Shown here: in pieces, positions 1-64,000 of the stretch
How positions within the stretch are numbered: the stretch's first letter is position 1
How the letters are laid out: each line of letters opens with the position of its first letter
NCBI GenBank assembly: GCA_964540285.1
Contig: CAZILW010000001.1
Span: forward strand, 63,703 to 127,702
Length of the DNA: 64,000 nt
Reading direction: 5' to 3'
Source: an uncultured Gammaproteobacteria bacterium
GTDB lineage: Bacteria > Patescibacteriota > Patescibacteriia > Patescibacteriales > UBA12465
Program-made: the position numbers and the translations under genes
Notes under the pieces: generated by a model
Databases searched by the model: none
The model's input: only the letters and a program-made list of their open reading frames with translations
Told to the model about the DNA's origin: nothing

Positions 1-120
1 ATCAACAAAGACTAGTCTTATAGCCTGCTTTAGCCTAAAACTTGCCTGTCCAATTAAAACTTGTTGTAATTTTTCAATAGTCATAATAAGCACATTCTAT
101 CATTTTAAATAAAATAACAC

Positions 121-152
121 AATAAAAAACAAAACAGCCCCTTTCGGGGCTG
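121..152 (-). terminator. Rho-independent terminator downstream of RRM gene
   Basis: GC hairpin cagcccc/ggggctg with tttc loop (135-152). On the minus strand it is followed by a U-rich tract (rc of aataaaaaacaaaa), immediately 3' of the CDS ending at 169. Confidence 0.6.
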
Positions 153-168
153 TTTCTATGGCTTAAAA

Positions 169-465
169 CTAGTTTCTATATCCACCTCTTCCTCCACCAA
201 AACCACCACTAGGGCGATCTTCTTTTGGTCTGGCAATATTAACAACAATGTTTCTTCCACCTAAATCAGTTCCGTTCAAAGTATCAACAGCCTTTTGAGC
301 TTCTTCCTCAGAAGACATCTCAACAAAACCAAATCCCTTTGACCTACCAGTCATTTTATCAATGATAATAGCAACTGACTCAACTGTACCAACTTGAGAA
401 AAAAAATCTTTCAATTCTTCTTCTTTAGTGGCGAAAGGTAAACTACCTACAAATAATTTTTTCAT
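169..465 (-). CDS. RNA-binding protein, RRM domain with Gly-rich C-terminus
   Basis: RNP motifs KLFVGSL (RNP2) and KGFGFVEM (RNP1); RGG/GGF tail. Likely true start is MKKLFVG inside the 169..483 ORF. Confidence 0.8.
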   Translation of the reverse strand: MKKLFVGSLPFATKEEELKDFFSQVGTVESVAIIIDKMTGRSKGFGFVEMSSEEEAQKAVDTLNGTDLGGRNIVVNIARPKEDRPSGGFGGGRGGYRN

Positions 466-635
466 AACAATATTCTTATACAAATAAATTAATAAACAAG
501 CCGACCTTTTTTAAATTATCTCTAACTCTCACGAACATTTTATTTGTGCAAGAATATTAGAAAAGCCTTGTTTAGCATATTTAAATATTACACTAAAAAA
601 ATAAAAATAGCAAGAGATTAAAAAAAACAGATCAA

Positions 636-2159
636 TTAATTTATTTTTAATAAATTATCCAAATACTCTCTACTATTAGACAAGCGAGGAACCTTGTTTT
701 GTCCACCCAACTTGTTCTTACTTTTCAACCAATCATAAAATAAATTTTTTCTAGCAATATTTATTTTTGGTAAAGACAAAACCATATCTCTATATCTTTT
801 AGCTTCGTAATCAGAATTTAAAGTCTTTAAAGCATCATCTAAATCCCTTGTAAATTTTCCTAAATTTTCTGGCTCTTTTTCAAACTCAATTAACCATTCA
901 TGTCCACCTTTATTTTTACTATCTATAAATATCGGACAGACTGTATAATCATTAATACTGGCTTGATTTTTCTCCAAAGCAATTTCTAGTGCCTTATCAG
1001 TATTGCCAACCATTAACTCTTCTCCAAAAACATTTATAAAATGCTTAGTTCTGCCAGCTATTTTTACTCTCAAAGGCTTGAGACATGTAATTTCTAATGT
1101 GTCGCCTATTAAATAGCGCCAAAGACCTCCATTTGTAGAAATTGCTAAGGCATAAGTTTTACCTAACTCCAAATCTCCAACCATTAAAGTTTCGGGGTGT
1201 TTTTTATCTAATTCTGATAAAGGAATAAACTCATAAAAAACACCAATATCAAGCATTAAAAGCATATCATCTCGCTTCAAGTCGTCATTAAAGGCAAAAA
1301 AACCTTCTGAAGCATTATAAATTTCCAAATAATTCATTCTATCTCCTGGAATAATCTCTTTAAATTGTTGACGATATGGAATAAAGCTGACACCACCATG
1401 CATAAATAGCTCTAAATTAGGCCAAACATCAAAAATATCTTTTTTTTGAGAAATTTCCAAAACCTTTTTTAAAAGCAAAAGAGTCCAAGAAGGAACCCCG
1501 GCCAAGGCCACGATATTTTCATTTATTGTTTCTTTGGCCATTTCTTCTAATTTTTTTTCCCAGTCACTCATCAGGGCTACTGATATTTTTGGAGATCTAA
1601 AAGGACTAGCCCAAAAAGGAAGGTTGTTCATTAAAATAGCCGACAAATCACCACAGCTAACATTTTCAAAATTAGAATCAAAAGAGCCTCCAATAGAAAT
1701 TGTTTTTCCTAAAAAGATATTAGTCTCTGGTTTAATTTTAAAATAACAAGCTAAAACATCCTCACCCCCTCTATAATGGCAATCATTTAAAGACTCGTTT
1801 GATATTGGGATTATTTTACTCTTAGAACCAGTGGTGCCTGATGATTTTGCTAAATAATTTATTTTACCTGGCCATAAAACATTTTCCTCCAGAGAACAAA
1901 TTCTATCTATTTCTGGCCTTAAATCATCATAAGAAGAAACGGGAACAATCTTTTTAAAAAAACAAAAAGCATCTTCAGCTGTTTTGCTTTCAATTATTTT
2001 TTTATAATTATATTTTTCTCCCCAAAAAGTTTTTTGAGATCTATTTAGTAAATCAAAAAAAACCTCCAGTTGGGTTTCAACTGGATTGTTTTTAAAAAAC
2101 CTTATCTGACGATAGCGAGAAGCAAATTTTAATTTAATAAAAAAATTAAGTGGAAACAT
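636..2159 (-). CDS. GH3 auxin-responsive-promoter family protein (ANL-type acyl-adenylating enzyme)
   Basis: 507 aa. N-terminal region with KSSGTTGSKSKIIP adenylation-type P-loop-like motif and overall GH3-like length and architecture, as in bacterial GH3 homologues. Confidence 0.55.
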   Translation of the reverse strand: MFPLNFFIKLKFASRYRQIRFFKNNPVETQLEVFFDLLNRSQKTFWGEKYNYKKIIESKTAEDAFCFFKKIVPVSSYDDLRPEIDRICSLEENVLWPGKINYLAKSSGTTGSKSKIIPISNESLNDCHYRGGEDVLACYFKIKPETNIFLGKTISIGGSFDSNFENVSCGDLSAILMNNLPFWASPFRSPKISVALMSDWEKKLEEMAKETINENIVALAGVPSWTLLLLKKVLEISQKKDIFDVWPNLELFMHGGVSFIPYRQQFKEIIPGDRMNYLEIYNASEGFFAFNDDLKRDDMLLMLDIGVFYEFIPLSELDKKHPETLMVGDLELGKTYALAISTNGGLWRYLIGDTLEITCLKPLRVKIAGRTKHFINVFGEELMVGNTDKALEIALEKNQASINDYTVCPIFIDSKNKGGHEWLIEFEKEPENLGKFTRDLDDALKTLNSDYEAKRYRDMVLSLPKINIARKNLFYDWLKSKNKLGGQNKVPRLSNSREYLDNLLKIN

Positions 2160-2214
2160 TTATTTAAACAAAACAAAAAAAGATAAATAAATAATTTAAA
2201 TCTAAAAAAATTAA

Positions 2215-2445
2215 TTATTTTTTAGTCCTGCCCAAAAAGCAACAAAATGGTCTTCTAACTGCCAAATAAACTGTAGATAAACCAACTAAACCATAAACAA
2301 ATCTAGAAAGGCAATTTAAACCATCGAAGTCAAAACAAAGAAACCCAACTAAGTTAAAGTTAAAGAATCCAACCAAACCCCAGTTTAAACCACCAACTAA
2401 AACAAGAATAATGGTTAAACAATCTAAATAATTTAGACTTTTCAT
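2215..2445 (-). CDS. DUF378-family small membrane protein
   Basis: 76 aa, two TM segments; GGLNWGLVGFFNFNLV motif characteristic of DUF378/YuzA-like proteins. Confidence 0.6.
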   Translation of the reverse strand: MKSLNYLDCLTIILVLVGGLNWGLVGFFNFNLVGFLCFDFDGLNCLSRFVYGLVGLSTVYLAVRRPFCCFLGRTKK

Positions 2446-2516
2446 AGTTTTAAAATTTTAATTATGTTTCGAGCTAATATTTTTTATTTTAACATTTTTT
2501 TAAATAAAACCAAATA

Positions 2517-2545
2517 TTGACAATATGTTAAAAATATGATATAAT
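2517..2545 (+). promoter_or_regulatory. Sigma70-like promoter (TTGACA-17-TATAAT)
   Basis: TTGACA at 2517-2522, 17-nt spacer, TATAAT at 2540-2545, about 27 nt upstream of the ATG at 2573. Confidence 0.55.
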
Positions 2546-2572
2546 TAAAAGACGTACCTAAAAAAATAAAAA

Positions 2573-2797
2573 ATGGAAATAAACGTAAAGTTTAAGAACC
2601 AAACTTATGTGGCTCAAATGACAATAGCCGATTTTGAGCATAAAAAAAAATATTTTCCTTCAAGGTTAGTCAGTGTTAAAGGCTTTGGCGGAATAGAAAT
2701 GAAGATACCAATTGGATTTCTAGTTTTTGAATCAGAAAACAATAGTGGTTCTTCAGCTTATTGCCAAAGAGGTTTTTTAGAAGAGGACACAAAATAG
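2573..2797 (+). CDS. Hypothetical small protein (74 aa)
   Basis: ORF with a consensus promoter upstream and an intrinsic terminator overlapping its stop; no recognisable domain. Confidence 0.45.
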   Translation: MEINVKFKNQTYVAQMTIADFEHKKKYFPSRLVSVKGFGGIEMKIPIGFLVFESENNSGSSAYCQRGFLEEDTK

Positions 2798-2812
2798 TGT
2801 CCTCTTATTTTT
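2782..2812 (+). terminator. Rho-independent terminator
   Basis: 9-bp stem agaggacac/gtgtcctct, 6-nt loop, followed by tatttttttattt on the plus strand. Confidence 0.65.
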
Positions 2813-4582
2813 TTATTTCCTCTCTTTAATTTCCTTTGAAATCATTTCGAAAAAATCATCAGATGAGAAAATTTCAGTATCATTTCCCCCTCTCTTTCTA
2901 ACTGCAAAAATATTTTCCTCCATTTCTTTATCTCCAATAACCAAAACATAAGGAACTTTTTCAATAGTAGCTTTCCTGATTTTATTTCCCATGGTCTCAT
3001 TGTTAATATCCAGCTCAACTCTAATTCCCCTTTTCATAAATTCTTCTCTTGTTTTTTGACAATGATCTATATGCTTTTCTCCAACCGATAGAATCTTCAC
3101 CTGAACTGGAGATAGCCATACAGGAAAAGCTCCGGCAAAGTGCTCAATAAGCAAAGCTAAAAACCTTTCATAAGAACCAAGTATAGCTCTATGAACCATA
3201 ACTGGTGGTTTATCCTGACCATCTTTATCAGTATAACTTAAATTAAATCTTTTTGGTGTAGCAAAGTCAACCTGAACAGTTGGAATTTGGATTTCTTTAC
3301 CAATAGAATCTCTAAACATAAAGTCTAACTTTGGACCATATAAAGCTGCCTCTCCTTCTTGTCTTTTGGCTTTTAAATCCATCTCATCAGAAACCTCTTG
3401 GAGCATAGCCTCACAAACATCCCAATCTTCACTATCACCAATATATTTATCTGGATTAGCATAATCCCTCACTGACAAAGAAACCCAATGATTATCCCAC
3501 AGACCCAGCGCACAATAAAACTCCTTAATAATACTCACCATTCTTTTTATTTCATCTTTTACCTGGTCAATTGTGCAAAAAGTATGCCCATCTTCAACAG
3601 TAATGGCATAAACACGAGAAAGTCCTCCTACTTCGCCAGTTTTTTCTGCTCTATATTGCTTTTCTGATTCCATATATCTAATTGGCAAATCTCTATAAGA
3701 GCGAGTGCGAGAAGCATAAATTTGTGTTTGATGAGGACATTGAACTGGCTTCATAACCATTTGGTGCCCCTTAGCAGAAGAAACATGAAATAATTCATCG
3801 CTAAATTTTTTGGCATGACCAGAAAGCTCATATAAATCAATTTTAGCTAAATGAGGAGTCATGACCTTTTGAAAGCCATAAGAGCGACAAACAGACTCTA
3901 TATGATGACGAAGTTCATCAATAATAATCATGCCCTTAGGAGTAAACAAAGGAAGTCCTGGACCAACTAAATCAGAAAAGCAAAACAAATCTAATTCTTG
4001 TCCTAGTTTTCTATGGTCTCTCTTCTTGGCTTCTTCTACCATTTTTACATAATTATCTAACTCTTCTTTGGTGGAAAAAGATAGGCCGTAAATTCTAGTT
4101 AACATTTTATTTTTTTCATCACCACGCCAATAAGCACCAGCTAGCTTATCAAGTTTAAAAGATCCTAACTGAATTTTCCCGCTTGATTCAATGTGAGGGC
4201 CACGACATAAATCAATAAAATCTCCTAACTGATAAAAACTAACAATCTCCTCCCCTTCTGATTTTAGCTCTTTTAAAATATCGACCTTATAAACATCATC
4301 ACTTTTTTCAAATTTTGAAATAGCTTCGTCAATGTTCATTTCTGATCTAGTAAATTTCAAATTTTGCTTCACGATATGTTTCATTTTTTTTTCAATTTCA
4401 ACTAAATCACTATCTCCTATTTTTTGATCAAAAAAATCAATATCATAATAAAAGCCATTATCAATATCTGGTCCAATAGCAAATTTAGCCTGAGGATAAA
4501 TTTGCATTACGGCCAATGCCATAATGTGAGCCAAGGAGTGTCTTTGCATTTCTAGCTCACTTTTTTCATTTTTGTTTTCCAT
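2813..4582 (-). CDS. thrS: Threonyl-tRNA synthetase (lacks N-terminal TGS domain)
   Basis: 589 aa. Editing-domain HSLAHIMA..GFYYD motif, class II catalytic core and C-terminal anticodon-binding domain. Confidence 0.9.
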   Translation of the reverse strand: MENKNEKSELEMQRHSLAHIMALAVMQIYPQAKFAIGPDIDNGFYYDIDFFDQKIGDSDLVEIEKKMKHIVKQNLKFTRSEMNIDEAISKFEKSDDVYKVDILKELKSEGEEIVSFYQLGDFIDLCRGPHIESSGKIQLGSFKLDKLAGAYWRGDEKNKMLTRIYGLSFSTKEELDNYVKMVEEAKKRDHRKLGQELDLFCFSDLVGPGLPLFTPKGMIIIDELRHHIESVCRSYGFQKVMTPHLAKIDLYELSGHAKKFSDELFHVSSAKGHQMVMKPVQCPHQTQIYASRTRSYRDLPIRYMESEKQYRAEKTGEVGGLSRVYAITVEDGHTFCTIDQVKDEIKRMVSIIKEFYCALGLWDNHWVSLSVRDYANPDKYIGDSEDWDVCEAMLQEVSDEMDLKAKRQEGEAALYGPKLDFMFRDSIGKEIQIPTVQVDFATPKRFNLSYTDKDGQDKPPVMVHRAILGSYERFLALLIEHFAGAFPVWLSPVQVKILSVGEKHIDHCQKTREEFMKRGIRVELDINNETMGNKIRKATIEKVPYVLVIGDKEMEENIFAVRKRGGNDTEIFSSDDFFEMISKEIKERK

Positions 4583-4603
4583 ATAATTTTAATTAAATTA
4601 ATA

Positions 4604-4795
4604 AATAAAAAAATCTCGCTCTAATAAATACACAAAATGTACGTACTAGAACGAGATTTCTCCCGCGGTTCCATCTAGTTTCCTCAAAAGAGGCCACTTA
4701 ATTTTTATCAAACAAAACTTAGTTTTTACTGGTGTAAAAATTGCCCAAAGACAACTATGGTTGGTAGCCACAGCAATCGTTTTGATTGATAAGTT
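4604..4795 (-). ncRNA. Candidate T-box riboswitch leader of thrS
   Basis: Minus-strand leader contains AACUAGAUGGAACCGCGGG (plus coordinates 4662-4682), matching the T-box core AGGGUGGNACCGCG including the UGGA bulge and ACCGCG. Its 3' half overlaps a terminator hairpin AAAUCUCGUUCUA/UAGAGCGAGAUUU followed by U7, ending about 20 nt before the thrS ATG. ACCA candidate specifier sites (Thr codon ACC) lie upstream. Confidence 0.5.
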
Positions 4796-4858
4796 TATTA
4801 TATAATAATCTTATAAGAAAAGCAAATAAGCCAAATTAAAAAAGTAATTTCAATAAAA

Positions 4859-5635
4859 CTAATTAATTTCAAAAAAATTCAAAGCAATAGTAGTGTTAAT
4901 ATTAATATTGCTAATTAAATAAGACATTAAGTTACCATTGACTTGAGGAACAACCTCTTCGGAGTTAACATACAAAGTTCCCACTACGCCAAAAGGATAA
5001 GTATTATACTGTATTTCAACAATAATATTTGACCCTTCTAAAACCTCAACACCTCCAAATTCATTAACATCAGTTATTGTACCAACCACAAAACCATCAT
5101 CTATAATTCTAATAAAATCAAAAGTGGTATACCCTGCGCCACTATAATTTATACCAAAACTAACAAAAACACTCCCCGCCCCACCAGTGTTTCCACTACT
5201 ACCTATTATTATTCCCCCTGGGGTCATTTGTTTAGCTCCTTGGGGTAAATCTGAGACTTGTTTGCCGGTACAGAAATCTATGGTATAGCTGGCACCATTG
5301 TTTTGAGGAGTGTAGATATAGGTATTAGATGCAGATTGACAGTTTCCATCAGCTGGAGTAGGAGAGGAAGGAATATTGTACATAAATACATTATTGCTAG
5401 ATTCAGACTCTATGATACCACTATTCCATTCTTCTTCTGTAGGATATCTTCCATTTTCATTGAAGAATAGTTCTAGGGCAGTTTGTACTTGTTTCATATC
5501 GGCCATTCTTTTACTATCTCTAGCATTTTGTCTGGCTTGTTGTAGGGCTACTACAGCAAGGGTTGCTAATATACCAATAATAGCTATTACTACTAGGAGT
5601 TCGATGAGGGTAAACCCTCGTTTTTGTTTGAACAT
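4859..5635 (-). CDS. Type IV pilin-like protein (prepilin N-terminal cleavage/methylation domain) with Gly/Ser/Thr-rich C-terminal domain
   Basis: N-terminus [20 protein letters not shown] is the class III signal and N-methylation motif. The first 70 aa are about 80% identical to the N-termini of the two FISUMP-pilin genes. Confidence 0.85.
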
Positions 5636-5650
5636 ATTTTTAATAGTCTA

Positions 5651-5740
5651 ATCGCGTGGATACGGAACCCCGTGCCAGAACCCCGTGTCGCATAGCGACT
5701 ATACGGGGAAGACTATACGGGACGAATGTCTTTACGCGAC
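5651..5740. ncRNA. Candidate structured RNA element (GC-rich cloverleaf-like fold)
   Basis: GC-rich island in an AT-rich spacer. The closing helix tcgcgtg(5652-5658)/tacgcga(5733-5739) encloses three hairpins: acgg-aacc-ccgt (5662-5673); ccccgt[gtcgc-ata-gcgac]tat-acgggg (5681-5708); aagac-14nt-gtctt (5709-5732). Strand undetermined. Confidence 0.4.
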
Positions 5741-5780
5741 ATAATTTTTGGTATTAATTATATTAATATTTTTTTAGGGT

Positions 5781-5868
5781 ATTTAGGATAGTTAGGATAC
5801 TTAAGATAATTAGGATAAAAAAATATCCTAACACTCCTAAATATCCTAATAGTCTTAATAATCCTAAA
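5781..5868. repeat. Palindromic array of TTAGGATA / TATCCTAA octamers
   Basis: Three forward copies (5783, 5793, 5810) and three to four inverted copies (5825, 5843, 5861) symmetric about an A7 centre. It lies just 3' of the SDR gene stop and about 150 bp upstream of the pilin start. Confidence 0.6.
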
Positions 5869-5870
5869 AA

Positions 5871-6899
5871 TTAAAATCCATTCAACCCTATCGTTCTCAT
5901 TTGTTTATTGGCTTGCAAATCAAGAATTGTTTTCTTTAGACCGTTTTCTAAAGTTACAACCGGCATCCAGCCAAAATCATTTCTCATTCTATAGGTATCT
6001 GGAATAAATAATTGAGACATAAAAAGTTTGCTTGGTTCAAAAACTATTTTAGATTTAGAATTAGTAAATTCAACAATCATTTTAGCTACATCGTAAAGCT
6101 TTGTGTCAATTTCACAGCCAACGTTATAGGGACCAGAAAAATCAGAGCGCATAACTTTAATAGCTGCGTCAATCATGTCATCTACATAACACAAAGATGA
6201 TGAAAAATTTTGATCTCCAAAAATAACTATATCATCCCCATTTAAAGCATTATTAACAAAGTCCGGTAGCATTTGATCATCTCGCAAGGCCATTCTCGGA
6301 CCGTAAGTTCTAAAAAGTCTTATAATTTTAGCATCTAGGCCAAAAAGCTCTCTATAAGTACTGACCATAGTTTCAGCAAATCTTTTACCCTCATCATAGC
6401 AAGCCCTAGCGCTTAGAAAGTCAACCATTCCAACATAATCCTCTTTAACTTTATTTTTATCAGAGCTATCTTGTCGCAAACCATAAACAACTGAAGATGA
6501 AAATTGAATAAATTTAGATTTATATTTCAAGGCAATATTTAAAGCATTTTTAACAACCAAAGAATTGGCCAAAACTATTTTTTCTTTGTTTTGATCAAAA
6601 TTTCTAGGAGACATTGGACAGGCTAAATTATAAATTTCTTGAATGCCCTGAAAAGAAATTTTAAATTTATTTAACTCAGGTCGAAGCTCTAAATCTAATT
6701 CTTCAGTCAAATCATGATTTATAAAAACAAAATCGGGATTAGACAAAAGATGTTCAATATTTTTAGCATTACTACTACAAAAATTATCAACACAAATAAC
6801 CTTATTATCCTTAATAAGCTCATCACACAAATTTGATCCAATAAAACCAGCACCACCCAATACTAATATATTTTTTTTATCAAAAATTACTGGAGACAT
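5871..6899 (-). CDS. NAD-dependent epimerase/dehydratase (UDP-glucuronate decarboxylase / UDP-sugar 4-epimerase family SDR)
   Basis: GGAGFIGSNL Rossmann motif near the N-terminus and extended-SDR architecture; 342 aa. Confidence 0.8.
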   Translation of the reverse strand: MSPVIFDKKNILVLGGAGFIGSNLCDELIKDNKVICVDNFCSSNAKNIEHLLSNPDFVFINHDLTEELDLELRPELNKFKISFQGIQEIYNLACPMSPRNFDQNKEKIVLANSLVVKNALNIALKYKSKFIQFSSSVVYGLRQDSSDKNKVKEDYVGMVDFLSARACYDEGKRFAETMVSTYRELFGLDAKIIRLFRTYGPRMALRDDQMLPDFVNNALNGDDIVIFGDQNFSSSLCYVDDMIDAAIKVMRSDFSGPYNVGCEIDTKLYDVAKMIVEFTNSKSKIVFEPSKLFMSQLFIPDTYRMRNDFGWMPVVTLENGLKKTILDLQANKQMRTIGLNGF

Positions 6900-6951
6900 A
6901 AAAAAATATTAATTATAAACAATATAATTATACAATTTTAAAAAAATAAAA

Positions 6952-9018
6952 TCAATTATACGTTTCAATATAAGCCACCGAAACTCCACCTGAAAAATTA
7001 CTATCCAAAGAGTAAAAAGAAGAAACTAGTTCACCTTTAACATTAAAAGCTCTTACATGAGGAGCTCCGCCCGGTCCAGCACCACAAATTATCTCATCTA
7101 TTCCATCCTTATTTAGATCTCCAATCGATAAATTAACTCCTCCTCTAAAATTCTCCCCGTAAGCCAATATTTTTTTTCTTTCTTTACCAAAATTATCAAA
7201 AATTTTAATTTCTGATAAACGTCCTGGTCCAGGAGAGGTTATTATTTCTTTTTTATTTTTAGTTTTTTGACCGTAAACATTAGCTACGGCTACTTTGACC
7301 CCACCATAAAAATTATTTTCATAAGCAAAAAACTGGCCTTTTAACTTAGCCTGATTATCAAAAATACGAACGTGAGGACCACCACCAACACCAGCTCCGG
7401 TTATAATTTCAGAAACTCCATCTCCATCAATATCACCAACAGCAACATTAACACCACCTCTAAATTTTTCATCATAGGCAAAAAACTGACCTTTTAAATT
7501 GCCACGAACATCAAAAATACGAACGTGAGGACCACCACCAACACCAGCTCCGGTTATAATTTCAGAAACTCCATCTCCATCAATATCACCAACAGCAACA
7601 TTAACACCACCTCTAAATTTTTCATCATAGGCAAAAAACTGACCTTTTAAATTGCCACGAACATCAAAAATACGAACGTGAGGACCACCACCAACACCAG
7701 CTCCGGTTATAATTTCAGAAACTCCATCTCCATCAATATCACCAACAGCAACATTAATTCCCCCACGAAAAGAGTCATCATAAACGTTAAAATTGTTTAA
7801 AAGTTTGCCCTTATTATTACTAAAACTTAAAGAATAAATATTTTTATCCGACTGATAACTTTTAACCTCAGCTTGAGGAGCGAACAAAAACATTCCTGAT
7901 AAATTTTGCCACTTTTCATCAGCCCATCTGGCGGAATTTAAAGCATTAACCCGGCCAATCCCTAATTGATCCTTATAAGAACTATTAAGAATATTAATAT
8001 CATCCGAACTTTTAAGTAAAATATCTAGCAATTCTCTTTGGTTTAATTTAGGGTTTATCTGCTTAATTAATCCTAGAGTTCCACTAACAACAGCGGCCGA
8101 CATAGAAGTTCCCGACCAATAGCCTTGATATTCTGAATATTTATTATTTTCTAAATCATAAAATGAAGTAGAAAAGAAACTAAGACCAGGAGCAGAAATA
8201 TCAACACACCTTGATCCATAGGATGAAAAACTTGCCTTTTGATCCATAGAATCTAAAGCTGAAACACCCAAAACAAAACTAGATGAATCATAAAAATCAA
8301 AACAAGCTGGATAACTCGAATTTTTATTTAAATTAAAATTATTATTTCCAACAGCCGAAACAACTATAACGCCAGCTCTATGAGCCCTCTTGATAGCATC
8401 CTCAAATCCCTGATTATAATCAGGCCCAGAAAAGCTCAAGTTTATAATATCAGCTCCGTTATTTACAGCATAATCAATCGCCCTAATAACATCATTAATC
8501 CTTCCCTCACCTTTTTCATTTAAAGCTCTAAGAGCCATAATCTTTGATTTACTAGCAATACCACTTATTCCCAAATCATTGTCGGTTCTAGCAGCTATTA
8601 TTCCAGAAATCATAGTTCCGTGATTTAAACCATCATCATTAGAGCTAGAAGATAATACGGGTCGAGGATTTGGTGTGTTTTCAACAAAATTCCAACCAAA
8701 AATATCATCTATAAAGCCGTTTCTATCATCATCTAGACCATTTTCAATTTCTAAATTATTAATCCAAATATTTCCATGCAAATCAGGATGATCAATATCA
8801 ACTCCCGAATCAATAACCGCTATAACAGGAGACTCGCCCCTAAGATCATAACCCCAAGTATAAGAAGCTCCTATTTTTTTTAAATACCATTGATTTTTAT
8901 AATACTCATCATTTGGTGATGAAAAAGTTTGAGCCTTAACTAAATTAAAATTAGATAAAAATAAAAAAAACGCTAAGAAAACTGCCGCTACTTTTTGTTT
9001 GGCTTTAAATCTTAGCAT
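6952..9018 (-). CDS. Secreted subtilisin-like serine protease (S8) with C-terminal FG-GAP repeats
   Basis: Signal peptide. Catalytic triad motifs VIDSGVD (Asp), HGTMISG (His), GTSMSAAVVSG (Ser). Five C-terminal repeats FRGGVNVAVGDIDGDGVSEIITGAGVGGGPHVR (FG-GAP with DxDGDG Ca-binding loop). Confidence 0.85.
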   Translation of the reverse strand: MLRFKAKQKVAAVFLAFFLFLSNFNLVKAQTFSSPNDEYYKNQWYLKKIGASYTWGYDLRGESPVIAVIDSGVDIDHPDLHGNIWINNLEIENGLDDDRNGFIDDIFGWNFVENTPNPRPVLSSSSNDDGLNHGTMISGIIAARTDNDLGISGIASKSKIMALRALNEKGEGRINDVIRAIDYAVNNGADIINLSFSGPDYNQGFEDAIKRAHRAGVIVVSAVGNNNFNLNKNSSYPACFDFYDSSSFVLGVSALDSMDQKASFSSYGSRCVDISAPGLSFFSTSFYDLENNKYSEYQGYWSGTSMSAAVVSGTLGLIKQINPKLNQRELLDILLKSSDDINILNSSYKDQLGIGRVNALNSARWADEKWQNLSGMFLFAPQAEVKSYQSDKNIYSLSFSNNKGKLLNNFNVYDDSFRGGINVAVGDIDGDGVSEIITGAGVGGGPHVRIFDVRGNLKGQFFAYDEKFRGGVNVAVGDIDGDGVSEIITGAGVGGGPHVRIFDVRGNLKGQFFAYDEKFRGGVNVAVGDIDGDGVSEIITGAGVGGGPHVRIFDNQAKLKGQFFAYENNFYGGVKVAVANVYGQKTKNKKEIITSPGPGRLSEIKIFDNFGKERKKILAYGENFRGGVNLSIGDLNKDGIDEIICGAGPGGAPHVRAFNVKGELVSSFYSLDSNFSGGVSVAYIETYN
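7290..7760. repeat. Perfect 153-bp tandem repeats (about 3 copies) inside the S8 protease gene
   Basis: Unit starting gaggaccaccaccaacaccagctccggttataatttcag recurs at 7374, 7527 and 7680 with 100% identity over two full units. Encodes identical 51-aa FG-GAP repeats. Confidence 0.85.
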
Positions 9019-9044
9019 ATTTTTTATCTTTTTTTTAAAAAAAT

Positions 9045-9656
9045 TTATTCAACTGTCTTCTCTTCTTTCTTTTCTGCTGCAGGCGCTGTTTCGACTGGCT
9101 TTTCCTCTACAACAACCTCCTCCTTAGGCTCAATTACTGTAACCACTGAATCGTCTGGATTGTTAAAAATTTTAAAACTGGCAGGGACCTTAATATCTTT
9201 AACATGAATAGCCTGACCAAATTCTAAAATAGTCGAGATATCAACTGTTATGTGATCAAGTAAGTCACCAGGTAAACATTCTACTGATAATTCGTCTAAG
9301 TTTTTAACCAATAAACCACCCAACTCTTTAACAGCCTTTGATTCTCCAATAAATTGCAAAGGAATTTCAGCTGAAACAACCCTGTTCATATCAACTTGAT
9401 AAAAATCAACATGAATAACAAAATTTTTAACAGGATCTTTTTGAATTTCCTTAATTAAAACATTCTTTTTTTCGCCATCAATTTCTAATTCAATCAAATT
9501 AGATTCTCCAGCTAAAGAATAAACCTTTGCAAATTCATTGGCTTTAAGTTTTAAGGTTTTGTTTTCCACGCCCAATCCATAAAGAACGCCAGCAACAAAA
9601 TCTCTTCCCAACTTTTCACCTTTCTCTCTTTTTTCTGCTTTTAGTTTAATTTCCAT
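9045..9656 (-). CDS. rplY: 50S ribosomal protein L25 / general stress protein Ctc
   Basis: N-terminal L25 fold sequence MEIKLKAEKREKGEKLGRDFVAGVLYG plus C-terminal Ctc-like extension. Confidence 0.8.
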   Translation of the reverse strand: MEIKLKAEKREKGEKLGRDFVAGVLYGLGVENKTLKLKANEFAKVYSLAGESNLIELEIDGEKKNVLIKEIQKDPVKNFVIHVDFYQVDMNRVVSAEIPLQFIGESKAVKELGGLLVKNLDELSVECLPGDLLDHITVDISTILEFGQAIHVKDIKVPASFKIFNNPDDSVVTVIEPKEEVVVEEKPVETAPAAEKKEEKTVE

Positions 9657-9704
9657 ATATTTTAATTTAATATTAAAAGCTAATTATTTTAAGCTTTAAT
9701 TTTA

Positions 9705-10805
9705 TTATGATTTTGATTTAATAATTATATTTTGAACTATTCCTATTAAAATAAAACTAGCCAAAGTAGCGCTGCCACCATAGCTAACGAATGGGAGCGA
9801 AATTCCAACAACTGGCACCACTCCAACATTCATACCAATATTAATAAACATTTGAATAAAAATCAAGACCAAGGCACCCAAAACAAAAAAAATGGCAAAA
9901 TCATCATTCATTTTCCTAATTAACACCAATAATCTAGAGAATAAAATAAAATAAATAATCAAAACCAATCCAGCTCCTAAAAAACCCAACTCTTCCGAAA
10001 TAACAGAAAAAATAAAATCATTTTGAGCTTCTGGTAAAAATTTTAATTGAGACTGAGAACCAAAACCAACCCCTCGACCAGTAAGACCTCCGGATCCAAC
10101 CGCAATCAAAGCTTGGGAAACATTATAGCCCTCACCCAAAGAATCAGCCGTAGGGTTAAGAAGGGTTAATATTCTATTTTTTTGATAATCTTTTAAATAA
10201 AAATTCCAAGATAAAAAAGCTAAAAGAAAAAATGGAATAATAATTAAAAGCAAATATTTTTTATCCATTCCGGCCAAAATAAGCATTATAAACCATAAAG
10301 CCAGCATAATCATTGATGGTCCAAAGTCTGGCTGAAGTAAAACTAAAAAAACAAGAAAAAAAGACCCAAGAAAAGAAAGACTTAGCATTCTAAATGGTCT
10401 GTTCTTAAAAATAGAATTAGAAAAAAAACTAGACAGAAAAATTATAAGAATTATTTTAACAAATTCAACTGGCTGAAGGCTAAAACCAAAAATATCAAAC
10501 CAACCGGTTGTCCCCCTAACTGTTTTTCCTAAAAATAAAACAGCCACCAATAAAAATACTCCTAATATATAAATATACTTATTAAGACTTTTAATTAAAC
10601 TATAATCAACAAAGGAGGTAAAAAAAAGCAAAAAAACACCAAGAACAATGTAAAATATTTGCTTCTTAAAATTTATAAGACTGACAGTTTCCTGCCCGAG
10701 AGCAATACTATATATCTCAATCAAACCAAAAAGAGACAATAAAAAAACAGCAGAAAAAATAATCCAATCGAATTTCAAAAAATGTTCTTTGATTCTTGCA
10801 AGCAT
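9705..10805 (-). CDS. rodA: SEDS-family peptidoglycan glycosyltransferase (RodA-like)
   Basis: 10 TM segments. Conserved SEDS C-terminal region GSGGLTGRGVGFGSQSQLKFLPEAQNDFIFSVISEELGFLG. A second SEDS paralogue next to murG is the FtsW candidate. Confidence 0.75.
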   Translation of the reverse strand: MLARIKEHFLKFDWIIFSAVFLLSLFGLIEIYSIALGQETVSLINFKKQIFYIVLGVFLLFFTSFVDYSLIKSLNKYIYILGVFLLVAVLFLGKTVRGTTGWFDIFGFSLQPVEFVKIILIIFLSSFFSNSIFKNRPFRMLSLSFLGSFFLVFLVLLQPDFGPSMIMLALWFIMLILAGMDKKYLLLIIIPFFLLAFLSWNFYLKDYQKNRILTLLNPTADSLGEGYNVSQALIAVGSGGLTGRGVGFGSQSQLKFLPEAQNDFIFSVISEELGFLGAGLVLIIYFILFSRLLVLIRKMNDDFAIFFVLGALVLIFIQMFINIGMNVGVVPVVGISLPFVSYGGSATLASFILIGIVQNIIIKSKS

Positions 10806-10814
10806 TCAGTTATA

Positions 10815-11588
10815 TTAATGAAAATGAAATAAAAACTTTATTAAAATCATAAGACCTAGTCCAAGAAAAATTCCACCTAATTGACTTAAGGTTTTTTTCA
10901 TAGAACATTCCTTTTTTAATTCTGGAATAAGATCAGAAGATGCAATATAAATAAATCCTCCAGCAGTTATTGGAATTATAAAGTCTATAAAGCCTTCAGA
11001 ATAAAAACTAAAAACTATGGCTATTAAGGCGCCCAACAAAGAAAAAAGACCAGAAAGAAAGTTAAACAATAAGGCTTTTTTAACTTTGTAACCAGCGTGA
11101 ATTAAAACTCCAAAATCACCTATTTCTTGAGGTATTTCATGACTAATAACAGCAATTGTGGTTACTATCCCCAAGTTAACATCCAATAAAAAAGCTCCGG
11201 CAATAATCATTCCGTCAATTAAATTATGTAAAGCATCACCAATTAAATTCATCTTACCAACTGGATGAATATGATCCTCTGAAGTTGGAATATGACAATG
11301 ACGCCAGTGTATTATTTTCTCTAAAATAAAAAATAATACAATGCCACCCAAAACACCAAACCAAACAAAATCAGTATGATCATGACCGAACTGATGAGAT
11401 TTTTCTAAAATTTCTGGAAGTAAGTGTAAAAATGCATCGCCCAAAAGAGCTCCGGCCGATAAACTAACCAAAAACATTATTATTTTTTTTAACCTTCCCA
11501 AAGACAAGCTCAAGAAAAAAACTCCTATTAAAGAAAATAAAGAGGTTACAAAAGAAGCAATAATTATATAGAGATGAATATTAGTCAT
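10815..11588 (-). CDS. ZIP-family divalent metal transporter (ZupT-like)
   Basis: HEIPQEIGDFGVL ZIP signature, His-rich loop HWRHCHIPTSEDHIHP, 8 TM segments. Confidence 0.8.
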   Translation of the reverse strand: MTNIHLYIIIASFVTSLFSLIGVFFLSLSLGRLKKIIMFLVSLSAGALLGDAFLHLLPEILEKSHQFGHDHTDFVWFGVLGGIVLFFILEKIIHWRHCHIPTSEDHIHPVGKMNLIGDALHNLIDGMIIAGAFLLDVNLGIVTTIAVISHEIPQEIGDFGVLIHAGYKVKKALLFNFLSGLFSLLGALIAIVFSFYSEGFIDFIIPITAGGFIYIASSDLIPELKKECSMKKTLSQLGGIFLGLGLMILIKFLFHFH

Positions 11589-11622
11589 AAAAATTCTTAT
11601 TTTTATTTTTTTAATTTTTTAA

Positions 11623-12084
11623 TTATTTCTTCTTATTTTCTTTTTTCTTCTTATTTTCTTTTAAAACAGACTTTTTGACCAATGGTTTCTTTTTGGCTAA
11701 GTCAATATTTTTATTCTTTTTTTCGAACTCAGAGATTACCTTTTTTAAACCCTCTACTGCCAAGACAGAACAATGAACTTTTTGTTTAGGCAAACCATTA
11801 AGCTCAGAAACAATTTTGTTCCAATCAAACTTTTTAGCCTCCTCTAGAGTTTTTCCTTTGACCATTTCAGTCATCACTGAGGCAGTTGCGATATTGGAAG
11901 CACAACCAAAAGATAAAAATTTTATATCTTTTATTTTTTGATTCTTTACTTTAAGAGTAAAAAATAATTGATCACCACAAACCATATTTCCCACTTCAGC
12001 TACGGCATCTGGGTTTTTTATTTCGCCAATATTTTTTGGTTGACGAAAATGTTTTAACGTTTTTTTACTATAATTTAATGACAT
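11623..12084 (-). CDS. iscU: Fe-S cluster assembly scaffold, IscU/NifU-N type
   Basis: Conserved Cys motifs CGD, GCASN and HCS; downstream of the cysteine desulfurase gene. Confidence 0.8.
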   Translation of the reverse strand: MSLNYSKKTLKHFRQPKNIGEIKNPDAVAEVGNMVCGDQLFFTLKVKNQKIKDIKFLSFGCASNIATASVMTEMVKGKTLEEAKKFDWNKIVSELNGLPKQKVHCSVLAVEGLKKVISEFEKKNKNIDLAKKKPLVKKSVLKENKKKKENKKK

Positions 12085-12202
12085 ATATTTTATTATTGAC
12101 TAAGTATTATTTATAATTTAACATATAATTAAGATGAGATTCGAGGTGAAAAAAATTAGGTTGGAGCTAATAACAATTTAACACACCAAAACAATCTCAA
12201 AT

Positions 12203-12229
12203 CCCGACCCACATTTTTTCGTGGGTCTT
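12203..12229. terminator. Hairpin with T-tract between nifS and iscU
   Basis: gacccac-attttttc-gtgggtc followed by ttttta on the plus strand; a weaker U-tract on the minus strand. Function and strand uncertain. Confidence 0.35.
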
Positions 12230-12230
12230 T

Positions 12231-13385
12231 TTATTTAACAGAACTAAACTTTCTAAGACGGCCAACTGTTTTTATCAACTCTTTCACAACTCTATCAACC
12301 TCTTTTTTATTGTTATACCTTCCGAATGTAAAGCGAATATTGCTATTCATATATTCATCGCTTACCCCGATGGCCTTAATGACCGAAGAAACTCTTAAAT
12401 TTTGAGCAGAACAAGCTGAACCGGTCGAAACATGAATTCCCTTAAGAGATAAATCAATTAAAATCGCCTCTCCCTCTATTCCTTCAAACATAACATTTAA
12501 ACTGTTTGGTGTTTTATACTTCAAGTCTCCATTTAATCGAATATTTTTAATATTCTTTTTTAACTCTTTCCAAAAATAATCTCTTATTTGTTTTACCTCT
12601 TTCAGGTATTTATCTCTCTCTTGATAAGCAATTTTTAAAGACTCAGTTAATCCAACAATCCCAGCCATATTATAAGTGCCCGACCTTAGACCATCTTCTT
12701 GTCCCCCGCCAACGATAATTGGTTTTATTTTTATATTCTTATTAACATAGGCCAAACCGACCCCCTGCGGTCCATAAAATTTATGAGCTGATAAGCTTAA
12801 AAAATCTACTTGCCATTTTTTAATATCAATTTTTAAATATGGAACGGCTTGAACGGCATCAGTATGAAAATAAATATTTTTTTCTTTGGCAATTTTACCA
12901 ATTTCAACTATTGGTTGAATAGAACCAATTTCATTATTAACCGTCATAACTGAAATCAAAACTGTTTCTGCTTTTATTTTTTTCTTTAATTCTTCCAAAA
13001 TCACTACCCCATTTTTATCAACCGGAATATAGTCAAACTTAAAGCCTTCGTCTAAAAGTTCTCGAGCTGAAGACAAAACGCAAGGATGTTCAATAGCTGA
13101 AATTAAAAAATGATTACCTTTATCGGTATTAGCCCTCATCACCCCCTTGATTATTAAATTATTAGCCTCAGTGGCGCTAGAAGTAAAAACTATATTATTT
13201 TGATCTCCATTTATAATTTTAGCTATTTCTTTTTTACATTCAGCAACTTTTAAATCATTTTCCTGACCCATAAAATGTATTGAAGAGACATTGCCGTATT
13301 TATCTTCAAAATAAGGCATCATCTTTTTCAATACTCTTTTGTCTATTTTAGTAGTAGCAGCATTATCTAGATAAATATTTGCCAT
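12231..13385 (-). CDS. nifS: Cysteine desulfurase (class V aminotransferase, NifS/IscS)
   Basis: PLP-lysine region SLSAHKFYGPQGVGLAYV, active-site Cys in HVSTGSACSA; 384 aa. Confidence 0.85.
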   Translation of the reverse strand: MANIYLDNAATTKIDKRVLKKMMPYFEDKYGNVSSIHFMGQENDLKVAECKKEIAKIINGDQNNIVFTSSATEANNLIIKGVMRANTDKGNHFLISAIEHPCVLSSARELLDEGFKFDYIPVDKNGVVILEELKKKIKAETVLISVMTVNNEIGSIQPIVEIGKIAKEKNIYFHTDAVQAVPYLKIDIKKWQVDFLSLSAHKFYGPQGVGLAYVNKNIKIKPIIVGGGQEDGLRSGTYNMAGIVGLTESLKIAYQERDKYLKEVKQIRDYFWKELKKNIKNIRLNGDLKYKTPNSLNVMFEGIEGEAILIDLSLKGIHVSTGSACSAQNLRVSSVIKAIGVSDEYMNSNIRFTFGRYNNKKEVDRVVKELIKTVGRLRKFSSVK

Positions 13386-13389
13386 ATAT

Positions 13390-14091
13390 TTATTTTAATA
13401 TAACTCTTTCAATCACAACATCTTTCATCGGTCTATCACTTCCGTCAGTATCAACTAAAGAAATTTTATCAACCACTTCCATGCCAGAAATTATTTTACC
13501 AAAAACTGGATGTTTACTTGAAAGTGGCTCTTTGTCAAAATCTAAAAAAGTATTATCTTTAACGTTGATAAAAAATTGAGAACCACCGGAATTTGGACCA
13601 GAGTTAGCCATCGAAATAGTGCCTCTTAAATTACTAAGCTCTGGACCAGAAACATGTTCGTCAGAAATTGCATAACCAGGTCCGCCAGTTCCCCACATAG
13701 CCACCATTGAATCGTCTTTTGTCAGAGGATCACCACCTTGAATCATAAAATCAGCAATTACTCTATGAAACTTAATTCCATCAAAATATCCACTTTCAGC
13801 TAAATTCAAAAAATTAGCGACAGTTTCAGGCATTTTTTCATTAAAAAACTCAATTGTGAAACTACCTTCACTGGTTTGAAATTCAACTTGAGAATATTTT
13901 TTTAAAATATCTCTATTTGTCATTTCTTCTTTATTTAATTTAATCATATTTTTTTGATTATTAATTATTAAATTATTATTTTTATTTGAATTTTGACTAT
14001 AATCAATTCTTTTTGGCTCTTGTTTACCACAAGCAGATAAAATAAAAATTGATAAAAACAAAATTGTTGAAATAAATATTTTTTTGTTCAT
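13390..14091 (-). CDS. Cyclophilin-type peptidyl-prolyl cis-trans isomerase, lipoprotein
   Basis: FHRVIADFMIQGGDP ... GTISMANSGPNSGGSQFFIN cyclophilin motifs. Lipobox LSAC after a signal peptide. Start taken at the internal MNKK because the longer ORF overlaps the cca gene. Confidence 0.8.
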   Translation of the reverse strand: MNKKIFISTILFLSIFILSACGKQEPKRIDYSQNSNKNNNLIINNQKNMIKLNKEEMTNRDILKKYSQVEFQTSEGSFTIEFFNEKMPETVANFLNLAESGYFDGIKFHRVIADFMIQGGDPLTKDDSMVAMWGTGGPGYAISDEHVSGPELSNLRGTISMANSGPNSGGSQFFINVKDNTFLDFDKEPLSSKHPVFGKIISGMEVVDKISLVDTDGSDRPMKDVVIERVILK

Positions 14092-14116
14092 ATTTTTTAT
14101 TATTAATTTTATTTTT

Positions 14117-15598
14117 TTAAACTTTAAATTTTTTCTTAATATTTTTATCGTCCTCACTTCTTTTTTCTTCAATAACTTCTTTGGCCTTTTCTCTTAATTC
14201 TTCTAAATTTAACTTATCAAGCTCTTTAACTCTTTTTATTAAAATTTCTTTCTCATTCAACTCTGGATTTTCCAAAACTTCTGCCAGCAAAACATCTAAA
14301 ATTGCCCCCATTTTTGGTCCTGGCTCCATTTTTAATTCGGATATCATAATATCACCATTTACTTTTAGCATCTTAACCGAAACTGGATCGTTTTGAACTT
14401 TCTCCATCATATACTGAAGATGACGAAGTTTGTATGGCATAGCCTTGGGCGTACCAGAACCCAAACGATCAGCAACCCTCAAATCAATCAAATCGCTCAA
14501 ATTTTCTCTTCCAGTTTTAGCAATAAGCCTTCTAACAGAAGCAGCAGTAACCTCTCCCACATTATAATAAAACATGTGATTTTTTACCAGATTAACCACC
14601 ATTTCAGTATCTTCTCTAGAAAATTTAAGTCTGTCCATTATTTTTCTAGTAATTTTTGCTCCAATATATTCATGATTATAAAAAGTTCTACCACCATTAA
14701 TAATCTTCATGGAAGCTGGTTTCCCTATATCATGCAAAAGAGCTGCTAGGCGAACCTGCCATTTTTTACTAGGACAAGATTTTAAAGACAATAAACTATG
14801 TCTTAAAACCGTATAAACATGGTGATGATTTTGCTCCATCTTTTCACCTAACAGAATTTCGGGAATTATATATTGCAGTAATTTCAAATCTTTTAACCTT
14901 TCAATTCCTTCCATAGCTTTGTCTGATGACAAAATTTTAACTAACTCATCTTTAATTCTTTCTTTGGCAATAAATTTTATACTACCAGCCATCTTAACAA
15001 TCGCCCTTTCCGTTTTTGGCTCTAAATCAAAGTTAAGTTGACAAGAAAATCGAACAGCTCTCATCATTCGAAGTGCATCTTCTTTAAAACGATCAAGAGG
15101 TTCACCAACAGCTCTGATAATTTTTAATTTAATATCCTTAAGACCTCCAAAAAAGTCTACTAAATAAAATTCCTGATCATTTATTTCTATTTTTTTAGAA
15201 TTATATTTCCCCTGATTCTTTCCTGGCAAACACAAAGCCATAGCATTTACTGTAAAGTCACGTCGAGACAAATCTTTATCTAACTCTTTTTCAAAAACGA
15301 CTTCGTCTGGTCGGCGATGGTCTCTGTATCCACTTTCACTTCGATAAGTTGTTATTTCTATCACCGAAATCGCCCTGTCATTTTCATCTCTCACTGGCAA
15401 TAAAACAGTACCAAAATCATTTTCATACCTAGCATCATCAAAAATCTTTAAAATATCTTCCGGCAAAGCATTGGTGGTAATATCAAAATCCTTAGGCTCT
15501 TTAGCCATAAGTAAGTCACGGACACAACCACCCACCAGGTAAGCCTCAAATCCATTTTCTTCAATTTTTCTTAATATTTCTAAAGATTTTTCAAACAT
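14117..15598 (-). CDS. cca: CCA-adding tRNA nucleotidyltransferase with HD domain
   Basis: Pol-beta-like head GGCVRDLLMAKEPKDFDITT and HD motif LAALLHDIGKP. Consistent with tRNA genes lacking an encoded CCA. Confidence 0.85.
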   Translation of the reverse strand: MFEKSLEILRKIEENGFEAYLVGGCVRDLLMAKEPKDFDITTNALPEDILKIFDDARYENDFGTVLLPVRDENDRAISVIEITTYRSESGYRDHRRPDEVVFEKELDKDLSRRDFTVNAMALCLPGKNQGKYNSKKIEINDQEFYLVDFFGGLKDIKLKIIRAVGEPLDRFKEDALRMMRAVRFSCQLNFDLEPKTERAIVKMAGSIKFIAKERIKDELVKILSSDKAMEGIERLKDLKLLQYIIPEILLGEKMEQNHHHVYTVLRHSLLSLKSCPSKKWQVRLAALLHDIGKPASMKIINGGRTFYNHEYIGAKITRKIMDRLKFSREDTEMVVNLVKNHMFYYNVGEVTAASVRRLIAKTGRENLSDLIDLRVADRLGSGTPKAMPYKLRHLQYMMEKVQNDPVSVKMLKVNGDIMISELKMEPGPKMGAILDVLLAEVLENPELNEKEILIKRVKELDKLNLEELREKAKEVIEEKRSEDDKNIKKKFKV

Positions 15599-15700
15599 TT
15601 TAATATTTTTTTACTTATATAGCCAATATATTATATATTTTTTATTAGTCTTTGGCAAATAAAAATACCGGCCAAAACCGATATTTTATTTATCTGAAAA

Positions 15701-16489
15701 CTAAATTTTAGATTGTAAAAATAATAGCAATTCTTCAAATTTATTAACATTATTTAAAAGACTTAAATTATCTTGGTTCTTCAGTAGATTTTTAATATTT
15801 CCTTCCTGCTCTTTAAGAGATTTTAATATTTTATTCAAAATATTTTTACTTAAATCATCAGAATTTTTATTTTCACTCATATTTTTAACCAAAGAAATCA
15901 AGTCATCTTTAGTTAAACCCAAAAAGAAAGCTGGAATATTTTTCATTTTACTTATTTTTATTTTCTGATCATTATCAAGTTTTATACCGTAATCTAATTT
16001 AACTCCTCCTTTCAAGTTTATTTTCTCCACTTTTTCTCTTTTTTTATCAGAACCATCATTATCACCCATCCCCAAAACCTGATCAAAACCACAAACCACA
16101 AAACCAGTCTTTTTATCAACTAAAACATTATCAACTCCATGCTCGTAATCATCATACCTTGAAGACCTAACAACAATAAAACGATCACCTATTATTTTAT
16201 TTAAAAAAACAGTTATCGCTAATTCGGCCATTTGCGGAAAATCTTTTTTATCTCCATAAACTTCACTTTTTACAGAAACAATATCTTTGTGAAGTTTCTC
16301 GTCTTCACCTATCATCTTAATACTTCCGTCCTTTTCAATAAAATCTCCGTAAAAATCGTTAAACTCTTTAGATATTTTTTCTAATTCATTATTTAAAAAC
16401 CTAAAAGACTCTTCCATATTTATATGGGGCTTTTTATCTTTAGAAAATTGGTTCAAATCTATTTTTCCTAATATTTTTAATTCTGACAT
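15701..16489 (-). CDS. Hypothetical protein (262 aa)
   Basis: Long ORF with no recognisable motif; Lys/Asp-rich. Confidence 0.5.
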   Translation of the reverse strand: MSELKILGKIDLNQFSKDKKPHINMEESFRFLNNELEKISKEFNDFYGDFIEKDGSIKMIGEDEKLHKDIVSVKSEVYGDKKDFPQMAELAITVFLNKIIGDRFIVVRSSRYDDYEHGVDNVLVDKKTGFVVCGFDQVLGMGDNDGSDKKREKVEKINLKGGVKLDYGIKLDNDQKIKISKMKNIPAFFLGLTKDDLISLVKNMSENKNSDDLSKNILNKILKSLKEQEGNIKNLLKNQDNLSLLNNVNKFEELLLFLQSKI

Positions 16490-16504
16490 AAATTTATAAA
16501 TTAT

Positions 16505-19015
16505 TTAATTTAATAAAGTAGTAAAAGCAACAACATTACCATAAGAAATTCCCTTCTCGTTCACAGCATAAGCTCTGAAATAATAAGTCGTGTTAGGATG
16601 TAAAATATCAATAGTTTTGCTAAATACTGAATTATGATTGGTTATTCTAATAATATTTACATTGTTGGAGATATATTCAAGATTATTATGATCGGCCCAA
16701 ATAATTCCTCTGGCATAAACCGTACCACCTCCATTGGCCGTCACCTGACCATTTAATGTGGCTACATTAGCGGTCAAATTGGTAGCTGACTCAGTGGACA
16801 CGGTAGGAAGAGATATTGCAGGAAAGTCTTCTCCTTTTATGCACCTAACGGAAATGCCACTATAGTCGTACGCATTGTTATATATTGGATTAACGTCAGT
16901 ATTTGTTAAAATATAGTAACGAGTAGTGCTAAGAGTAGCAATTGATAATGTCCAAAAATTAGCCCGAGTTCCAATATAGGAAAAATTAGTCGTCTTAATT
17001 CCGGATGGTAAAATTGAAAAATTAAAATAATTAGTACCAACAGAAGAAGAATTGTCCCAACGAGGATGATCACTAACATTACAAACACCGCCTAAGGAAG
17101 AATCGACCATTCTACAAGATTTTAAGGTTAGAGAATTGTTTGATCCAATGGAATTATTAAGCTCAACAAAATCAGAGTAAAAAGGAACTCTCCATCCAGG
17201 CGGACAAATTCTTCTAGGGTCAGAAACGGCTAACATTGAATAAAGTTTTCCGTAGGATGCATAACTAGAATTATCCTCATAAAAAGTCCAAACAGGATAA
17301 TTTAAATTAGACCAAGAACCAGCCTGGTTTGTAATAGAATCTCCATTTCTAAATTTGTCCGTTCTTAGGTTTTCGGCGAGCCAACATTTAGTTCCAACAC
17401 CTATTGTTTGATAAATGTATCCGTTGTAATCAACTGCATAACTCCCAACACAAGGATCTAGGGTAGTAAAAGCAACAACATTACCATAAGAAATTCCCTT
17501 CTCGTTCACAGCATAAGCTCTGAAATAATAAGTCGTGTTAGGATGTAAAATATCAATAGTTTTGCTAAATACTGAATTATGATTGGTTATTCTAATAATA
17601 TTTACATTGTTGGAGATATATTCAAGATTATTATGATCGGCCCAAATAATTCCTCTGGCATAAACCGTACCACCTCCATTGGCCGTCACCTGACCATTTA
17701 ATGTGGCTACATTAGCGGTCAAATTGGTAGCTGACTCAGTGGACACGGTAGGAAGAGATATTGCAGGAAAGTCTTCTCCTTTTATGCACCTAACGGAAAT
17801 GCCACTATAGTCGTACGCATTGTTATATATTGGATTAACGTCAGTATTTGTTAAAATATAGTAACGAGTAGTGCTAAGAGTAGCAATTGATAATGTCCAA
17901 AAATTAGCCCGAGTTCCAATATAGGAAAAATTAGTCGTCTTAATTCCGGATGGTAAAATTGAAAAATTAAAATAATTAGTACCAACAGAAGAAGAATTGT
18001 CCCAACGAGGATGATCACTAACATTACAAACACCGCCTAAGGAAGAATCGACCATTCTACAAGATTTTAAGGTTAGAGAATTGTTTGATCCAATGGAATT
18101 ATTAAGCTCAACAAAATCAGAGTAAAAAGGAACTCTCCATCCAGGCGGACAAATTCTTCTAGGGTCAGAAACGGCTAACATTGAATAAAGTTTTCCGTAG
18201 GATGCATAACTAGAATTATCCTCATAAAAAGTCCAAACAGGATAATTTAAATTAGACCAAGAACCAGCCTGGTTTGTAATAGAATCTCCATTTCTAAATT
18301 TGTCCGTTCTTAGGTTTTCGGCGAGCCAACATTGATTACCTATAACAACAGTTTTATAATTATAACCATTATAAACAATACTTTGACCACAATTTAAAGA
18401 GTCAACAACACATTCACCACCCTGACAAACATAACCATTATTACAAGATGGCTCACATAAATACTGGGAATCTATCAAATCAAAACTATTGTTAGTTTCT
18501 TCGCCACTATTGTTCTGATCACCAGGCTCATCACCGCCACCATTATTATCACCACCACTATTATCTCCCAAGCAGTCATAATTCATTATACCTCCAGGAG
18601 TAGCACATTTTAAACCTTCAGATAGGTTAGAGACATCATTTCCTAGACAAAATGATAAAGTGTAGGTAGAATTATCTTCGCTTACTTGATAGTAGAAGTT
18701 ATTTTGACTGGCATCACATACTCCATCAGCTGGATAAGGAGCAGAAGGAATATTATACATAAGTACTTGACCACTGGAAGTAATAAGAGAACCGCTTAAC
18801 CATTCTTCTTCAGTAGGATATCTTCCCTGTTCATTAAAAAATAATTCTAGGGCTGTTTGAGCTTGTTTTATATCAGCTAGTCTTTTACTATCACGAGCTC
18901 TAGAGCGAGCTTGTTGTAGGGCTACCACAGCTAGAGTAGCAAGTATTCCAATAATAGCTATTACTACTAATAACTCGACGAGAGTGAAGGCTTTTTTATA
19001 CTTTATTGGATTCAT
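16505..19015 (-). CDS. Prepilin-N-terminus protein fused to two FISUMP domains and Fn3-like modules
   Basis: N-terminus [20 protein letters not shown] (prepilin motif); Gly/Asp/Asn-rich linker. Two 315-aa repeats each contain CWLAENL...GKLYSMLAV...CPPGWRVP...SVRCIK, which matches the TIGR02145 FISUMP domain pattern. Confidence 0.8.
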   Translation of the reverse strand: MNPIKYKKAFTLVELLVVIAIIGILATLAVVALQQARSRARDSKRLADIKQAQTALELFFNEQGRYPTEEEWLSGSLITSSGQVLMYNIPSAPYPADGVCDASQNNFYYQVSEDNSTYTLSFCLGNDVSNLSEGLKCATPGGIMNYDCLGDNSGGDNNGGGDEPGDQNNSGEETNNSFDLIDSQYLCEPSCNNGYVCQGGECVVDSLNCGQSIVYNGYNYKTVVIGNQCWLAENLRTDKFRNGDSITNQAGSWSNLNYPVWTFYEDNSSYASYGKLYSMLAVSDPRRICPPGWRVPFYSDFVELNNSIGSNNSLTLKSCRMVDSSLGGVCNVSDHPRWDNSSSVGTNYFNFSILPSGIKTTNFSYIGTRANFWTLSIATLSTTRYYILTNTDVNPIYNNAYDYSGISVRCIKGEDFPAISLPTVSTESATNLTANVATLNGQVTANGGGTVYARGIIWADHNNLEYISNNVNIIRITNHNSVFSKTIDILHPNTTYYFRAYAVNEKGISYGNVVAFTTLDPCVGSYAVDYNGYIYQTIGVGTKCWLAENLRTDKFRNGDSITNQAGSWSNLNYPVWTFYEDNSSYASYGKLYSMLAVSDPRRICPPGWRVPFYSDFVELNNSIGSNNSLTLKSCRMVDSSLGGVCNVSDHPRWDNSSSVGTNYFNFSILPSGIKTTNFSYIGTRANFWTLSIATLSTTRYYILTNTDVNPIYNNAYDYSGISVRCIKGEDFPAISLPTVSTESATNLTANVATLNGQVTANGGGTVYARGIIWADHNNLEYISNNVNIIRITNHNSVFSKTIDILHPNTTYYFRAYAVNEKGISYGNVVAFTTLLN
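16518..18333. repeat. Two tandem copies of a 945-bp unit with about 870 bp of 100% nucleotide identity, inside the pilin-FISUMP gene
   Basis: Copy A 16518-17388 is identical to copy B 17463-18333 (offset 945). The identical false ORFs 16906..17088 and 17851..18033 reflect this duplication. Confidence 0.9.
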
Positions 19016-19152
19016 TTATATAAAATTAATTATTTCTTTTTTCAAACTTTTCACTCTTCTTTTCTTTTAATCTCTCAAAAATTAAATAAACCAAAACAAC
19101 AGAAAAAATAAGAATAAAAATAAAATCCCAAAAATTAAACATATTTTTACAA

Positions 19153-19467
19153 TTATTTAAGTTTGACAGCTGTTCCATAAGCGAGTATCTCTGAAGCCCC
19201 TTGGGTAATCATGGAGGTGTTTAGCTTCATGCCAATTATAGCATCAGCCCCCAACCTTCTTGCATCCTCTTCCATTCTATAGATAGCTTCCTCTCTGGAC
19301 TCAGCTTGTAATTTTGTATATTCACTTATTTCTCCTCCAACAATATTTTTTAAACCAGCAAAAATATCACGACCAATATTTCTAGCCCTGACAGTACCAC
19401 CCCGAACAACACCCAAAATTTCTTTTATCTCCCTTCCAGGAATTTGCTCTCCCGTTGTAATAATCAT
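19153..19467 (-). CDS. YbjQ/UPF0145-family protein
   Basis: 104 aa with typical UPF0145 sequence MIITTGEQIPGREI...GGEI..Y...L...R..A...M...A...GADAIIG. Confidence 0.75.
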   Translation of the reverse strand: MIITTGEQIPGREIKEILGVVRGGTVRARNIGRDIFAGLKNIVGGEISEYTKLQAESREEAIYRMEEDARRLGADAIIGMKLNTSMITQGASEILAYGTAVKLK

Positions 19468-19493
19468 AAAATTTGAAATTATTTTTTAAAAAA

Positions 19494-19661
19494 TTAATCT
19501 ATTGATTTAAAAAAATCACAATGACCAGTTAAAGGAACTTCAGCCCTTGCTTCACTACAAAAACCATGATCACCATGGTTTTTAAAACTTGTACATTTTT
19601 GACATTGCAAATCTTCATTGTGATAATCATCAACAAAGTCAGCCTCTATTTCGTGAGCCAT
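19494..19661 (-). CDS. Small Cys/His-rich hypothetical protein
   Basis: CQKC ... HGDHGFC ... GHCDFF candidate metal-binding pattern. Start assumed at MAHEIE. Confidence 0.4.
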   Translation of the reverse strand: MAHEIEADFVDDYHNEDLQCQKCTSFKNHGDHGFCSEARAEVPLTGHCDFFKSID

Positions 19662-19716
19662 ATTTTTTAGATAATAATAAGTATTTTGTGTTTGTATAAA
19701 AAATTTATACAAAAAA

Positions 19717-19938
19717 CTAATTTTTGGTTACTTTTTTATTTTTGCTAAATCCAAATATGTATATAATTTCCAGTATTGCCAAAGAATTAACCAAAAGCAT
19801 AGCAATAAACCACCATTTGTGGTTATTTCTAGCAGATTTCCAAAGAGCAATCCCTTTCCACGGAATAGTCCAAATAATTAAAATTGAAATAAAAATTATA
19901 AAACCACTGCCTAATTGTTGTAATTCATTCATAAACAT
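19717..19938 (-). CDS. Small membrane protein (2 TM)
   Basis: 73 aa, two hydrophobic helices, WKGIALWKSARN motif. Confidence 0.5.
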   Translation of the reverse strand: MFMNELQQLGSGFIIFISILIIWTIPWKGIALWKSARNNHKWWFIAMLLVNSLAILEIIYIFGFSKNKKVTKN

Positions 19939-19967
19939 TAAAACTAATTATAAGCACTTTGTTAAAA

Positions 19968-20225
19968 TTATTCATCAAAAATATGAATTTCAGCCTTAGT
20001 CTCCTCTATTTTATTTAAAAGATTCAATAATTCTAATATTTTCAGCTCTTCTCCTTTTAGAGCTAACAAAATCATACCTGGGCAGTGTTCTGTACAACTT
20101 TTTTGAACATTAACCCCCATCCTTGAAATAATCAAATGTCCATTTTCAGTTAATAAACTATTGATTTCACTGGAGTTTTGTTGTCTATTAGTAGTTAAAA
20201 TTGTAATACTGGCTAATTTTTCCAT
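19968..20225 (-). CDS. Putative iron-only hydrogenase system regulator (TM1266-like small ACT-type protein)
   Basis: 85 aa. Immediately downstream of the [FeFe]-hydrogenase gene. Size and pattern fit the hydrogenase-associated small regulator family. Confidence 0.4.
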   Translation of the reverse strand: MEKLASITILTTNRQQNSSEINSLLTENGHLIISRMGVNVQKSCTEHCPGMILLALKGEELKILELLNLLNKIEETKAEIHIFDE

Positions 20226-20239
20226 AAAATTAAAATTAA

Positions 20240-21973
20240 TTATTTATTTTTTCTATTTATATATTTGGTGTGTAATACTTTATGTGATAACTTACTGTTT
20301 TTTACCCAATTGACCGCCTCTAATGCATCTCGATTTTCATGAGCAGTTCTTATCTTCTCTTTTTTATCACTACTATACAATCCCTCCATTCTCTTTTGAA
20401 CTATTTCCATTGAGCTCGGTATAATTTGTCCTCCTCCACCAATACAACCTCCAGGACAAGCCATAACCTCTATATAATGATATTTTTTTAACTTTGATAA
20501 AACTTCTTTTATATTACCAATTCCGCTAACAACCGCCACATTAAGCTTGTTTCCGTTTAAATCAATAACCGCCTCTTTAACTCCTTTCAGCCCTCTAACC
20601 TCTTTAAATTCAATTCTAGAGTGGCAAATTTTGGCTTTTTTTGAGTCTTTACAGACAAAATGATTAGCAGTTCTAAGAGCTGACTCCATAACACCACCTG
20701 AAGCTCCATAAATCACCGCCGCACCACTACCATCATTAAATAAATCATTAGATTTTTCTGGTTTTAGATTTTTAAAATCAATACCATTTTTCTTAATTAA
20801 AAAAGCCAACTCTCTAACAGTAATAACTTCATCTACCGGATAAAGACCATTAATTTTAAGCTCTGATCTTCGAGATTCAAACTTCTTGGCTGTACAAGGC
20901 ATTATAGAAACAGTAATTATATCTTTGGGTTTAATATTTTTTTTATTCGCCCAATAAGTTTTTATAACTCCACCCAGATGAATTTGAGGCGATCTTGATG
21001 TTGTTAAGTGAGGTATTAAGTCTGGTCGATAAAATTCTAAATATTTTACCCAAGCTGGGCAACAAGAAGTTATCATTGGAAGCTTGGCCTTTTTGTCCCC
21101 TAATCTTTCCAATAACTCCTCGGCCTCGACCAGAGTTGTTATATCTGCCCCCAAGTTAACATCAATAACTTGATCAAAACCAATTTTTTTCAAAGCCGTA
21201 ACCATTTGACCAGCGGCATTATAACCATAAGGAAGGCCAAACATTTCTCCAATTGAAATTCGAGTAGATGGAGCAATCATTGCTATTAACTTTTTACCTT
21301 TCTTATTAGACAAAATATCTTCAACCTTGTCCCAATTATATTGCTCTTGAGCTGAGGCTACTGGACAATGCAAAGCACACTGCCCACAATAAATACAATC
21401 AATATTTTTATCTTTAACTGGAACTATTTCTTGCTTATAACCCTTACCCTCCTTTTTTAAATAATTTATTTTTTGAATATTAGAGCAAGCATCAATACAA
21501 TTTCGGCAGTCTATACATTGACTACCGTCAATTTCCACAGAATTAGAAAACTTGTAAGTTTTTCTCTGTCCTTTACGATCATTAAAGCTGGCAATATTTA
21601 AACCATAACGCCTAGCCAAAGAAAGCAAATCACAACTAAATCTAGAAGTGCAATTAACGCATTTTTCAATATGAGCTGAAAATATTAATTTTAAATTAGT
21701 GTCTCTCGATAATTTAACCTTAGGAGAGTTGGTAAAAACCTCCATACCATCGCAAGCCACAGTCGAACAAGAGGTCATTAAACGATTAAAACCCTTAACT
21801 TCAACTACGCAAACTCGACAATTGGCTTTAACATCTAGATCGGGATGATTACAAAGCGATGGAATAAAAATATTATTTCTACTGGCAACTTCTAATATTT
21901 TTTCGCCAACAAAACAGTCATAATTTTTACCATCAATTTTTATTTTTATTTTTTTATTTTTTTCTTTTAACAT
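20240..21973 (-). CDS. hydA: [FeFe]-hydrogenase catalytic subunit (HydA, NAD(P)-dependent multimeric type)
   Basis: N-terminal 2Fe-2S ferredoxin domain. Two 4Fe-4S motifs (CIDCRNCIDAC, CIYCGQCALHCP). H-cluster motifs L1 TSCCPAW, L2 MPCTAKK, L3 EVMACPGGCIGGGGQ. Confidence 0.9.
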   Translation of the reverse strand: MLKEKNKKIKIKIDGKNYDCFVGEKILEVASRNNIFIPSLCNHPDLDVKANCRVCVVEVKGFNRLMTSCSTVACDGMEVFTNSPKVKLSRDTNLKLIFSAHIEKCVNCTSRFSCDLLSLARRYGLNIASFNDRKGQRKTYKFSNSVEIDGSQCIDCRNCIDACSNIQKINYLKKEGKGYKQEIVPVKDKNIDCIYCGQCALHCPVASAQEQYNWDKVEDILSNKKGKKLIAMIAPSTRISIGEMFGLPYGYNAAGQMVTALKKIGFDQVIDVNLGADITTLVEAEELLERLGDKKAKLPMITSCCPAWVKYLEFYRPDLIPHLTTSRSPQIHLGGVIKTYWANKKNIKPKDIITVSIMPCTAKKFESRRSELKINGLYPVDEVITVRELAFLIKKNGIDFKNLKPEKSNDLFNDGSGAAVIYGASGGVMESALRTANHFVCKDSKKAKICHSRIEFKEVRGLKGVKEAVIDLNGNKLNVAVVSGIGNIKEVLSKLKKYHYIEVMACPGGCIGGGGQIIPSSMEIVQKRMEGLYSSDKKEKIRTAHENRDALEAVNWVKNSKLSHKVLHTKYINRKNK

Positions 21974-23012
21974 CTTTTTTTAAAACCTTTGAACTTTTTT
22001 GGGAAATAATTAAAGGTTCGTAAATATTTTTAAAATAACTTAAAACAGCTATCGGAACAGAAGTTCCCAATGCACAAAAAGAAGATAAAAATAAATTGTC
22101 GCATAAATCATTAAATCTTTTTTCTTTTCTTATTTCTGATCCAAGCTCTTTAAACATTTCATAAAGACGAAAAGTTCCCTCTCGACAAGGAGTACACTGA
22201 CCGCAAGAATTATCTCTGAAAAAACCAAGCCAATAATTTAATAATTTTTCTGGAAAATGTTTTTCCATTTTATAAATAGTAATTGAACCAGCGCCATCAA
22301 CTCTTCTCTTTAATTGTCTACTATTTAAGACTTCGCCAGAAGCGTCACCGCCAATTTGAACAAAAAAATCGTATTCAGGATAATTAGCTGTTTGTTTTAA
22401 AATCTCATCAATATTTAAACTGTCTGGCAAAAAATAAACCCCTTTATTTTTTTTATCAAAATTAATAGAATAAAATCTTTTATTTTGATATTTATTTTGA
22501 CTAACCAAATAAACATTATAAATAGTTTCGACATTATTTATTAAAGTTGGCTTACCGTAAAGACCGCTGCAAGTTGGAAAAGGTGGTCTAATACGAGGCT
22601 CAACATCCTTACACTCTATAATATTTAAAATTGTTGTTTCCTCTCCGGCAATATAACCAGAATTTATTGGTTTAAGGAAAAAAACCATTTTACCCTTCAA
22701 TCCAGCAGAATTGGCTAATTTGTTTAATTTATTTTTTGAATTATAAAGATTCTTGTTTAAATAAAAATAAATTTTTTTAGCTTTAATAAAATCAGATGCG
22801 ATTTTTATTCCTTTTATTAATTCTTCTGGATGATTATTTATTATATAAGCGTCTTTATGTATTCCTGGCTCCCCCTCTGCCCCATTTATTACTAAATATT
22901 TTTCTAAACTATTTTCATTTTTAACCGCCTGCCATTTTAAATGAACGGGAAAAGAAGCGCCACCACGACCAAGTAATCCAGCTTTTTTAATTTTATCTAA
23001 AATATTAGTCAT
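21954..23012 (-). CDS. NuoF-like NADH-binding flavoprotein subunit of hydrogenase (HndC/HydB-like, short form)
   Basis: GRGGASFPVHLKW, YLVINGAEGEPG and CGQCTPCREG, the NuoF 51-kDa motifs. Only 352 aa; the canonical C-terminal 4Fe-4S motifs are not obvious. Confidence 0.7.
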   Translation of the reverse strand: MTNILDKIKKAGLLGRGGASFPVHLKWQAVKNENSLEKYLVINGAEGEPGIHKDAYIINNHPEELIKGIKIASDFIKAKKIYFYLNKNLYNSKNKLNKLANSAGLKGKMVFFLKPINSGYIAGEETTILNIIECKDVEPRIRPPFPTCSGLYGKPTLINNVETIYNVYLVSQNKYQNKRFYSINFDKKNKGVYFLPDSLNIDEILKQTANYPEYDFFVQIGGDASGEVLNSRQLKRRVDGAGSITIYKMEKHFPEKLLNYWLGFFRDNSCGQCTPCREGTFRLYEMFKELGSEIRKEKRFNDLCDNLFLSSFCALGTSVPIAVLSYFKNIYEPLIISQKSSKVLKKDVKRKK

Positions 23013-23013
23013 A

Positions 23014-24027
23014 TTACCACTTTAGATATTTTATTAAATCTACTAAACGACAAGAATATCCCCATTCATTATCATACCAAGCAATAACTTTTAACAAATC
23101 ACCATCCATAACTTTAGTCAAAGAAAGGTCAACAATAGTACTGTGGTCATTTTTGACTATATCGCTTGAAACCAGTGGTTCAGTTGAAGCTTCAATAATA
23201 TTTTTAAATCTAGCTGTTTGTGAAGCTTTAACAAAAGCCTTGTTAACATCTTCGGCAGTAACCTTTTTCTTTAAAACAAAAACGGTGTCGCACAAAGAAC
23301 CAACCACTACCGGAACTCTAACTGCTAAACCATCAAAAGTTCCAGCCAAAGAAGGGATTGTTAGAGCAATAGCTTTGGCTGCCCCAGTTGTTGTTGGTAC
23401 AATATTTAAAGCAGCGCTACGGGCTCTTCTTAGATCTTTATGCGGACCATCAACTAAATTTTGATCAGCTGTATAAGCATGAATAGTTGTCATTAAGGCC
23501 TTTTTGATACCAAAATTTTTTCTAATAACTTCAGTTACTGGAGCTAAGCAGTTGGTTGTACAAGAAGCACAAGATAAAATATTATCATTTTTATTAATCT
23601 TTTCCTCGTTAACACCAATAACAATAGTTTTAACCTTATCCTCGCCCTTAGAAGGGGCCGAAAGAACGACTTTTTTAGCGCCAGCTTTGATATGCAAGCC
23701 CAAGCCTTCTTTATTAGTAAATCTTCCAGTGCACTCCAAAACAACATCAACTTTCATTTTAGCCCAAGGCAAAAGAGATGGGTCTTTCTCTGAAAAAACT
23801 GGAATTTTTTTGCCGGCAATGATTATATTTTTTTCGTCAGATGAAACTTTTTTATCATAAACTCCATAGGCTGAATCATATTTTAAAAGATGAGCTAAGG
23901 TTTTAGTATCGGTTAAATCATTTATGGCTACTATTTTATAGTTAGGATTTTTATCAATAATAATTTTACAAACAGCTCGGCCAATGCGACCAAAACCATT
24001 AATAGCAATGTTCAATTTTTTTGGCAT
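23014..24027 (-). CDS. gap: Glyceraldehyde-3-phosphate dehydrogenase, type I
   Basis: INGFGRIGR NAD-binding motif and active site SCASCTTNCLAP. Confidence 0.9.
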   Translation of the reverse strand: MPKKLNIAINGFGRIGRAVCKIIIDKNPNYKIVAINDLTDTKTLAHLLKYDSAYGVYDKKVSSDEKNIIIAGKKIPVFSEKDPSLLPWAKMKVDVVLECTGRFTNKEGLGLHIKAGAKKVVLSAPSKGEDKVKTIVIGVNEEKINKNDNILSCASCTTNCLAPVTEVIRKNFGIKKALMTTIHAYTADQNLVDGPHKDLRRARSAALNIVPTTTGAAKAIALTIPSLAGTFDGLAVRVPVVVGSLCDTVFVLKKKVTAEDVNKAFVKASQTARFKNIIEASTEPLVSSDIVKNDHSTIVDLSLTKVMDGDLLKVIAWYDNEWGYSCRLVDLIKYLKW

Positions 24028-24086
24028 AAATTTTATTTTCCACTCTAATACAAGAGGGTTATTTTAATTATAAATATCTATTTTAA

Positions 24087-24578
24087 TTACAATCTATCAT
24101 AAAGATTAGAGGCTATTTTATCAACCTCTATCATAAAAGATTCTTTTTCCTCTAATGTTGATTCAGAATATTTTTTACTATCAACATTCTTAACTAAAGA
24201 TGAAAGCTTTTCAGCTAAATCGTCAACATTAATCGATTTTTCTCTAGCCAACTCAACAACCAAAGATAACTGAGAAACTCTATTATAGGAAAGTTTATTT
24301 TGATTTAAAGCTTCCTCTATTTTTATCATCTCATTATTATCTCTCCCTAAATTTTTCCAAATAATTTCTCGAGCTGAATCAAATTCTTGTCCAAACAATT
24401 TTTTTCCTTGAGAATCTTCTATGTAGAACTCTGGAGAATTAATAATTTTTTCTAATAAACTTTTTAATTCATTATCATTTTTTTCACTTTTTGTCTTTTT
24501 TTCTTTCAAAAAAATATTAAAATTAGCTACACTTAAAAATGGTTTTTCTTTTTTCTTGCTAAAAAAATTTTCAAACAT
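24087..24578 (-). CDS. Hypothetical protein (163 aa)
   Basis: ORF with no recognisable motif. Confidence 0.45.
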   Translation of the reverse strand: MFENFFSKKKEKPFLSVANFNIFLKEKKTKSEKNDNELKSLLEKIINSPEFYIEDSQGKKLFGQEFDSAREIIWKNLGRDNNEMIKIEEALNQNKLSYNRVSQLSLVVELAREKSINVDDLAEKLSSLVKNVDSKKYSESTLEEKESFMIEVDKIASNLYDRL

Positions 24579-24698
24579 ATTTTTTTATATTAATATCAAA
24601 CAAGTATTGACTTTTTTAAAAAATAATGTAATTATAGCTAGTTATATGTAGAGTATAGCACAAAAAATAACAGCACACAAACAAAAAAACGAGATAAA

Positions 24699-24932
24699 AT
24701 GGGAGAAAAATGGATTTCCGAGAAGGACATACTGGGGTTGGATATATTGTCCTTCACCAGAAAGGTCAAAGAGGTGATAAAAGAAAAACCCGATGACATC
24801 TTCAGCGAGGAAAAGCGACAAATAAGACTTTGCCTCATTAAGCTTTTAACTGAAAATCGCGAAAATATCGTGATCGAGGTAAAAAGAGAAATGGCCAAAA
24901 AAGTTAATCAACTAATGGCTATGGGTAACTAA
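24699..24932 (+). CDS. Small hypothetical protein, paralogue A (77 aa)
   Basis: Shares the pattern EIL..F..KV.EIL.........I.L......L.L........I..EIAK.VN.LI with the adjacent 74-aa ORF. Confidence 0.45.
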   Translation: MGEKWISEKDILGLDILSFTRKVKEVIKEKPDDIFSEEKRQIRLCLIKLLTENRENIVIEVKREMAKKVNQLMAMGN

Positions 24933-24984
24933 AAAACCCAAATCAATTTAGTTCTTTTAAAAAATTTTAAATTAAAAAATAATT

Positions 24985-25209
24985 GTGATGATTAGTGAAG
25001 ACGAAATTTTGAATATGAATAACATTGACTTCATGATAAAAGTCAGAGAAATTCTTGACAAAAATCAAAGGCCTGAAAACAGAATAGATATAAATGAAAT
25101 AAAATTATCAATATCCAATCTCTTTCTTGTTAAAGATTTAGAACTAAGAACAAAAATAAGAATGGAAATTGCTAAAGATGTAAACAAACTAATCTCCAAT
25201 ATTTATTAA
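24985..25209 (+). CDS. Small hypothetical protein, paralogue B (74 aa)
   Basis: Paralogous to 24699..24932; followed by a bidirectional terminator. Confidence 0.45.
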   Translation: MMISEDEILNMNNIDFMIKVREILDKNQRPENRIDINEIKLSISNLFLVKDLELRTKIRMEIAKDVNKLISNIY

Positions 25210-25255
25210 AAAAATAAAAGCCCAAATGAAAGATGGGCTTTTTTATTTTTATTCA
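25201..25255. terminator. Bidirectional rho-independent terminator
   Basis: aagccca-aatgaaaga-tgggctt hairpin (25219-25241) with T-tracts on both strands. Serves the plus-strand small genes and the minus-strand PSP1 gene. Confidence 0.65.
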
Positions 25256-26076
25256 GATTTTTTCTTTTTATGACGATTAATATCAACTTCAACCACTACA
25301 TCATTTTCACCATCCTTTTCCCCTCTAAACAAAACATTGACTGATTGTTTTAATATGTGATGACCAACCACCTCCCCTCTTCGACCGTCAACATTAACCC
25401 TAGTTCCTATTGGAGGTAAATTTTTAGATAATTCAACATAACCCTCGTACTCATAAGAAAGACAACACATAAGTTTTCCGCACATACCAGAAACACGCTC
25501 ACTGCCACGATGAGAAACTTGTTGCGACTCAGCCATTTCTGAACCTATAGAAAAAAAATCTTTCATAAACCCTCGACAACAAAGAACTCTTCCGCAATGA
25601 CCAAAATCACCACTAATTTTTGCCTCATCCCGACTACCGATTTGAGTTAAGCGAATAACACCTTTAAAGTGAGTACTTAGATCTTTAACTAAACTTCTAA
25701 AATCAACCCTATTTTCTGAGTAAAAAGCAAAATTAATTCTATTTTTATCTAAAGAAAAATGAACATCGACTAATTTCATGGGTAGATCATACTTCTTTAT
25801 TAAATTACGACAATAATTTAAAGCATCCTCTTTTTCTGCTCCTAAGGTTATCTTAGACAAGTCATCTTCGCTAGCAAGTCTTATAACTGGTTTTATTTCA
25901 TCCTCAATTCTGTTTAGCTCATCTTTACTCAACTCTTTAAAATCAAAAACCTCTCCAATCTCCTGACCGAATTCAGTTTCCACAATTACAACATCTCCTT
26001 CTTTTAACTCCAGTTCTCCAGGGTTAAAATTATACTTCTTATCCCAAGAAGCAAATTGTATTTGAACAACTTTCAT
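25249..26076 (-). CDS. PSP1 C-terminal domain protein (YaaT/RicT-like)
   Basis: Cys motifs HCGRVLCCRGF and MCGKLMCCLSYE typical of the PSP1 domain. Confidence 0.8.
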   Translation of the reverse strand: MKVVQIQFASWDKKYNFNPGELELKEGDVVIVETEFGQEIGEVFDFKELSKDELNRIEDEIKPVIRLASEDDLSKITLGAEKEDALNYCRNLIKKYDLPMKLVDVHFSLDKNRINFAFYSENRVDFRSLVKDLSTHFKGVIRLTQIGSRDEAKISGDFGHCGRVLCCRGFMKDFFSIGSEMAESQQVSHRGSERVSGMCGKLMCCLSYEYEGYVELSKNLPPIGTRVNVDGRRGEVVGHHILKQSVNVLFRGEKDGENDVVVEVDINRHKKKKSE

Positions 26077-26148
26077 ATTTTACAATCATATAAATAAAAC
26101 GAACATTAAGTTCGTTTTATTTTATGAGAATTATTTTTTAGATAAAAA

Positions 26149-26943
26149 TTACAGAGATAATCTAACGAACTTAGAAATAGAAGCGCCTTCTAGAATTTCT
26201 GATATTTTTTTCTTATCGTCCTTAATGTACTCTTGATCTAGTAAACAAATTTCTGAATAATATTTTTTTACTTTTCCTTGTAAAATATTTTCAATCATAT
26301 TCTCTGGTTTACCTTCTTTAATCAACTGCTCTCGATAAACATCTTTTTCTTTTTCCAATTCAGCGCTAGGAACCTCTTCACTGTTTAAATAACGAGGATT
26401 AGCAGCAGCAATATGCATGGCAATATCAGAAGCTAAATTAAATTTACCGACTTGATCAATAGCTACCAAAACACCAATTTTACCGCCTAAATGAGAATAA
26501 GAGGCAACTGTTTGCCCGGAAACAATTGAGAATCTGCCTAGAGCTAATTTTTCACCAATAACCCCACTAAGATTATTAATATTCTCCTCTACAGTAGAAT
26601 CACCTAATTTTGCTTTTAACAGCTCTTCCTCTGAACTTGGTTTATTTGTTTTTACGATCTCTAATATTTGCCTAGCTAGTTCTTGAAATTTTTCATTTCT
26701 AGCTACAAAATCAGTTTCAGAGTTTAATTCCAGGGCATAGGCTTCATTTTTTTCATCATTAGTTAAAACAACAATAATGCCTTCAGCAGCGTCTCTTTCA
26801 CTTCTTTTAGCAGCCTTAGCTATTCCCTTTTTTCTTAAAATTTCAATAGCCTTATCCAAATCACCACCGGCTTCATCTAGGGCTTTTTTACAGTCAACCA
26901 TTCCAGCACCAGTTCTCTCTCTCAATTCCTTTATTTGTTCCAT
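26149..26943 (-). CDS. tsf: Elongation factor Ts
   Basis: N-terminal UBA-like ELRERTGAGMVDCKKAL and EF-Ts dimerisation core. Confidence 0.9.
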   Translation of the reverse strand: MEQIKELRERTGAGMVDCKKALDEAGGDLDKAIEILRKKGIAKAAKRSERDAAEGIIVVLTNDEKNEAYALELNSETDFVARNEKFQELARQILEIVKTNKPSSEEELLKAKLGDSTVEENINNLSGVIGEKLALGRFSIVSGQTVASYSHLGGKIGVLVAIDQVGKFNLASDIAMHIAAANPRYLNSEEVPSAELEKEKDVYREQLIKEGKPENMIENILQGKVKKYYSEICLLDQEYIKDDKKKISEILEGASISKFVRLSL

Positions 26944-26965
26944 ATAATTAATAATTAATTATAAA

Positions 26966-27658
26966 TTAACTTAATTTAATATTTTTTGCATTTAAAAGAT
27001 TGTCTTTAATACAATCCAAAATCAATGTAACGGTTTTAGTGGCGTCATCATTAGCTGGTATTGGAAACTTAGCCAATTCAGGGTTAACATTTGTATCGCA
27101 AATAGCAATAATTGGAATGTTTTTAGAAATAGCCTCGGCTACAGCAGTCTTTTCTTCTTTTAAATCCCAAATAAAAATAGCATCGGGTAAACGAGTCAAT
27201 CCTGTCAAACCGCCAACTCTTTCTTCTAATCTCTTAATCTCTCTATCAAAATCTAATTGTTCTTTTTTAGTATATTTGGCTAATTTTCCGCTTTCCTTAT
27301 CATTTAATAAATCCTGATATTTTTTTATTGACTTTTTAATAACTAAAAAATTAGTTAAAAGGCCTCCCAACCACTTACCAATAATATAAGGAGATTTAAT
27401 AGCCTCAGCCATTTCTTTCATTTGAGATTTAACTTGCTTCTTGGTTCCAACAAAAAGAACGATCTTATCTTCTTGTTTTAATTTAATCATATACTCTAAG
27501 GCCTTTTTTAGTTGCTCTTGAGTTTTTTCAATGTTAATAATATAGATACCATTTTTTTTAGTAAAAATAAATGGTTCCATCTTTGGATGCCAGCGATTGG
27601 TTCTGTGACCAAAGTGCATACCAGCTTTTAACATTTCTTCCAGTTTTGGAATATTCAT
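26966..27658 (-). CDS. rpsB: 30S ribosomal protein S2
   Basis: MLKAGMHFGHRTNRWHPKM and full S2 fold. Confidence 0.95.
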   Translation of the reverse strand: MNIPKLEEMLKAGMHFGHRTNRWHPKMEPFIFTKKNGIYIINIEKTQEQLKKALEYMIKLKQEDKIVLFVGTKKQVKSQMKEMAEAIKSPYIIGKWLGGLLTNFLVIKKSIKKYQDLLNDKESGKLAKYTKKEQLDFDREIKRLEERVGGLTGLTRLPDAIFIWDLKEEKTAVAEAISKNIPIIAICDTNVNPELAKFPIPANDDATKTVTLILDCIKDNLLNAKNIKLS

Positions 27659-27845
27659 ATTTTTCTTTTTTGGTTTATTAATATTGATAATTCAAATATT
27701 AACAAACTCCTACTGCTTTCTATATTTATAAGAAAAATGCAGAAAGCATGATTTTTTAAATTATAAAAATGCTCAAAACAGGTAGTTTTAAGCCTATTTT
27801 AATTATATATTATTTTATATTTTGAGTCAATATTAAAAGAATCTA

Positions 27846-28577
27846 TCAAAAATTTAAATAAGTCAATTTTTTTCTTATAAAACCTTGAAAGTTTTTGTTT
27901 ATTTCCAGGTTTAATAAACAATAAAAATCGCTCTTTTTTATAAAATTTTTCAAAATTAATAAGTCTTTGCTTATTTTTAAGTTATTATCTTTGTTTAAAG
28001 ATTTATTGAAAAGCTCTCTATTAAAACAGCTATTACAAACAACCCCTCCCTTATCAAAATTAATAAAATCTAAATTATCCACACATCCACAATCAACACA
28101 TTCAGATACCTGATAGGAATAACCCAACACTTCAAGCAATTTAAATTTAAAAATATCACTCAAAAAATCAAGTTCTTTTAGATTTTTATTTTTAATAAGT
28201 TTAGCCGAATCATTAATCATCTTTAAAAAATTATTTAAAAAAATAAAAAGATCAAAATCTGCTTGCCCCTCTTTCACATACTGATTAAAAAAATTTAAAA
28301 TCTTACCACTTAAAAAAAGTGAATTATAGTCATTTTTTAAGTTCAAAAAAGAGTCTTGGCTAATAACACTACCAACACTTAAACCATTTTTATTTTTAAT
28401 TATCATTAAATCTACAAAATTAAAAGGTTCAAGATGGGCTACCAACTTAGATCCCTGTTTTCTGGCTCCTCTAGCGCTTAAGACAAGTTTTCCAAAATCT
28501 AAAGTATAAAAAAAAATCAAAGCATCATTATCTTTGTATGGCAGTCTGTTTAATATTATAGCTTTTGTTCTTATCAT
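27846..28577 (-). CDS. recO: DNA repair protein RecO
   Basis: N-terminal OB-fold start MIRTKAIIL and C-terminal zinc motif CVDCGC ... CNSC. Confidence 0.7.
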   Translation of the reverse strand: MIRTKAIILNRLPYKDNDALIFFYTLDFGKLVLSARGARKQGSKLVAHLEPFNFVDLMIIKNKNGLSVGSVISQDSFLNLKNDYNSLFLSGKILNFFNQYVKEGQADFDLFIFLNNFLKMINDSAKLIKNKNLKELDFLSDIFKFKLLEVLGYSYQVSECVDCGCVDNLDFINFDKGGVVCNSCFNRELFNKSLNKDNNLKISKDLLILKNFIKKSDFYCLLNLEINKNFQGFIRKKLTYLNF

Positions 28578-28954
28578 TTTCTATCTAAATAAGATTGAAG
28601 AATTATCATGGCAGACAAAGAATCTCTGTTATTATTTATTTTTTTATTCATTATAGAGTCCGCTTGAACGCTGGAAAGCCTTTCATCAATTAAAACCACC
28701 CTAATCTCATCTCTATTAATATTATTTTCAATAAAGTTAATAAACCTTAAAAAATTGGGATTATCAGTATCTTTTCCGCTCATTTTTTTTGGATTTCCGA
28801 TAACTAAAAAATTTATTTTTTCATCACTTACGACTTTAAGCAATGCAGATGGACTAGAAACAACCTTAAAAGGAGTGGAAATTCCATTTTCACTATCAGC
28901 TAGGGCCAAGCCTATTCTTTTTTCACCCCAATCAACACCTAAATATTTAATCAT
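28574..28954 (-). CDS. ruvX: Holliday-junction resolvase-like RuvX/YqgF
   Basis: MIKYLGVDWGEKRIGLALAD RNase H-like start; 126 aa. Confidence 0.85.
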   Translation of the reverse strand: MIKYLGVDWGEKRIGLALADSENGISTPFKVVSSPSALLKVVSDEKINFLVIGNPKKMSGKDTDNPNFLRFINFIENNINRDEIRVVLIDERLSSVQADSIMNKKINNNRDSLSAMIILQSYLDRK

Positions 28955-29784
28955 TTTTCAGTTAAAATTATATTGCCATCTTCAATAATGGCAATTGAAT
29001 GCTCGTAATGAGAACTTAAGGATCCATCGGAGGTTATAAAAGTATATGTATTTTTAGCCACCTTAATATTAAATTTACCAGCATTAATCATTGGTTCAAT
29101 AGCTATAACCATCCCAGGTCTTAAAACTAAATTTTCGCTACTTTTTTCTCCTATCTCGTAATTAAAAACATGGGGCTCCTCATGAGCCTTATAACCAACA
29201 CCATGACCAACTAAATCTCTAACAACACTAAAGCCATTTTTAACAACAAAACCCTCTATTGCCTTACCAATATCATTTAAAGTTGCTCCCGGCTTAGCCT
29301 TGCTTATTCCCAAATACAGAGCATCTTTTGATATTTTAATTAATTTAGTAGCATCTTTTGATATCTTACCCACAGGAACTGTTCGACACATATCAGTATA
29401 AAAACCACCACCCTTAGAAAGGTGATTAAATGGTCGATTGTTTTTTTTAGCTTCTTCCTTGCTCTGAATTGGCCATTCCATTCCAATATCTAGCCCAACT
29501 ATATCGCCTGATTTTAAAACTCTATTTGGCAAAGCCGCCCCATGAACAACCTCATTGTTTATAGAGACACAAAGAGTTGATGGAAAAAAAATTTTACCTC
29601 CCATTGGGTAATTTTTAAAGGCTGGACGACCGCCTTTTAACTCAATCAAAGATGTGGCTAGGTTTTCTAAATCCTCTGATTTAACACCAGGTTTAACTAT
29701 TTTACAAACCTCATCTAAAACTTCCGAGAGGATTTCACCCCCCCTTTTTAATATTTTTATCTCTTCTAAAGTCTTAAGTTTCAT
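28951..29784 (-). CDS. map: Methionine aminopeptidase type I
   Basis: Metal ligands in DIGMEW ... HGVGYKAHEEP ... IEPMIN. Confidence 0.9.
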   Translation of the reverse strand: MKLKTLEEIKILKRGGEILSEVLDEVCKIVKPGVKSEDLENLATSLIELKGGRPAFKNYPMGGKIFFPSTLCVSINNEVVHGAALPNRVLKSGDIVGLDIGMEWPIQSKEEAKKNNRPFNHLSKGGGFYTDMCRTVPVGKISKDATKLIKISKDALYLGISKAKPGATLNDIGKAIEGFVVKNGFSVVRDLVGHGVGYKAHEEPHVFNYEIGEKSSENLVLRPGMVIAIEPMINAGKFNIKVAKNTYTFITSDGSLSSHYEHSIAIIEDGNIILTEK

Positions 29785-29790
29785 TATTTT

Positions 29791-30078
29791 TTACTTATAA
29801 TTTTCTAAAATTTTTTTAAAATTTCTAGTATCTTGCTTGGTCGTTTTTGGATCTTTATCAAACTCTCTTAAGGCAGAAACTCTAGTTGAAAGTGGTATTT
29901 TACCATTATCTTTAATGGTTTTACTTAATTTTTCAAAAATTTTTATAGCCAGCTCTTTATTATTTTTTAATCCTGAAAACTGACCATATCTAACCATACT
30001 AGAAAACTTTCTAGAAAAACCACCACTACCACTCATTTTGAAAGAATGTCCAGTTGTTGGCAATTTTTTAGATAGCAT
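29791..30078 (-). CDS. Hypothetical protein (95 aa) occupying the position where adk/infA usually lie
   Basis: ORF between secY and map; no recognisable motif. Confidence 0.4.
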   Translation of the reverse strand: MLSKKLPTTGHSFKMSGSGGFSRKFSSMVRYGQFSGLKNNKELAIKIFEKLSKTIKDNGKIPLSTRVSALREFDKDPKTTKQDTRNFKKILENYK

Positions 30079-30124
30079 AAGAAATAGTCATTAAGTATTA
30101 TGCTGTTATTATACTAAAATGACA

Positions 30125-30160
30125 ACAAAAAAACAAGGAAGTTGTCCTTGTTTTTTCTAT
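30125..30160 (-). terminator. Rho-independent terminator after secY
   Basis: caagga-agttg-tccttg hairpin with U7 tail on the minus strand, 10-40 nt 3' of the secY stop. Confidence 0.65.
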
Positions 30161-30171
30161 TTTTGAAAGAA

Positions 30172-31440
30172 TTAAATACTATCGTAATCTCTCATGGTTA
30201 TCTGAGACTCAATTTGCTTAACCGTTTCAATAACAACCGAAACAACGATCAACATACTAGTTCCACCAATAGCCAATGTTTGCATGCCAGTAAAATATTT
30301 CATAAGTAACGGCAATACAGCAATAACACCTAAAAACAAAGAACCTGTTAACAATATACGTCTACTAATGCCTTGTAAATATTCACTGGTATGTCTACCT
30401 GGTCTAATTCCAGGAATAAATCCTCCTTGTTTTTGTAAGTTTTCAGCTATTTGGTCTGGCTTAAATACTATTTCAGTGTAAAAATAAGTAAAGCCAACAA
30501 CTAAAATAAAATAGAATATACCATAAAATAATTGATTTTCAAAAACCTTTATTATCCAGGTTGAAGCATTAGCCAAAATAGCATATTTAGAAGATACAAA
30601 AAATTGAGCAATCATTGTTGGAAAAACAATAATAGAAATAGCAAAGATAATCGGGATAACGCCAGCTGTATTTACTCTTAAAGGTAGATGAGTGCTAGTT
30701 CCACCAAAAGCTCTATTACCCCTTATTTGTCTAGCGTACTGAACCGGAATATTTCTTTGACCTTCGTTAATAATAACTATTCCAACGATTGTTATTAAGG
30801 TTATAAAAATAAAACCTAAAAGCATAAACAACTGAGACTGGTCAAAAGTAAATATTATTCTTTGAAGACCAGTTGGCAAACCAGCTATAATTCCAGCAAA
30901 TATCAAAAGAGAGATTCCATTGCCAATTTTCTTTTCCGAAATAAGCTCTCCAATCCACATCAAAAATATAGTACCAGCTGTTATAGTTATAATAATAGTT
31001 AATAAGTCAAAATAACCTCCACTTAAAATTCCAGCTCCAGAACTATTAAGCAATTTAATCATTCCGTAAGCCTGAATCATAGCTAAAGGAACAGTCCCTA
31101 GTCTAGTCCAGGTATTTATCTTTTGACGACCAGCCTCTTCTTTTTGCATCTCTTCTAGTTTAGGTGATATCATTCCCAGTAACTGAAAAATGATAGATGA
31201 AGTGATATAAGGAGCTATACCCATCATAACTATTGAAAAGTTGTCCATACTACCACCAGAAAAGACGTTTAGCATTCCTAAAAACTGATTTGAAGAAAAA
31301 ATATCTCTTAAAACTTCAACATTAACACCAGGAACTGGGATGTGAGCAAAAAGTCTGAAAAAAGTTAACATTAACAAAACAAAAAGTATATTGTTTCTTA
31401 AATCTCTAATTTTCCAAATTTTTGTTATTTTATCAAACAT
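30172..31440 (-). CDS. secY: Preprotein translocase subunit SecY
   Basis: 10-TM SecY with conserved plug and TM motifs; 422 aa. Confidence 0.95.
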   Translation of the reverse strand: MFDKITKIWKIRDLRNNILFVLLMLTFFRLFAHIPVPGVNVEVLRDIFSSNQFLGMLNVFSGGSMDNFSIVMMGIAPYITSSIIFQLLGMISPKLEEMQKEEAGRQKINTWTRLGTVPLAMIQAYGMIKLLNSSGAGILSGGYFDLLTIIITITAGTIFLMWIGELISEKKIGNGISLLIFAGIIAGLPTGLQRIIFTFDQSQLFMLLGFIFITLITIVGIVIINEGQRNIPVQYARQIRGNRAFGGTSTHLPLRVNTAGVIPIIFAISIIVFPTMIAQFFVSSKYAILANASTWIIKVFENQLFYGIFYFILVVGFTYFYTEIVFKPDQIAENLQKQGGFIPGIRPGRHTSEYLQGISRRILLTGSLFLGVIAVLPLLMKYFTGMQTLAIGGTSMLIVVSVVIETVKQIESQITMRDYDSI

Positions 31441-31448
31441 ATTTTATA

Positions 31449-31874
31449 TTATTTTTCTAATGTTTTTTTTACACTCTCGCTCATTTTAATGTTTTCAAAC
31501 TTTAAACCTTTAACAGTTAAAACATCCTTGCCCAAAACTTTAACTGACTGATTTTTCTTGGAAATAAGCTTTTTAGTAAATAAAGTTTCTGGACTAACAG
31601 TTTCATTGTCTTTAAAATTATCATTAATAGCTTTAATACTAACAACTTGATTTTTGTCATTTAAAGATTTAAACCCTCTAGTCTTTGGAATTTTTAAAAG
31701 ATTTTGCTTCATACCCAATCTTTTTAATTTTCCACGACTAACACCAGAACGAGATTTTTGACCTTTTAAACCGCGCCCGCTATAAGTACCTGAACCAGAA
31801 GAATTACCTCTACCAATTCTCCTTTTCTTTTTCATAGTACCGCTTCCTTTTTTTATATTATCTAGTGTAATCAT
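31449..31874 (-). CDS. rplO: 50S ribosomal protein L15
   Basis: KKKRRIGRGNSSGSGTYSGRGLKGQKSRSG. Confidence 0.9.
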   Translation of the reverse strand: MITLDNIKKGSGTMKKKRRIGRGNSSGSGTYSGRGLKGQKSRSGVSRGKLKRLGMKQNLLKIPKTRGFKSLNDKNQVVSIKAINDNFKDNETVSPETLFTKKLISKKNQSVKVLGKDVLTVKGLKFENIKMSESVKKTLEK

Positions 31875-31894
31875 ATCTTTTATAAAAATTATTT

Positions 31895-32554
31895 TTATTT
31901 TTTGGATTTAATTTCTTTTTTTTCTGTTTTTTCTAAAGATTTTACATCATTTACATTATTTTTTTCAACACCCTTTTTAGGAACAAAAGTTTTTCTTTTT
32001 AATTTTGAAAAAGCTAGAATTGTACATTTAGCATTATTTACTTTATTGTTTGTTCCTAAAATTTTACTAGTAACATTTTTAACTCCAGCCAAATCCATAA
32101 TAACTCTTACAACTCCTCCAGCGATAACACCTCTTCCCTTAGCAGCTGGTTTAAACAACAGTTTAGCTGATCCAAATTTAGAATCTATTTGATGAGGGAT
32201 GGTGTCATTATAAATAGGAACTTCTAATATATTCTTTTTAGCCTTATTAACAGCCTTATTAACAGCTAATGTTACATCAGCTCCCTTACCCAAAGCAACT
32301 GCGATTCTACCCTTTTTATCACCAATAGCTACACAAGCTCTAAAACTCATTCTTTTTCCACCCTTCATAACCCTGGTTACACGAGCTAAGTCTAAAATTC
32401 TCTGTTCAAACTCTTCTTTTGGTCTTTCTCCAAATCTTTTTCCTCGACCAGCAAAATCCTTTTTCTTTTTATTAAAAGCAGGATTATTAAAAGGCTTTTC
32501 AATAGTTGAAGTATTTACCTGTTTTTTTTCTTCTTGTTTTTTTTCTTCCGACAT
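31895..32554 (-). CDS. rpsE: 30S ribosomal protein S5 (with about 45-aa N-terminal Lys/Glu extension)
   Basis: dsRBD and S5 C-terminal domain sequence RVTRVMKGGKRMSFRACVAIGD...GRGVIAGGVVRVIMDLAGV. Directly abuts rplO, so no L30 gene is present. Confidence 0.95.
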   Translation of the reverse strand: MSEEKKQEEKKQVNTSTIEKPFNNPAFNKKKKDFAGRGKRFGERPKEEFEQRILDLARVTRVMKGGKRMSFRACVAIGDKKGRIAVALGKGADVTLAVNKAVNKAKKNILEVPIYNDTIPHQIDSKFGSAKLLFKPAAKGRGVIAGGVVRVIMDLAGVKNVTSKILGTNNKVNNAKCTILAFSKLKRKTFVPKKGVEKNNVNDVKSLEKTEKKEIKSKK

Positions 32555-32588
32555 AATATTTAAAAACTTATATATAAATAAATTATAA

Positions 32589-32948
32589 TTAAAACTTCAA
32601 CCCAGCTTCACGAGCGCCATCAGCCACAGCCTTAACTCTTCCGTGATATTTGTAACCACCACGATCAAAAACCGCCTCTGAAATATTAGCTTTAACGGCC
32701 TTTTCTCCTAGAAGCTTACCTAACTGAAAGCTTTTTTCAACTTTTTTCATTTTACTAGAATCTTTTAACTCCTTAGAATTAACACTAAATAATGTCTTAC
32801 CACTAACATCGTCTATTAATTGCAAATAAACTCCAATATTAGATTTAAAAACACTTAGTCTTGGCTTACTAGAAGTACCATTAATCTTCATTCTGATTTT
32901 TTTATGTCTTCTGGCTAATTTATTTTTTATTTCTTTCTGCTTATTCAT
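32589..32948 (-). CDS. rplR: 50S ribosomal protein L18
   Basis: PRLSVFKSNIGVYLQLIDD...GGYKYHGRVKAVADGAREAGLKF. Confidence 0.95.
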   Translation of the reverse strand: MNKQKEIKNKLARRHKKIRMKINGTSSKPRLSVFKSNIGVYLQLIDDVSGKTLFSVNSKELKDSSKMKKVEKSFQLGKLLGEKAVKANISEAVFDRGGYKYHGRVKAVADGAREAGLKF

Positions 32949-32981
32949 ATGTAAAAAATTTATTTATAAATATTATTAAAA

Positions 32982-33521
32982 TTATTTAGCAGCAGCTTTA
33001 CCAGCTTTTCTTCTAATAACCTCATCACTATATTTAATACCCTTTCCTTTGTATGGCTCTGGTAATCTTAATTTTCTAATTTGAGCAGCAACCTCTCCAA
33101 CTAACTGCTTATCAATACCACTAATAGTCAAACTATTACCCTCAACAACAGCTGAAATGCCCTGAGGTAGAGGAAATTCTATTGGATGAGAAAAGCCCAA
33201 GCTAAGATTTATTTTATTTCCAGCAACAACCATCTTATAACCAACACCCTTGAATTCTAATTTTTTTTCAAAGCCATCATTAACACCTGTGACCATATTG
33301 TTTACTAAAGCCCTATACAAACCCCATAAAGATTTCTCCTTTTTGTTTTCTGGGTTAGAGACCTTAACTAAAATTTCCCCATCAACAACTTCAAGTTTAA
33401 CCTCTTTTAAGAAGTTTGTTTTTAATTCACCTTTTGGTCCCTTGATGGTTATTGTTCTATTTTCGATTTTAACATCAGTTCCGCTTGGTATTTTGATTGC
33501 TAATTTTCCTAGTCTTGACAT
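32982..33521 (-). CDS. rplF: 50S ribosomal protein L6
   Basis: Two-domain L6 sequence MSRLGKLAIKIPSG...GKGIKYSDE. Confidence 0.95.
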   Translation of the reverse strand: MSRLGKLAIKIPSGTDVKIENRTITIKGPKGELKTNFLKEVKLEVVDGEILVKVSNPENKKEKSLWGLYRALVNNMVTGVNDGFEKKLEFKGVGYKMVVAGNKINLSLGFSHPIEFPLPQGISAVVEGNSLTISGIDKQLVGEVAAQIRKLRLPEPYKGKGIKYSDEVIRRKAGKAAAK

Positions 33522-33579
33522 AATAATGGTATTATAATTTTAAAATTAAAAATAATTTTAAAAGCATCTATCTTAAAAA

Positions 33580-33999
33580 TTAATAAATTTCACAAATAAA
33601 TTCTCCACCAATCTTATTTTTTCTGGCCTCCATATTGGTCATTAAGCCCTTAGATGTAGAAATTATAGCCAAACCAAAACCATTCAAAATAGTTGGGATA
33701 TTATCTTTATCAATATAAACTCTCCTTCCTGGTTTGCTTATTCTTTTTAGAGAACTTACTCTTGGTCGACCGTCAGCTTCATACTTCAAAACTAATCTGA
33801 TTTGATCAAATTTTGAACTTTTGTTTTTTTGTAAATCTTGCCCACCCTTAATTATTTCAGCCTTGCTTATAAAACCCTCTTTTTCTAATATTTTAGCAAT
33901 ATTAAATTTTATTTTGCTCATTGGCAAAAAAACATCTGCCTTTCTTACGGTAGAGGCGTTTCTAATTCTGGTTAGCATGTCTGCGATTGGATCTATCAT
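33580..33999 (-). CDS. rpsH: 30S ribosomal protein S8
   Basis: MIDPIADMLTRIRNA start. Confidence 0.95.
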   Translation of the reverse strand: MIDPIADMLTRIRNASTVRKADVFLPMSKIKFNIAKILEKEGFISKAEIIKGGQDLQKNKSSKFDQIRLVLKYEADGRPRVSSLKRISKPGRRVYIDKDNIPTILNGFGLAIISTSKGLMTNMEARKNKIGGEFICEIY

Positions 34000-34044
34000 A
34001 ATATTTTAATTAAATAAAAGTATATAATTTAATAAATAGTTGGA

Positions 34045-34230
34045 TTACCAACTTGCTTTTTTAATTCCTGGTAAATCTCCGTTATCAGCTAATTCCCTAA
34101 AGCAAATACGACATAAATCAAAATCTCTCATATACCCCCTATTTCTACCACATCGCCAACATCGATTTATCTTTCTAGTTGAAAATTTTGCTTGTCTTTT
34201 AGCTTTTACAATTAATGCTTGTCTAGCCAT
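34045..34230 (-). CDS. rpsZ: 30S ribosomal protein S14, type Z (zinc-binding)
   Basis: 61 aa with CWRCGR ... CRICFRE. Confidence 0.95.
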
Positions 34231-34244
34231 ATAAATATTTTTAA

Positions 34245-34799
34245 TTATTTTTTATTACCTTCCTCTTTTTTAAAAGGAAAACCAAACATTCTGAATAACT
34301 CTAAACCTTCTGCTTTATTTTTAGCACTTGAATCAACTATAACCTCTAATCCGTGAATATTATTAATATCATCAACTTTTACCTCTGGAAAGGCGGTGTT
34401 TTCTTTAAAACCAATAGTCAAATTACCCTGCTTGTCAACTGAAGTTTCAGATATACCTCTAAAATCTCTCACCCTGGGAAAGCTAACATTAAGCAATTTT
34501 TCCAAAAAATGATACATTCTCTCTCCTCTAAGAGTAACCATTATTCCAATAATCATACCCTCTCTAACCTTAAATGAAGAAATTGATTTTTTGGCTTTTG
34601 TAAAAACTGGCTTCTGTCCAGAAATTTTAAGTAAAGTTTTTTCAATATTATCAATATAATCTTTATCTTTTACTCTTCTACCAAAACCAACATTAATAAC
34701 AACTTTTTTTATTTTAGGAACTAAAAGCCCGTTAGAATAATTAAATTTCTCTTTTAAAGCTGGGACTATTTCTTTTTGATATTTTTCTTTTAAACTCAT
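34245..34799 (-). CDS. rplE: 50S ribosomal protein L5
   Basis: L5 N- and C-domains. Confidence 0.95.
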
Positions 34800-34822
34800 A
34801 CTATTATTTTAATATATTTTAA

Positions 34823-35149
34823 TTAATCTATAGTTTCGCCACACTTCTTGCAAACTCTAAACTTTTTAGAAACAGAATCAACTCCTTTTTCTCCTAATTT
34901 ATAAGAAACTCTTGTATTTTTTCCACATTTAGGGCAAATTAAAGCAACATTTGAAATATTAATTAAACCAGGAAATTCAATTCTTTGTCCTTTTTCTCCT
35001 TGTTTTTGTGGTCTTAAATGTTTAATTAAAATATTCAAGCCTTCAACACTAACCCTTCCATCCTTAGGAAATATTTGTAAAACCTTGCCTGTCTTACCGC
35101 TGTCTTTACCGGCTAATATTTTAACTTTGTCTCCTTTTTTTATCTTCAT
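34823..35149 (-). CDS. rplX: 50S ribosomal protein L24 (with C-terminal CxxC...CxxC motif)
   Basis: KOW motif KKGDKVKILAGKDSGKTGKV. The C-terminus carries CPKCGK...CKKCGE where B. subtilis L24 has no Cys. Confidence 0.95.
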   Translation of the reverse strand: MKIKKGDKVKILAGKDSGKTGKVLQIFPKDGRVSVEGLNILIKHLRPQKQGEKGQRIEFPGLINISNVALICPKCGKNTRVSYKLGEKGVDSVSKKFRVCKKCGETID

Positions 35150-35176
35150 ATCAAAAAATTTAATTTAATAAATCAA

Positions 35177-35548
35177 TTATAAAACCTCTGGGGCTAAAGA
35201 AGCTATTTTAGTAAAACCAGCTCTTCTAACTTCCCTGGCCACTGGACCAAAAATACGAGTTCCCTTTGGCTCTTTTTTTTCCTTATCAATAATAACACAA
35301 GCATTGTCATCAAATCTTAAGTAAGTGCCATCCTTTCTTCTGACCTCTTTTTTTGTTCTAACAATAACAGCCTTAACCACATCACTTTTTTTAATAGGCA
35401 TGTGGGGGTTGACTGATTTAACAGTAGCCACAATAATATCACCAACAGTGGCGTATCTTTTTTTGTAACCACCCAAAACCCTAATACACAAAACTTCTTT
35501 AGCTCCGGTATTATCAGCAACTTTTAATCGACTTTCTACTTGTATCAT
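35177..35548 (-). CDS. rplN: 50S ribosomal protein L14
   Basis: [17 protein letters not shown] start, internal to the longer ORF. Confidence 0.95.
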
Positions 35549-35578
35549 ATATTTAATATTTAAAAACAATTAAAATTA

Positions 35579-35836
35579 TTAACTATAAATTACTCTCCAT
35601 TTTTTATCCTTGCTAATCGGACGACATTCTACAAACACAACCTTGTCACCAATTTTAAATTTATTCTCCTCATCGTGAACTTTATATTTCTTACTAGAAA
35701 CATATCTTTTCTGATATTTTTTATTGATTTTAGCAATATCAACAGAAACGACAATTGTTTTGTCAGATTTATCACTAACAACAACTCCTGAGAATTTTTT
35801 TCTAATAATTTTTTTAACTTCTTTTTTATTTTCCAT
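35579..35836 (-). CDS. rpsQ: 30S ribosomal protein S17
   Basis: OB-fold S17 sequence. Confidence 0.9.
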   Translation of the reverse strand: MENKKEVKKIIRKKFSGVVVSDKSDKTIVVSVDIAKINKKYQKRYVSSKKYKVHDEENKFKIGDKVVFVECRPISKDKKWRVIYS

Positions 35837-35843
35837 ATTATTT

Positions 35844-36071
35844 TTATTTATTCTCTTCTTTTTTATTATTTTCTAAATCAATAGAGTTTTTGCCAGAGTT
35901 TAGAAGTGTCAAAACTTGAGCCACATTTTTTCTAATATTCCTAATTTCTCTAATATTCTTTAATTGACGATTAGAATCCTTAAATCTAAGCTCTCTTAAT
36001 TCTTCTCTCCATTTAGCAAGCAAAGAATGAAGTTCAGATTCTTTTTTAGTTTTTAATTCTTTTAAATCCAT
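35844..36071 (-). CDS. rpmC: 50S ribosomal protein L29
   Basis: MDLKELKTKKESELHSLLAKWREELRELRFK. Confidence 0.9.
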   Translation of the reverse strand: MDLKELKTKKESELHSLLAKWREELRELRFKDSNRQLKNIREIRNIRKNVAQVLTLLNSGKNSIDLENNKKEENK

Positions 36072-36094
36072 ATTTTAATTATTTATTTTTATAA

Positions 36095-36502
36095 TTAATC
36101 TTTTTTAACAACCTTGCACTTAACCGGTAACTTATATGCTGCCAAATTTAAAGCTTCTACAGATTCTTTTTCTGTCAAACCATCAATTTCATACATAATC
36201 ATTCCTGGTTTAACTGGAGCAATATAGTGGTCAACACTTCCCTTACCTTTACCCATTGGAATTTCGCCACCCTTTTGAGTAACTGATCTATCAGGAAAAA
36301 TTCTGATCCAAATTTTACCATTTTTCTTAGTAAATTTAGCAATAACCCTTCTGGCTGCTTCTATTTGACGAGAACTAATCCAACAAGCTTCTAAACTTTT
36401 TAAACCATAAGATCCGAAATCAACATTAAGCAGACTGCTGGCCTTACCACCTCTCTTAGCTTTATGCATTTTTCTATGTTTAGTTTTTTTTGGCATTAAC
36501 AT
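36095..36502 (-). CDS. rplP: 50S ribosomal protein L16
   Basis: MLMPKKTKHRKMHKAKRGG start and L16 core. Confidence 0.95.
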   Translation of the reverse strand: MLMPKKTKHRKMHKAKRGGKASSLLNVDFGSYGLKSLEACWISSRQIEAARRVIAKFTKKNGKIWIRIFPDRSVTQKGGEIPMGKGKGSVDHYIAPVKPGMIMYEIDGLTEKESVEALNLAAYKLPVKCKVVKKD

Positions 36503-36614
36503 ATTTTTTGTTTAAGACTCTTGAGATCACCGAGATCCTTAGATTGCTTTTTTAATTTTATTTTAAAAGTTATTTAAGAATCTTGATAAGTTCAAGAATC
36601 TTGATAATCATAAA

Positions 36615-37274
36615 TTAATTCTTCTTAAAAACTTCACCTTTATATATCCAAACTTTAATTCCAATAGCACCATAAGTAGTATTAGCAGCTCCTCTGGCGT
36701 AATCAATATTAGCCCTTAAAGTACTAAGTGGAAGTTTACCAGAAATTAATTTTTCAGATCTAGCAATTTCAGCACCATTAAGACGACCACCAACCACAAC
36801 CTTTACACCCAATGCTCCAGCTCTTTCTATTCTAGAGATAGCTTGCTTCATAACTTTTCTAAATGGAACCCTTTTTTCTATTTCTAAAGCCATTGCTTGC
36901 ACATTGATTTGGGCGCTTAAATTAGGATTTTCTACTTCTTTAATGTTTATGCTTAAATCATCTAGTCTTATCTTCATCGGATTGCATAAAAATTTTCTAT
37001 GAAGCTTCCTTTTTAATTCTTCAACACCATTTCCACCTCTCCCAATAATAATACCTGGCTTACCAGTATAAACATCAACTGTGATTCTTCCAGAATCCCT
37101 ACTAATTTCAACTTTATCAATCCCTGCTTCTCTAAACTCCTTTAAGATATATTTTCTAATCAAAACATCTTGCTTAACATTTTTAATGTAATTATTACCA
37201 GCACTAAACCAAGTTGAAGGCCAAGTCTTAATAATTCCCATTCTTAGTATTTTTGGATTAACTTTTTTACCCAT
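36615..37274 (-). CDS. rpsC: 30S ribosomal protein S3
   Basis: MGKKVNPKILRMGI, KH domain and S3-C domain. Confidence 0.95.
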   Translation of the reverse strand: MGKKVNPKILRMGIIKTWPSTWFSAGNNYIKNVKQDVLIRKYILKEFREAGIDKVEISRDSGRITVDVYTGKPGIIIGRGGNGVEELKRKLHRKFLCNPMKIRLDDLSINIKEVENPNLSAQINVQAMALEIEKRVPFRKVMKQAISRIERAGALGVKVVVGGRLNGAEIARSEKLISGKLPLSTLRANIDYARGAANTTYGAIGIKVWIYKGEVFKKN

Positions 37275-37306
37275 ATTTTTTATTAAATAAAATTTTTAAT
37301 CAATAA

Positions 37307-37828
37307 TTATCCAGCTTTTCTTCTAAAAACCTTGTTAGCAAAACTTTTATTAGAAGATTTTAATTCATTTTTTGTTTTATCAACCTCTTTTTCTACTTTG
37401 TCATCTTTTTTGGCCTTTTTAGCTTCTTTAGAAACTTCGTCTAATTTTACTGGAGCCTCAACCTTAACTTTTTTAGCTTCTTTCTTACCGCTATCAACTA
37501 TTTCAGATAAAATAACAGTAACATGACTCATTTTTTTTCTTAAAATAGTGGCCCTACCATGAGCTCTAGGTAACCATCTCTTCAAAACTCTTCCTTCATC
37601 AACCTTAATCTCCTTGATAGTTAAATTACTCTTATCTAAATCATAATTATTAACAGCATTAGCAACTGCTGAATCTAACAATTTCAACATTGGTTTAGCT
37701 GATTTCTTATTTAAAAATTTCAATTGATTGGCAGCTTTATTTACATCCAAACCACGAACCAAGCCGGCAACTAATCTAGCCTTTCTTGGAGCTACTCTTA
37801 AGTGTTTTAAACTGGCTCTAACTTCCAT
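37307..37828 (-). CDS. rplV: 50S ribosomal protein L22 (with about 60-aa Lys/Glu-rich C-terminal extension)
   Basis: MEVRASLKHLRVAPRKARLVAGLVRG. Confidence 0.95.
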   Translation of the reverse strand: MEVRASLKHLRVAPRKARLVAGLVRGLDVNKAANQLKFLNKKSAKPMLKLLDSAVANAVNNYDLDKSNLTIKEIKVDEGRVLKRWLPRAHGRATILRKKMSHVTVILSEIVDSGKKEAKKVKVEAPVKLDEVSKEAKKAKKDDKVEKEVDKTKNELKSSNKSFANKVFRRKAG

Positions 37829-37858
37829 ATTTTTAATATATTATGATTATTTAATTAA

Positions 37859-38146
37859 TTATTTCTTAGCCTGTCCTTGGGCTTTAGCCATTTTTCCTCC
37901 ATGTCCAACAAATTTCTTAGTAATAGAAAATTCTCCTAACTTATGACCAACCATATTTTCCACAATATAAACAGGAACATGCTGTTTTCCATTATGAACC
38001 CCGATGGTTTTTCCAACCATTTCTGGAGTTATTGCGCAGGCCCTATCCCAAACCTTAATAACAGTTTTATCTTCTGGAGACATTGCCTTTATTTTTGCTA
38101 ATATTCTTTGGTTAACGTATGGTCCTTTTTTCAAACTTCTTGCCAT
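37859..38146 (-). CDS. rpsS: 30S ribosomal protein S19
   Basis: [11 protein letters not shown] ... GHKLGEF. Confidence 0.95.
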
Positions 38147-38166
38147 AATATTATAATTAAATTATC

Positions 38167-39012
38167 TTATTTCTTCTTTTTAGAAGGTCTTCTTTTAACA
38201 ATCAGCTTATTGGATCTTCTTTTTTTTCTAGTTTTAACACCTAAAGCTGGTTTACCCCATTTAGTTTTTGGACCTTTAAGACCAATTGACTGTTTTCCCT
38301 CTCCACCTCCATGAGGATGATCGTTTGGATTCATAGCCGTTCCTCTTACGGTTGGTCTAATTCCTAAATATCTTTTTCTTCCAGCTGAGCCAATTTTAAT
38401 ATGCATTTTATCTGGATTACTAACCTGTCCAACAGTACAAAGAGATTCTTTTTTAATTAAACGGATTTCTCCTGATGGCATTTTTACTTGAGCAAACTTA
38501 CCCTCAATACCCATAACAGAAACTGAATTTCCGGCCCCTCTAGCAATTTTAGCACCCTTTCCTGGCTCTATTTCAATATTGTGCACAGAAATACCAGCTG
38601 GTATAAATTTAAGAGGCATTGAATTTCCGGTTTTTATTTCAACCAATTCTTTAGAGCTAACAATCTTATCTCCAACTTTCAATCCAACTGGAGCTAAAAT
38701 ATATTTTTTATCACCATCAAGATAAGAAACTAAAGCAATACGAGAACCTCTGTTTGGATCATATTCAATAGTTTTGACAACCGCCGGAATGTTAAATTTA
38801 TCTCTTTTAAAATCAATAACTCTAATATATCTTTTTGAACCACCTCCACGATGTCTAACGGTGATTTTACCCTGATTATTTCTACCACTTTTTTTCTTTT
38901 TTATTTTTAAAAGTTTTTTTTCAGGTGATACATTGCGAGAAATATCTGAAAAATCATCATAGGTAGCATGACGTCTCTTTGGTGTATTTGGTTTTGTTTT
39001 TTTAATTGCCAT
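38167..39012 (-). CDS. rplB: 50S ribosomal protein L2
   Basis: L2 RNA-binding domains with GGGSKR and HRGGG motifs. Confidence 0.95.
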   Translation of the reverse strand: MAIKKTKPNTPKRRHATYDDFSDISRNVSPEKKLLKIKKKKSGRNNQGKITVRHRGGGSKRYIRVIDFKRDKFNIPAVVKTIEYDPNRGSRIALVSYLDGDKKYILAPVGLKVGDKIVSSKELVEIKTGNSMPLKFIPAGISVHNIEIEPGKGAKIARGAGNSVSVMGIEGKFAQVKMPSGEIRLIKKESLCTVGQVSNPDKMHIKIGSAGRKRYLGIRPTVRGTAMNPNDHPHGGGEGKQSIGLKGPKTKWGKPALGVKTRKKRRSNKLIVKRRPSKKKK

Positions 39013-39034
39013 ATCCTTAATAAATTATATTATT

Positions 39035-39472
39035 TTAAACTCCTTCGTAAATTGATATAGACTCACCCTTTTTAAGGGAAACTAGGGCCTTTTTAAAATC
39101 TTTTCTTTTTCCACTAATCTTACCCCTGTTAATAACCTTACCCTTAACCTTAATAATATTAACCTTTTCTGGTTTTACTCCATAAACTTCAAATATAGCC
39201 TTAGCCACTTCAATTTTGTTAGCAGAGTTAGAAACAATAAAGGCATACTGGTTTAAAGAGCCAAGGTTAGCAGCCTTTTCAGTTATCAACGGTTTAACCA
39301 AAACCCTATAAGCTACTGAGCTTTTAGAACCCTTAGAGCTCTTTTCAACGCCTTCACTGTAAAGATCTTTCATTGACTTTTCTTCTTTAACCTTTTTTTC
39401 TTTATTTAAATCAATAACTTCTTTTTCGTTATTTTCAGAATCATTTGTTTTTTTAGCAGTAAATATTCCCAT
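39035..39472 (-). CDS. rplW: 50S ribosomal protein L23 (with about 50-aa N-terminal extension)
   Basis: YRVLVKPLITEKA ... L23 core. Confidence 0.9.
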   Translation of the reverse strand: MGIFTAKKTNDSENNEKEVIDLNKEKKVKEEKSMKDLYSEGVEKSSKGSKSSVAYRVLVKPLITEKAANLGSLNQYAFIVSNSANKIEVAKAIFEVYGVKPEKVNIIKVKGKVINRGKISGKRKDFKKALVSLKKGESISIYEGV

Positions 39473-39490
39473 ATTTTTAAAAAAATTTAA

Positions 39491-40153
39491 TTATTCTTTT
39501 GAATATCTTTCGTTAATTTTCTTAATTGCAGACTCTGAAATTAACAAATTTCTATTTTTTAATAAATCAACAATATTGATATTTTCTAAATTAATTATCT
39601 GAACACCAGATAAATTGCGACCAGAATTAACAGTTTTAACATCCTTGCTGTCATTTACAAATAAAACGCTTCGTCTCTTTTTTGAATCAAACCCATCAAA
39701 ATTTTTCTCTAATTTTTTCAAAGAATCATTAAAAATTTTAGTTTTAAATTCAGCCATTTCAATTTTATCAACCACTACTAAATTGTTATTTTTAAGTCTG
39801 TCAGAAAAGACCATCATTAAAGCTTTTTGCTTCATTTTTTTATTAATTTTTTTAGAAAAATTACGATCTTTTCTAGGACCAAAAGTAACACCTCCGCCAA
39901 TCCATAAAGGAGATCTGCTAGAACCAGCTCTAGCCCTGCCAGTTCCCTTTTGTTTCCATGGTTTTTTACCACCACCTCGAACCTCTGATTTAGTTTTAGT
40001 ATGGGCCAAAACTTGTCTTTCATTAGCTGTTTGAGCAACCATAGCTTGATGAACCAAATCATTGTTAATCTCTAAAGCAAAAACCTTATCAGAAAGTTTT
40101 AACTCTCCGGCTTGCTCACCATTTTGATTGTATATATTTACTTTAACAGACAT
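39491..40153 (-). CDS. rplD: 50S ribosomal protein L4
   Basis: GGGKKPWKQKGTGRARAGS. Confidence 0.95.
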   Translation of the reverse strand: MSVKVNIYNQNGEQAGELKLSDKVFALEINNDLVHQAMVAQTANERQVLAHTKTKSEVRGGGKKPWKQKGTGRARAGSSRSPLWIGGGVTFGPRKDRNFSKKINKKMKQKALMMVFSDRLKNNNLVVVDKIEMAEFKTKIFNDSLKKLEKNFDGFDSKKRRSVLFVNDSKDVKTVNSGRNLSGVQIINLENINIVDLLKNRNLLISESAIKKINERYSKE

Positions 40154-40191
40154 AAAATTTATATCAAATTTATTTTATTAATTATTTAGCC

Positions 40192-41022
40192 CTATTCTTT
40201 ATTTAAATCTTCGCTTACTTCTTCTTTTTTCTCATCTAAATTTTCTTCTTTATTTTCCTTAATTTCAACATTATTATCTTTTTCCTTCTCACTATCTTTT
40301 TTTTCTTCACTGCTATCTTCAGTTAATTCAACTTTTTCAACTTCGATTTTTTCTACATCTTTAGACTCTTCTTTATTTACGTTTTCCTTTACAACTAAAT
40401 CACCTTCACCCTTAATAATAACTAAAGAATTAACAGCTCCAGGAACAGCTCCTTTTACATACAAAATATTATTTTCCAAATCAATATCAATTACTTCCAT
40501 ATTTTTAGTAGTAACCCTGTCACCACCCATTCTGCCACCCATTCTAGTTCCTTTAAAAACATGAGCTGGGCCTTTAGCACCAACAGAACCAGAAGCTCTT
40601 AGTTGATCTTTATTTCCATGAGTTTTTTTAGAACCAGAAAAACCATGTCTTCTAACAACACCCTGAAAACCTTTTCCTTTAGATGTTCCAGTAACATCAA
40701 CAATATCTCCACTGACAAAAGTAGAAACATCAATCATCTTGCCAAGTTCTATATTTGAATTATCCTCTTTTAATCTAAATTCTCTCAAATATCTAACATC
40801 TTCACGACCCAAAGCCTTTTTTAAATGTCCCTTAACCGGTTTAGAAATATTTTTAGCCTTTCTTTCTCCGTAAGAAATTTGAACAGCCTTATAAGAATCG
40901 CTCTTATCATTTTTAACTTGAGTAATAAAACAAGGACCAGCCTGAACAAGAGTACAAGGAACAACTTTATCCCCTTGCCAAATCTGAGTCATTTTAATTT
41001 TTTTTCCTAGTATGAATTTCAT
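40192..41022 (-). CDS. rplC: 50S ribosomal protein L3 (with about 70-aa acidic Glu/Lys C-terminal tail)
   Basis: MKFILGKKIKMTQIW ... GKGFQGVVRRHGFSG. Confidence 0.95.
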   Translation of the reverse strand: MKFILGKKIKMTQIWQGDKVVPCTLVQAGPCFITQVKNDKSDSYKAVQISYGERKAKNISKPVKGHLKKALGREDVRYLREFRLKEDNSNIELGKMIDVSTFVSGDIVDVTGTSKGKGFQGVVRRHGFSGSKKTHGNKDQLRASGSVGAKGPAHVFKGTRMGGRMGGDRVTTKNMEVIDIDLENNILYVKGAVPGAVNSLVIIKGEGDLVVKENVNKEESKDVEKIEVEKVELTEDSSEEKKDSEKEKDNNVEIKENKEENLDEKKEEVSEDLNKE

Positions 41023-41301
41023 ATATATTAAAAAATTATCTAATAAAATAAAAACTGGTCCTCAACAAAAACCAGTAGCAGAAACTTTATATTATAAAAA
41101 GTAAAAGCTTAAATTTGTTTTTGTTGAAAAAAATACCTCCTATATAAATGATTGATAAATCTTTAAGGGACTTTCTTCTTATCTTAAAAGAAAGAAGAGT
41201 TTCCGAAAAAATAAACAATCAACTAATTTCAATTTAACTTATTTTAAAAAAATACAAAATAAAACAAAACAATAACCACTAGTGTGATATCCACTAATAT
41301 T

Positions 41302-41655
41302 CTAATCCATTTTTATTTCTAAGTCAACCCCTGAAGGAAGAGATAAGCTTGTTAAATCTTCGATAGTCTTAGCTGATGGTTCAATAATATCAATAAGTCT
41401 TTTATGAGTTCTCATTTCATACTGATCTCTAGCGTTTTTATGTACGAAAGTTGAACGATTAACAGTGTATTTTCTCTTTTCTGTAGGAAGTGGAACTGGG
41501 CCTGAAACTTGAGCATCAGTTCTTAGTGCTGTCTCAATTATAGTCTTGGACGCCTGATCAATTATTTTGTGATCAAAAGCCTTGATTTTAATACGAATCT
41601 TGCTTTTTGATTCACTGCTGTCCTTCTTGGTGTTCTTTTTTTTACTTTCAACCAT
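41302..41655 (-). CDS. rpsJ: 30S ribosomal protein S10
   Basis: [16 protein letters not shown] ... core; short Lys/Ser N-terminal extension. Confidence 0.95.
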
Positions 41656-41739
41656 ATGGATTTACGATTAAATGTGCAAAAATTTAAAAGATCTTCTTAC
41701 TATATGCACATTTTAATTTTATATTTTATTTTAAATTAT

Positions 41740-41792
41740 AAATTATTTTAAATAAACATTATAAGCCCGTCTTTTTTCAAAAACGGGCCTAA
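41740..41792 (-). terminator. Candidate terminator after tuf
   Basis: gcccgt/acgggc stem (41765-41788) with a U-rich 3' flank on the minus strand, directly 3' of the tuf stop. Confidence 0.45.
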
Positions 41793-41796
41793 ATAT

Positions 41797-42984
41797 TTAT
41801 TTGATAATTTTAGCTACAACACCAGCTCCAACTGTTCTACCACCTTCACGAATAGCAAATCTTTGCTTTTCTTCAAGGGCAATAGGGGCAATTAATTTAA
41901 CTTTTAGATTAACTGTATCACCAGGCATAACCATCTCAACTCCTGCTGGCAATTCAATTTCACCAGTTACATCAGTTGTTCTGATGTAGAATTGAGGTTT
42001 GTAACCTTTAAAAAATGGTTTATGTCTTCCACCTTCATCTTTACCTAAAATATAAACTTCAGCTTCAAATTCTGTATGCGGTGTAACTGTTCCTGGTTTT
42101 ACTAAAACTTGACCTCTTTCTACTTCATCTTTTTTAGTACCTCTTAAAAGTAAACCAGCGTTATCACCAGCCTCACCTCTGTCCAAAGATTTGTTAAACA
42201 TTTCTACTCCAGTAATGGTAGTTTTTTTTGTTTCCATTAAACCAACGATTTCAACCTCGTCACCAACATTAACAACACCTCTTTCAATTCTACCTGTACA
42301 AACAGTTCCTCTTCCTTCAATTGAGAAAATATCCTCAATCGGCATTAAGAATGGTTTGTCCAAATCTCTTTCTGGAGTTGGAATATAATCATCCAAAGCT
42401 TTAAGTAAGTCTGTTATTGGTTGCGCATCTGGACCTGTTGGATTCTCTAAAGCCTTTAAAGCACTTCCTCTGATAATTGGAGTAGCATCTCCAGGGAATT
42501 CGTATTTCTTTAATAAATCTCTAATTTCTTCTTCAACTAAATCAATTAACTCTTTATCCTCTACCATGTCACATTTATTTAAAAATACAACGATGTAAGG
42601 AACACCAACCTGACGAGCCAACAAGATGTGCTCTCTAGTTTGAGGCATAGGACCATCAGTAGCTGAAACCACTAAGATAGCACCATCCATTTGAGCGGCA
42701 CCAGTGATCATGTTTTTAACATAATCAGCGTGACCAGGACAATCAACGTGAGCATAGTGTCTACCTTCTGTTTCATACTCTTGATGAGAAGTAGCAATTG
42801 TGATACCTCTTTGCTTCTCTTCAGGAGCATTATCAATCTCATCAACTCCTCTTTGAGTTGCTTTCATACCCTGAGCATTAGCTACAGTTAAGATAGCTGC
42901 TGTCAAAGTTGTTTTCCCATGATCAACGTGACCAATTGTTCCAACGTTGACATGAGGCTTACTGCGTTCAAATTTGTCTGCCAT
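41797..42984 (-). CDS. tuf: Elongation factor Tu
   Basis: [30 protein letters not shown] start and GTPase motifs. The start lies internal to the 41797..43032 ORF. Confidence 0.95.
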
Positions 42985-43122
42985 TTTTTTGAAAACACGA
43001 CCTCCTTTTGGAGTTACTTGCCTCAAAGGCAACCAGCCGTTTTTATTAATTATTAATAAATTTATTTATAAACAAGCAAAAATAGCTAAAGAATTAACTA
43101 TTTCCAATTTGTTTTATTCAAT

Positions 43123-43392
43123 TTAGTTTTCTGCTTCTTCTTTTACTTGCGGTGGTATCTTCCAATTATTAGAACTTTTTACATTTCCACTAACAACACT
43201 TTCATCTTCCTTGATGTTATCAATATTTTTTTTCTCTGTCAAGTCCTTTTTTTTATCATTAGAAATCAAACCCTCATACTGATCTAAGCTCATCAAGACG
43301 AAAGAATCTTCTGGCTCGCTATTATCAAAAACAATAATACGATCACCTGTTTTTTTTGACAAATTTATAACTTGTTTTAATTGTTTGGACAT
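43123..43392 (-). CDS. Hypothetical protein (89 aa)
   Basis: ORF between the pilin-LamG genes and tuf; no recognisable motif. Confidence 0.4.
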   Translation of the reverse strand: MSKQLKQVINLSKKTGDRIIVFDNSEPEDSFVLMSLDQYEGLISNDKKKDLTEKKNIDNIKEDESVVSGNVKSSNNWKIPPQVKEEAEN

Positions 43393-43457
43393 AAAATAAT
43401 ATTTTAATTATAACTAAGTATTATAATGAAAAATTAAATTATGTCAACAGGTAAAAA

Positions 43458-44615
43458 TTAATAATTAATATAAATATTTTGATAATCATGATTATATAAT
43501 TGTAAAATTTCATCAGCGCTTAAAACTCGATTATAAATTCTCGTCCTACCAATCTCACCTAAAAAATTCCAAGGATTTCCACCTATAATACCATTGCCCC
43601 AACTACCTGAGCCAAAGGTCAAGTCATTTATATTATCAATTTTTGCATATTCATTTAAAATTTTAGTACTCCAATTTTGTCCATTTAAATAGAAGCTAAA
43701 TACTTGACTTTGCCCAGTTCCACTGTAGGTCATAACCGCCTGATACCAGTCATTCAAATCTATTGAGTATCGATCTGTTATTCTATGAATACCGTCACCC
43801 CTAATAACAGCATAAATATCTATAATATTTGTTGTCAAATTATTATATTGAATATTTATTCCAAAACCAGTTCCACCTTTACCTTTAGAAACAACCCCAG
43901 CATTTCTACTATAAACATCATCCAAACAAATTTCATTCATTTTCATCCAGGTAACTATAGTAAAGTCATCGTATGTGCCAAAATCAAATTCATTTCCCTC
44001 TTGATAATAAGCTCTAGCCAATATATTCCCACTCGGAGAATTTCCGGAATATTTTGGTTTTATAGAATAAGGATTAAAACCCCAAATAGTATTATTTCCA
44101 ACAAAAACATCATTATTTCTAGTATAGTCAAAGGCTGTTTGTCCCTCACCTTCGTCAAACTTCCAAAAGCCAACTAAACCATCTACAATAACTTTTTCAT
44201 GACAATCATCATGCACAACATCATTAGAGTCAAGACATTTTAAGCCAGAACTATAATTATCAATACTTCCCTCCAAAAAAAATTCTAAACTATAATAATC
44301 ATTTTTTAAATCTTTATAATAAATAATGTTACTGGGAATATTATTATAAAAAACACTACCATTAGATCCAATAATCTGACCACCACCCTCAATAACCTCT
44401 GTGTCCGGATACCCTCCCTCTATCATCTTGTAGGCCTCGAGTGCCATTTGAAACTCTTTTATTTCCGATAAAACTTTTTTATCCCTAGCTGACCTTTTAA
44501 TAACATTAACTGAGGCAATAGCTACGGTTGTTACTAAAGAAATAATTAAAATAACAATTATAAGCTCTATAAAAGTGAAGGCTCTTCTTTTGTTGTTTTT
44601 AAAAAGAAAACTCAT
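43458..44615 (-). CDS. Prepilin-N-terminus protein fused to LamG/ConA-like lectin domain
   Basis: N-terminus KRRAFTFIELIIVILIISLV. C-terminal GEIGRTRIYNRVLSADEILQLYN is the Laminin_G_3 (PF13385)-type ending. Confidence 0.8.
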   Translation of the reverse strand: MSFLFKNNKRRAFTFIELIIVILIISLVTTVAIASVNVIKRSARDKKVLSEIKEFQMALEAYKMIEGGYPDTEVIEGGGQIIGSNGSVFYNNIPSNIIYYKDLKNDYYSLEFFLEGSIDNYSSGLKCLDSNDVVHDDCHEKVIVDGLVGFWKFDEGEGQTAFDYTRNNDVFVGNNTIWGFNPYSIKPKYSGNSPSGNILARAYYQEGNEFDFGTYDDFTIVTWMKMNEICLDDVYSRNAGVVSKGKGGTGFGINIQYNNLTTNIIDIYAVIRGDGIHRITDRYSIDLNDWYQAVMTYSGTGQSQVFSFYLNGQNWSTKILNEYAKIDNINDLTFGSGSWGNGIIGGNPWNFLGEIGRTRIYNRVLSADEILQLYNHDYQNIYINY

Positions 44616-44640
44616 ATTCTATATTAATTAATAAATAAAA

Positions 44641-45840
44641 TTAATTTTGATAGTATTCTTTAATATTGTTATACAAACCAAAAACCTCTTCCGCTGATAA
44701 AGGCTTATTAAAATACATTGCATCGTTTATACGACCTTGAAAATAGGATTCGGTAGTGCTACCACCCTTGCCTAGAAACATAGGCTTGTCAGTTCCTATA
44801 TTCATCACGGTATTTTCGATTTCAGATATCAACTGACCATTCTTGTAAAATCTACGAAAATAACCATCATCAGTTAAAACAATAAAATGCCAACCATCTG
44901 GGTATTTACTTAAAACATAATCTTCTATGGACCACCATTGCCTGTCAACAGAATCAATTGAATTTTGACTAGCAATTTTACCAGAATAAAGGGCTAGTCC
45001 CCAACGACCCAAACTCAAACCAGTACCCCACAACAATCCTCCTGAACCCTGTGGTTTTGTACCATCCAACCAAAGAGCTAAAGAATATTCTGTTTGTTTT
45101 GGCATTGTTGAAATATTAAAAAAATCATCAACTCCATCGAAATAAACAAAGCCGTCAATTAGTTTAGGCTGCAAGTCAATATTAGATTGTTCAGCATTTT
45201 TTCTTTGATAAGAAAGGTCAAAGATTGTTTGAACCATTTCACTGTTATCAGGATTAAGCTTAACCCCACCATCAGAAGACAAAAAGAGAATTAAATTATT
45301 ATAAATGTTGCTATTTTGAAAATAACTAAACAAATTATAAGTCTTACCTCTATTTAAGATGACTCCATTCCCACTACTAACAAAATCTAAATAATCCAAA
45401 CAGGCGCCTCGACAACAAGAAAAGTCAAAAATACCAGCAGAACTAAAACATTTATTTCCAGGACTAAAATTTTCATTAAAATTTTCAACCTCTAAAGCAA
45501 TATCATAACTTAAATCCGAAGAATTAAAAAAATAATCAACACCCTCAGGAATGTTTTCTAAAAAAATTAAACCAGAAGAACTACCAACAAGAGCTTGTCC
45601 CGAAATCAATTGTTCAGGATATCTGCCTTCAACATTTTTATAACTCTCTAAGGCTATTTGAACTTGGCTTATATCGTTAATTTTTTTTAAATCTTTACCT
45701 CTACTTCTAGACCTAGAAATGTTAACCATCACTAAAGTAGAAATTAAAGCAATGATAAAAACGACCACTAAAATTTCAATAAAGGTAAAAGCCTTTTTGT
45801 TTTTAAATAGATAAATATTCATATCGTTAATATAAAACAA
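44641..45840 (-). CDS. Prepilin-N-terminus protein fused to LamG/ConA-like lectin domain (paralogue)
   Basis: N-terminus KKAFTFIEILVVVFIIALIS; C-terminus GRINDAMYFNKPLSAEEVFGLYNN. Confidence 0.8.
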   Translation of the reverse strand: MFYINDMNIYLFKNKKAFTFIEILVVVFIIALISTLVMVNISRSRSRGKDLKKINDISQVQIALESYKNVEGRYPEQLISGQALVGSSSGLIFLENIPEGVDYFFNSSDLSYDIALEVENFNENFSPGNKCFSSAGIFDFSCCRGACLDYLDFVSSGNGVILNRGKTYNLFSYFQNSNIYNNLILFLSSDGGVKLNPDNSEMVQTIFDLSYQRKNAEQSNIDLQPKLIDGFVYFDGVDDFFNISTMPKQTEYSLALWLDGTKPQGSGGLLWGTGLSLGRWGLALYSGKIASQNSIDSVDRQWWSIEDYVLSKYPDGWHFIVLTDDGYFRRFYKNGQLISEIENTVMNIGTDKPMFLGKGGSTTESYFQGRINDAMYFNKPLSAEEVFGLYNNIKEYYQN

Positions 45841-45859
45841 TTATAACAAAAAAATAATT

Positions 45860-45910
45860 TAATTAAAACAAAAAACGGAGCTCTGTTATTTGCTCCGTTT
45901 TTTATTTTCA
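45860..45910 (-). terminator. Rho-independent terminator after fusA
   Basis: acggagc-tctgttattt-gctccgt hairpin (45875-45898) with U-tract on the minus strand (a T-tract on the plus strand too). Confidence 0.65.
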
Positions 45911-45921
45911 ATTTTTGTAAA

Positions 45922-48006
45922 TTATTTACCAGCCTTTTCCTTGATTTGCTCTAAAATATTTCTTGGAACTTCATTATAATGAGAAAATTCCATTGAATAA
46001 TTAGCCCTACCTTGACTCATTGATCTTAGAGATGTTGCATAACCAAACATTTCTGCTAGAGGAACTTTAGCTAAAACAACTTTAGCATTTCCTCTGTCAG
46101 TCATTTCTTCTATTTGACCTCTCTTGGCATTTAAATCTCCGATTATATTCCCCATGTATTCTTCTGGGGTAGTAACCTCGACCTTCATAACTGGTTCAAG
46201 TAAAACTGGGCTAGCCTTTTGACAAGCATCTTTGAAGGCAAAAATAGCAGCCATTTTAAAAGCGATTTCAGAAGAGTCTACCTCGTGATAAGAACCATCA
46301 TAAACAGTAACTTTAACATCAACCATTGGATAACCAGCTAAAATACCACTCTCCATAGCTTCTTTAACACCCTTTTCAATAGCTGGGATATATTCCCTTG
46401 GAATAGCACCGCCCTTTACCTCATCAACAAATTCATAAGTTTTTCCACCTTCATTAACTTGCGGTTCTAATCTTAAATAACAATGTCCGTATTGACCACG
46501 ACCACCAGATTGTTTAGCATACTTATGCTCAGCCTCAGCTTTTTGCTTAATAGTTTCCCTGTAAGAAACTTGAGGATTTCCAACATTAGCCTCAACTCCA
46601 AACTCTCTTCTCATGCGATCAACGATGATATCCAAGTGAAGCTCTCCCATACCAGAAATCAAAACTTGTCCGCTTTCTTCATCACTTTCAACTCTAAAAG
46701 TTGGGTCTTCTTCAGCTAGTCTATTTAAAGCAATACCCATTTTTTCTTGATCAGCCTTAGTTTTTGGCTCAACAGCAATCTTAATGACTGGCTCTGGGAA
46801 AACAATTGATTCAAGTAATAAAGATTTTTTCTCATCACATAAAGTATTTCCAGTTGTAGTGTCTTTTAGTCCAATAACAGCAGCGATATCTCCTGCTTTG
46901 ATTTCTTTAATTTCTTCTCTGTGATTAGCATGCATACGAACTAAACGACCAATTCTTTCTTTATTGCCAGTAGAAGAATTAACAATATAAGAACCAGAAC
47001 TCAAAACTCCACTGTAAACCCTAACAAAACAAAGCTTACCAACAAAAGGGTCAGTGGCAATTTTAAAAGCCAAACCAACAAAAGGCTCTTTTTCATCAGG
47101 CTTAACAATTGTTTTTTTAGTTTCATCATTAACATCAGTAGCTTCTATCTCTGGAACATCAAGAGGTGAGGGTAAATAATCACAAACAGCATCAAGAGCT
47201 TTTTGAACACCAATATTTTGTAAAGCTGTTCCACATAAAACAGGATAGATTCCATTAGATATAACCCCCCTTCTTAAAGCTGATTTCAATTCTTCAACAG
47301 TAATTTGCTCACCACTTAAATATTTTTCAGTTAAAGTATCGTCAAATTCAACAACTCTTTCAACCAATTCTCCATGATACTTTTCAACCTTATCAATCAT
47401 ATCAGCTGGGATTTCAGTTTCAATTATATTCTCGCCAAAATTTCCTTCGAACTTATAAGCCTTTTTTTCTAAAACATCAATAACTCCAGAAAAAGTACTT
47501 TCAGAACCAATTGGCAATTGATAAGCAACAGCTTTTGGATTTAATCTTTTTTTAATAGAGTCCAAGCTCATATAAAAATCAGCGCCAGTTTTATCCATCT
47601 TATTAACAAAACAAAGTCTTGGAACTTTATACTTATCAGCTTGACGCCAAACAGTTTCCGATTGAGGCTCTACACCTTGAGAACCATCAAAAACAGCAAT
47701 AGCACCATCTAAAACACGAAGTGATCTTTCAACTTCTACAGTAAAATCAACGTGTCCAGGAGTATCAATTATGTTTATCTTATTATCCTTCCAAAAACAA
47801 GTTGTGGCAGCTGAAGTAATAGTAATACCTCTTTCTTTTTCTTGTTCCATCCAATCCATATCAGCGGCTCCATCATGAGTTTCTCCGATTTTATGTTTTT
47901 TACCAGTATAAAAAAGAACTCTCTCGCTAAAAGTTGTTTTTCCGGCATCAATATGAGCCATGATACCAATGTTTCTAAATTTATCCAGCGTATAATCTTG
48001 CGACAT
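45922..48006 (-). CDS. fusA: Elongation factor G
   Basis: [17 protein letters not shown] and full five-domain EF-G; 694 aa. Confidence 0.95.
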
Positions 48007-48093
48007 ATGTTATTTAAAGAGTTTTAAGAGTTTTAGTACTTTCAAGACTCTTAGGATACTTATATTTAATTATTATATTATATATTTAATTCT

Positions 48094-48314
48094 ATATTTT
48101 GAGTGAAATTTGAGGAAAAGACGAGAAGCGAAGTGAGTCGTATTTTAATACGATGAACGAGCCTCGCAGTCTTTGACAAAAAATTTCACCAAAACTTTTT
48201 CTCCTAAAACTTTATATTTTGAGTGAAATTTGAGGAAAAGACGAGAAGCGAAGTGAGTCGTATTTTAATACGATGAACGAGCCTCGCAGTCTTTGACAAA
48301 AAATTTCACCAAAA
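48094..48314. repeat. Two tandem copies of an ~101-bp hairpin-forming element (18-bp spacer) between rpsG and fusA
   Basis: Copy 1 48094-48194 and copy 2 48213-48314 are identical. Each has terminal inverted repeats gtgaaattt/aaatttcac and an internal tcgtat-ttta-atacga hairpin. Confidence 0.85.
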
Positions 48315-48326
48315 TTTAAAGTTTTA

Positions 48327-48794
48327 CTATCTGGAGAAATGAGCAAATGCCTTATTAGCCTCCGCCATCTTATGAACAGTTTCTCTCTTTCTAACAGCCG
48401 CACCCTCTCCGTTTGATGCATCTAAAATTTCAGCGGCTAGTTTTTCAGCCATTGATTTTCCTTTTCTGTCTTTAGCGGCTGAAATAATCCAATTACAACC
48501 AAGATAAAACCTTCTCTCCCCCCTTACTTGAAAAGGAACTTGATAGTTGGCACCACCAACTCTTTTACCTCTAACTTCAAGCAATGGAGACACTTTTTTT
48601 AAAGCTTTATTAAAAATATGTCTTGGATCGTGCTTGGTTTCTTGACGAATTAAATCAAAAGCATCATAAGTAATCTTTTGAGCTACTGATCTTTTACCAT
48701 CAACCATAACGTAATTTATAAATTTGGCAATATTTTTATCACCATATTTTAAATCATTTTCTATTTTTCTTTTTGGAGCTTGTTTACCTCTCAT
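48327..48794 (-). CDS. rpsG: 30S ribosomal protein S7
   Basis: S7 fold sequence. Confidence 0.95.
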   Translation of the reverse strand: MRGKQAPKRKIENDLKYGDKNIAKFINYVMVDGKRSVAQKITYDAFDLIRQETKHDPRHIFNKALKKVSPLLEVRGKRVGGANYQVPFQVRGERRFYLGCNWIISAAKDRKGKSMAEKLAAEILDASNGEGAAVRKRETVHKMAEANKAFAHFSR

Positions 48795-48858
48795 AATTTT
48801 AAAATTACCAGCTATAGCAATTTTTATTAATTTATATCAATTTTATGTTAATTAAATT

Positions 48859-49278
48859 TTAAGCCTTTGGTTTTTTAGCACCATAACAACTTCTTCCCTG
48901 TCTTCTAGCTTCAACACCTTGAGCATCATAAACTCCACGAACAACTTTATATCTAACACCTGGTAAATCTTTTGTTTTTCCACCCTTAATAAGAACGATT
49001 GAGTGTTCTTGTAAGTTATGTCCCATTCCAGGAATATAGGCAGTCACCTCCATACCATTTGATAAACGAACACGAGCAATTTTACGTAAAGCTGAGTTCG
49101 GCTTCTTAGGGGTCATGGTAGTAACCTTAAGACAAACACCCTGTTTAAAAGGAGAGCCACTTTTAGTAACTTTTTTCTTACGATGTAAAGAATCTAAGCT
49201 GGTACGCAATGCTAAGTTCTTTTTTCTCTTACTGGAAGGTTTTCTTCCTTTTCTAACTAACTGATTGATAGTTGGCAT
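48859..49278 (-). CDS. rpsL: 30S ribosomal protein S12 (with about 14-aa insertion near the N-terminus)
   Basis: [12 protein letters not shown] ... [10 protein letters not shown] ... GHNLQEHS ... DLPGVRY. Confidence 0.95.
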
Positions 49279-49371
49279 AAAAATTATTTAAAATTTTATT
49301 AATTTATACTATATTTTGTACTATTTATACAAATAAAAACACAAACAACACAATTCTTGAATGTGTACAAA

Positions 49372-49403
49372 GAATTTAGCAAAAAAAAGATAATAAGTCA
49401 AGA
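49372..49403 (-). promoter_or_regulatory. Candidate sigma70-like promoter for rpsL
   Basis: On the minus strand, TTGACT (rc of 49398-49403), 17-nt spacer, TAAATT (rc of 49372-49377). Confidence 0.35.
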
Positions 49404-49410
49404 ATGCTAA

Positions 49411-51612
49411 TTATTCCTTAATACATCTAATATAACGACCATAAATAGAACTAATAGGCACAGTACTTGTCGTCAAAATTATTGATCCGCCAGTGTTGTA
49501 TATATAATACAAACCTGTCCCAAGATCGTCTATGGTTCTCGTCCAAAGCCAAAAACCACTTCCAAAATAAGGCCACTGTGTTGAATATTTATGACCACCA
49601 GGAAGCAAAGAAAAGCCAAGATCATCGGTGCCATAAACAGTATCAGATGCCCAATATGGATGCTCTGAAGTTACACATTCACCTCCCAAAGGAGAATTAA
49701 CTTGGCGACACGATCTTAAATTGTAAACATTATATGCACCAATACTGTTGACCAAAGAAATAAAATCATCTCTGGTTGGCACTATCCAGCCATCAGGACA
49801 AACCCCCCTAGGATCAATTATGGTATAAGAAGAATAAACATAACCATAAAGATTTCCATAAGTAGAAAGAAAGTCATACAAAGGATAATTCGCTCCACTC
49901 CAACTTCCAGTTACCCGAGGAATACTGTCACCATTTTTAAACTTATCAGTTTTAAGATTTTCTTTAAACCAGCATTGATCGCCGATAGCAACCGTTGGAT
50001 AATTATAACCATTATAAGAAACAGAACTTAAGCCCGAACAAGGATCTGTGGTTGTAAAAGAAAGAACATTGCCATAACCTACTCCAACTTCATTGACAGC
50101 ATAAGCTCTGATATAATAAGTTTTTCCAGCTTGAAGACCATAAAAAACATCAGAAACAAAAGAGGAGGAACTTAAAGTTGAATGTAAAAACTTTGAATTA
50201 CCATCACCGATTAAGGGATTATCATTTTCACTCCAGACAACACCACCAGAATGAACAGGAGATCCGCCATCATTACTTATTGTTCCCCCAGAAAAAGCTC
50301 TATTTGCTGAAACATTATTTACAACACCAGTAATAACGCTAGGGATGGTTTTAGGGCTAGTGTCTGTTTTTTTAATACATCTAATATAGCGACCATAAAT
50401 AGAGTCAATAGGAACAGTACTCGCCGTCGAAATTGTTGGTCCGCTTGTATTATATATATAATACAAGCTAGACCCAGTACTATTAGCAGTTGAAGTCCAA
50501 AGCCAAAAACCACTTCCAAAATAAGGCCACTGTGTTGAATATTTATGACCACCAGGAAGCAAAGAAAAGCCAAGATCATCGGTGCCATAAACAGTATCAG
50601 ATGCCCAATATGGATGCTCTGAAGTTGCACATTCACCTCCCAAAGGAGAATTAACTTGACGACACGATCTTAAATTGTAAACATTATACGTACCAATACT
50701 GTTGACTAAAGAAATAAAATCATCTCTGGTTGGCACTATCCAGCCATCGGGACAAACCCCTCTAGGATCGGTTATAGTATGAGATGAATAAACATAACCG
50801 TAAAGATTTCCATAAGTAGAAAAAAAATCATAAGCTGGATAATAAGAAGAATTACTATGATAAGAAATCCAAGAAGGTATAGTTGATCCCCAGCTTCCAG
50901 TTACCCGAGGAATACTGTCTCCATTTTTAAATTTATCAGTTTTAAGATTTTCTTTAAACCAGCATTGAGCTCCGATGCCTACTGTTTGGTAGGTGTGGCC
51001 GTTATAGGTGATATTTTGACCACATTCAAAAACATCAAGAACACAAGAACTGTTTTGACAAATATAACCAGACTGACAATCAGGATAACAAACATTGAGA
51101 TTTGGATTTTCATTATTATCTCCTCCTCCGGTGTCTCCGCCTCCAGTGTCTCCGCCTAGGCAATCATAATTCATTATTCCTCCAGGAGTAGCACATTTTA
51201 AACCTTCAGATAGGTTAGAAACATCATTGCCTAGACAAAATGATAAAGTGTAAGTAGAGTTATCTTCGCTTACTTGATAGTAGAAGTTATTTTGACTGGC
51301 ATCACATACTCCATCAGCCGGATAAGGAGCAGAAGGAATATTATACATCAGTACTTGACCACTTGAGGTAATAAGAGAACCACTTAACCATTCTTCTTCA
51401 GTAGGATATCTTCCCTGTTCATTAAAGAATAATTCTAGGGCTGTTTGGGCTTGTTTAATATCAGCTAGTCTTTTACTATCACGAGCTCTAGAGCGAGCTT
51501 GTTGTAAAGCTACAACAGCTAGAGTGGCCAGTATTCCAATAATAGCAATTACTACTAGAAGCTCAACGAGGGTAAAAGCTTTTTTGTTTTTTTGAAAATT
51601 GTTTTTAAACAT
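49411..51612 (-). CDS. Prepilin-N-terminus protein fused to two FISUMP domains (paralogue of 16505..19015)
   Basis: The first ~150 aa are nearly identical to 16505..19015. Two FISUMP units (CWFKENL...GNLYGYVYS...CPDGWIVPT...RCIK) are about 90% identical to each other. Confidence 0.8.
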   Translation of the reverse strand: MFKNNFQKNKKAFTLVELLVVIAIIGILATLAVVALQQARSRARDSKRLADIKQAQTALELFFNEQGRYPTEEEWLSGSLITSSGQVLMYNIPSAPYPADGVCDASQNNFYYQVSEDNSTYTLSFCLGNDVSNLSEGLKCATPGGIMNYDCLGGDTGGGDTGGGDNNENPNLNVCYPDCQSGYICQNSSCVLDVFECGQNITYNGHTYQTVGIGAQCWFKENLKTDKFKNGDSIPRVTGSWGSTIPSWISYHSNSSYYPAYDFFSTYGNLYGYVYSSHTITDPRGVCPDGWIVPTRDDFISLVNSIGTYNVYNLRSCRQVNSPLGGECATSEHPYWASDTVYGTDDLGFSLLPGGHKYSTQWPYFGSGFWLWTSTANSTGSSLYYIYNTSGPTISTASTVPIDSIYGRYIRCIKKTDTSPKTIPSVITGVVNNVSANRAFSGGTISNDGGSPVHSGGVVWSENDNPLIGDGNSKFLHSTLSSSSFVSDVFYGLQAGKTYYIRAYAVNEVGVGYGNVLSFTTTDPCSGLSSVSYNGYNYPTVAIGDQCWFKENLKTDKFKNGDSIPRVTGSWSGANYPLYDFLSTYGNLYGYVYSSYTIIDPRGVCPDGWIVPTRDDFISLVNSIGAYNVYNLRSCRQVNSPLGGECVTSEHPYWASDTVYGTDDLGFSLLPGGHKYSTQWPYFGSGFWLWTRTIDDLGTGLYYIYNTGGSIILTTSTVPISSIYGRYIRCIKE

Positions 51613-51621
51613 TGATAAAAA

Positions 51622-53478
51622 TTATTCTAAAACTGCTTTAATTCTTCTAACACCAGAACTAGAACTCTCTTCTTTTTGTATTTTAAATACACCTAAATTC
51701 TCCAGGCTTTCAACATGCGGACCACCACAAATTTCTTTGGAAAAATTACCAACAGAATATACTTTTACCTTCTCTCCATATTTGGACTCAAAAACACCAG
51801 TCGCCCCCATTTGCTTAGCTTCATCTAAAGTCATCTCACTACAATCAACTGCTAGTCCCTTTTGAATATTTTCATTTACTAAATCTTCAACTTGTTTTTT
51901 TTGTTCATCAGTCATTTTTTCTGGATGAGAAAAATCAAAACGAAGTCTTTCAGCAGTAATATTGCTTCCTCTTTGAGCGACATGATCACCCAAAACCCTC
52001 CTAAGAGCTTCTAGTAGTAAATGAGCTGCGGTATGAAGCTTGGTTGTCTCCTCGCTTTGATCAGCCAACCCCCCCTTGAATTTACCAGCGCTAGCCGTTT
52101 TAGATAATTCCTGATGTTTGTTTAAAGCTTGATTATATTCATCCAAAAAATTATCTGATTTAGAAATATTTTTTTCTTCTATAATCTCTAGTGTCATCTC
52201 GAGTGGATAGCCATGACTTTGAAATAAATTAAAAGCAATTTCACCATTAATCTTTTCCCCTTTTTCAACCAAGCTATTTAAAACTCTTTCCCCTTTTTCT
52301 ATGGTTTTGTTAAATTTCTCTTCTTCTTCATTTAATGATTTGAAAATAAATTCTCTATTTTTATCTAATTCACTATAAGAATCTTTATAGAATTCAACTA
52401 TAACTTGGCTAAGCTCAGCAATAAGATTTTTTTGTTCTATTTTTAATTGTTTCAAATAACGCACCGCCCTTCTGATAAGACGTCTAATAATATAACCTTG
52501 GTCGGTATTGGATGGGCTAAGCCCCTTGTCATCTCCCAATAAAAAAGTAGCACCTTTTATATGATCAGCTATAACTTCAAAAGCTTTTTTATTATCCTCA
52601 TATTTAAGTCCAGAAATATTTTCGAGTCTATCTACAATAGAACCAAGAGAGTCAATTTTAAAAATATTGCCTAAATTATTTTTTACCATTACAATTCGCT
52701 CCAGTCCCCCACCAAAATCAACATTTTTGTTTTCTAATTCTTTCCAACCATCGACTGTTTTTTGGTATTGCATAAAAACAGAATTGCCAATTTCAATAAA
52801 TCTTCCACAATCACAATTCAAATGACAATGCTCACCAAATTTTGGATCATGTTCTTTGCCGGTATCATAAAAAGTTTCACTATCTGGACCACCTAATTCT
52901 CCAATGGCATCGCCTCTCTGCCACCAATTTTTGTCTCGATAAGCAAAGATTCTATCTTTGGAAAAATCGAGCTCTATACCAGGCCCTTCATCTCCCTTGG
53001 TAATTGTTTCTGGACCTTCACTGGCTTCAATTCCGTATTTTTTGTAAATATTTTTTAAAATTGCAATAGACTCTTCATCTTTGACTATGCTTTTGCCGTC
53101 ACCAACATAAACAGTCTGATAAATTTTATTAATATCAAAGCCTAGCTCTTCTATTAAAAATTCAAACCACCAATTGAGTTGCTCTTCTTTAAAATAATTA
53201 CCCAAGCTCCAATTACCAAGCATTTCAAAAAAGGTATTATGACGACCATCACCAACGTCGTCAATATCTTCGGAACGGAAACATTTCTGACTATTTACTA
53301 AACGAAGGCCAGCTGGATGTTTTTCACCTAAAAGATATGGCACCAAAGGAAACATACCAGAATTGGTAAATAAAAGACTAGAATCATTTTCAGGAATGAG
53401 CGATGAAGACGATATCAGGGCGTGTTGTTTTTTTTGAAAAAATTCAAAATATTTCTGTCTAATTTCACTGGTTTTCAT
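51622..53478 (-). CDS. alaS: Alanyl-tRNA synthetase, compact form (618 aa, lacks C-Ala domain)
   Basis: Catalytic-core motifs FTNSGM and WGGP-like region; editing-domain HTAAHLLLEALRRVLGDHVAQRGS. Confidence 0.85.
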   Translation of the reverse strand: MKTSEIRQKYFEFFQKKQHALISSSSLIPENDSSLLFTNSGMFPLVPYLLGEKHPAGLRLVNSQKCFRSEDIDDVGDGRHNTFFEMLGNWSLGNYFKEEQLNWWFEFLIEELGFDINKIYQTVYVGDGKSIVKDEESIAILKNIYKKYGIEASEGPETITKGDEGPGIELDFSKDRIFAYRDKNWWQRGDAIGELGGPDSETFYDTGKEHDPKFGEHCHLNCDCGRFIEIGNSVFMQYQKTVDGWKELENKNVDFGGGLERIVMVKNNLGNIFKIDSLGSIVDRLENISGLKYEDNKKAFEVIADHIKGATFLLGDDKGLSPSNTDQGYIIRRLIRRAVRYLKQLKIEQKNLIAELSQVIVEFYKDSYSELDKNREFIFKSLNEEEEKFNKTIEKGERVLNSLVEKGEKINGEIAFNLFQSHGYPLEMTLEIIEEKNISKSDNFLDEYNQALNKHQELSKTASAGKFKGGLADQSEETTKLHTAAHLLLEALRRVLGDHVAQRGSNITAERLRFDFSHPEKMTDEQKKQVEDLVNENIQKGLAVDCSEMTLDEAKQMGATGVFESKYGEKVKVYSVGNFSKEICGGPHVESLENLGVFKIQKEESSSSGVRRIKAVLE

Positions 53479-53498
53479 ATGTATTATTTATAATTAAT

Positions 53499-54524
53499 TT
53501 ATTTTAGAATATTAACCTCTGCTTCTAGGATTATACCAAACTTATCAAAAACATTTTTCTTCACCAAATCAACCAAAAACAAAACATCTTTTTGACTAGC
53601 ACTACCATGATTTACTAAAATTAAAGCTTGGCTTTCGTAAACTCCAGCATCACCATGGCGATAGCCCTTCATGCCGGCCTGCTCTATTAGCCAGCCAGCT
53701 GGAATTTTTACCCCCTTCTCATCAGGAAAACTTTTGATATCTGGAAATTTTTCTTTTAAAGTTTTAAACTCGGCTTCACTGATTACTGGATTTTTGAAAA
53801 ATGAACCAGCATTAGGAATTATCATTGGGTTTGGCAATTTTGAATTTCGTATTTCTTGAATTATTTCTGTTATATCTTTTAATCTTGGCTTGTCTATTTT
53901 TTTCTCGGCTAATTTATTTTTTATATCGCCATACTCTAAATTAAACTTTTCTTTTTTGCTTAATTTTAGTTCTAGCCACAAAATAAAATATTTGTTTTTA
54001 AATTTATTTTTAAAAATACTATCACGATAAGCAAACTCACAATCTCTCAAGTTAAAATATTTTTTCTCACCCGTTTTCAAGTCAATGGCACATAAATTAT
54101 AAAAAACATCTTTTAGCTCCACGCCATAGGCACCAATATTTTGCACCGGTGATGCTCCAACTGTTCCAAAAATATAAAACATATTTTCTATACCGTAATA
54201 ATTGTGCGATATAGTAAAATTAACCATTTTTGACCAAGCTTCTCCACTATATGATTTCACAATAGCAAAATCTTCGTTTTCGCCCACAACTTCCATTCCC
54301 TTTATTTCATTTTTGATTACTAAACCACTAAACCCCTTGTCAGAAAACAAAATATTAGAGCCACCACCCAAAATAAAAATCTTTTTAGCTCTTTTCTTAG
54401 CCCATTTAATTGAATTTATAAATTCTTCTTCACTTTTAACCACTACAAAATATTTAGCCAAACCACCAATTTTAAAAGTAGAATAATCAGCTAATTTTAT
54501 ATTTTTTTTAATTTCTAATTCCAT
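53499..54524 (-). CDS. murB: UDP-N-acetylenolpyruvoylglucosamine reductase
   Basis: FAD-binding LADYSTFKIGGLAKYF and C-terminal substrate domain. Confidence 0.85.
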   Translation of the reverse strand: MELEIKKNIKLADYSTFKIGGLAKYFVVVKSEEEFINSIKWAKKRAKKIFILGGGSNILFSDKGFSGLVIKNEIKGMEVVGENEDFAIVKSYSGEAWSKMVNFTISHNYYGIENMFYIFGTVGASPVQNIGAYGVELKDVFYNLCAIDLKTGEKKYFNLRDCEFAYRDSIFKNKFKNKYFILWLELKLSKKEKFNLEYGDIKNKLAEKKIDKPRLKDITEIIQEIRNSKLPNPMIIPNAGSFFKNPVISEAEFKTLKEKFPDIKSFPDEKGVKIPAGWLIEQAGMKGYRHGDAGVYESQALILVNHGSASQKDVLFLVDLVKKNVFDKFGIILEAEVNILK

Positions 54525-54527
54525 ATA

Positions 54528-55970
54528 TTAAATATCTTTAGAAGATATATTAAGCAATTTGTAAGCTACTCGAAAAATATCGCCAGCACCCAAAAGCAAA
54601 ATTACTTTATCTTTGCCAGCTACTTTTCTTAAATCTTTTTCAATATCAGAAAAATTTTTAAAATATTTTAATTCTTGCTTGATATTATGTTTTAAATTAT
54701 ATTGCTCTATTTTTTTCATTAAATCAAGACTGGAAAGCTTTTGAGCTTTTTCTCGTGCTGAAGTATATATTTCCATTAAATATAAATTATCAGTTAACTC
54801 AAAACTTTTAACAAAATCATCAAACAAAGCTTTAGTGCGACTTACGGTGTGAGGATGAAAAACAGTAATTATTTTTTTATCATTATATCTTTGTTTAACT
54901 GCCTGAAGACATGCTTTTACTTCAGTTGGATGATGTCCATAATCATCAATAATAACAGAATCATTATAAACACCTAAAACATCAAAACGACGAGAGGCAC
55001 CAGTAAACAAAAATAAATTTTTTCTAATTTTTTCTAAATCAACTTTTAATTCTAGGCAAGAGGAAATTACAGCCAGAGCATTATAAATATTGTGACTGCC
55101 CATTAATTTTATCTTGAATTTTCCTAGATTTTTACTGCTTTGATATAAAGTAAAACTTTGTCCGTATCTTTCAGTTTTTATATTTTCTATTTTATATAAA
55201 TACTCATAATTTAGCTTATCTATATTTTTTATCTTTTTATTATCATTTAAGGTATAAAAAATATTTTTACCTTGATTAAATTTGCTAATTTTTAAGCACT
55301 GAATATCATCTATATTAGTCACCAAAAAACCTGATTTGGGTATTTTTTTTACAAAATCTGCAAAAACTTTGAAATAAGCCTTTTTATCTTTAAAATAATC
55401 GGGATGATCAAAGTCAATATTGTTTAAAACAACCATTTGTGGATTGAAATACTGCAATTTATTTTGATACTCGTCGGATTCTAACACAAAATATTTTGAT
55501 TTTCCCAACAAAGAACTACCCTTAAATTGTCTAACATAAGAACCAGATAAAACATTAGGAGAAAAATTAGATTTAAATAAAGTATAACCCAACCAAGAAG
55601 TAACAGTTGTCTTACCATGACTGCCGCAAACAGAAATACCAAAATATTGGTTAAACAAATATCCAACCGTCTCAGCATAGGTTACAATTTTAACACCTTT
55701 TTTATTTAAATATTTAAGCTCTATATTTTTCTTAATATCAAAAGCTGAAGAACGAATAACTAAATCAATCTTTTCTGGAAAATCTTTTAAGGAAAATCCA
55801 TGTTTAACTTTTATTTTGGAATTAGCAAGTGTTTTATTGGTTTGAAATTCTTCTTCCACGTCGGAACCAGAGACTTTAAATCCCTTAAAAACCAAAAACT
55901 GAGCTAACATGGCCATGCCAACCCCCTTAATCCCAATCATATAAATATTGTCCTTTTTATTTAAAATCAT
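54528..55970 (-). CDS. murC: UDP-N-acetylmuramate--L-alanine ligase
   Basis: MIGIKGVGMAMLAQFL, GSHGKTT P-loop and Mur ligase domains. The true start may be the internal MIGIKG. Confidence 0.9.
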   Translation of the reverse strand: MILNKKDNIYMIGIKGVGMAMLAQFLVFKGFKVSGSDVEEEFQTNKTLANSKIKVKHGFSLKDFPEKIDLVIRSSAFDIKKNIELKYLNKKGVKIVTYAETVGYLFNQYFGISVCGSHGKTTVTSWLGYTLFKSNFSPNVLSGSYVRQFKGSSLLGKSKYFVLESDEYQNKLQYFNPQMVVLNNIDFDHPDYFKDKKAYFKVFADFVKKIPKSGFLVTNIDDIQCLKISKFNQGKNIFYTLNDNKKIKNIDKLNYEYLYKIENIKTERYGQSFTLYQSSKNLGKFKIKLMGSHNIYNALAVISSCLELKVDLEKIRKNLFLFTGASRRFDVLGVYNDSVIIDDYGHHPTEVKACLQAVKQRYNDKKIITVFHPHTVSRTKALFDDFVKSFELTDNLYLMEIYTSAREKAQKLSSLDLMKKIEQYNLKHNIKQELKYFKNFSDIEKDLRKVAGKDKVILLLGAGDIFRVAYKLLNISSKDI

Positions 55971-55994
55971 AAATATTATAAAATTATTATAACA

Positions 55995-56036
55995 TATTTA
56001 AATAAATAAAAAAGTGGAATCAATGACTCCACTTTA
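55995..56036 (-). terminator. Rho-independent terminator
   Basis: agtgga-atcaatgac-tccact hairpin (56013-56033) with U-tract on the minus strand, 3' of the 205-aa gene. Confidence 0.6.
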
Positions 56037-56062
56037 AAATAAACATACTTTTAAAAAACAAC

Positions 56063-56680
56063 CTAATCTCGCCAGGTCATTCTTTCCAGGCAATAAGGAC
56101 TTGCGCCCCATAAGAAATTGTCACTTTGACCTCCCTCAAAATATTCCCAATCAACCTTAGGGTGCTCACCTCTATAGACGTGAATAATAGAAGGTTCTCT
56201 AACGGTTTCAAAAAAAGAATTAAGAGATTTGACATAATACTTGCACAAAACATTTTCATGCAAACAAAGAGCTAAAGACTCTGACAGCGTTAAAAATCTT
56301 TTAGGATCAATAAAACCCTCAGAACTAGAAGAATTTTCATTTATACCTAAAAGATAATAGGGCCTCTTTGATGTTGGTATCAAATCATAGACATCGCCAT
56401 GATTAAAATAGGAATATCCTTTATTACCATTAAATTGTAAAAACTGAGCTTGATTAAAAACCCCAACAATATTAAATGGTATAACTGGAACAAACCAAAC
56501 ATCAAAAGAAAAGCCCCTGTCTTCAAACTCTATAACTCTAGAAACAACTCTTTCTCTAAATTCCATTAAAAAAAGCAAGGGGTCGGTCATAATACAGGCT
56601 GGAACATCCAAGGAGGCCAGTCTGTCTATTTGAGAGTCAAACAATTTCATTGCCCTCTTGGCAATTTTTTTTCTTTTCAT
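56063..56680 (-). CDS. Hypothetical protein (205 aa)
   Basis: ORF with its own terminator; no recognisable motif. Confidence 0.45.
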   Translation of the reverse strand: MKRKKIAKRAMKLFDSQIDRLASLDVPACIMTDPLLFLMEFRERVVSRVIEFEDRGFSFDVWFVPVIPFNIVGVFNQAQFLQFNGNKGYSYFNHGDVYDLIPTSKRPYYLLGINENSSSSEGFIDPKRFLTLSESLALCLHENVLCKYYVKSLNSFFETVREPSIIHVYRGEHPKVDWEYFEGGQSDNFLWGASPYCLERMTWRD

Positions 56681-56731
56681 TGAAAATAATTTTTAAAGTA
56701 CAGACTATTTTATTTTAGTTATTAACAAAAA

Positions 56732-57487
56732 TTATTCTTTTTTGCTTTTATTAAAACTTTCAAAAGCTTTAAGTATTTCAACTGGAGTTACAAAAACTAT
56801 AGTATTTGATTGATCAGATGATATATCATTTATTGACTGCAATGTTCTTAGATGCAATGCTCCATCAGAAGATGACAATATTCGAGCAGCATTAGACAAA
56901 TTCTCAGCAGCTGCTAACTCTCCCTGAGCATTAATAATAACGGCTCTCTTTTCTCTTTCAGCCTCTGCTTGCTTGGCAATAGTTCTCTCCATTGATTCTG
57001 GTAAAATTATATCTTTCAGTTCAACATTATTTACTTTTAAACCCCAAGCGTCTGTTTCCTTGTCAACTATTTCTCTTATTCTGTCGGCAATTTTATCACG
57101 ATTAGCCAAAAGTTCGTCCAAGGTTGTTTCTCCAACAATATTTCTCATGGTTGTTTGAGCATACTGAGAAATAGCATAATAAAAATTTTCAACCTCAATA
57201 ATAGCTTTAGATGAATCAGAAATTTTATAATATAAAACAGCATTAACTGTCACCGGAACATTGTCTCTGGTAATAGCTCTTTGGTCTGGAACGTCAACTG
57301 CCTTAATTCTAATATCAACTTTTTTAAAAGTTTGAAAAACTGGCCATAAAAACTTCCAACCAGGTGTCATAACCCCAGAAAATCGCCCCATTGTAAATTT
57401 AACACCTCTCTCGTATTGATTTATTTGTTTTAAGGAAGATAAGAAAAAAACAAAAACAAAAATTGAAAAAAAGATAAAAAAATTCAT
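56732..57487 (-). CDS. SPFH/Band-7 (stomatin/HflC-like) membrane protein
   Basis: N-terminal TM plus SPFH core and coiled-coil EAEREKRA region. Confidence 0.85.
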   Translation of the reverse strand: MNFFIFFSIFVFVFFLSSLKQINQYERGVKFTMGRFSGVMTPGWKFLWPVFQTFKKVDIRIKAVDVPDQRAITRDNVPVTVNAVLYYKISDSSKAIIEVENFYYAISQYAQTTMRNIVGETTLDELLANRDKIADRIREIVDKETDAWGLKVNNVELKDIILPESMERTIAKQAEAEREKRAVIINAQGELAAAENLSNAARILSSSDGALHLRTLQSINDISSDQSNTIVFVTPVEILKAFESFNKSKKE

Positions 57488-57566
57488 ATTTTTAAAATTT
57501 AAAAATAAATAAATCTAACATAAAAATATTAACATAAAAAAATAAAAAAACAAATAAATTTTATGA

Positions 57567-57595
57567 TTGACAAAAAGAGCTTTTTTTAGTAAAAT
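57567..57595 (+). promoter_or_regulatory. Sigma70-like promoter (TTGACA-17-TAAAAT)
   Basis: TTGACA 57567-57572, 17-nt spacer, TAAAAT 57590-57595, upstream of the plus-strand ORFs. Confidence 0.5.
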
Positions 57596-57619
57596 TTATT
57601 AAAATATTACAATAAAGAA

Positions 57620-57796
57620 ATGGATTTAGAAATAGAAAAAAAGATAGAGGAAATAAAAGTTGTCTATCAAGAATACACAAATCAAATAAAAAAATTAAAG
57701 CTTAGACAAGAAGGTATTGTTCTAAATTTTATAAAGTTAAAAGAAGAAGAGCATTTAAAAAAAATACGACAGGAAATAAAAAATAATTATCAATAA
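57620..57796 (+). CDS. Small hypothetical protein (58 aa)
   Basis: Short ORF MDLEIEKKIEEIKVVYQEYTNQIKKLKLRQEG... between the promoter and the 500-aa gene; not in the supplied ORF track. Confidence 0.3.
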   Translation: MDLEIEKKIEEIKVVYQEYTNQIKKLKLRQEGIVLNFIKLKEEEHLKKIRQEIKNNYQ

Positions 57797-57798
57797 AT

Positions 57799-59301
57799 AT
57801 GAAGAAGGAGATAATAAAAAAAGAAAACTCAGACCTAGAAATTATCGATTTAGCAGAAGAAAATATTGAAGAAAAAAACAATATTTTTGAAAAAGCTAAA
57901 AGGATAATAAACGAAACTAAAGAAAAAATAAACCAACAAAAAGAAGATAATAAAAAATCTTATGAAAAACTTCAAAGTGATTTGAAGAATTTTTTAGTTG
58001 CTATAGAGGGAACAAAAAGTATTTATAAAAAAGACCAACATGCTTTTCTAGAAAAACAAGAAAATTATCAACCTCTAAAAGAGATAAATGAAATACAAAA
58101 AGAAATTGACCTTCTAGTAAATGAATTAGAATTAAAAATAAATAAGATAGAAAATAAAATAAAACAACATCCAAGCCCAGAGGAAATTAAATCAAGGTTG
58201 GAAGTTAGAGATTCAAACCAAGAAGAGCAAGAAAGATTTTCAGAAAGAATACCAAGTCACCAAAAGGAAGCTCTCAAAATTTGCTCTAAAATATTTAATA
58301 AATGTCAATATCCTTGGTATCTAACTGGTTCTATAGCTTTTTTAATAAACGCCTCTGAAAGCAAAAAACAACCAGATGATATTGATATTATTTTTCATGA
58401 AAAAGATTTTGATGAAATGTCACAAGAATTTAAAGCATTAGGATTTGAGACAGGAATAGCAAAAAATACTGGTTGTCCCTTTATAAAAGGAAAAATTAAA
58501 ATTGAAGATGAAAATGGAGAAACAAAAGAAATTGAGGTAGAGGCCTTTGGACAAAAAACCGAAGAACCCAATGGTTTAATAAACCCAGGGGCAAAAAACA
58601 CTAAATATGAAATAATTAAAAATAAAGTATCTGAAAATGAACAAGAAGATTTTAATATTTTAGACAAATCTGGCCAGGTGGAATTATATTTTAAGAGCCT
58701 GGTAAACGAAATAAAAGGTTTTAATTTTGAAAGCTTTTTAGAAGAGGGTGGTGAAGCTGGAAATGAAAACAAATCCAAAAAATTTATCAACAGAATAGCT
58801 AATCTTTTTGAGTTAAATGATAACAACAAACTAGAAATAATAAAAAAAACAAGAGGGCTTTGTAAAAACGAAGAAGAGGTTTTATTACTAAGAAACTTTA
58901 TTGATATTAGCAAAAAGTTTAAAGAAGAAAAATACAAAGGAAAGGGTTTGGAAAATGTCTACAACGACGGTCATCTACAAATAGCCGTAGAAAATTTAAA
59001 AAAAGAAATCAGTCGAGAGCAGAAAATTCTAAAAGACAGCTATTTAGAAATATCAAATGAAATGAAAAAAGCCAGTCTAATGAACGAAAAAGAAAGACTA
59101 GATCTAATCAACAAAATAGACCAAGAGATTTATTCAAAAAAAGATATGATCGATAACTTCTTAAAAAACCACAAAGAAATAAATAGTGAAAACGAAGGAA
59201 ATAAAGATTTACCAATTTATATTTTTATCAGCAAGTTTAAAGAAAATTTTATAAATCCCTTTTGCGAAAAAATGGCTAACTTTAAAAAGGAATTAATTTA
59301 A
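57799..59301 (+). CDS. Lys/Glu-rich coiled-coil protein with possible minimal nucleotidyltransferase-fold core
   Basis: 500 aa. Central LTGSIAFLINASESKKQPDDIDIIF fits the hG[GS]-x(9-14)-DhDh NTase motif. Confidence 0.35.
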   Translation: MKKEIIKKENSDLEIIDLAEENIEEKNNIFEKAKRIINETKEKINQQKEDNKKSYEKLQSDLKNFLVAIEGTKSIYKKDQHAFLEKQENYQPLKEINEIQKEIDLLVNELELKINKIENKIKQHPSPEEIKSRLEVRDSNQEEQERFSERIPSHQKEALKICSKIFNKCQYPWYLTGSIAFLINASESKKQPDDIDIIFHEKDFDEMSQEFKALGFETGIAKNTGCPFIKGKIKIEDENGETKEIEVEAFGQKTEEPNGLINPGAKNTKYEIIKNKVSENEQEDFNILDKSGQVELYFKSLVNEIKGFNFESFLEEGGEAGNENKSKKFINRIANLFELNDNNKLEIIKKTRGLCKNEEEVLLLRNFIDISKKFKEEKYKGKGLENVYNDGHLQIAVENLKKEISREQKILKDSYLEISNEMKKASLMNEKERLDLINKIDQEIYSKKDMIDNFLKNHKEINSENEGNKDLPIYIFISKFKENFINPFCEKMANFKKELI

Positions 59302-59305
59302 TAAT

Positions 59306-59494
59306 ATGGAGGATTTAAAAATGGAAACAATTTTTTCCCCGGAAGAAATAAACAAATTGAATGAAAAAACAGATCCTAAGGATCTGGAAAAGTTTTTTTT
59401 GGAAATTTTTATCAAAAATGGTGACCCTGAAACAGAGGCTAAAGAAAGAGCCAGGGAATGGGCCCAAGAAATAAGCGGTAAAAAAATTGAATAA
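59306..59494 (+). CDS. Small hypothetical protein (62 aa)
   Basis: ORF immediately downstream of the 500-aa gene. Confidence 0.35.
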   Translation: MEDLKMETIFSPEEINKLNEKTDPKDLEKFFLEIFIKNGDPETEAKERAREWAQEISGKKIE

Positions 59495-59496
59495 TT

Positions 59497-60573
59497 CTAA
59501 AAAAACGATTTAACAATGGCAATCATTTCTTGGTTGCCATTTTTTATTACCCCAGAAGAATTAATAGATATTTTTTTTCTAAAATCTTCATCAAGTAAAA
59601 CACTTTTAATTTTTTGTAAAAATAAAGCGGGATTAAGACTTTTCTCCTCCAAAACAATGGCAGCATTTTTTTTCTCAAATTCTTGAGCATTATATTCTTG
59701 ATGAGAATTAGGCATGGGTATTAAAATGCTTGATTTTTCTAAGAAAGAAATCTCCGTTAAAGTTGAAAGTCCGCACCTAGAAATAACTAAATCAGAAACG
59801 AGCATTAATTTAATAAGCTCTTGATGTTCTAAAAAACCAACTTTAATATAGTTTTTTAGATCAAGCAGATCATTCAAATCACGACCCGCTTCTCCGCTAA
59901 TATGAAAAACATTACTCAATAAACTCAACTCTTTAACAGTAGAAAAAATTAAATTATTAATGAATAAAGAGCCAGTCCCACCGCCCAAAACAAGAACTAG
60001 GGGTAATTTACTGTTTAAACCATATTTATCATAAATATCATTCTTATTTATATTGTTAAAGCAGTTTAATTCAACTCCAATATTTCCTATCAATCTAGCT
60101 TTTTCACCGTAAGCCTTAACTGATTTTTCAAAAGTTATTGTTATTATTTTAGAAAATGGTGCCATTAATTTATTAGCTAAACCAGGAACAACATCTTGCT
60201 GATGAATTAAAACTGGAACCCTCAAAATCCAAGAAGCAAAAACCAAAGGAACAGAGACAAAGCCACCAGCGCTAATAACTAATCCAGGTTTTTCTTTTAA
60301 AATTAAAAACAATGCCTGCCAAAAAGCAATAAAAATTTTAAACAAATCAAAAAAATTTTTAAAAGAAAAATAACGCCTAAATTTTCCAGCAAAAATACTC
60401 TGGTATCTAATACCCTCCGGTTCAATTATTTTTTTCTCTATTCCCTTATAACTGCCTACAAATAAAAAATCGAAATCATTTTTTAAATTTCTATATATAA
60501 AAATCAAGGGAACAACGGGACCACCCGTCCCCCCACCACTTAAAATTATTTTATTTTTTTTATTTTTTAACAT
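59497..60573 (-). CDS. murG: UDP-GlcNAc:undecaprenyl-PP-MurNAc-pentapeptide GlcNAc transferase
   Basis: KIILSGGGTGGPVVP N-terminal G-loop and GT28 C-terminal domain. Confidence 0.85.
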   Translation of the reverse strand: MLKNKKNKIILSGGGTGGPVVPLIFIYRNLKNDFDFLFVGSYKGIEKKIIEPEGIRYQSIFAGKFRRYFSFKNFFDLFKIFIAFWQALFLILKEKPGLVISAGGFVSVPLVFASWILRVPVLIHQQDVVPGLANKLMAPFSKIITITFEKSVKAYGEKARLIGNIGVELNCFNNINKNDIYDKYGLNSKLPLVLVLGGGTGSLFINNLIFSTVKELSLLSNVFHISGEAGRDLNDLLDLKNYIKVGFLEHQELIKLMLVSDLVISRCGLSTLTEISFLEKSSILIPMPNSHQEYNAQEFEKKNAAIVLEEKSLNPALFLQKIKSVLLDEDFRKKISINSSGVIKNGNQEMIAIVKSFF

Positions 60574-61723
60574 AAAAACTATTCTTTTTATCGACTGCTT
60601 GACGACTAATATTAAGCAAAACCCCAAAAGCGGCTAATAAAATAGACAAAGATGTTCCTCCAGCACTTACAAAAGGCAAAGGAACGCCTGTCATTGGAAC
60701 CAAATTAATCATTCCAGCAATATTTAAAAAGGCCTGAAAAAATATCCAAACAGAAATACCAACAGCCAAAGACTGACCAAAAAGGTCTGGGGCTCGTCCG
60801 GCAATCTTCATACCCCTGATAAAAATAAAAAGGTAAATTAAAAGCAGTAAAACCGAACCGATAAAACCAATTTCCTCAGCAATTATAGGAAAAATTGAAT
60901 CCGCCCAAACCTCTGGCAAATAATTAAACTTCTGCCTGCTCTCACCCAAGCCCCTCCCCCACAAACCACCAGAGCCAACAGCAATTAATGACTGGTTAAC
61001 TTGGTAGCAAATATCTCTATCAAAACTTGGATCCTGTAAACATTTAACTCTATTTATTTGATATTCTTTTATTATGCCATTTTTATTTTCTGAATTCATG
61101 GAGTTAAAAACAAATAAAACGCCAATAACCATTATTAAAAATAAAACAAATAAATGACTAATATTGCCACCAGCAACCAAATAAACCATTAAAGCAACAA
61201 AAAATATAATTAAGAAAGTTCCTAAATCTGGTTGTTTTAAAATAAAGGCCCCAATAATTGTTAAAACTGTTAAAAAAGGAAAAATCCCAGTAGAAAATTT
61301 TTTTAAATCATCCTTTTTTGATTCTAACCAGCCCGATAAATAAAATAAAAAAAACAATTTAACGAACTCTGAAACCTGAAAAGATTTACCAAAAATAATT
61401 ATCCAACTATAAGATGTTCCATATTCATTTCTAAGACCTGGGACAAAAACCAACAGCAAAAGAATTACTGATAAAATTAAAAAAAGGAAAGAGTGTCTTT
61501 TTAAAAAATGATAATCAATTTTAAAGAAAACAAAAAACAAAAACAAACCAAGAACCAAACCAAAAAGCTGTCCTCTAACATAGTGATAAGGTTCTCCAAA
61601 GTTAGATTGTGAAATAGCTAGTGAAGCACTAAAAAGCATCACCAAACCAAAAACAACTAAAATAGGAATAATAAACAATAAATAGTTATCAACTGGTGCT
61701 TTTTTTTTATTTCCTATATTCAT
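60560..61723 (-). CDS. ftsW: SEDS-family lipid II flippase/polymerase FtsW
   Basis: SEDS C-terminal motif GSGGLWGRGLGESRQKFNYLPEVWADSIFPIIAEEIGFIG; lies between mraY and murG. Confidence 0.85.
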   Translation of the reverse strand: MNIGNKKKAPVDNYLLFIIPILVVFGLVMLFSASLAISQSNFGEPYHYVRGQLFGLVLGLFLFFVFFKIDYHFLKRHSFLFLILSVILLLLVFVPGLRNEYGTSYSWIIIFGKSFQVSEFVKLFFLFYLSGWLESKKDDLKKFSTGIFPFLTVLTIIGAFILKQPDLGTFLIIFFVALMVYLVAGGNISHLFVLFLIMVIGVLFVFNSMNSENKNGIIKEYQINRVKCLQDPSFDRDICYQVNQSLIAVGSGGLWGRGLGESRQKFNYLPEVWADSIFPIIAEEIGFIGSVLLLLIYLFIFIRGMKIAGRAPDLFGQSLAVGISVWIFFQAFLNIAGMINLVPMTGVPLPFVSAGGTSLSILLAAFGVLLNISRQAVDKKNSFYVKK

Positions 61724-61729
61724 AAAAAA

Positions 61730-62782
61730 TTAAAAAGAAAAACTTTTATCAAGCAAAAAAATCATTAAACCAACGGCAGCAACCACTGCTGAAATTAGCC
61801 AAAATCTCATAACAATTTTAGCCTCAGTCCAGCCACAAGCCTGAAGATGATGATGAATTGGGGCAGATAAAAAAACCTTCTTCTTTCTAATTTTTTTAGA
61901 AAGAATTTGAATAATAACTGATAATGATTCTAGTAAAAAAATAAAACCAATAAAAGGTAAAAGAAATACATTATTTGTTAGCAAGGCTATTATTCCTAAA
62001 GTAACTCCCAAGCTCATAGAGCCGGTATCCCCCATATAAAATCTAGCCGGAGGAATGTTGAACCATAAAAAAGCTAAAAGAGCTCCCACAATAACAGCAC
62101 AGAAGGTGGCCAAATCATATCTGCCCATAGCAAAAGATATAATTCCATAAGAAGCGTAAGAAACCAATAAAGTTCCACCAGCTAAACCATCAAGACCATC
62201 AGTTTCATTAACCGAAAAAGATGTGGCTACAATTATAAAAATAAATACAGGAATATACCACCAACCAATCTGAAAATAACCCAAAAAAGGAAGATGAATT
62301 AAAGCCCAGTCCAACTTAAAATAAAACCATAAAGCACCAAAAACAGCAATCATGGTATAAATCAATAATCGATGTTTCATTTTTAAACCTCCACCGCCAA
62401 AAACGCCTTTACCAGAAACATCTAACCAATCATCGAGCAAACCAATAAGAGCTGATGCCATAAGCGCCCCTAAAGGAAGTAATGTTTCTTTTTGAGATAA
62501 AAAATTAAGATGAGACAAAATGCTACCTGGAAAAATCAAACTCAAATAATAAAAGAAAAGAATAAGAAAAAATAAAGTACCCCAAATTAATATACCACCC
62601 ATAGTTGGAGTGCCAGCTTTATGAGCATGCAATTCACTAAAAACAGGAGTTGAGCCATTATTTCTTATTTTCTTGCCCAGTTTATTTTTATACAAAAAAT
62701 TAGTTAAAATTGGTGTCCACAAGACAGTAAAAATAAAAGCAAAAGTTGATAAAAATAAAATTTTAATTACATGAAATTCCAT
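61730..62782 (-). CDS. mraY: Phospho-N-acetylmuramoyl-pentapeptide transferase
   Basis: NETDGLDGLAGG and MGDTGSMSLG motifs. Confidence 0.9.
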   Translation of the reverse strand: MEFHVIKILFLSTFAFIFTVLWTPILTNFLYKNKLGKKIRNNGSTPVFSELHAHKAGTPTMGGILIWGTLFFLILFFYYLSLIFPGSILSHLNFLSQKETLLPLGALMASALIGLLDDWLDVSGKGVFGGGGLKMKHRLLIYTMIAVFGALWFYFKLDWALIHLPFLGYFQIGWWYIPVFIFIIVATSFSVNETDGLDGLAGGTLLVSYASYGIISFAMGRYDLATFCAVIVGALLAFLWFNIPPARFYMGDTGSMSLGVTLGIIALLTNNVFLLPFIGFIFLLESLSVIIQILSKKIRKKKVFLSAPIHHHLQACGWTEAKIVMRFWLISAVVAAVGLMIFLLDKSFSF

Positions 62783-62786
62783 AGAG

Positions 62787-63209
62787 CTATCTAAAATTAA
62801 TTAAATAAATAACTAGTATTGATAAAAACAAAAAAATTTGAGTTATTAAAAGAAAAATAGAACTAAAATAAAAGATAAAATTAAAATCAAAAATTTTCTT
62901 TCTAAAAAAGAATAATAAAAAAATATTATTAATTAAAATTAAAAACAAACTAACAGCTGGAATTATAAAAACATCATGCTTGTCGCCAATCAAATCAATT
63001 CCAACATCAACATTATAATGAAGTATTAATCTATTTTGAGTAACATTATCATAAATATAATAAGAAAAACCCCATAAAGAAATATTAAAAATCAAAAAAA
63101 CAAATAAAAAAAACTTAACCCTTAAGGGTCTGTAAAAATTATTCAAAAGAGATTTAAAACCGCTCAAAAGATTACTTGAGCTGTCGTATATTTTTATAAA
63201 TAAACTCAT
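62787..63209 (-). CDS. Hypothetical membrane protein (140 aa)
   Basis: Three to four hydrophobic helices; upstream of mraY. Confidence 0.4.
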   Translation of the reverse strand: MSLFIKIYDSSSNLLSGFKSLLNNFYRPLRVKFFLFVFLIFNISLWGFSYYIYDNVTQNRLILHYNVDVGIDLIGDKHDVFIIPAVSLFLILINNIFLLFFFRKKIFDFNFIFYFSSIFLLITQIFLFLSILVIYLINFR

Positions 63210-63304
63210 AACTATTGATACAAAATATCAAATTAAGTTTAGCATATTTTAAAAATAATATAAAATATGTTAAACTTTAAAAGAATTAGACATAAAATAA
63301 TAAT

Positions 63305-63976
63305 ATGAAAATCGCCTGCGTAATTCCAGCCTTCAATGAAGAAAAAAGTATTAGTCAAACAATTGAACAAGTAAAAGACTTAGTTGATTTAATAGTTGTT
63401 GTAGATGACAAATCAAGCGACAATACTAAAAAAATACTAAACAGTATAAACGAACAAAAATTAAAAAAAATTTATCATCCGATAAACCTAGGACAAGGAG
63501 CGGCGCTTCAAACTGGAAATGAGTATTGCTTAAAAAATGGTTTTGATGTAATTATTCATTTTGATGCTGATGGACAATTTTTGGCTAGCGATATCAACAA
63601 AATGATTAAACCAATAATAAACGAGGGGTATGATTTAGTTATCGGCTCAAGATTTTTAGGTATTGAATCTAATATTCCAAGTTTTAAGAAAAATATTATC
63701 ATGCCAATGGCTAAAATATTTAACATTCTATTTTTTGGCATTAAAACAAGTGATCCCCAAAATGGTTTTAGAGCCATGAGCAAAGAAACAGCTTTAAGAA
63801 TAAAAATAGAAAATGACAGAATGGCTCACTGCACCGAAATACTAGCCAAGGCTTTTAAATACAAATTAAAAATAAAAGAAGTTCCGATTAAAGTTATTTA
63901 TCATGAATTTGGTCAAAAATTTTCTGGAGGTTTAAAAATAATAAAAGATTTAATCTTAAAAAAAATAAGCGGATAA
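63305..63976 (+). CDS. Family-2 glycosyltransferase (dolichyl/polyprenyl-phosphate sugar transferase-like)
   Basis: MKIACVIPAFNEE ... VVDDKSSDNT ... DADGQ motifs. Confidence 0.85.
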   Translation: MKIACVIPAFNEEKSISQTIEQVKDLVDLIVVVDDKSSDNTKKILNSINEQKLKKIYHPINLGQGAALQTGNEYCLKNGFDVIIHFDADGQFLASDINKMIKPIINEGYDLVIGSRFLGIESNIPSFKKNIIMPMAKIFNILFFGIKTSDPQNGFRAMSKETALRIKIENDRMAHCTEILAKAFKYKLKIKEVPIKVIYHEFGQKFSGGLKIIKDLILKKISG

Positions 63977-64000
63977 TTAAATTTTAAAAAAACTAATAAA

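Follow-up and report, generated by a model that had tools for sequence, protein, structure and literature searches.

The GC-rich island that precedes a prepilin-type gene in the 64-kb stretch of DNA analyzed here (referred to throughout as the window) is probably one member of a small group of GC-rich insertion elements with nested palindromes, a family of Falkowbacteria-like Patescibacteria that resembles in kind REP sequences, MITEs and mitochondrial GC clusters; we assign this reading a probability of about 0.6. The host is an AT-rich Patescibacteria genome whose nearest named relatives are Candidatus Falkowbacteria MAGs. The element has relatives in other contigs, is built in layers, is present or absent between related loci in three separate comparisons, and matches no known RNA family or tRNA. 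The family appears to be new to the literature, in which a search on CPR palindromic repeats found no specific description. Palindromic mobile repeats are little described in reduced, AT-rich CPR genomes; the present case would demonstrate their existence there, in both one- and three-layer forms, and suggests that they can nest in other repeats and land within the few nucleotides between a promoter and the start codon of a surface-protein gene.

The island (5651-5740) has a GC content of 56.7%, against 19.7% for the remainder of the spacer in which it lies (5636-5870); the palindrome proper (5652-5739) is 57% GC within a spacer of ~20% GC, and the window overall is 31% GC. Three of the 63,911 possible 90-nt segments of the window reach this GC content, and all three are the palindrome. 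Its plus strand folds at -38.6 kcal/mol (z = -3.6) and its minus strand at about -36.3 to -36.8 kcal/mol (z = -3.1), values equalled in each case by 1 of 200 dinucleotide shuffles. An earlier note on this DNA had described a GC-rich, strongly structured and non-random island here, which these values bear out, and the closing helix and nested central hairpin lie exactly where it had placed them: TCGCGT(G) at 5652-5658 pairs with (T)ACGCGA at 5733-5739, G5658.T5733 being a G.U pair on the plus strand, and ccccgt[gtcgc-ata-gcgac]tat-acgggg occupies 5681-5708. The cloverleaf topology that it proposed survives in part. Two additional 4-bp hairpins are present (5662-5673 and 5710-5731), but the RNA minimum is a single nested rod, ~7 kcal/mol more stable than the cloverleaf (-38.6 vs -31.8 kcal/mol). 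A cloverleaf-like fold is the minimum only under DNA parameters, with which each single strand forms a branched structure of ~-22 kcal/mol.

The rod comprises three layers, each made of a 6-bp helix and a helix of 3-5 bp separated by a 3-nt bulge, so that the architecture of the one-layer short form described below is repeated three times. On the pilin sense strand the three 5' units read TCGCGU-AAA-GACAU, UCCCGU-AUA-GUC and CCCCGU-AUA-GUCGC, followed by the loop UAU and the three 3' units GCGAC-ACGGGG, GGC-ACGGGG and GUAUC-C-ACGCGA. Three units nested in one another would account for the tandem units that are found in each arm and had escaped the earlier note (GAACCCCGTG at 5665 and 5678; GACTATACGGG at 5697 and 5711). 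Helices P1 (TCGCGT/ACGCGA) and P4 (CCCCGT/ACGGGG) differ by two pairs that are altered on both sides with complementarity kept; judged from the sequence, all three layers derive from one unit and have diverged without losing complementarity. The core of the palindrome, joined to ATCGCGTG (5651-5658) and TACGCGACA (5733-5741), reconstitutes the entire short element. The features of the locus are collected in Table 1.

Table 1. Nested palindrome and neighboring features, in window coordinates.
Feature	Position	Strand	Basis or remark
Prepilin-type gene	4859..5635	-	N_methyl motif; leader MFKQKRG preceding FTLIE; 5' leader holds the palindrome
AU-rich spacer UUAGACUAUUAAAAAU, 16 nt, from palindrome to pilin AUG	5636..5651	-	Alignment with L032; empty site in L044/L046
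GC-rich three-layer nested palindrome (long form), 88 nt	5652..5739	- (pilin sense strand)	Sequence, folds, L032 consensus fold, tandem units, GC rank
Helix P1	5652-5657 / 5734-5739		Long form, plus-strand coordinates
Helix P2	5659-5663 / 5726-5730		Long form, plus-strand coordinates
Helix P3	5668-5673 / 5717-5722		Long form, plus-strand coordinates
Helix P3b	5674-5676 / 5711-5713		Long form, plus-strand coordinates
Helix P4	5681-5686 / 5703-5708		Long form, plus-strand coordinates
Helix P5	5687-5691 / 5695-5699		Long form, plus-strand coordinates; loop 5692-5694
22-nt core CGTGTCGCATAGCGACTATACG	5684..5705	none	Identical to one-layer short form in L028, L029, L031, L034 and L039
Relic start codon ATG (5742..5740) and uORF	5713..5742	-	Alignment with L025 paralog; sequence
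Promoter-like region common with L025 paralog	5743..5770	-	TATAAT at 5762..5757, 14 nt before relic ATG
AT-rich palindrome of 9-nt TTAGGATA tandem units in both arms	5771..5870	none	Part of pilin upstream module

Known classes of structured RNA do not account for the element. ARAGORN finds no tRNA or tmRNA gene in the window or in the related loci L019, L025, L028, L032 and L033, despite recovering tRNA-Ser and tRNA-Arg in the related contig L044, and Rfam 15, run on the window and five related loci, gives nothing at the gathering threshold. Relaxed to E <= 10, the search yields noise and nothing relevant; two of its matches touch the element, one a 13-nt fragment and the other a spurious archaeal sRNA match of 170 nt. 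Neither the tRNA-like gene nor the riboswitch suggested by the earlier note is supported, nor is any other known RNA. The first arm of the cloverleaf, ACGG/CCGT in the window, reads ACAA/CCGT in the second long copy of the element, found in contig L032; this arm is destroyed there and the rod is kept, so the comparison favors the rod over the cloverleaf. A stand-alone small-RNA gene, raised in the earlier note for the plus strand, or else a degenerate tRNA-like one, on one strand or the other and with CAUAAUUUUU of the plus strand acting as terminator, has in its favor a compact and very stable fold and a run of five T/U that begins 5 nt past the closing helix on the plus strand. We consider it extremely improbable: beyond the results above, no plus-strand promoter or gene was found upstream, where the plus strand runs antisense to the pilin CDS, the scan for terminators is silent, and orthologous sites do not conserve the element. 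Nor does the element read as an intrinsic terminator in the sense direction, where the sequence after the hairpin is UUAGACUAUUAAAAAU. By inspection, the ends of the element lack the GTTRRRY/RYYYAAC core sites of integron attC, with no integrase in the window ORFs scanned, and a sigma-54 promoter reading of TGGCACGGGGTTCC fails, since neither copy has the -12 GC. BLAST searches of phages and plasmids with the element gave no similarity, and viral contigs scanned with three patterns gave 0 matches. For annotation, the case illustrates that a striking GC-rich 'cloverleaf' amid AT-rich spacer DNA is not necessarily an RNA gene.

What the element does match is a set of similar palindromes elsewhere. 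Their basic unit is the 28-nt palindrome TCGCGT-G-TCGC-ATA-GCGA-CTAT-ACGCGA, with a 3-nt bulge between its 6-bp outer helix and its 5-bp inner hairpin. A short form of 28-31 nt, identical to the outer helix and central hairpin of the window copy, occurs in L028, L029, L031, L034 and L039; in the first three, loci from related species, it reads AATCGCGTG-TCGCATAGCGACTATACG-CGACA and lies ~170 nt upstream of a pilin paralog. The long form in L032 (28% GC) has three layers, is 87 nt long and is ~80% identical to the window copy. The short form with a GAA loop is found twice, in inverted orientation, in L033 (1.9 kb, 39% GC, unrelated), along with a partial third copy. These L033 copies adjoin another repeated palindrome, of 89 nt. 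Altogether five distinct sequence variants were found, in four AT-rich lineages or loci and the one unrelated 39% GC contig. Collections of metagenomes and of species-representative genomes were scanned with the shared core CGTGTCGCNNNGCGACTATACG as an exact pattern, which returned seven metagenome stretches, three of them real, and three genome stretches, one of them real; the metagenome count is a lower bound, since the carrier contig L003 was not among the stretches returned. The remaining matches are chance occurrences in coding DNA of contigs with 44-72% GC. Within the window, box patterns, the word GTCGCGTA, an intergenic GC-island scan and blastn-short revealed no second copy.

Three independent comparisons of filled and empty sites can be made, and in all three the closest paralogous or orthologous locus lacks the element. 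The first sets the window against L025, from the same samples, whose pilin is 94% identical to the window pilin over its N-terminal 60% and is preceded by the same upstream module, a TTAGGATA-repeat palindrome and then AATATTAATATAATTAATAC.AA.AATTATG. This ATG is the functional pilin start codon in L025 and aligns with the relic ATG of the window (5742..5740), after which the window alone has the 88-nt element, the 16-nt spacer and the ATG now used (5635). In the second, the gene downstream of the L032 copy encodes a 632-aa secreted CARDB-like protein that is unrelated to pilins, and its ortholog in L044/L046 (89% amino-acid identity) has no element; the filled site reads ...AATTAAT[TGCG...GCGAATAGAA]TATTAAGCTTATG, and at the empty site ...AATTAAT is followed directly by TATTAAAATTATG. 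The third sets L028-type loci, GTGGCAAAA[28 nt]CAAAAACTTTC, against L019, the second pilin locus of L029, and L030, all of which read GTGGC[T/C]CAAAAACTTTC. The two long forms, for their part, share homology limited to the element, the spacer and ATGTT. The search for homologous islands proposed in the earlier note succeeded in finding islands, but at non-orthologous sites only, and no conservation was seen at the orthologous position, an outcome that the note had named as counting against its reading; homologous islands restricted to non-orthologous sites are the signature of a mobile repeat. Against this reading stand the low counted copy number (one in 64 kb), the want of a clean target-site duplication and of a transposase among the scanned window ORFs. 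The candidate target sites, AAAAAT(T)ATG in the window, CAAAA in L028 and AATA(A)TTAA in L032, are imperfect, none being exact, and lie in low-complexity AT-rich flanks. A Pfam scan of the window ORFs, apart from the ribosomal-operon ORFs (~33-39.5 kb) and the ORF at 51625-53478, identified no transposase, recombinase, integrase or RAYT-like gene.

The element shares traits with several described repeat classes. As with REP/REPIN sequences of the GTAG- and CGTC-tagged families (Di Nocera et al. 2013, PMC3733652), family members are small, GC-rich, imperfect intergenic palindromes, with a 28-nt short form that falls within the REP size range; they are sporadically present or absent between related loci, would form RNA hairpins when inside operons, and in related contigs are found alongside, and nested in, genuine REPs of the CGTC type. 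REPs are, however, defined (PMC3733652) by a head of unpaired GTAG or CGTC/TGTC, a stem that opens with AT and a tail of CCA type, whereas the element ends in (G)TCGCGT...ACGCGA(C) and falls outside this definition because it has neither a GTAG or CGTC/TGTC head nor a CCA tail. The short form accords with a palindrome of 20-40 bp, and the window copy has 88 nt in three nested units. It also lies upstream of a start codon where REPs lie downstream of genes, its three-layer self-nested form is not a REP dimer, and the window ORFs scanned include no RAYT gene. REPs typically number hundreds of copies, against a low countable number here, with one in the 64-kb window and two to three in the 1.9 kb of L033. 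MITEs and comparable elements (Correia of Neisseria, RUP/BOX of pneumococcus, Rickettsia palindromic elements) resemble it in being ~90 nt long and non-coding, with terminal inverted repeats and a long hairpin fold, and in inserting beside or into genes, whose neighbors' expression they can alter. Its terminal inverted repeats (TCGCGT/ACGCGA) and length of 88 nt agree with the 50-500 bp of MITEs, as do dispersed copies and the presence or absence at homologous sites seen in all three comparisons. Yet the terminal inverted repeat is only 6-7 bp, there is no clear target-site duplication, no parent insertion sequence was present in the scanned window ORFs, and the interior reiterates the terminal unit instead of representing a deleted transposon interior; we regard membership of the MITEs as partial. 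The palindromic GC clusters of AT-rich mitochondria (GC42 and others in yeast) are likewise GC-rich palindromes in a very AT-rich genome, sporadic and without an encoded transposase, and 'merger and shuffling' of clusters yields new composite elements (Wu & Hao 2015, PMC4478555), to which the nested forms would be an analogue. The element differs in being bacterial (Patescibacteria) and not organellar, and is unrelated to these clusters in sequence.

The surroundings of the window copy bear on how an insertion at this position might be tolerated. On the minus strand the gene order is an SDR/epimerase gene (6899..5871), the prepilin-type gene (5635..4859) and thrS (4582..2813), in a window that otherwise contains core housekeeping genes and four further pilin-like genes. 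In the two closest sister lineages found, L042 and L043, whose SDR proteins are 92% and 86% identical to that of the window, the pilin cassette is missing between SDR gene and thrS. Because the SDR gene there runs straight into the thrS leader, the whole cassette (~4845-5870, comprising the AT-rich palindrome, promoter, GC element and pilin gene) is an insertion in the window lineage. The AT-rich palindrome is also found before the L025 paralog, where it is ~22 nt longer. The TATAAT downstream of it is part of a TATAATTAAT motif that recurs directly before several other start codons in the lineage, and the region is a putative promoter, though unlisted by a sigma-70 consensus scan. The relic ATG opens a uORF of nine codons (MSRKDIRPV and stop) that enters the 5' arm of the palindrome and may have some functional relevance; it is absent from the L032 long form. 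At the other end of the element, the spacer UUAGACUAUUAAAAAU is homologous to the spacer AUAGAAUAUUAAGCUU of the L032 copy; the first ~6 nt of it, if not more, are probably part of the inserted unit.

Shine-Dalgarno sequences precede 2 of 48 genes in this genome, and TATAAT-like -10 boxes lie 10-15 nt before many start codons, a distance so short that leaders must normally be very short. Given this gap and the near-total absence of Shine-Dalgarno sequences, any insertion between -10 box and start codon becomes a 5' leader. The minus-strand alternative of the earlier note, in which the element sits in the pilin 5' leader and ends 16 nt before the start codon, is in this respect correct. We propose that a member of the 28-nt unit family inserted into the very short gap separating the -10 box of a pilin gene from its coding start, the gene itself lying within a recently inserted, duplicated pilin cassette. 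Situated downstream of the -10 region, which is retained, and ahead of the coding start, the element should be read from the pilin's own promoter and form the 5' leader of its mRNA, which would then carry a hairpin of ~-36 kcal/mol near its 5' end. Since the hairpin ends 16 nt before the AUG, an AU-rich, Shine-Dalgarno-less ribosome landing zone would stay free, and an end point just outside the region required by the ribosome may explain why insertions survive at exactly 16 nt. Its effect would most likely be passive or mildly modulatory, as a 5' stabilizer or roadblock, and not ligand sensing. Stable stem-loops near the mRNA 5' end, ahead of an unstructured initiation region, occur in the ompA 5' UTR and the aprE leader of B. 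subtilis; those are conserved native leaders, whereas the window element is an insertion absent from orthologs, with a putative stabilizing effect.

This placement also raises the alternative that the long form is a genuine or exapted cis-regulatory 5' leader, a portable sense-strand hairpin that sets the stability or translation of surface- and secreted-protein mRNAs or is bound by a protein. It could serve as a stabilizer against 5'-end-dependent decay, as a thermosensor, or as a protein-binding site via its repeated bulged layers, and a mobile element would then have supplied 5' UTR structure to mRNAs that are otherwise almost leaderless. Two independent long forms, before a pilin gene and before the unrelated CARDB-like gene, have the same orientation and end exactly 16 nt before the start codon, and the L032 insertion lies 4 nt past a -10-like box, which would place its hairpin at the extreme 5' end of the transcript. 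The consensus rod of the two copies has 27 pairs and -29.75 kcal/mol on the sense strand, compared with 25 pairs and -20.5 kcal/mol on the antisense strand. A purely selfish element predicts neither the common orientation and spacing nor this better sense fold. In the consensus helices six changes affect one side of a pair, and every one of them is a C-G/U.G exchange that the sense strand alone tolerates; the start-codon-proximal arm, containing CACGGGGTTC twice, differs at 1 of 23 nt, against 6 of 20 in the distal arm. Two further window P3 pairs are, however, broken in L032, and no pair has changed on both sides between the two long copies, the kind of compensatory change for which the earlier note proposed a test. 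By manual count, 7 of 9 helix differences between these two sequences are sense-compatible (about p = 0.09), so that the hint of selection at the RNA level falls short of significance. In L032 it is the sense strand that folds better (-31.4 vs -26.4 kcal/mol antisense), and in the window copy, slightly, the antisense strand (-38.6 vs -36.3 kcal/mol); with the two long copies in disagreement, fold energy was rejected as a guide to the strand. Eight same-strain contigs (among L001-L010) are identical across the spacer and for that reason uninformative on covariation.

Distribution weighs against the leader. The element is not found upstream of the two closest pilin paralogs of the window (starts 51591 and 19003), of homologous pilins in other genomes (L011, L012, L026), or in any other pilin upstream region examined, and the sister species have no pilin gene at this site; a conserved pilin leader is rejected on these grounds. 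The L032 gene's ortholog lacks it as well, no Rfam relative turned up, and the short form near pilins is oriented opposite to the downstream gene, 170 nt from its start codon. We judge a regulatory leader to be unlikely, a minority reading beside the mobile palindrome.

A role at the level of DNA deserves consideration, because the four CCCCGT/ACGGGG boxes and tandem units might bind a repressor, recombinase or transposase, or a cruciform might control the pilin promoter or promote exchange among the near-identical 5' halves of the pilin genes. Each arm contains direct tandem repeats at 13-14 bp spacing, the adjacent AT-rich palindrome has the same repeats-within-arms architecture, and the branched single-strand fold under DNA parameters would suit a cruciform. 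Moreover, the pilin paralogs share 94-98% identity in their N-terminal halves, at which contigs also break, suggesting that recombination continues. Other pilin paralogs nevertheless vary and function without the element, the same element also precedes a gene other than a pilin and turns up in an unrelated organism, the scanned window ORFs nearby encode neither a recombinase nor a regulator, and the spacing of the inverted boxes (16 and 43 bp within pairs) is atypical for operators. A DNA-level site is in our view decidedly improbable.

Returning to the insertion element, its layers may have arisen in either of two ways: the unit could have inserted itself repeatedly into its own hairpin loop, or one arm could have been duplicated and the other corrected by template switching. 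A bolder version of the first, which we rate as unlikely, would make the long form a self-nesting ('matryoshka') mobile palindrome that grows via its own loop, prefers the gap between -10 box and start codon of surface-protein genes in Shine-Dalgarno-less Patescibacteria, and is kept as a portable 5' leader setting mRNA stability or translation. Self-insertion is made plausible by L019 and L028. Both contain REPs of the form TGTC-ATTCCAGC-GAAA-GCTGGAAT-CCA, which fit the CGTC-type definition, and in the GAAA loop of such a REP sits a palindrome with the same outer helix as the element (GTCGCGTA...TACGCGAC), so palindrome loops do receive insertions of this kind in this lineage.

The two closest sister lineages found (L042 and L043) lack the pilin cassette, comprising the upstream module and the prepilin-type gene, in the interval from the SDR gene to thrS. 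Because the whole cassette is missing there, it is a recent insertion of roughly 1 kb into a conserved gene pair. The upstream module contains a 100-nt AT-rich palindrome, the only one of its kind in the window. Matches to its TTAGGATA unit number nine in the window, against 2.1 expected, and the top seven all fall inside the palindrome. A paralogous pilin on L025, a contig from the same samples, also has this module upstream, in a form ~22 nt longer; the number of TTAGGATA units is therefore variable. This palindrome may be an element placed upstream of the promoter, an array of binding sites or a further palindrome capable of expansion.

The window encodes four further prepilin-type genes, and two of the total of five lie in the fusA-tuf interval. 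Compared across related strains and among paralogs, these pilins share 80-98% identity over their N-terminal ~150 residues, and their C-terminal domains vary, being FISUMP, LVIVD, InlB B-repeat, Laminin_G_3 or none. Contigs from metagenomes also break frequently just upstream of these pilin genes. Together, these data suggest a recombining pilin family in which the tips are swapped. Within an 836-aa pilin-like gene, two GC-rich stretches 945 nt apart have matching composition profiles and probably reflect an internal duplication of the Fib_succ_major domain, since Pfam matched this domain in two stretches.

Within the pilin leader, a 9-codon uORF starts where the paralog has its functional start codon and is read on into the hairpin's 5' arm; it has no counterpart in the long-form copy of the GC element on L032, a 28% GC contig. 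The two long-form copies diverge asymmetrically: the start-codon-proximal arm, which carries CACGGGGTTC twice in the sense orientation, has one change in 23 nt, and its pairing partner has six in 20 nt. Chance could account for this, as could a role of the tandem boxes that depends on their sequence. Across the whole window, a Shine-Dalgarno-like motif was found in 2 of 48 genes (ORFs of at least 150 aa), and in many of the 48 a TATAAT(TAAT) box lies 10-15 nt 5' of the ATG. This arrangement implies that leaders would be very short or absent, and that initiation would be Shine-Dalgarno-independent.

Upstream of thrS is a T-box leader, in which both the T-box sequence, AGAUGGAACCGCGGGAG, and a terminator hairpin followed by a U run can be recognised. 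This leader scores 36 bits (E = 1.3e-6), far below the Rfam gathering score of 93, and standard annotation would overlook it; it is also conserved at both sister loci (L042 and L043). An S8 peptidase carrying FG-GAP repeats has 688 aa in the window, compared with 637 aa on L001, an otherwise identical contig from the same strain. The gap equals one near-identical 51-aa repeat unit, so either the copy number varies or the assembly has collapsed a repeat.

Coordinates of the features described (window positions unless a contig or locus is named)
Feature	Position	Strand	Detail
Pilin cassette	~4845-5870		
Sister SDR-thrS intervals	L042 1518-1774; L043 1512-1784		cassette absent
Prepilin-type genes	4859-5635; 16505-19015; 43458-44615; 44641-45840; 49411-51612	(-)	
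GC-rich stretches, 836-aa gene	16693-16811; 17638-17756		
uORF	5713-5742	(-)	AUG UCG CGU AAA GAC AUU CGU CCC GUA UAG
Long-form arms compared	5665-5687 vs 5697-5722; L032 6103-6125 vs 6135-6160		
AT-rich palindrome	5771-5870		each arm four to five tandem 9-nt units
T-box leader	4644-4798, in 4583-4858 spacer	(-)	upstream of thrS
S8 peptidase	6952-9018; L001 2405-4318	(-), window	
CGTC-1-type palindromes	L019 370-520; L028 3495-3640; L032 ~7165-7215		
L033 repeats	400-560; 1480-1800		three 89-nt palindromic copies; two inverted short GTCGCG copies

A second palindrome family, TGTC-ATTCCAGC-GAAA-GCTGGAAT-CCA(GAA), occurs on two related contigs (L019 and L028) and on L032. It matches the published definition of the CGTC-1 REP type, which is that of Neisseria dRS3 and Rickettsia RPE-6. 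In some copies the loop holds another palindrome, and one L032 copy lies in frame within a 565-aa membrane-protein ORF, a placement resembling that of Rickettsia palindromic elements. On L033, an unrelated contig of 39% GC, 89-nt repeats and short GTCGCG elements flank a 1.1-kb segment containing two small ORFs with no Pfam match; the arrangement may represent a composite unit that is mobile or can invert.

Follow-up and report, generated by a model that had tools for sequence, protein, structure and literature searches.

The window, a 64,000-nt stretch of DNA from an ultra-small Patescibacteria (CPR) bacterium, carries on its minus strand a gene for an 836-aa protein. A cluster look-up matched this product to an NCBI MAG protein of identical sequence (P0122). 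The protein consists of an N-terminal pilin module, a linker, and two 315-aa units, each containing a FISUMP domain and an Fn3 domain. The original prediction had recognized the FISUMP part of each unit and overlooked the Fn3 domain. The gene, its parts, and two further genes of the window are as follows:

16505..19015, minus strand: modular type IV pilin gene, 836-aa product (ORF list, Pfam and NCBIfam scans, cluster look-up)
18566..19015, minus strand: pilin module, aa 1-150 (N_methyl, T2SSG, TIGR02532, TIGR01710; PDB pilin alignments)
18395..18565, minus strand: linker, aa 151-207 (composition, Cys positions)
17777..18394, minus strand: FISUMP domain 1, aa 208-413, predicted C-type-lectin-like fold
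17450..17776, minus strand: Fn3 domain 1, aa 414-522
16832..17449, minus strand: FISUMP domain 2, aa 523-728 (second HMM stretch)
16505..16831, minus strand: Fn3 domain 2, aa 729-836, and stop codon (phmmer domain mapping)
17463..18333, minus strand: perfect repeat, promoter-proximal copy, codons 228-518 (offset-945 comparison)
17389..17462, minus strand: unique 74-bp junction coding LDPCVGSYAVDYNGYIYQTIGVGTK, a family-typical Fn3-to-FISUMP joint (offset-945 comparison; junctions of the paralogue and P0005/P0007)
16518..17388, minus strand: perfect repeat, distal copy, codons 543-833 (offset-945 comparison)
15701..16489, minus strand: 262-aa ORF without a Pfam match, 15 nt past the pilin stop codon (ORF list, Pfam scan)
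49411..51612, minus strand: paralogous modular pilin, 733 aa, pilin-FISUMP-Fn3-FISUMP

The N-terminus has a class III signal, as originally predicted. The leader MNPIKYKKA precedes a mature N-terminus at F10 (+1), E14 occupies position +5, and a hydrophobic α1N helix leads into a predicted globular portion resembling GspG. Residue -1 of the predicted cleavage site is Ala, where Gly is usual. The protein scored above the cutoffs for N_methyl (30.8 bits, cutoff 21.2), TIGR02532 (29.3, cutoff 16.3) and, over aa 37-130, PF08334 T2SSG (21.7 bits, cutoff 21). In alignments with the PDB pilins GspG (5wda), PilA and geopilin, residue 1 of the chain aligned to residue 10 of the query. The succession of pilin module (aa 1-150), G/D/N-rich linker, and FISUMP and Fn3 domains agrees with the definition of modular pilins given by Raynaud et al. 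2021. The linker begins with a low-complexity stretch rich in G, D and N and continues into a Cys-rich segment (C187, C191, C197, C202), and these cysteines are kept in homologues. Mapping of the domains with phmmer showed that the protein ends in Fn3, whereas its relatives end in FISUMP.

Both FISUMP domains of the original prediction were recovered, as two stretches each, by TIGR02145 (176.2 bits, cutoff 41.65) and PF09603 (196.1 bits, cutoff 33.9). We take IPR011871 to be the corresponding FISUMP entry. The Fn3 assignment is based on HMM scores above the cutoff and a β-sandwich fold. Structure prediction of the FISUMP domain gave a model with a pLDDT of 92.3, and the modelled domain resembles solved CLec/FGE-like domains, which places it in the C-type-lectin-like fold superfamily. 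The nearest solved structures are all binding modules: Treponema denticola TvpA (2y3c), the C-terminal domain of Legionella Lcl (DUF1566, 8q4e), the Yersinia invasin InvE (of the invasin/intimin group), and the Bdellovibrio fibre tip Bd2740 (8oks). TaqVP and Bordetella phage Mtd were also among the structural neighbours. Sequence identity of FISUMP to the compared modules (TvpA, Lcl, InvE, Bd2740 and Mtd) is 8-16%, and these are anchored as autotransporters, lipoproteins or phage fibres, in contrast to the pilin anchor seen here. The original prediction described the domain as lacking an assigned function; however, it has been grouped with DUF1566 and DUF823 as the CLec2 C-type-lectin-fold class of targets of diversity-generating retroelements (DGRs) (PMC5758913), and the model bears this fold out. 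Variability within the domain peaks at aa 380-399 (3.0-3.1 bits), directly before a conserved SVRC.K motif; by our reading, this stretch matches the position of the C-terminal variable region in CLec-fold DGR targets. The EPN, QPD and WND motifs of canonical Ca2+/sugar binding are absent from the whole 836-aa protein. On this evidence, a carbohydrate ligand has no more support than a protein ligand, and the protein should not be classed as a canonical C-type lectin.

Comparison of the sequence with itself at an offset of 945 bp revealed that 16518-17388 and 17463-18333 form a single uninterrupted identical run of 871 bp with no mismatches, in agreement with the ~870-bp internal duplication originally reported. 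Both copies are in frame within the one ORF, with CWLAENL...VVAFTTL at the repeat ends. An exact repeat of this length in 64 kb of ~31% GC DNA cannot be attributed to chance. A repeat finder, whose reported length is capped at 300 nt, recovered the pair as well. Self-BLAST of the window reported the repeat at 98.25% identity over 916 nt because the alignment runs into the diverged junction, and a TRF scan missed it because its period exceeds 500. The 74-bp junction between the copies is only 40/74 nt (54%) and 8/25 aa (32%) identical to its counterpart before the first copy (18334-18407). It encodes a DPCxG...YNGY joint that resembles the Fn3-to-FISUMP joints of the paralogue and of P0005/P0007. 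Promoter predictions in 16300-19300 were at the level of shuffled sequence (13 found, 12.4 expected) and no terminators were found in this interval. No Rfam families or tRNAs were detected in the window.

Besides this gene the window contains four modular pilin genes. In the paralogue at 49411..51612 the pilin module is identical to that of the 836-aa protein at 144/144 residues, with 28 synonymous codon differences (dS about 0.37, dN ~0.003). Judged by these codon comparisons, the pilin module is under extreme purifying selection. The two FISUMP repeats of the paralogue are 84% identical and have a 132-bp exact tract in common. In the relative P0004 a 387-bp exact tract lies inside an 88.6%-identical repeat, and in 6/8 family members FISUMP copies within one protein are closer to each other than to copies in other proteins. 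The two exact tracts suggest recurrent gene conversion in the family.

Versions of the gene with a single unit are present in other assemblies, in keeping with the original caution that the copy number might differ from that assembled. The independent contig L002 is 100% identical to window positions 23245-14553 save for an exact 945-bp deletion; it holds exactly one unit and has flanks of ~7.7 kb. Contigs L001 and L083 also carry a single unit, with 100% identity to the repeat. L001 and L002 are k141 MEGAHIT short-read contigs of 3.5 and 8.4 kb. L001 appears mosaic, with a different set of 82 codons at the 5' end and a different upstream gene, for an M50 peptidase, after which it is 100% identical. 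The 262-aa ORF remains linked to the pilin gene in all three contigs. A 35-mer taken from the end of the repeat matched a single metagenome contig, L083 (identical to L001), and no further contigs with two or three units were recovered. Head number thus appears to vary between assemblies. Repeat number also differs among homologues, with 2, 3 or 4 FISUMP domains per protein in relatives. The contigs of two of these (P0001 and P0003) are named 'contig_N', a style presumably associated with long-read assemblers. Members of the paralogue's cluster with 579 aa were considered as domain-number variants and rejected, as these gene calls lack the true N-terminus and begin beyond the pilin module. A single-protein search of genome contigs found no relative, and an alignment-based search of the same contigs returned mostly Planctomycetota and Verrucomicrobiota prepilins, through generic prepilin N-terminal patterns only.

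The one-unit contig L002 is either the product of recombinational pop-out or an assembly collapse. In the latter case the gene would have a constant number of units (at least two), and short-read collapse would account for the contigs with one; alternatively, the window contig itself would miscount the units. The repeat far exceeds the length of the short reads behind L001 and L002, a contig of another MAG ends inside the pilin module (P0121, a 67-aa partial), and the mosaic appearance of L001 points in the same direction. However, the unique in-frame junction is no invention of an assembler, and so at least two units were present in the source population. A de Bruijn cycle would also normally be expected to break contigs at the repeat borders, whereas L002 reads cleanly through into flanks that are 100% identical on both sides. 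We consider an explanation by assembly possible, if on balance doubtful, and infer that the contigs with a single unit represent genuine alleles. The perfect identity of the repeat could still be in part a consensus effect: an assembler that threads one graph node twice could erase a small number of true differences between them.

A second alternative, also raised in the original prediction, is a very recent tandem duplication of a single-unit gene; the one-unit contigs would then represent the ancestral state. The lack of mismatches over 871 bp and the existence of one-unit versions with 100% identical sequence would both be expected. Such an event would, however, build the junction from unit-end sequences, and the actual 74 bp, little more than half of which match the 5' part of the unit, encode a distinct, family-typical joint. 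Furthermore, loss of one of two units by recombination between the perfect repeats gives L002 exactly, but the same does not hold for the reverse step. The age and divergence of the junction suggest that an older two-unit array was homogenized; on this ground we rejected a simple recent duplication as quite unlikely.

We also considered whether the protein belongs, as a pseudopilin, to an apparatus for secretion or DNA uptake (Com/T2SS-like) and not to an adhesive surface pilus. Its best pilin-family HMM matches are of the GspG type (TIGR01710, E 1.6e-13, in addition to PF08334) and ComGC (E 1.9e-7), but none of the equivalog scores comes near its cutoff (GspG 50.8, cutoff 88.85; ComGC 31.2, cutoff 75). 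An extracellular lectin/Fn3 extension of 680 aa would be implausible on a short periplasmic pseudopilus, and CPR cells are generally thought to have no outer membrane. The precedent in Saccharibacteria is a surface type IV pilus with lectin-like pilins (PMC11623550), and we regard a pseudopilin as very improbable. That the FISUMP heads are DGR targets, with the repeat as a template/variable repeat pair, is hardly credible: Fib_succ_major/DUF1566 domains do form the CLec2 class of DGR targets, many diverse DGRs occur in CPR metagenomic data (PMC5758913), and TvpA, TaqVP and Mtd are structural neighbours, but no reverse transcriptase, Avd or other DGR component was found among the 42 window ORFs searched against Pfam (those outside the ribosomal-protein block at ~28.6-41.7 kb), and the sole long repeat covers 871 bp of coding sequence across two domains, its copies identical and free of adenine-specific mismatches, where a TR/VR pair measures ~100-150 bp. 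We accordingly did not class the protein as a DGR variable protein.

The fusion of a pilin to FISUMP is not new. Modular pilins are known as adhesins, such as Streptococcus sanguinis PilB (pilin and vWA) and PilC (pilin and a ConA-like lectin), and the IPR012902-IPR011871 architecture, with 40 proteins, was the fifth commonest modular-pilin type in the list of Raynaud et al. 2021 (PMC8179133). As in those proteins, an N-terminal class III signal and pilin module is joined by a short flexible linker to a C-terminal putative ligand-binding module that is not pilus-specific, and CPR lineages such as Falkowbacteria and Magasanikbacteria are prominent among the carriers (PMC8179133). In that list IPR011871 occurs neither more than once per architecture nor in combination with Fn3 (PMC8179133); the protein described here differs from the listed ones in having two FISUMP heads, with Fn3 spacers between and after them, and from the catalogued modular pilins in its perfectly homogenized repeat. 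Pilin-FISUMP fusions are abundant in metagenomes and were seen in dozens of clusters at 50% identity. Another parallel comes from the Saccharibacteria TM7x, whose minor pilins PilX1 and PilX2 have lectin-like C-terminal domains; efficient binding to the host requires PilX2, and sugars inhibit the binding (PMC11623550). Like the protein described here, these are type IV pilins from CPR bacteria and bear a large lectin-like domain at the C-terminus, but their heads are a β-jelly-roll and a β-propeller, in contrast to the C-type-lectin-like and Fn3 heads predicted here. They also belong to another phylum, and their genes lie in pilus loci, whereas the present gene lies among housekeeping genes.

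The behaviour of the repeat has its own precedents. The alpha C protein of group B Streptococcus, Staphylococcus Bap and enterococcal Esp are adhesins that vary in repeat number and are homogenized by recombination. Like the 836-aa pilin, they contain long in-frame tandem repeats that comprise entire domains and are almost identical, with a copy number altered by recombination. They differ from it in having many repeats and variation documented in isolates, whereas here there are two units and the variation is inferred from metagenome assemblies only.

Considering this evidence together, we think it probable that the locus encodes a modular type IV pilin with two lectin-like heads, in which the repeat is homogenized by concerted evolution and the unit number is unstable. 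Prepilin peptidase would cut after Ala9, and the hydrophobic α1 helix with the ~150-aa GspG-like module would serve to incorporate the protein into a type IV filament. PilB, PilC, PilD, PilM and PilT were absent from the window ORFs scanned, those outside the ribosomal-protein block, and assembly of the pilin into a filament is therefore assumed. The pilin module appears to be of the major-pilin/GspG type, unlike GspK, and incorporation into the shaft is as possible as placement at the tip. Display of a binding module on a pilus, as first predicted, thus fits the fold and the modular pilin literature, but its placement at the tip does not follow. The flexible G/D/N-rich linker would hold out two identical binding heads, each a C-type-lectin-like FISUMP domain with Fn3 as spacer. 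The ligand of these putative adhesin heads would most likely be a glycan or protein on the surface of a host cell, a partner cell or a substrate, and having two heads would raise reach and avidity. The 871-bp perfect repeat would have arisen by gene conversion or unequal crossing-over in an older two-unit array. Homology between the copies would make the array unstable, and RecA-type recombination between them would yield exactly the one-unit allele of the other assemblies.

A more far-reaching version of this reading, which we consider rather unlikely, is a recombination-driven 'one stalk, many heads' system of host recognition with phase or length variation in an episymbiotic CPR bacterium. 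The frozen pilin module, on this reading common to five modular pilin genes in 64 kb, could serve both as assembly interface and as homology arm for head swapping, and the mosaic contig L001/L083 may record one head swap between loci. If this were true, the number of lectin heads would flip between one and two at high frequency via perfect intragenic repeats, and the resulting population-level variation would tune host range or evade recognition by host or phage.

The locus does not represent a novel type of system: its architecture is already catalogued, the behaviour of the repeat is typical for surface adhesins, and the protein is a real but fairly ordinary modular pilin. To our knowledge, little has been established about the molecular basis of host finding and attachment in CPR/Patescibacteria. 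Host binding in Saccharibacteria depends in part on type IV pili with lectin-like pilins (PMC11623550). The pilin described here provides a clear example, outside Saccharibacteria, of a pilus subunit with predicted C-type-lectin-fold heads, and there is evidence that the sequence of the heads, and possibly their number, is reshuffled by recombination while the stalk stays invariant. The 315-aa FISUMP-Fn3 unit and its variable aa 380-399 offer concrete constructs for binding assays.

The ORF at 16505-19015 (minus strand; ORF list of the window) encodes 836 amino acids. Its N-terminus reads MNPIKYKKA and then FTLVELLVV, with a predicted mature residue F10 and E14 at position +5, and residue 1 of the solved pilins GspG (5wda), PilA and geopilin aligns with its residue 10. 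In a Pfam/NCBIfam scan N_methyl (30.8 bits against a cutoff of 21.2), TIGR02532 (29.3 against 16.3) and T2SSG (21.7 against 21) were above threshold; the GspG, PilA and ComGC equivalogs all scored far under their cutoffs. FISUMP was found in two stretches (TIGR02145, 176 against 41.65; PF09603, 196 against 33.9), as was Fn3 (29.2 against 25). The original prediction of a prepilin N-terminus with two FISUMP domains is borne out by N_methyl, TIGR02532, TIGR02145 and PF09603; its description of the repeated unit was correct as regards FISUMP but overlooked Fn3, the 315-aa unit being FISUMP plus Fn3.

Layout of the 836-aa protein (pilin module, FISUMP and Fn3 from domain mapping)
aa 1-150, pilin module
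aa 151-207, G/D/N-rich linker with a Cys-rich segment
aa 208-413, first FISUMP
aa 414-522, first Fn3
aa 523-728, second FISUMP
aa 729-835, second Fn3

A self-comparison of the window, shifted by 945, revealed one unbroken identical run of 871 bp with 0 mismatches (16518-17388 = 17463-18333). The same pair was recovered by a repeat search and by self-BLAST of the window, confirming the perfect repeat noted earlier; TRF has no entry for it, as its longest period (500) is below the 945-bp offset. The repeat spans codons 228-518 and 543-833 ('CWLAENL...VVAFTTL') and cannot be chance. The junction of 74 bp between the copies (17389-17462) is identical to the 74 bp before the first copy (18334-18407) at only 40/74 nt and 8/25 aa. 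Since an assembler walking one graph node twice makes the copies identical by construction, the 'perfect' identity needs read support.

Because the junction is unique and in frame, the source population must have a minimum of two units, and it may have three or more. Clustering at 90% identity groups the 836-aa protein with forms of 526 and 521 aa, together with a 67-aa fragment that stops at a contig end. The metagenome contig L002 (ENA ERZ27252296, a k141 contig of 8425 nt) has the gene order of the window and is 100% identical to window 23245-14553 but for a clean 945-bp deletion, so that one unit remains. One unit is also present in contig L001 (ENA ERZ27247376) and in the identical JGI contig L083; both the unit and the next 790 nt downstream match the window at 100% identity, and in L001 this identity extends over the C-terminal 2.1 kb of the gene. 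When L001 (1-1390) is compared with window 18770-19015, the first 82 codons differ (~10% of nucleotides, mostly synonymous), and across 150 codons compared there are 17 synonymous and 2 non-synonymous codon changes. Upstream of the L001 pilin gene lies an M50 peptidase gene, a context shared with the gene for P0004, a relative's protein, in contig L084. L001 (= L083) is either an assembly chimera or a recombinant in which the conserved pilin module served for a swap of heads. Since recombination between perfect repeats would yield exactly the structure of L002, the likeliest reading is that the one-unit form derives from the two-unit form by pop-out. Short-read collapse could also produce one-unit contigs; we give this a lower but still substantial probability, because the resulting graph cycle would normally break the contig and give no clean read-through. 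The earlier suggestion that the true copy number may differ from the assembly thus gains from the one-unit forms in L001, L002 and L083, tempered by the chance of collapse.

Among full-length relatives, the closest ones are built as pilin-(FISUMP-Fn3)n-FISUMP:

n = 1, P0004 to P0007, about 740 aa
n = 2, P0003, 1064 aa
n = 3, P0001, 1409 aa

The contigs of P0001 and P0003 have names in the style 'contig_N', which we take to be associated with long-read assemblers. Compared with these relatives, our protein is unusual in that its C-terminal end is Fn3. Identity between its FISUMP heads and those of any other protein is only about 45%, and its pilin module shares 50-77% identity with many proteins. 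The junction encodes 'LDPCVGSYAVDYNGY.Y' and is like the relatives' Fn3-to-FISUMP joints 'DPCSGLSSVSYNGY' and 'DPCEGESYVDYNGH'. Had a one-unit gene just been duplicated in tandem, the junction would consist of the gene's end sequences, from which the observed junction differs, and the very recent duplication proposed earlier is made unlikely by this diverged, family-type joint. The joint instead points to an old two-unit layout in which only the unit body has been homogenised.

For 6/8 proteins compared, FISUMP copies in the same protein are closer to each other than to copies in other proteins. Those of the 733-aa paralogue in the window are 84% identical mutually and at most 74% identical to the orthologue P0004; the copies in P0005 and P0007 stay diverged, at 53%. 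The relatives' DNA repeats contain patchy exact tracts far above the length predicted by average identity. The P0004 gene (L084, 6583-6969 and 7573-7959) has a 387-bp exact tract inside an 88.6%-identical 648-nt repeat, the paralogue a 132-bp tract inside an 84%-identical repeat, and P0003 and P0001 tracts of 49 and 47 bp. Such tracts appear to be the signature of recurrent intragenic gene conversion, for which the P0004 tract is independent evidence in the family, and the 871-bp tract is the extreme of this continuum. Judged from sequence, the gene seems a well documented case of concerted evolution.

A predicted model of the FISUMP domain alone (pLDDT 92.3) had as its best structural matches C-type-lectin-fold proteins (PvdO, CarF, an FGE paralogue, TaqVP, Mtd and intimin). 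This agrees with the grouping of Fib_succ_major, DUF1566 and DUF823 as the CLec2 class of diversity-generating retroelement (DGR) target domains (Wu et al. 2018, PMC5758913). The Ca2+/sugar motifs EPN, QPD and WND do not occur in the protein. With its predicted fold and without these motifs, FISUMP reads as a CLec-fold binding module and not a classical C-type lectin; its ligand could be a glycan or a protein. The most variable stretch among 33 homologous domains, aa 380-399 (3.0-3.1 bits per column), directly precedes the conserved 'G.SVRC.K'. We take this position to be that of the variable region of CLec-fold DGR targets, and aa 380-399 is on that ground the likely ligand face.

Besides this gene, the window has four prepilin-type modular pilin genes:

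4859-5635, modular pilin of 258 aa
43458-44615, modular pilin of 385 aa, N_methyl + LamG
44641-45840, modular pilin of 399 aa, N_methyl + LamG
49411-51612, modular pilin of 733 aa, pilin-FISUMP-Fn3-FISUMP (the paralogue)

The last three lie within or beside the str operon (region 41797-53478), in the order AlaRS (51622-53478), 733-aa pilin, rpsL, rpsG, fusA (45922-48006), 399-aa LamG pilin, 385-aa LamG pilin and tuf (41797-43032), which is an unusual place for surface-adhesin genes. In L084, from a relative, the pilin-FISUMP gene and a second modular pilin gene adjoin infA-rpmJ-rpsM-rpsK-rpsD-rpoA. Between fusA and rpsG is a 105-nt direct repeat (48093-48197 and 48213-48317, 99% identical, period 120) with no Rfam match. 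The pilin modules of our protein (18566-18997) and the paralogue (51160-51591) are identical at 144/144 aa and differ synonymously at 28 codons (NG86 dS 0.37, dN ~0.003). Purifying selection on the shared pilin 'stalk' is thus very strong, even extreme, an argument for both genes being functional and having to fit one common filament.

Window GC is ~31% and nearly all genes are on the minus strand. P0122, a protein identical over its 836 aa, and its neighbouring proteins come from an NCBI MAG contig of 177,191 nt; proteins at least 90% identical carry the name 'Patescibacteria group bacterium', and the nearest pilin modules come under the names Falkowbacteria or Patescibacteria. The neighbours are housekeeping genes: upstream YbjQ, [FeFe] hydrogenase and a Complex1_51K/NADH_4Fe-4S (NuoF-like) protein, and downstream, after a 262-aa ORF, CCA-adding enzyme and cyclophilin. 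That ORF (15701-16489), which has no Pfam family, starts 15 nt past the pilin gene, is kept in related Patescibacteria MAGs, accompanies the pilin gene in L001, L002 and L083, and is possibly co-transcribed with it. The ORFs scanned, all of them outside the ribosomal-protein block (~28.6-41.7 kb), include no pilus machinery or reverse transcriptase. Elsewhere, a 688-aa Peptidase_S8 / FG-GAP gene (6952-9018) contains three tandem copies of a 153-nt unit (7286-7782, 84-91% identical) and probably encodes another repeat-carrying surface protein. A 500-aa ORF at 57799-59301, among the few on the plus strand, has only weak matches to OrfB_IS605 (E 0.006) and DUF7277 and may be a TnpB-like remnant. 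AT skew climbs across 56-64 kb.

With aa 1-413 as query, phmmer was run exhaustively over 1.84 billion representatives and returned 963 proteins at E <= 1e-30. The best 150 of these already include about 30 clusters of 360-400-aa proteins with a match to the pilin module and a second stretch that is apparently FISUMP, as expected for a pilin carrying one FISUMP; NCBI names such proteins 'FISUMP domain-containing protein'. IPR011871 is presumably the FISUMP entry. Among the 1,219 modular pilins and 264 architectures of Raynaud et al. 2021, IPR012902-IPR011871 ranks fifth, with 40 proteins and 'no clear function', and the list has no entry with two IPR011871 and none with IPR011871 plus Fn3 (PMC8179133). 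Because modular pilins are established and pilin-FISUMP is already catalogued, the class of our protein is known. Its layout with several units is mildly unusual.

We propose that prepilin peptidase cuts after Ala9 and that a type IV filament forms by polymerisation of the pilin module with other pilins, the alpha-1 helix being nearly identical among them. The flexible linker and Fn3 spacers would hold two CLec-fold heads off the filament, where they may bind a surface ligand of a host or partner cell. With two identical heads, avidity and reach would increase, and where a relative's heads have diverged, several ligands may be bound. The heads would be held identical by homologous recombination, which would now and then alter their number. 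Display at the pilus tip, as first suggested, is one of two possibilities, since with a flexible linker both tip and shaft locations are possible (Raynaud et al., PMC8179133), and the pilin module is of the major-pilin/GspG type. Saccharibacteria offer a parallel in their lectin-like minor pilins, of which PilX2 is required for host binding (PMC11623550). The feature is real, biologically sensible and unsurprising to a specialist. More interesting are the invariant stalk common to several dispersed modular pilin genes, the possible switching of heads or copy number, and the occurrence of pilin genes inside the str operon.

What the first reader, a model, noticed from the sequence alone, without database searches (positions are those of the whole stretch)
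43123..45840. Two pilin-LamG lectin-like genes plus a small ORF inserted inside the str operon between fusA and tuf
rpsL-rpsG-fusA-tuf is one of the most conserved gene strings in bacteria. Here fusA is followed by its own terminator (45860-45910), then two paralogous prepilin-N-terminus proteins with C-terminal LamG/ConA-like jellyroll domains and an 89-aa ORF, before tuf.

Each pilin protein ends in the RIYNRxLSAxEI motif. Accessory adhesin-like genes embedded in a core translation operon are unusual. The placement could tie their expression to growth rate.
Basis: partly seen in the sequence, partly recalled or inferred. Interest (0 to 1): 0.6.

Follow-up and report, generated by a model that had tools for sequence, protein, structure and literature searches.

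The report
Swappable pilin adhesin genes beside tuf
Two real pilus-subunit genes with sugar-binding-type heads lie between the fusA and tuf translation-factor genes of an uncultured ultrasmall (Patescibacteria) bacterium, but they are a known protein type sitting in a gap between two transcription units, so the find is modest.

Summary
On the minus strand, fusA is followed by a strong terminator hairpin, two prepilin genes with LamG modules, an 89-aa ORF, and then tuf. Both pilins pass Pfam thresholds for PF07963 and PF13385. Six independent assemblies show the same order, so it is not a chimera.

- The 89-aa ORF is not part of the insertion. It belongs to a large Patescibacteria family of hypothetical proteins (more than 1,400 hits) that normally sits between fusA and tuf.
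- The pilin genes occur only in the closest relatives. There are one to three per locus, and their C-terminal modules vary: LamG, FISUMP, Listeria-Bacteroides repeats, or none recognised.
- The pilin genes lie between a structurally conserved fusA terminator and conserved promoters. This looks like an operon boundary, which argues against growth-rate coupling by read-through.
- Pilin+PF13385 is a published modular-pilin architecture. The nearest characterised analogues are Streptococcus sanguinis PilC and Saccharibacteria PilX1.

The most likely function is pilus-displayed glycan-binding adhesins that evolve quickly (dN/dS 0.11–0.26, against about 0.03 for the flanking genes).

In passing, I found a conserved three-helix RNA leader in front of tuf. 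It has covariation support and no Rfam match.

The parts
49411..51612 (-). Context: modular prepilin with two FISUMP (Fib_succ_major) modules, immediately upstream of rpsL. With the island downstream of fusA, modular pilin genes bracket rpsL-rpsG-fusA.
   Evidence: PF07963 34.2 bits and PF09603 175.7 bits. The same arrangement is in sister lineages L087-L091.
45922..49278 (-). rpsL (48859-49278), rpsG (48327-48794) and fusA (45922-48006): the upstream transcription unit.
   Evidence: ORFs; EF-G domains; homologues in 80 genomes.
45865..45908 (-). Intrinsic terminator after fusA: a G+C-rich stem with a 10-nt loop, followed by a U-run.
   Evidence: dG -21.4, z -7.2; inverted repeat I11. The structure is conserved with different stem sequences in L087/L091, L001 and L002.
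45840..45848 (-). Predicted extended -10 promoter (TGTTATAAT) for the pilin genes.
   Evidence: Read from the sequence. TGCTATAAT, TGATATAAT or TGCTAATAT sit at the same place in L087, L091, L002 and L001. This is a consensus match, not a mapped transcription start.
44641..45822 (-). Modular prepilin 1 (393 aa from ATG 45822): class III signal peptide, pilin module with Cys-Cys region, and LamG_3 module.
   Evidence: Pfam; NCBIfam pilin N-terminal models. The ortholog in L091 is 78% identical with dN/dS 0.22.
43458..44615 (-). Modular prepilin 2 (385 aa): class III signal peptide, pilin module and LamG_3 module.
   Evidence: Pfam. PDB profile hits: GspG and PilE1 on residues 12-77, LamG-type domains on 162-354, best E 2.8e-26. 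AF2 model plus Foldseek gives ConA-like lectins and S. sanguinis PilC.
43420..43447 (-). Consensus sigma-70-type promoter (TTGACA-16-TATAAT, 12 of 12) in front of the small ORF.
   Evidence: Conserved in L087, L091, L001 and L002. Similar promoters lie before the small ORF in relatives without pilins. The 66-nt spacer before it has no hairpin (z -0.1).
43123..43392 (-). 89-aa ORF ('orfX'): a short member of a Patescibacteria-wide family that resides between fusA and tuf. Its N-terminal alpha-beta-beta-alpha domain is weakly Phd/YefM-like.
   Evidence: 1,431 hits at E<=1e-3, all unnamed or named 'hypothetical' apart from one stray label. Synteny. PF02604 is sub-threshold in 23 of 47 members. 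AF2 pLDDT is about 82 for residues 1-45. dN/dS is 0.09-0.12.
43078..43106 (-). A+T-rich hairpin plus U-run after the small ORF: a possible weak terminator or attenuator.
   Evidence: dG -12.5, z -2.9. Conserved in L001 and L002, with a compensating change in L002.
42996..43041 (-). Conserved structured 5' leader of tuf, a three-way junction: P1 ACGGC/GUCGU, P2 UUGCC/GGCAA, junction GUAA, P3 CUCC/GGAG.
   Evidence: Covariation: 89.6% of cells paired against 35-53% when partners are slid, 9 pairs changed on both sides, 0 of 500 shuffles. RNAalifold finds the same helices. The covariance model gives one hit per locus, always upstream of tuf. No Rfam match.
41797..42987 (-). tuf (EF-Tu), followed by rpsJ and the S10 cluster. 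The mechanical TTG start at 43032 would overlap the leader RNA and is probably wrong.
   Evidence: homologue alignments begin at MADKFER/MAEK.

Best explanation
The two genes encode modular type IV pilin-like proteins. Each has a class III (prepilin) signal peptide, a small pilin module, and a LamG/ConA-like beta-jelly-roll module attached by a linker.

Inferred function, by analogy: after cleavage by a prepilin peptidase they are built into type IV pili, probably at the tip because the module is bulky. There the lectin-like module would bind glycans on the surface of a host or partner cell, serving the attachment lifestyle typical of Patescibacteria.

Shown here: they are part of a genus-level pilin island at the junction between fusA and a conserved small ORF. 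At this site pilin genes are duplicated, lost, and have their C-terminal modules exchanged.

Predicted from sequence signals only: the junction is a boundary between two transcription units, rpsL-rpsG-fusA-terminator and promoter-orfX-leader-tuf-S10. The island appears to have its own extended -10 promoter, so it is an insulated accessory unit and not part of the str operon. The site probably tolerates insertions simply because it is an inter-operon spacer in a genome where almost all genes point the same way.
For: Domain assignment:
- Pfam matches are above threshold.
- PDB profile hits cover both halves: GspG 1.2e-8, PilE1 4.9e-6, and LamG-type domains down to 2.8e-26.
- The AF2 model shows a long N-terminal helix followed by beta-strands, with mostly moderate confidence (block pLDDT 63-86). 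Foldseek returns ConA-like lectin domains and the S. sanguinis minor pilin PilC (7oa7/7oa8, E about 4e-7).

Real, selected genes:
- Orthologous pilin pairs have dN/dS 0.11-0.26 against 0.03-0.04 for fusA, tuf and rpsJ.
- Their dS (0.40-0.84) is similar to that of the flanks (0.33-0.69), so they have diverged in place.

Island dynamics:
- One to three pilins lie at this site in every locus whose orfX is at least 58% identical to the window's, where enough upstream sequence is held, and in no more distant locus.
- The modules differ between lineages: LamG, FISUMP, He_PIG+FISUMP, Flg_new+Gly_rich_2, Flg_new_2, or none recognised.
- N-terminal pilin modules stay 52-72% identical where the C-terminal parts are unrelated.

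Insulation: terminators and promoters are conserved.

Precedents:
- Modular pilins with PF13385 and FISUMP modules are among the 15 commonest architectures, and several of the representatives shown are from candidate phyla (PMC8179133).
- The lectin module of PilC belongs to a glycan-binding, tip-located complex (PMC9934059).
- TM7x PilX1 is a jelly-roll, lectin-like minor pilin (PMC11623550).
Against: - No pilus assembly genes (PilB, PilC, PilD, PilM-O, PilT) are among the window ORFs I annotated. Processing and assembly are therefore assumed, not shown.
- The AF2 model of the LamG module is low confidence (overall pLDDT 59, several stretches below 50), so structural matches are supportive only.
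- Glycan binding is inferred from the fold family. PF13385 also covers non-lectin and glucanase-like domains.
- Promoters and terminators are consensus or thermodynamic predictions with no transcript data. Terminator read-through cannot be excluded.
- With five pilin-like genes in 64 kb, not all may be pilus subunits.
Confidence: 0.68

Rival explanations
1. One reading: the pilin genes are embedded in the str operon and transcribed with it, so adhesin output follows ribosome and translation-factor expression (growth rate).
For: All genes are co-directional with short spacers. There is no terminator between pilin 2 and the orfX promoter. Intrinsic terminators are rarely fully efficient (general knowledge).
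Against: A strong terminator after fusA (z -7.2) is kept, with compensating stem changes, in all five pilin-bearing lineages examined. An extended -10 promoter follows it in each. Relatives without pilins already have terminator and promoter signals at this junction.
Confidence: 0.15
2. The proteins use the prepilin-type N-terminus only as a secretion or anchoring device. They would act as cell-surface or pseudopilus-borne lectins, not as subunits of extended type IV pili.
For: Five such genes lie in 64 kb, scattered among housekeeping genes and away from any pilus machinery genes. The best NCBIfam N-terminal match is the T2SS pseudopilin GspG, below its cut-off. [quoted passage not shown]
Against: The full class III motif with E+5 and a complete pilin module is conserved. 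Type IV pili are reported as nearly universal in Patescibacteria (PMC11623550). Characterised modular pilins do assemble into pili (PMC8179133, PMC9934059).
Confidence: 0.2
3. The island is a recently acquired mobile or horizontally transferred cassette, or an assembly artefact.
For: Its presence is patchy across relatives and the gene content varies.
Against: Six independent assemblies give the same order. There are no flanking direct or inverted repeats beyond A+T-rich chance matches, and no integrase or transposase. GC content and skew are continuous. Pilin orthologs have a dS like the flanking genes, which indicates vertical descent in place.
Confidence: 0.03

Closest known systems
Streptococcus sanguinis PilC (modular minor type IV pilin; PDB 7OA7/7OA8; PMC9934059)
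   Same: A class III signal peptide and short pilin module, with a ConA-like lectin module grafted on the C-terminus. Foldseek matches at E about 4e-7. It is the functional model: tip-located glycan binding.
   Different: No detectable sequence relationship: PilC is absent from PDB profile hits at E<=0.1, and Foldseek identity is 11-13%. PilC has an extra Ig-like module and is encoded inside a dedicated 22-kb pil locus, not next to translation genes.
Nanosynbacter lyticus TM7x PilX1 (Saccharibacteria minor pilin with a beta-jelly-roll, L-type-lectin-like domain; PMC11623550)
   Same: A Patescibacteria pilin-like protein with a C-terminal jelly-roll, lectin-like module, implicated in host binding.
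   Different: PilX1 lies in a pilus locus with machinery genes, and its module had no match in NCBI CD-Search. I made no sequence or structure comparison here. PilX1 was not predicted to have a PilD signal peptide, whereas these proteins have a clear one.
Modular pilin architecture IPR012902 + PF13385 (catalogue of Raynaud et al. 2021, PMC8179133)
   Same: Exactly this domain architecture. It is listed among the 15 commonest modular-pilin architectures, and several of the representative proteins shown come from candidate phyla (Magasanikbacteria, Falkowbacteria, Wolfebacteria, Gracilibacteria, Saccharibacteria). The FISUMP module (IPR011871) seen in neighbouring pilins is listed too.
   Different: That catalogue says nothing about genomic position. 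The conserved island at the fusA/orfX junction, with module exchange, is not described there.
Classical str operon rpsL-rpsG-fusA-tufA (E. coli and many bacteria; own knowledge)
   Same: The same gene order for the four core genes, continuing into the S10 cluster.
   Different: Here fusA ends in a conserved terminator, and tuf is preceded by a small conserved ORF, its own promoter and a structured leader. In 25 non-Patescibacteria loci the fusA-tuf spacer is only about 41-417 nt.
Phd/YefM antitoxins (PF02604), for the 89-aa ORF only
   Same: Weak but recurrent similarity in the N-terminal roughly 45 residues: 23 of 47 family members at E<=0.01. YefM/RelJ chains appear among the non-significant Foldseek hits, rmsd 2.4-3.0 over 44-52 columns.
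   Different: The score is below the Pfam gathering cut-off (23.7 against 29.8). There is no toxin gene downstream (tuf follows instead). The middle and C-terminal motifs are different and conserved (LTExELxDKINRDIAxWK, W-IP, EEDRQYLEE). No PDB sequence hit.

Membership tests
Type IV pilin / class III signal peptide proteins | Short basic leader ending in Gly or Ala at -1, Phe at +1, Glu at +5, then about 20 hydrophobic residues; PF07963/TIGR02532 match. | tested here: met
   KKA|FTFIEILVVVFIIALISTLVMV and RRA|FTFIELIIVILIISLVTTVAIA. PF07963 scores 23.4 and 26.6 bits against a cut-off of 21.2. TIGR02532 scores 18.8 and 19.8 against 16.3.
Type IV pilin / class III signal peptide proteins | Pilin fold: a long N-terminal alpha-helix packed on a beta-sheet ('lollipop'). 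| tested here: met
   AF2 model of pilin 2: helix 15-66 and strands across 80-129, block pLDDT 63-86. PDB profile hits to GspG, PilE1, PilA and geopilin cover residues 7-103, best hit 12-77. The MSA was shallow (12 sequences), so confidence is moderate.
Type IV pilin / class III signal peptide proteins | Cleavage and N-methylation by a prepilin peptidase, and assembly by a PilB/PilC-type machine. | not testable with these tools
   No machinery genes are among the window ORFs annotated. The rest of the genome is not available. Type IV pili are reported as near-universal in the phylum (PMC11623550).
Modular pilins (sensu Raynaud et al. 2021) | An N-terminal pilin module fused by a linker to an extra domain whose signature is not specific to pilus biology. 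| tested here: met
   The pilin module spans about 1-140 and ends in a Cys-Cys stretch. PF13385 covers 246-386 in pilin 1 and 215-370 in pilin 2. Definition taken from PMC8179133.
LamG / concanavalin A-like lectin-glucanase superfamily (PF13385 Laminin_G_3) | Profile match above the gathering score, and a beta-jelly-roll fold. | tested here: met
   42.3 and 57.6 bits against a cut-off of 27.6. PDB profile hit 4qvs at 2.8e-26, plus arabinanase, toxin Hc, pentraxin and CBM40 domains. Foldseek E is 2e-7 or weaker to the same kinds of domain, but the model is low confidence in this region.
LamG / concanavalin A-like lectin-glucanase superfamily (PF13385 Laminin_G_3) | Actual carbohydrate binding. 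| not testable with these tools
   Inferred from the fold family and from PilC and PilX1 precedents only.
str operon (a single rpsL-rpsG-fusA-tuf transcription unit) | The inserted genes are co-transcribed with fusA and tuf, with no internal terminator. | tested here: not met
   By sequence prediction only. A strong conserved terminator follows fusA. Conserved promoters lie before pilin 1 and before the small ORF. Transcript data are needed for proof.
Phd/YefM type II antitoxin (for the 89-aa ORF) | PF02604 above the gathering score, with an adjacent cognate toxin gene. | tested here: not met
   23.7 bits against a cut-off of 29.8. The downstream gene is tuf in essentially all loci. Foldseek and PDB searches gave nothing significant.
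Any Rfam 15 family (for the tuf leader) | Covariance-model match at E<=1. | tested here: not met
   No match over the leader in the window or in eight further loci. ARAGORN finds no tRNA-like gene in the window.

The most novel reading that the evidence does not exclude
Two readings remain open.

1. The fusA-tuf interval of this Patescibacteria clade may hold an undescribed regulatory module for EF-Tu and S10-cluster expression. It would consist of a small Phd/YefM-like protein (orfX, more than 1,400 homologues, almost always at this position) and a three-helix structured RNA leader in front of tuf. The leader has covariation support, occurs once per locus, and is absent from Rfam.

2. In one genus, the spacer just upstream of this module may have become a dedicated cassette site where modular pilin adhesins are duplicated and their receptor-binding modules exchanged.

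I think it is more likely than not that the leader is a real structured cis-regulatory RNA. That orfX is its partner, or a regulator of the unit, is speculation.
Probability: 0.3. Interest if true: 0.6.

Novelty: new member of a known kind. Interest (0 to 1): 0.35.

Why it matters
The pilin-LamG proteins add little that is new. Modular pilins with lectin modules are catalogued and have been studied by experiment.

The locus does offer a natural series for studying how episymbiotic bacteria vary their attachment repertoire. The chromosomal site is fixed and bracketed by slowly evolving genes. Closely related lineages (EF-G 88-96% identical) carry one to three pilins there, with different receptor-binding modules.

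The work also corrects an assumption. In this clade fusA-tuf is not one tight operon. It is two units separated by a conserved small protein and a structured tuf leader. If the leader and orfX are regulatory, they would be a handle on how these reduced-genome bacteria control EF-Tu, one of their most abundant proteins.

Tried and rejected
- **Assembly chimera:** rejected. Six independent assemblies give the same order, and composition is continuous.
- **Mobile element or HGT cassette:** rejected. No meaningful flanking repeats and no recombinase. Pilin dS equals the dS of the flanks.
- **The small ORF as part of the insertion:** rejected by synteny.
- **The small ORF as a bona fide Phd/YefM antitoxin:** not supported. 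It is below the Pfam cut-off, has no toxin partner, and PDB profile and Foldseek searches are not significant.
- **The tuf leader as a known RNA family or tRNA-like gene:** no Rfam or ARAGORN match.
- **The plus-strand 130-aa ORF at 43785-44177, inside pilin 2:** treated as a chance antisense ORF. Not analysed further.
- **The mechanical TTG starts:** TTG 45840 for pilin 1 overlaps the predicted -10 element, and TTG 43032 for tuf overlaps the leader RNA. I preferred the ATG starts at 45822 and 42987, based on homologue N-termini.
- **Literature searches:** I looked for a pilin island at the str locus, a Patescibacteria tuf leader, and fusA-tuf synteny in CPR. Nothing relevant turned up, but the library is incomplete.
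- **First structure job:** I repeated it with permitted ones.
Full report
**What is in the sequence**

Almost every gene in the window is on the minus strand. Around the finding the order is:
- alaS (51622-53478)
- a 733-aa prepilin with two FISUMP modules (49411-51612)
- rpsL, rpsG and fusA (45922-48006)
- a hairpin with a U-run
- prepilin-LamG 1 (44641-45822)
- prepilin-LamG 2 (43458-44615)
- an 89-aa ORF (43123-43392)
- tuf (41797-42987), rpsJ and the S10 cluster

Both pilin-like proteins pass the Pfam gathering scores for PF07963 and PF13385. They also match pilin N-terminal models in NCBIfam. They are distant paralogues, 26% identical with E 2e-19.

A profile of pilin 2 and its relatives hits solved structures in two halves. 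Residues 12-77 match GspG, PilE1 and PilA. Residues 162-354 match LamG-type domains, with a best E of 2.8e-26.

An AF2 model of pilin 2 has low overall confidence (pLDDT 59), though its pilin module is better predicted. Foldseek on this model returns ConA-like lectin domains and the Streptococcus sanguinis modular minor pilin PilC.

The fusA terminator is real, with dG -21.4 and z -7.2. Pilin 1 has the looser YFNKPLSAEEV. This stretch aligns to the C-terminal end of the PF13385 profile.

**Artefact check**

The identical pilin 2 lies in the same gene order on contigs from six separate assemblies. GC content and skew do not break at the junctions. Nothing resembling mobile-element ends or a recombinase is present.

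**Synteny**

I used EF-G to fetch loci from one genome per GTDB species, then listed the ORFs between fusA and tuf.
- A homologue of the 89-aa ORF lies between fusA and tuf in relatives whose EF-G is 67-89% identical to the window's (L001, L002, L003, L008, L010, L011, L014, L024, L060). In L004 the contig ends before tuf.
- Pilin genes lie between fusA and that ORF only in the two closest species. L001 has one and L002 has two.

Homologues of pilin 2 in sister lineages (EF-G 95-96% and EF-Tu 97-98% identical) sit at the same place. Those loci carry three LamG pilins, and a FISUMP pilin precedes rpsL as it does here.

A profile of the small ORF finds 1,431 proteins at E<=1e-3. None has a Pfam domain, and those that carry a name are called hypothetical, apart from one stray label. 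Three homologues chosen arbitrarily all lie between fusA and tuf.

A metagenome scan with the same profile gave 80 loci.
- fusA is upstream in 74 and tuf downstream in 72. Most of the misses are at contig ends.
- Pilins occupy the fusA/orfX junction in 11 loci. These include every locus with enough upstream sequence whose orfX is at least 58% identical to the window's.
- A few distant loci carry unrelated insertions at the same junction.

So the small ORF is an ancestral resident, and the pilin island is a genus-level addition.

**How unusual is it?**

In 25 non-Patescibacteria loci where tuf follows fusA, the spacer is about 41-417 nt. In about 19 Patescibacteria loci it is 102-3,564 nt, and 13 of them exceed 450 nt. 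Six Patescibacteria loci with rpsL-rpsG-fusA have no tuf within at least 3.5 kb downstream.

The window holds five prepilin-motif genes in 64 kb. All lie among housekeeping genes such as thrS, the CCA-adding enzyme and alaS. None of the ORFs I annotated encodes pilus machinery.

**Island dynamics**

Across relatives the pilins at this site carry different modules:
- LamG_3
- FISUMP
- He_PIG + FISUMP
- Flg_new + Gly_rich_2
- Flg_new_2
- no recognised module

The N-terminal pilin modules remain 52-72% identical even where the C-terminal parts are unrelated. For example, window pilin 1 matches L091 pilin 1 at 78% over its full length, but matches L087 pilin 1 at 52% over the first 150 residues only.

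Orthologous pilin pairs have dN/dS of 0.11-0.26, against 0.03-0.04 for fusA, tuf and rpsJ. Their dS is similar to that of the flanks. These are functional, fast-evolving genes that have diverged in place.

**Transcription signals (predictions)**

All five pilin-bearing lineages examined keep the same three signals:
- a terminator hairpin after fusA, with three different stem sequences, each far more stable than shuffled controls
- an extended -10 element (TGnTATAAT or a close variant) before the first pilin
- a near-consensus promoter before the small ORF (TTGACA-16-TATAAT in the window, 12 of 12)

No hairpin separates pilin 2 from that last promoter (z -0.1). Many relatives without pilins already have a hairpin and a TTGACA-17-TAGAAT promoter between fusA and the small ORF.

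The junction is therefore an operon boundary, and the island sits in the spacer. This argues against growth-rate coupling by read-through, but only transcript data can settle it.

**Comparison with known systems**

- Modular pilins (a pilin module plus a grafted domain) are widespread. PF13385 and the FISUMP domain are among the 15 commonest added modules, and several of the representative proteins shown come from candidate phyla (PMC8179133).
- S. sanguinis PilC carries a ConA-like lectin module and forms a glycan-binding complex modelled at the pilus tip (PMC9934059).
- Saccharibacteria PilX1 has a jelly-roll, lectin-like module, and type IV pili mediate host binding there (PMC11623550).

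The proteins here share that architecture and probably that mode of action. They are not sequence relatives of PilC.

**Side findings**

The small-ORF family has three parts.
- An N-terminal alpha-beta-beta-alpha domain, pLDDT about 82.
- Recurrent sub-threshold similarity to Phd/YefM: 23 of 47 members at E<=0.01, plus non-significant YefM and RelJ Foldseek hits.
- Conserved downstream motifs. The window's 89-aa version has lost part of these.

Between the small ORF and tuf lies an A+T-rich hairpin with a U-run. After it comes a conserved leader RNA at 42996-43041:
- P1 ACGGC/G(C/U)CGU encloses two hairpins of variable length and sequence, joined by RNAA.
- On 34 distinct sequences, 89.6% of cells pair, against 35-53% when partners are slid. 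Nine pairs show changes on both sides, and 0 of 500 shuffles reach the observed score.
- RNAalifold predicts the same helices independently.
- A covariance model finds one significant hit per locus (two weak hits elsewhere, E 0.035 and 0.28), always between orfX and tuf. This includes more than 20 loci outside the seed. Apart from L014 and a weak hit in L020 (E 0.035), it finds nothing in Patescibacteria loci without an orfX homologue or in other bacteria (887 kb searched).
- Rfam 15 has no match.

**Verdict**

They are new members of a known protein kind, placed in an inter-operon spacer of a clade where fusA-tuf is already interrupted. Interest is moderate to low for the pilins themselves. 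The conserved, module-swapping island and the orfX-plus-leader unit in front of tuf are the parts worth a further look.

Noticed in passing
window 42996-43041 (-); also L001-L003, L008, L014, L024, L060, L081-L177 upstream of tuf: A conserved three-helix structured RNA leader directly upstream of tuf (ACGGCUGG - hairpin - RNAA - hairpin - GGCCGU). It has covariation support, occurs once per locus, has no Rfam 15 match, and co-occurs with the small-ORF family.
   Followed up: yes
window 43123-43392 (-); L098-L177: The 89-aa ORF belongs to a family of more than 1,400 unnamed or 'hypothetical' proteins that almost always lie between fusA and tuf in Patescibacteria. The N-terminus is weakly Phd/YefM-like and there is no toxin partner. 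The window's copy is a shortened version: the NRDIAxWK part of the central motif has diverged and the C-terminal EEDRQYLEE tail is absent.
   Followed up: partly
window 42988-43032 (-): The mechanical TTG start, and the 409-411-aa tuf gene calls on public contigs, extend tuf into the leader RNA. Homologue N-termini indicate the ATG at 42987.
   Followed up: partly
window 49411-51612, 16505-19015 and 4859-5635 (all -): Three more prepilin-type genes lie among housekeeping genes. Two are large FISUMP-module paralogues, 52% identical to each other, and one of these also has an fn3-like stretch. The third is a 258-aa pilin sharing about 65% identity with them over the N-terminal 140 residues.
   Followed up: partly
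L087 3776-3863; L091 3625-3712: In sister lineages the predicted -10 element (TGCTATAAT) ends only 6 nt before the first pilin's ATG. This suggests a leaderless mRNA.
   Followed up: no
L096 about 4510-4590: One distant relative appears to carry a tRNA-like sequence between the small ORF and the tuf leader. This recalls the tRNA genes that precede tufB in E. coli. I judged it by eye from the sequence and did not run ARAGORN on it.
   Followed up: no
L005, L006, L009, L016, L025, L027: Several Patescibacteria, including Magasanikbacteria and Moraniibacteriota MAGs, have rpsL-rpsG-fusA with no tuf within 3.5-10 kb downstream. The str string is broken in parts of the radiation.
   Followed up: no
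window 20240-24027 (-): An [FeFe]-hydrogenase large subunit and a NuoF-like flavoprotein lie next to GAPDH.
   Followed up: no
window 636-2159 (-) and 6952-9018 (-): A GH3-family (acyl-acid amido synthetase-like) protein, and a 688-aa subtilase fused to FG-GAP repeats that may be another surface protein.
   Followed up: no
L001, L004, L006, L008, L013, L060 record titles: The closest MAGs in GTDB are titled 'uncultured Gammaproteobacteria bacterium'. Their gene content and EF-G relatives place them in Patescibacteria, so the record labels are probably wrong.
   Followed up: no

Follow-up and report, generated by a model that had tools for sequence, protein, structure and literature searches.

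What purpose might be served by two identical hairpin units lying between the genes for ribosomal protein S7 and elongation factor EF-G, inside the core str operon of an uncultured bacterium? Homologues of its S7 protein place the organism among the Patescibacteria, close to Candidatus Falkowbacteria. Patescibacterial genomes are tiny and tightly packed, and to our knowledge hardly any of their regulatory RNAs have been characterised. In the window, by which we mean the whole 64,000-nucleotide stretch of DNA that was analysed (31% G+C), the rpsG–fusA spacer is 320 bp long (48007–48326). This is indeed unusually long, as the preliminary description of this DNA had claimed, for the corresponding spacer measures 21–33 bp in relatives lacking the element.

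Tandem Repeats Finder reported a single array at 48093–48314 (score 444, period 120, 1.9 copies, 100% matches). Exactly 102 nt are repeated: 48093–48194 and 48213–48314 are identical throughout, and the identity breaks off abruptly at both unit borders. The two identical units had been recognised from the outset, although their length had been put at about 101 bp and their start at 48094 instead of 48093. A 52-nt core of the unit occurs exactly twice in the window, against 0.00 occurrences expected. Each unit contains the terminal inverted repeats and the internal hairpin of 6 bp with a 4-nt loop that had been noted earlier: the repeat GTGAAATTT/AAATTTCAC, which extends to 14 nt, is located at 48103–48111/48181–48189 and 48223–48231/48301–48309, and the apical hairpin TCGTAT-TTTA-ATACGA at 48138–48153 and 48258–48273. 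Beyond the earlier description, we found that the rpsG-proximal copy has an outer 10-bp stem (P1), giving a 122-nt hairpin whose start immediately follows the rpsG stop codon, in the window as in all other carriers of the element. The layout of the locus had been observed correctly except for the strand, which we corrected: rpsL, rpsG and fusA are all encoded on the minus strand (Table 1). Just upstream of the fusA ATG lies a small separate hairpin (arms 48017–48031 and 48038–48052, AAGAGT...ACTCTT), which is kept in the related loci L013 and L016 and shows a compensatory change in L012.

Table 1 Features of the str locus in the window, and rpsG–fusA spacers of related loci and assemblies (L numbers).
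Feature	Position or spacer length	Strand	Remarks
Promoter-like site upstream of rpsL	49373..49401	−	TTGACT-17-TAAATT, TG before second hexamer; consensus match only
rpsL (S12), first gene of transcription unit	48859..49278	−	PF00164
rpsG (ribosomal protein S7)	48327..48794	−	PF00177; stop codon TAG at 48327–48329
Extended 122-nt hairpin of copy A including 10-bp outer stem P1, TAAAACTTTA/TAAAGTTTTA	48205..48326	−	Inverted repeat; covariance model 151 bits
Hairpin unit copy A (rpsG-proximal, type T1), 102 nt	48213..48314	−	100% identity to 48093–48194
18-nt linker between units, sense AAGTTTTAGGAGAAAAAG	48195..48212	−	Homologous to A-rich linker of L018 and L028; missing from one-copy assemblies
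Hairpin unit copy B (fusA-proximal, type T1), 102 nt, without outer stem	48093..48194	−	Covariance model 133.8 bits
Remainder of spacer	48007..48092	−	AT-rich stretch and small hairpin just upstream of fusA ATG; AT-rich part resembles 30-bp L023 spacer
fusA (EF-G)	45922..48006	−	GTP_EFTU, EFG_III, EFG_IV, EFG_C
Canonical intrinsic terminator 3′ of fusA	45865..45897	−	CGGAGC...GCUCCG then UUUUUUGUUUU; example of terminators in this genome
Two-copy form, identical S7 (L001, L008; L003, L005, L010)	320 bp		L003, L005 and L010 break inside the repeat
One-copy form, identical S7 (L002, L006, L007, L009)	200 bp		One unit, no linker
L012/L030	327 bp		One intact copy and 5′ remnant
L013–L017	276 bp		One intact copy and 3′ remnant
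L018/L019	342 bp		Two intact but diverged copies and remnant
L028/L029	398 bp		Two intact and two partial copies
L027			Contig ends inside element; partial
L021, L023, L025, L136	21–33 bp		AT-rich, without element
L020	133 bp		Unrelated sequence

Folding of one unit gave a long imperfect hairpin, in agreement with the earlier prediction of such a stem-loop for each unit, with −28.8 kcal/mol for the minus-strand (sense) RNA (z −5.2) and −34.0 kcal/mol for the plus-strand RNA (z −5.7), and none of 200 shuffled sequences was as stable. The minimum free energy of the extended 122-nt hairpin was −37.0 kcal/mol as sense RNA and −44.4 kcal/mol as antisense RNA. In the rpsG-proximal copy the lower helix comprises P1 (10 bp), a 1×1 loop and P2 (15 bp, with one bulge), and it reaches the length at which RNase III-type processing is considered, at least 20 bp of near-continuous double-stranded RNA or about two turns; the distal copy has only P2. 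SRP RNA, 6S RNA, attC sites, K-turns, riboswitches and ribozymes were rejected as identities for the element, which is a single unbranched hairpin without an Rfam hit and in which no GNRA loop, R′/R″ boxes or K-turn geometry with a 3-nt bulge was found.

The promoter-like site before rpsL and the terminator after fusA place the element inside one transcription unit, and a scan of the sense strand of the rpsG–fusA spacer found neither a promoter-like site nor a terminator. Judging from these signals, the sense RNA of the element is almost certainly made, as part of the rpsL-rpsG-fusA transcript. The hairpin was rejected as an intrinsic terminator, as the spacer has no G+C-rich stem followed by a U-tract and canonical terminators are obvious elsewhere in the window. 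The neighbouring rpsL–rpsG spacer is 64 nt long, contains 12% G+C and is unstructured. A small open reading frame of 15 codons running into the unit (TTG GTG AAA ... TAA), with AGGAG in the linker, was likewise discarded, its frame and length not being conserved: the loop of the L013 copy carries an indel relative to it, and the AGGAG is confined to the linker of the window. Before fusA, no Shine-Dalgarno sequence was seen in the window or in the element-less relatives that were read, and a boxA-like sequence there (CUCUUUAA) was dismissed as it is not conserved in L012. The str operon is also split further downstream, where two pilin-like genes with an N-terminal methylation motif and a Laminin_G_3 domain lie between fusA and tuf (43458–45840, minus strand).

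By exact-protein look-up, we fetched the rpsG–fusA junctions of relatives (Table 1). The prospect that the element is a private indel, present only in this genome, fell away with this comparison, for the same place is occupied in related species. Carriers belong to five to six Falkowbacteria-like lineages of Patescibacteria, which have one or two intact copies, together with decayed remnants, at exactly this locus. The L020 insert (positions 1969–2101 of that locus) differs, with two TCAAAGATCTTAT copies around a G+C-rich segment. The rpsG–fusA junction seems prone to gaining structured inserts. In trees of rpsL, rpsG and fusA the carriers cluster, but the element-less L023 adjoins L018, a presence pattern that is compatible, on these sequences, with one gain and with L023 lying just outside the clade or having lost the element secondarily. 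Downstream of the array, the window has an AT-rich stretch similar to the spacer of L023, so that the array looks inserted between the stop codon and an old spacer. The extended element is bounded by TA on both sides, with TA also within the inverted repeat, and the empty site in L023 reads stop-TATAAAT. As part of the explanation that we favour below, we suggest with some reserve that the array arose once in the rpsG–fusA spacer of a genus-level clade and has since been kept by selection.

Selection on the element was examined in an alignment of eight copies (A1), which fall into subtype T1 (window copies A and B, L012_A, L013_A, L018_A and L028_B) and subtype T2 (L018_B and L028_A). The consensus hairpin has 34 pairs with 97.4% of cells paired, and 11 of these pairs carry changes on both sides with pairing kept, values that were reached in 0 of 500 column shuffles; when the 3′ partners were slid by 1–3 columns, only 0–1 double-change pairs appeared. 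P1 also covaries, with a C-G pair in the window, L018 and L028 that is U-A in L013. Between species, T1 copies are 0.90–0.96 identical to the window units, more than the 0.47–0.80 found at four-fold degenerate sites of rpsL, rpsG and fusA, which points to purifying selection on the sequence of the element; the rest of the spacer is barely alignable among relatives. Coding identity beside the element is not raised, making recent lateral import unlikely as the cause of this conservation. Paired and unpaired columns are conserved to a similar degree (0.92 and 0.90), the internal loop blocks UUUGUC/UUUCCU and CUG.GA/UUCUCG are invariant, and the blocks TTGACAAAAAA and GAGGAAAAGAC are unchanged in all eight aligned copies; this similar conservation and the invariant loops argue for a functional element and not for a decaying insertion. 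The hairpin is thus probably, as far as comparison of sequences can tell, a functional RNA structure rather than a jumping element. Three options had originally been offered, namely a duplicated cis-regulatory RNA, a processing site or a miniature inverted-repeat element (MITE); the compensatory changes, the slow evolution and the constant locus support a structured functional element and speak against the MITE.

The history of the array differs from the tandem duplication that had first been described. The window, L018 and L028 share the linker behind the first unit (AAAGTTTTAG and then an A-rich run), which makes the two-unit layout old. L018 and L028 each pair a T1 with a T2 unit, whereas in the window both units are T1 and are identical over exactly the length of the unit. 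The identical second unit is best read, from these sequences, as the product of gene conversion by the first unit within the old two-unit array: a fresh tandem duplication would have copied the linker too, and homologous linkers combined with a sharp end of unit identity are the signature of conversion. Of the earlier claim, the two identical units stand, but the array is old, and their identity looks like recent conversion and not like fresh duplication. Among assemblies with an identical S7, both a two-copy and a one-copy form occur, the one-copy contigs otherwise matching the window with 100% identity on either flank. The one-copy form may be the product of recombination between two identical units, or of assembler collapse; the one-copy assembly L006 is also without one copy of another internal repeat.

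The window holds other repeats as well. The Fib_succ_major/pilin-like gene upstream of rpsL (49411–51612) has an internal duplication of ~950 bp with ~90% identity and shares a 426-bp stretch of 94% identity with a paralogue at 16505–19015, and assemblies break or collapse here (L006). The subtilase/FG-GAP gene at 6952–9018 contains a 153-bp tandem repeat (7319–7757; 2.9 copies, 97% identical).

Which strand of the element acts is harder to decide. On context, the sense RNA is most likely the active molecule, with the antisense RNA a serious rival, in which a plus-strand hairpin RNA of ~100–120 nt, antisense to the str operon and built around tandem sheared G.A loops, might form double-stranded RNA with the str mRNA or act in trans. 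The plus-strand fold is the more stable in seven of the eight copies, and the consensus fold (alifold) is −30.2 kcal/mol on the plus strand against −24.1 kcal/mol on the sense strand. The sense unit is 60% pyrimidine (22% C, 14% G), and its helix irregularities comprise nine Y.Y against one R.R, with all four bulges being pyrimidines, so that 13 of the 14 non-transition irregularities are purine on the plus strand (binomial p = 0.002). There, the internal loops form four successive 5′-GA/5′-GA-type motifs (GA/GA, GAA/GA, GA/GCA and GAGGA/GACAAA); tandem G.A loops are a classic stabilising motif, and stable structured RNAs typically have loops rich in purines. On the same strand, the rpsG-proximal copies hold an invariant TTGACA, an 18-nt spacer and TAAAGT/TATAAT (a 12/12 match in L013), although this match points out of the element into rpsG. 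Against a plus-strand RNA, no conserved promoter was seen upstream of the element on that strand in the scan of the window or in the L012 and L013 spacers that were read; the rpsG-proximal copy is not followed by a U-tract terminator; and the neighbouring genes all lie on the other strand, which would set such a transcript head-on with a highly expressed operon. Counts of G-U versus C-A cells (12 versus 3 on the sense strand, 8 versus 6 on the plus strand) lean slightly towards the sense strand without discriminating between the two. Taken together, we consider an antisense RNA unlikely, if the most credible of the alternatives.

Is the element instead confined to this locus because it landed there once and remained as a passenger? 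An old selfish or neutral palindromic insertion of MITE type (Correia- or IS630-like, with a TA target) could have landed a single time behind rpsG and then multiplied on the spot through slippage or unequal crossing-over, without serving the cell. The terminal inverted repeats, of 14 nt in the unit, to which the proximal copy adds an outer repeat of 10 bp, would suit such an origin, as would the TA borders and an empty L023 site compatible with a TA target, the variation of presence and absence among close relatives, the variable copy number with truncated and decaying copies and with one-copy and two-copy assemblies of one strain, and the folding of both strands, as expected of a DNA palindrome. 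However, the element is found at one locus only in every genome piece examined. Copies of the unit were searched for, as had been recommended: no further copy was found in the 64-kb window by BLAST (7-nt words), by nhmmer or with a covariance model built from the eight copies (R1, filters off), nor in the flanks of the related loci, and an exact scan for the core in one genome for each of 185,579 species returned a single locus, again an rpsG–fusA spacer, on a 499,849-bp contig of the metagenome-assembled genome DAOMZR01. The same scan of JGI metagenomes returned one contig, a low count that is weak evidence because this collection is incomplete (the element-bearing JGI samples L003, L006 and L008 are known). 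A Pfam scan of the 40 longer open reading frames of the window revealed no transposase domain, and BLAST of phage and plasmid collections gave no match to the element. In viral contigs an exact 29-mer gave 0 hits, while a degenerate 17-mer gave 105, roughly the level of chance by a rough estimate; a viral origin was rejected, none of the 100 loci searched among these 105 fitting the covariance model. A cross-species identity of 90–96% beside four-fold sites that are near saturation cannot be neutral, and the 11 compensated pairs point to selection on pairing. A mere insertion without function is accordingly improbable, and the MITE that had been suggested earlier finds no dispersed copies, transposase or mobile-element match in these searches; the array may have originated in one ancient insertion of MITE type that had TA borders and was domesticated afterwards.

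Database and literature searches returned no counterpart of the element. Rfam 15 gave 0 hits at the gathering threshold over the 64 kb and, within the spacer at E ≤ 10, only noise, the best overlapping hit scoring 19.7 bits against a threshold of 94. A full-text search of the literature yielded nothing on an rpsG–fusA hairpin or on S7/EF-G leaders in these bacteria. Elsewhere in the window, a T-box leader that falls below the Rfam gathering cut-off (4644–4798, minus strand; 36 bits against a gathering score of 93, E = 5e-6) immediately precedes thrS (2813–4582).

Action at the level of DNA, as a palindromic protein site or cruciform, as the operator of a regulator of translation genes, or as an outward promoter (TTGACA-18-TAAAGT) antisense into rpsG, can be largely set aside: the invariance of TTGACAAAAAA and GAGGAAAAGAC, the persistence of TTGACA-like pieces even in remnants, the match flagged by the promoter scan at 48293–48322 (plus strand, 10/12 matches) and the enrichment of short AAGANTCTT palindromes in spacers adjoining translation genes would fit it, but a duplex DNA site needs no compensatory changes along a stem of ~34 bp, promoter-like matches are expected by chance in DNA of 31% G+C (7 found against 6.3 expected), and the second hexamer is missing from the fusA-proximal copies.

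The palindrome AAGANTCTT occurs 10 times in the window against 4.0 expected, and half of these sites are in spacers adjoining translation genes: 36514, 36576 and 36594 (in an unusual 112-bp rpsC–rplP spacer), 43302 (in a 425-bp spacer upstream of tuf) and 48044, the last being 45 nt upstream of the fusA ATG in the small hairpin described above. It may be a shared operator or RNA motif. Many further spacers also fold significantly better than shuffled sequences (z −4 to −7), among them 26077–26148, 27659–27845, 30079–30171, 36503–36614 and 41656–41796; canonical hairpin-plus-U-tract terminators are present in the first, third and last of these five, and 36503–36614 consists of AAGANTCTT-type palindromes. 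A further structured spacer (5636–5870; z about −6, 34% G+C) lies upstream of a pilin-like gene, where TTAGGATA-type 9-mer repeats form a long hairpin followed by a G+C-rich multi-hairpin segment, with no match in Rfam.

The reading that we favour, though tentatively, is that of a selected stem-loop that acts in cis within the rpsL-rpsG-fusA transcript, in processing, in stability or in protein binding. The two units would belong to a small array, bound to this locus, of a conserved stem-loop of ~100–122 nt, which is most likely transcribed within the rpsL-rpsG-fusA mRNA and would act there as a folded RNA. Its long A-U-rich lower helix could be a processing and stability determinant for a double-strand-specific nuclease of the RNase III type, and processing at this site would allow the S12/S7 and EF-G messages to have separate fates; in addition or instead, the invariant internal loops could be a docking site for a protein that reads their sequence. 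Both roles are suggested by the quasi-continuous lower helix of ~25 bp and the invariant loops, and RNase III could plausibly act on this helix as formed in the proximal copy. The array would grow and shrink by unequal recombination, and in this strain gene conversion would have made the second unit identical to the first, after which recombination between the units could have given rise to the one-copy form.

Several observations weigh against this explanation of a cis-acting sense RNA. The plus strand folds as well or better, the G-U versus A-C counts are indecisive, and irregularities that are almost all Y.Y on the sense strand are unusual for a protein-binding RNA. Close relatives without the element indicate that it is not essential, and since extra copies decay, only about one copy would seem to be required. 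Direct control of fusA translation initiation is disfavoured by the distance from the element to the fusA ATG, which varies from 86 to ~290 nt among carriers, and by the fusA-proximal sequence, which is not conserved in L028; for the same reasons a role of the element as a mask of the fusA start was rejected.

Among known systems, the closest functional analogies are, we infer, the RNase III hairpin of rplL–rpoB and the RNase III-processed Correia elements. In Escherichia coli, the rplL–rpoB intercistronic region contains an RNase III processing hairpin and an attenuator. Like the spacer studied here, it has ~300 nt with a long hairpin and lies between ribosomal-protein and non-ribosomal-protein genes of a translation operon, but the element has no sequence or Rfam relationship to it, and its spacer lacks an attenuator-type terminator. 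Correia elements (CREE/NEMIS) of Neisseria are long hairpins with a TA target that are cleaved by RNase III, with altered mRNA stability as the result. They are 100–155 bp long with terminal inverted repeats, intergenic and co-transcribed, so that size, hairpin shape, possible TA borders and in-operon position match; they differ in having hundreds of dispersed copies per genome, against one locus, vertical inheritance in one clade and strong constraint here. REP/BIME sequences (e.g. in malE–malF) are also intercistronic palindromes, able to shield upstream mRNA from 3′ exonucleases and so to cause differential expression within an operon, but REPs measure 20–40 nt, have hundreds of copies and are associated with RAYT transposases, whereas the present unit of 102–122 nt is found at one locus.

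In the str operon of E. coli, S7 binds a structured intercistronic RNA and affects fusA expression. The operon, rpsL-rpsG-fusA, is the same, and the element is, like a ribosomal-protein operator, a conserved structured RNA in the operon transcript; however, the site in E. coli occupies the rpsL–rpsG spacer and precedes the cistron that is regulated, while the hairpin described here is downstream of rpsG, and its distance of 86–290 nt from the fusA ATG does not place it at the ribosome-binding site of that cistron, as would be usual for such operators. By analogy, a function as S7 operator is conceivable, with an atypical position. Short matches to what we take to be helix 41 of E. coli 16S rRNA (GAGAAGCGA, CCUCGC) are on the antisense strand and in a different arrangement, and were left unused as evidence.

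The element is previously undescribed, but it belongs to a familiar kind, hairpins between the cistrons of a translation operon. What is unusual about it is an array at one locus with birth-and-death dynamics, and a strongly strand-biased loop composition. More speculatively, and with appreciable doubt, it could represent a new class of structured RNA confined to a clade of the Candidate Phyla Radiation (CPR), a one- or two-unit array behind rpsG that would be either a new, downstream-acting kind of control element for ribosomal proteins or EF-G, or an antisense hairpin RNA with stacked tandem G.A loops.

Its narrow distribution, in one small uncultured clade, limits the wider importance of the element. 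The locus also carries a caution, in that a perfect tandem repeat with inverted ends mimics a mobile element, where comparison across relatives reveals a locus-bound, selected structure with birth-and-death dynamics. For these bacteria, a spacer of 200–400 bp in the core str operon, holding an element that is more conserved than the flanking ribosomal-protein genes, offers a testable entry to the balance of S12 and S7 against EF-G.
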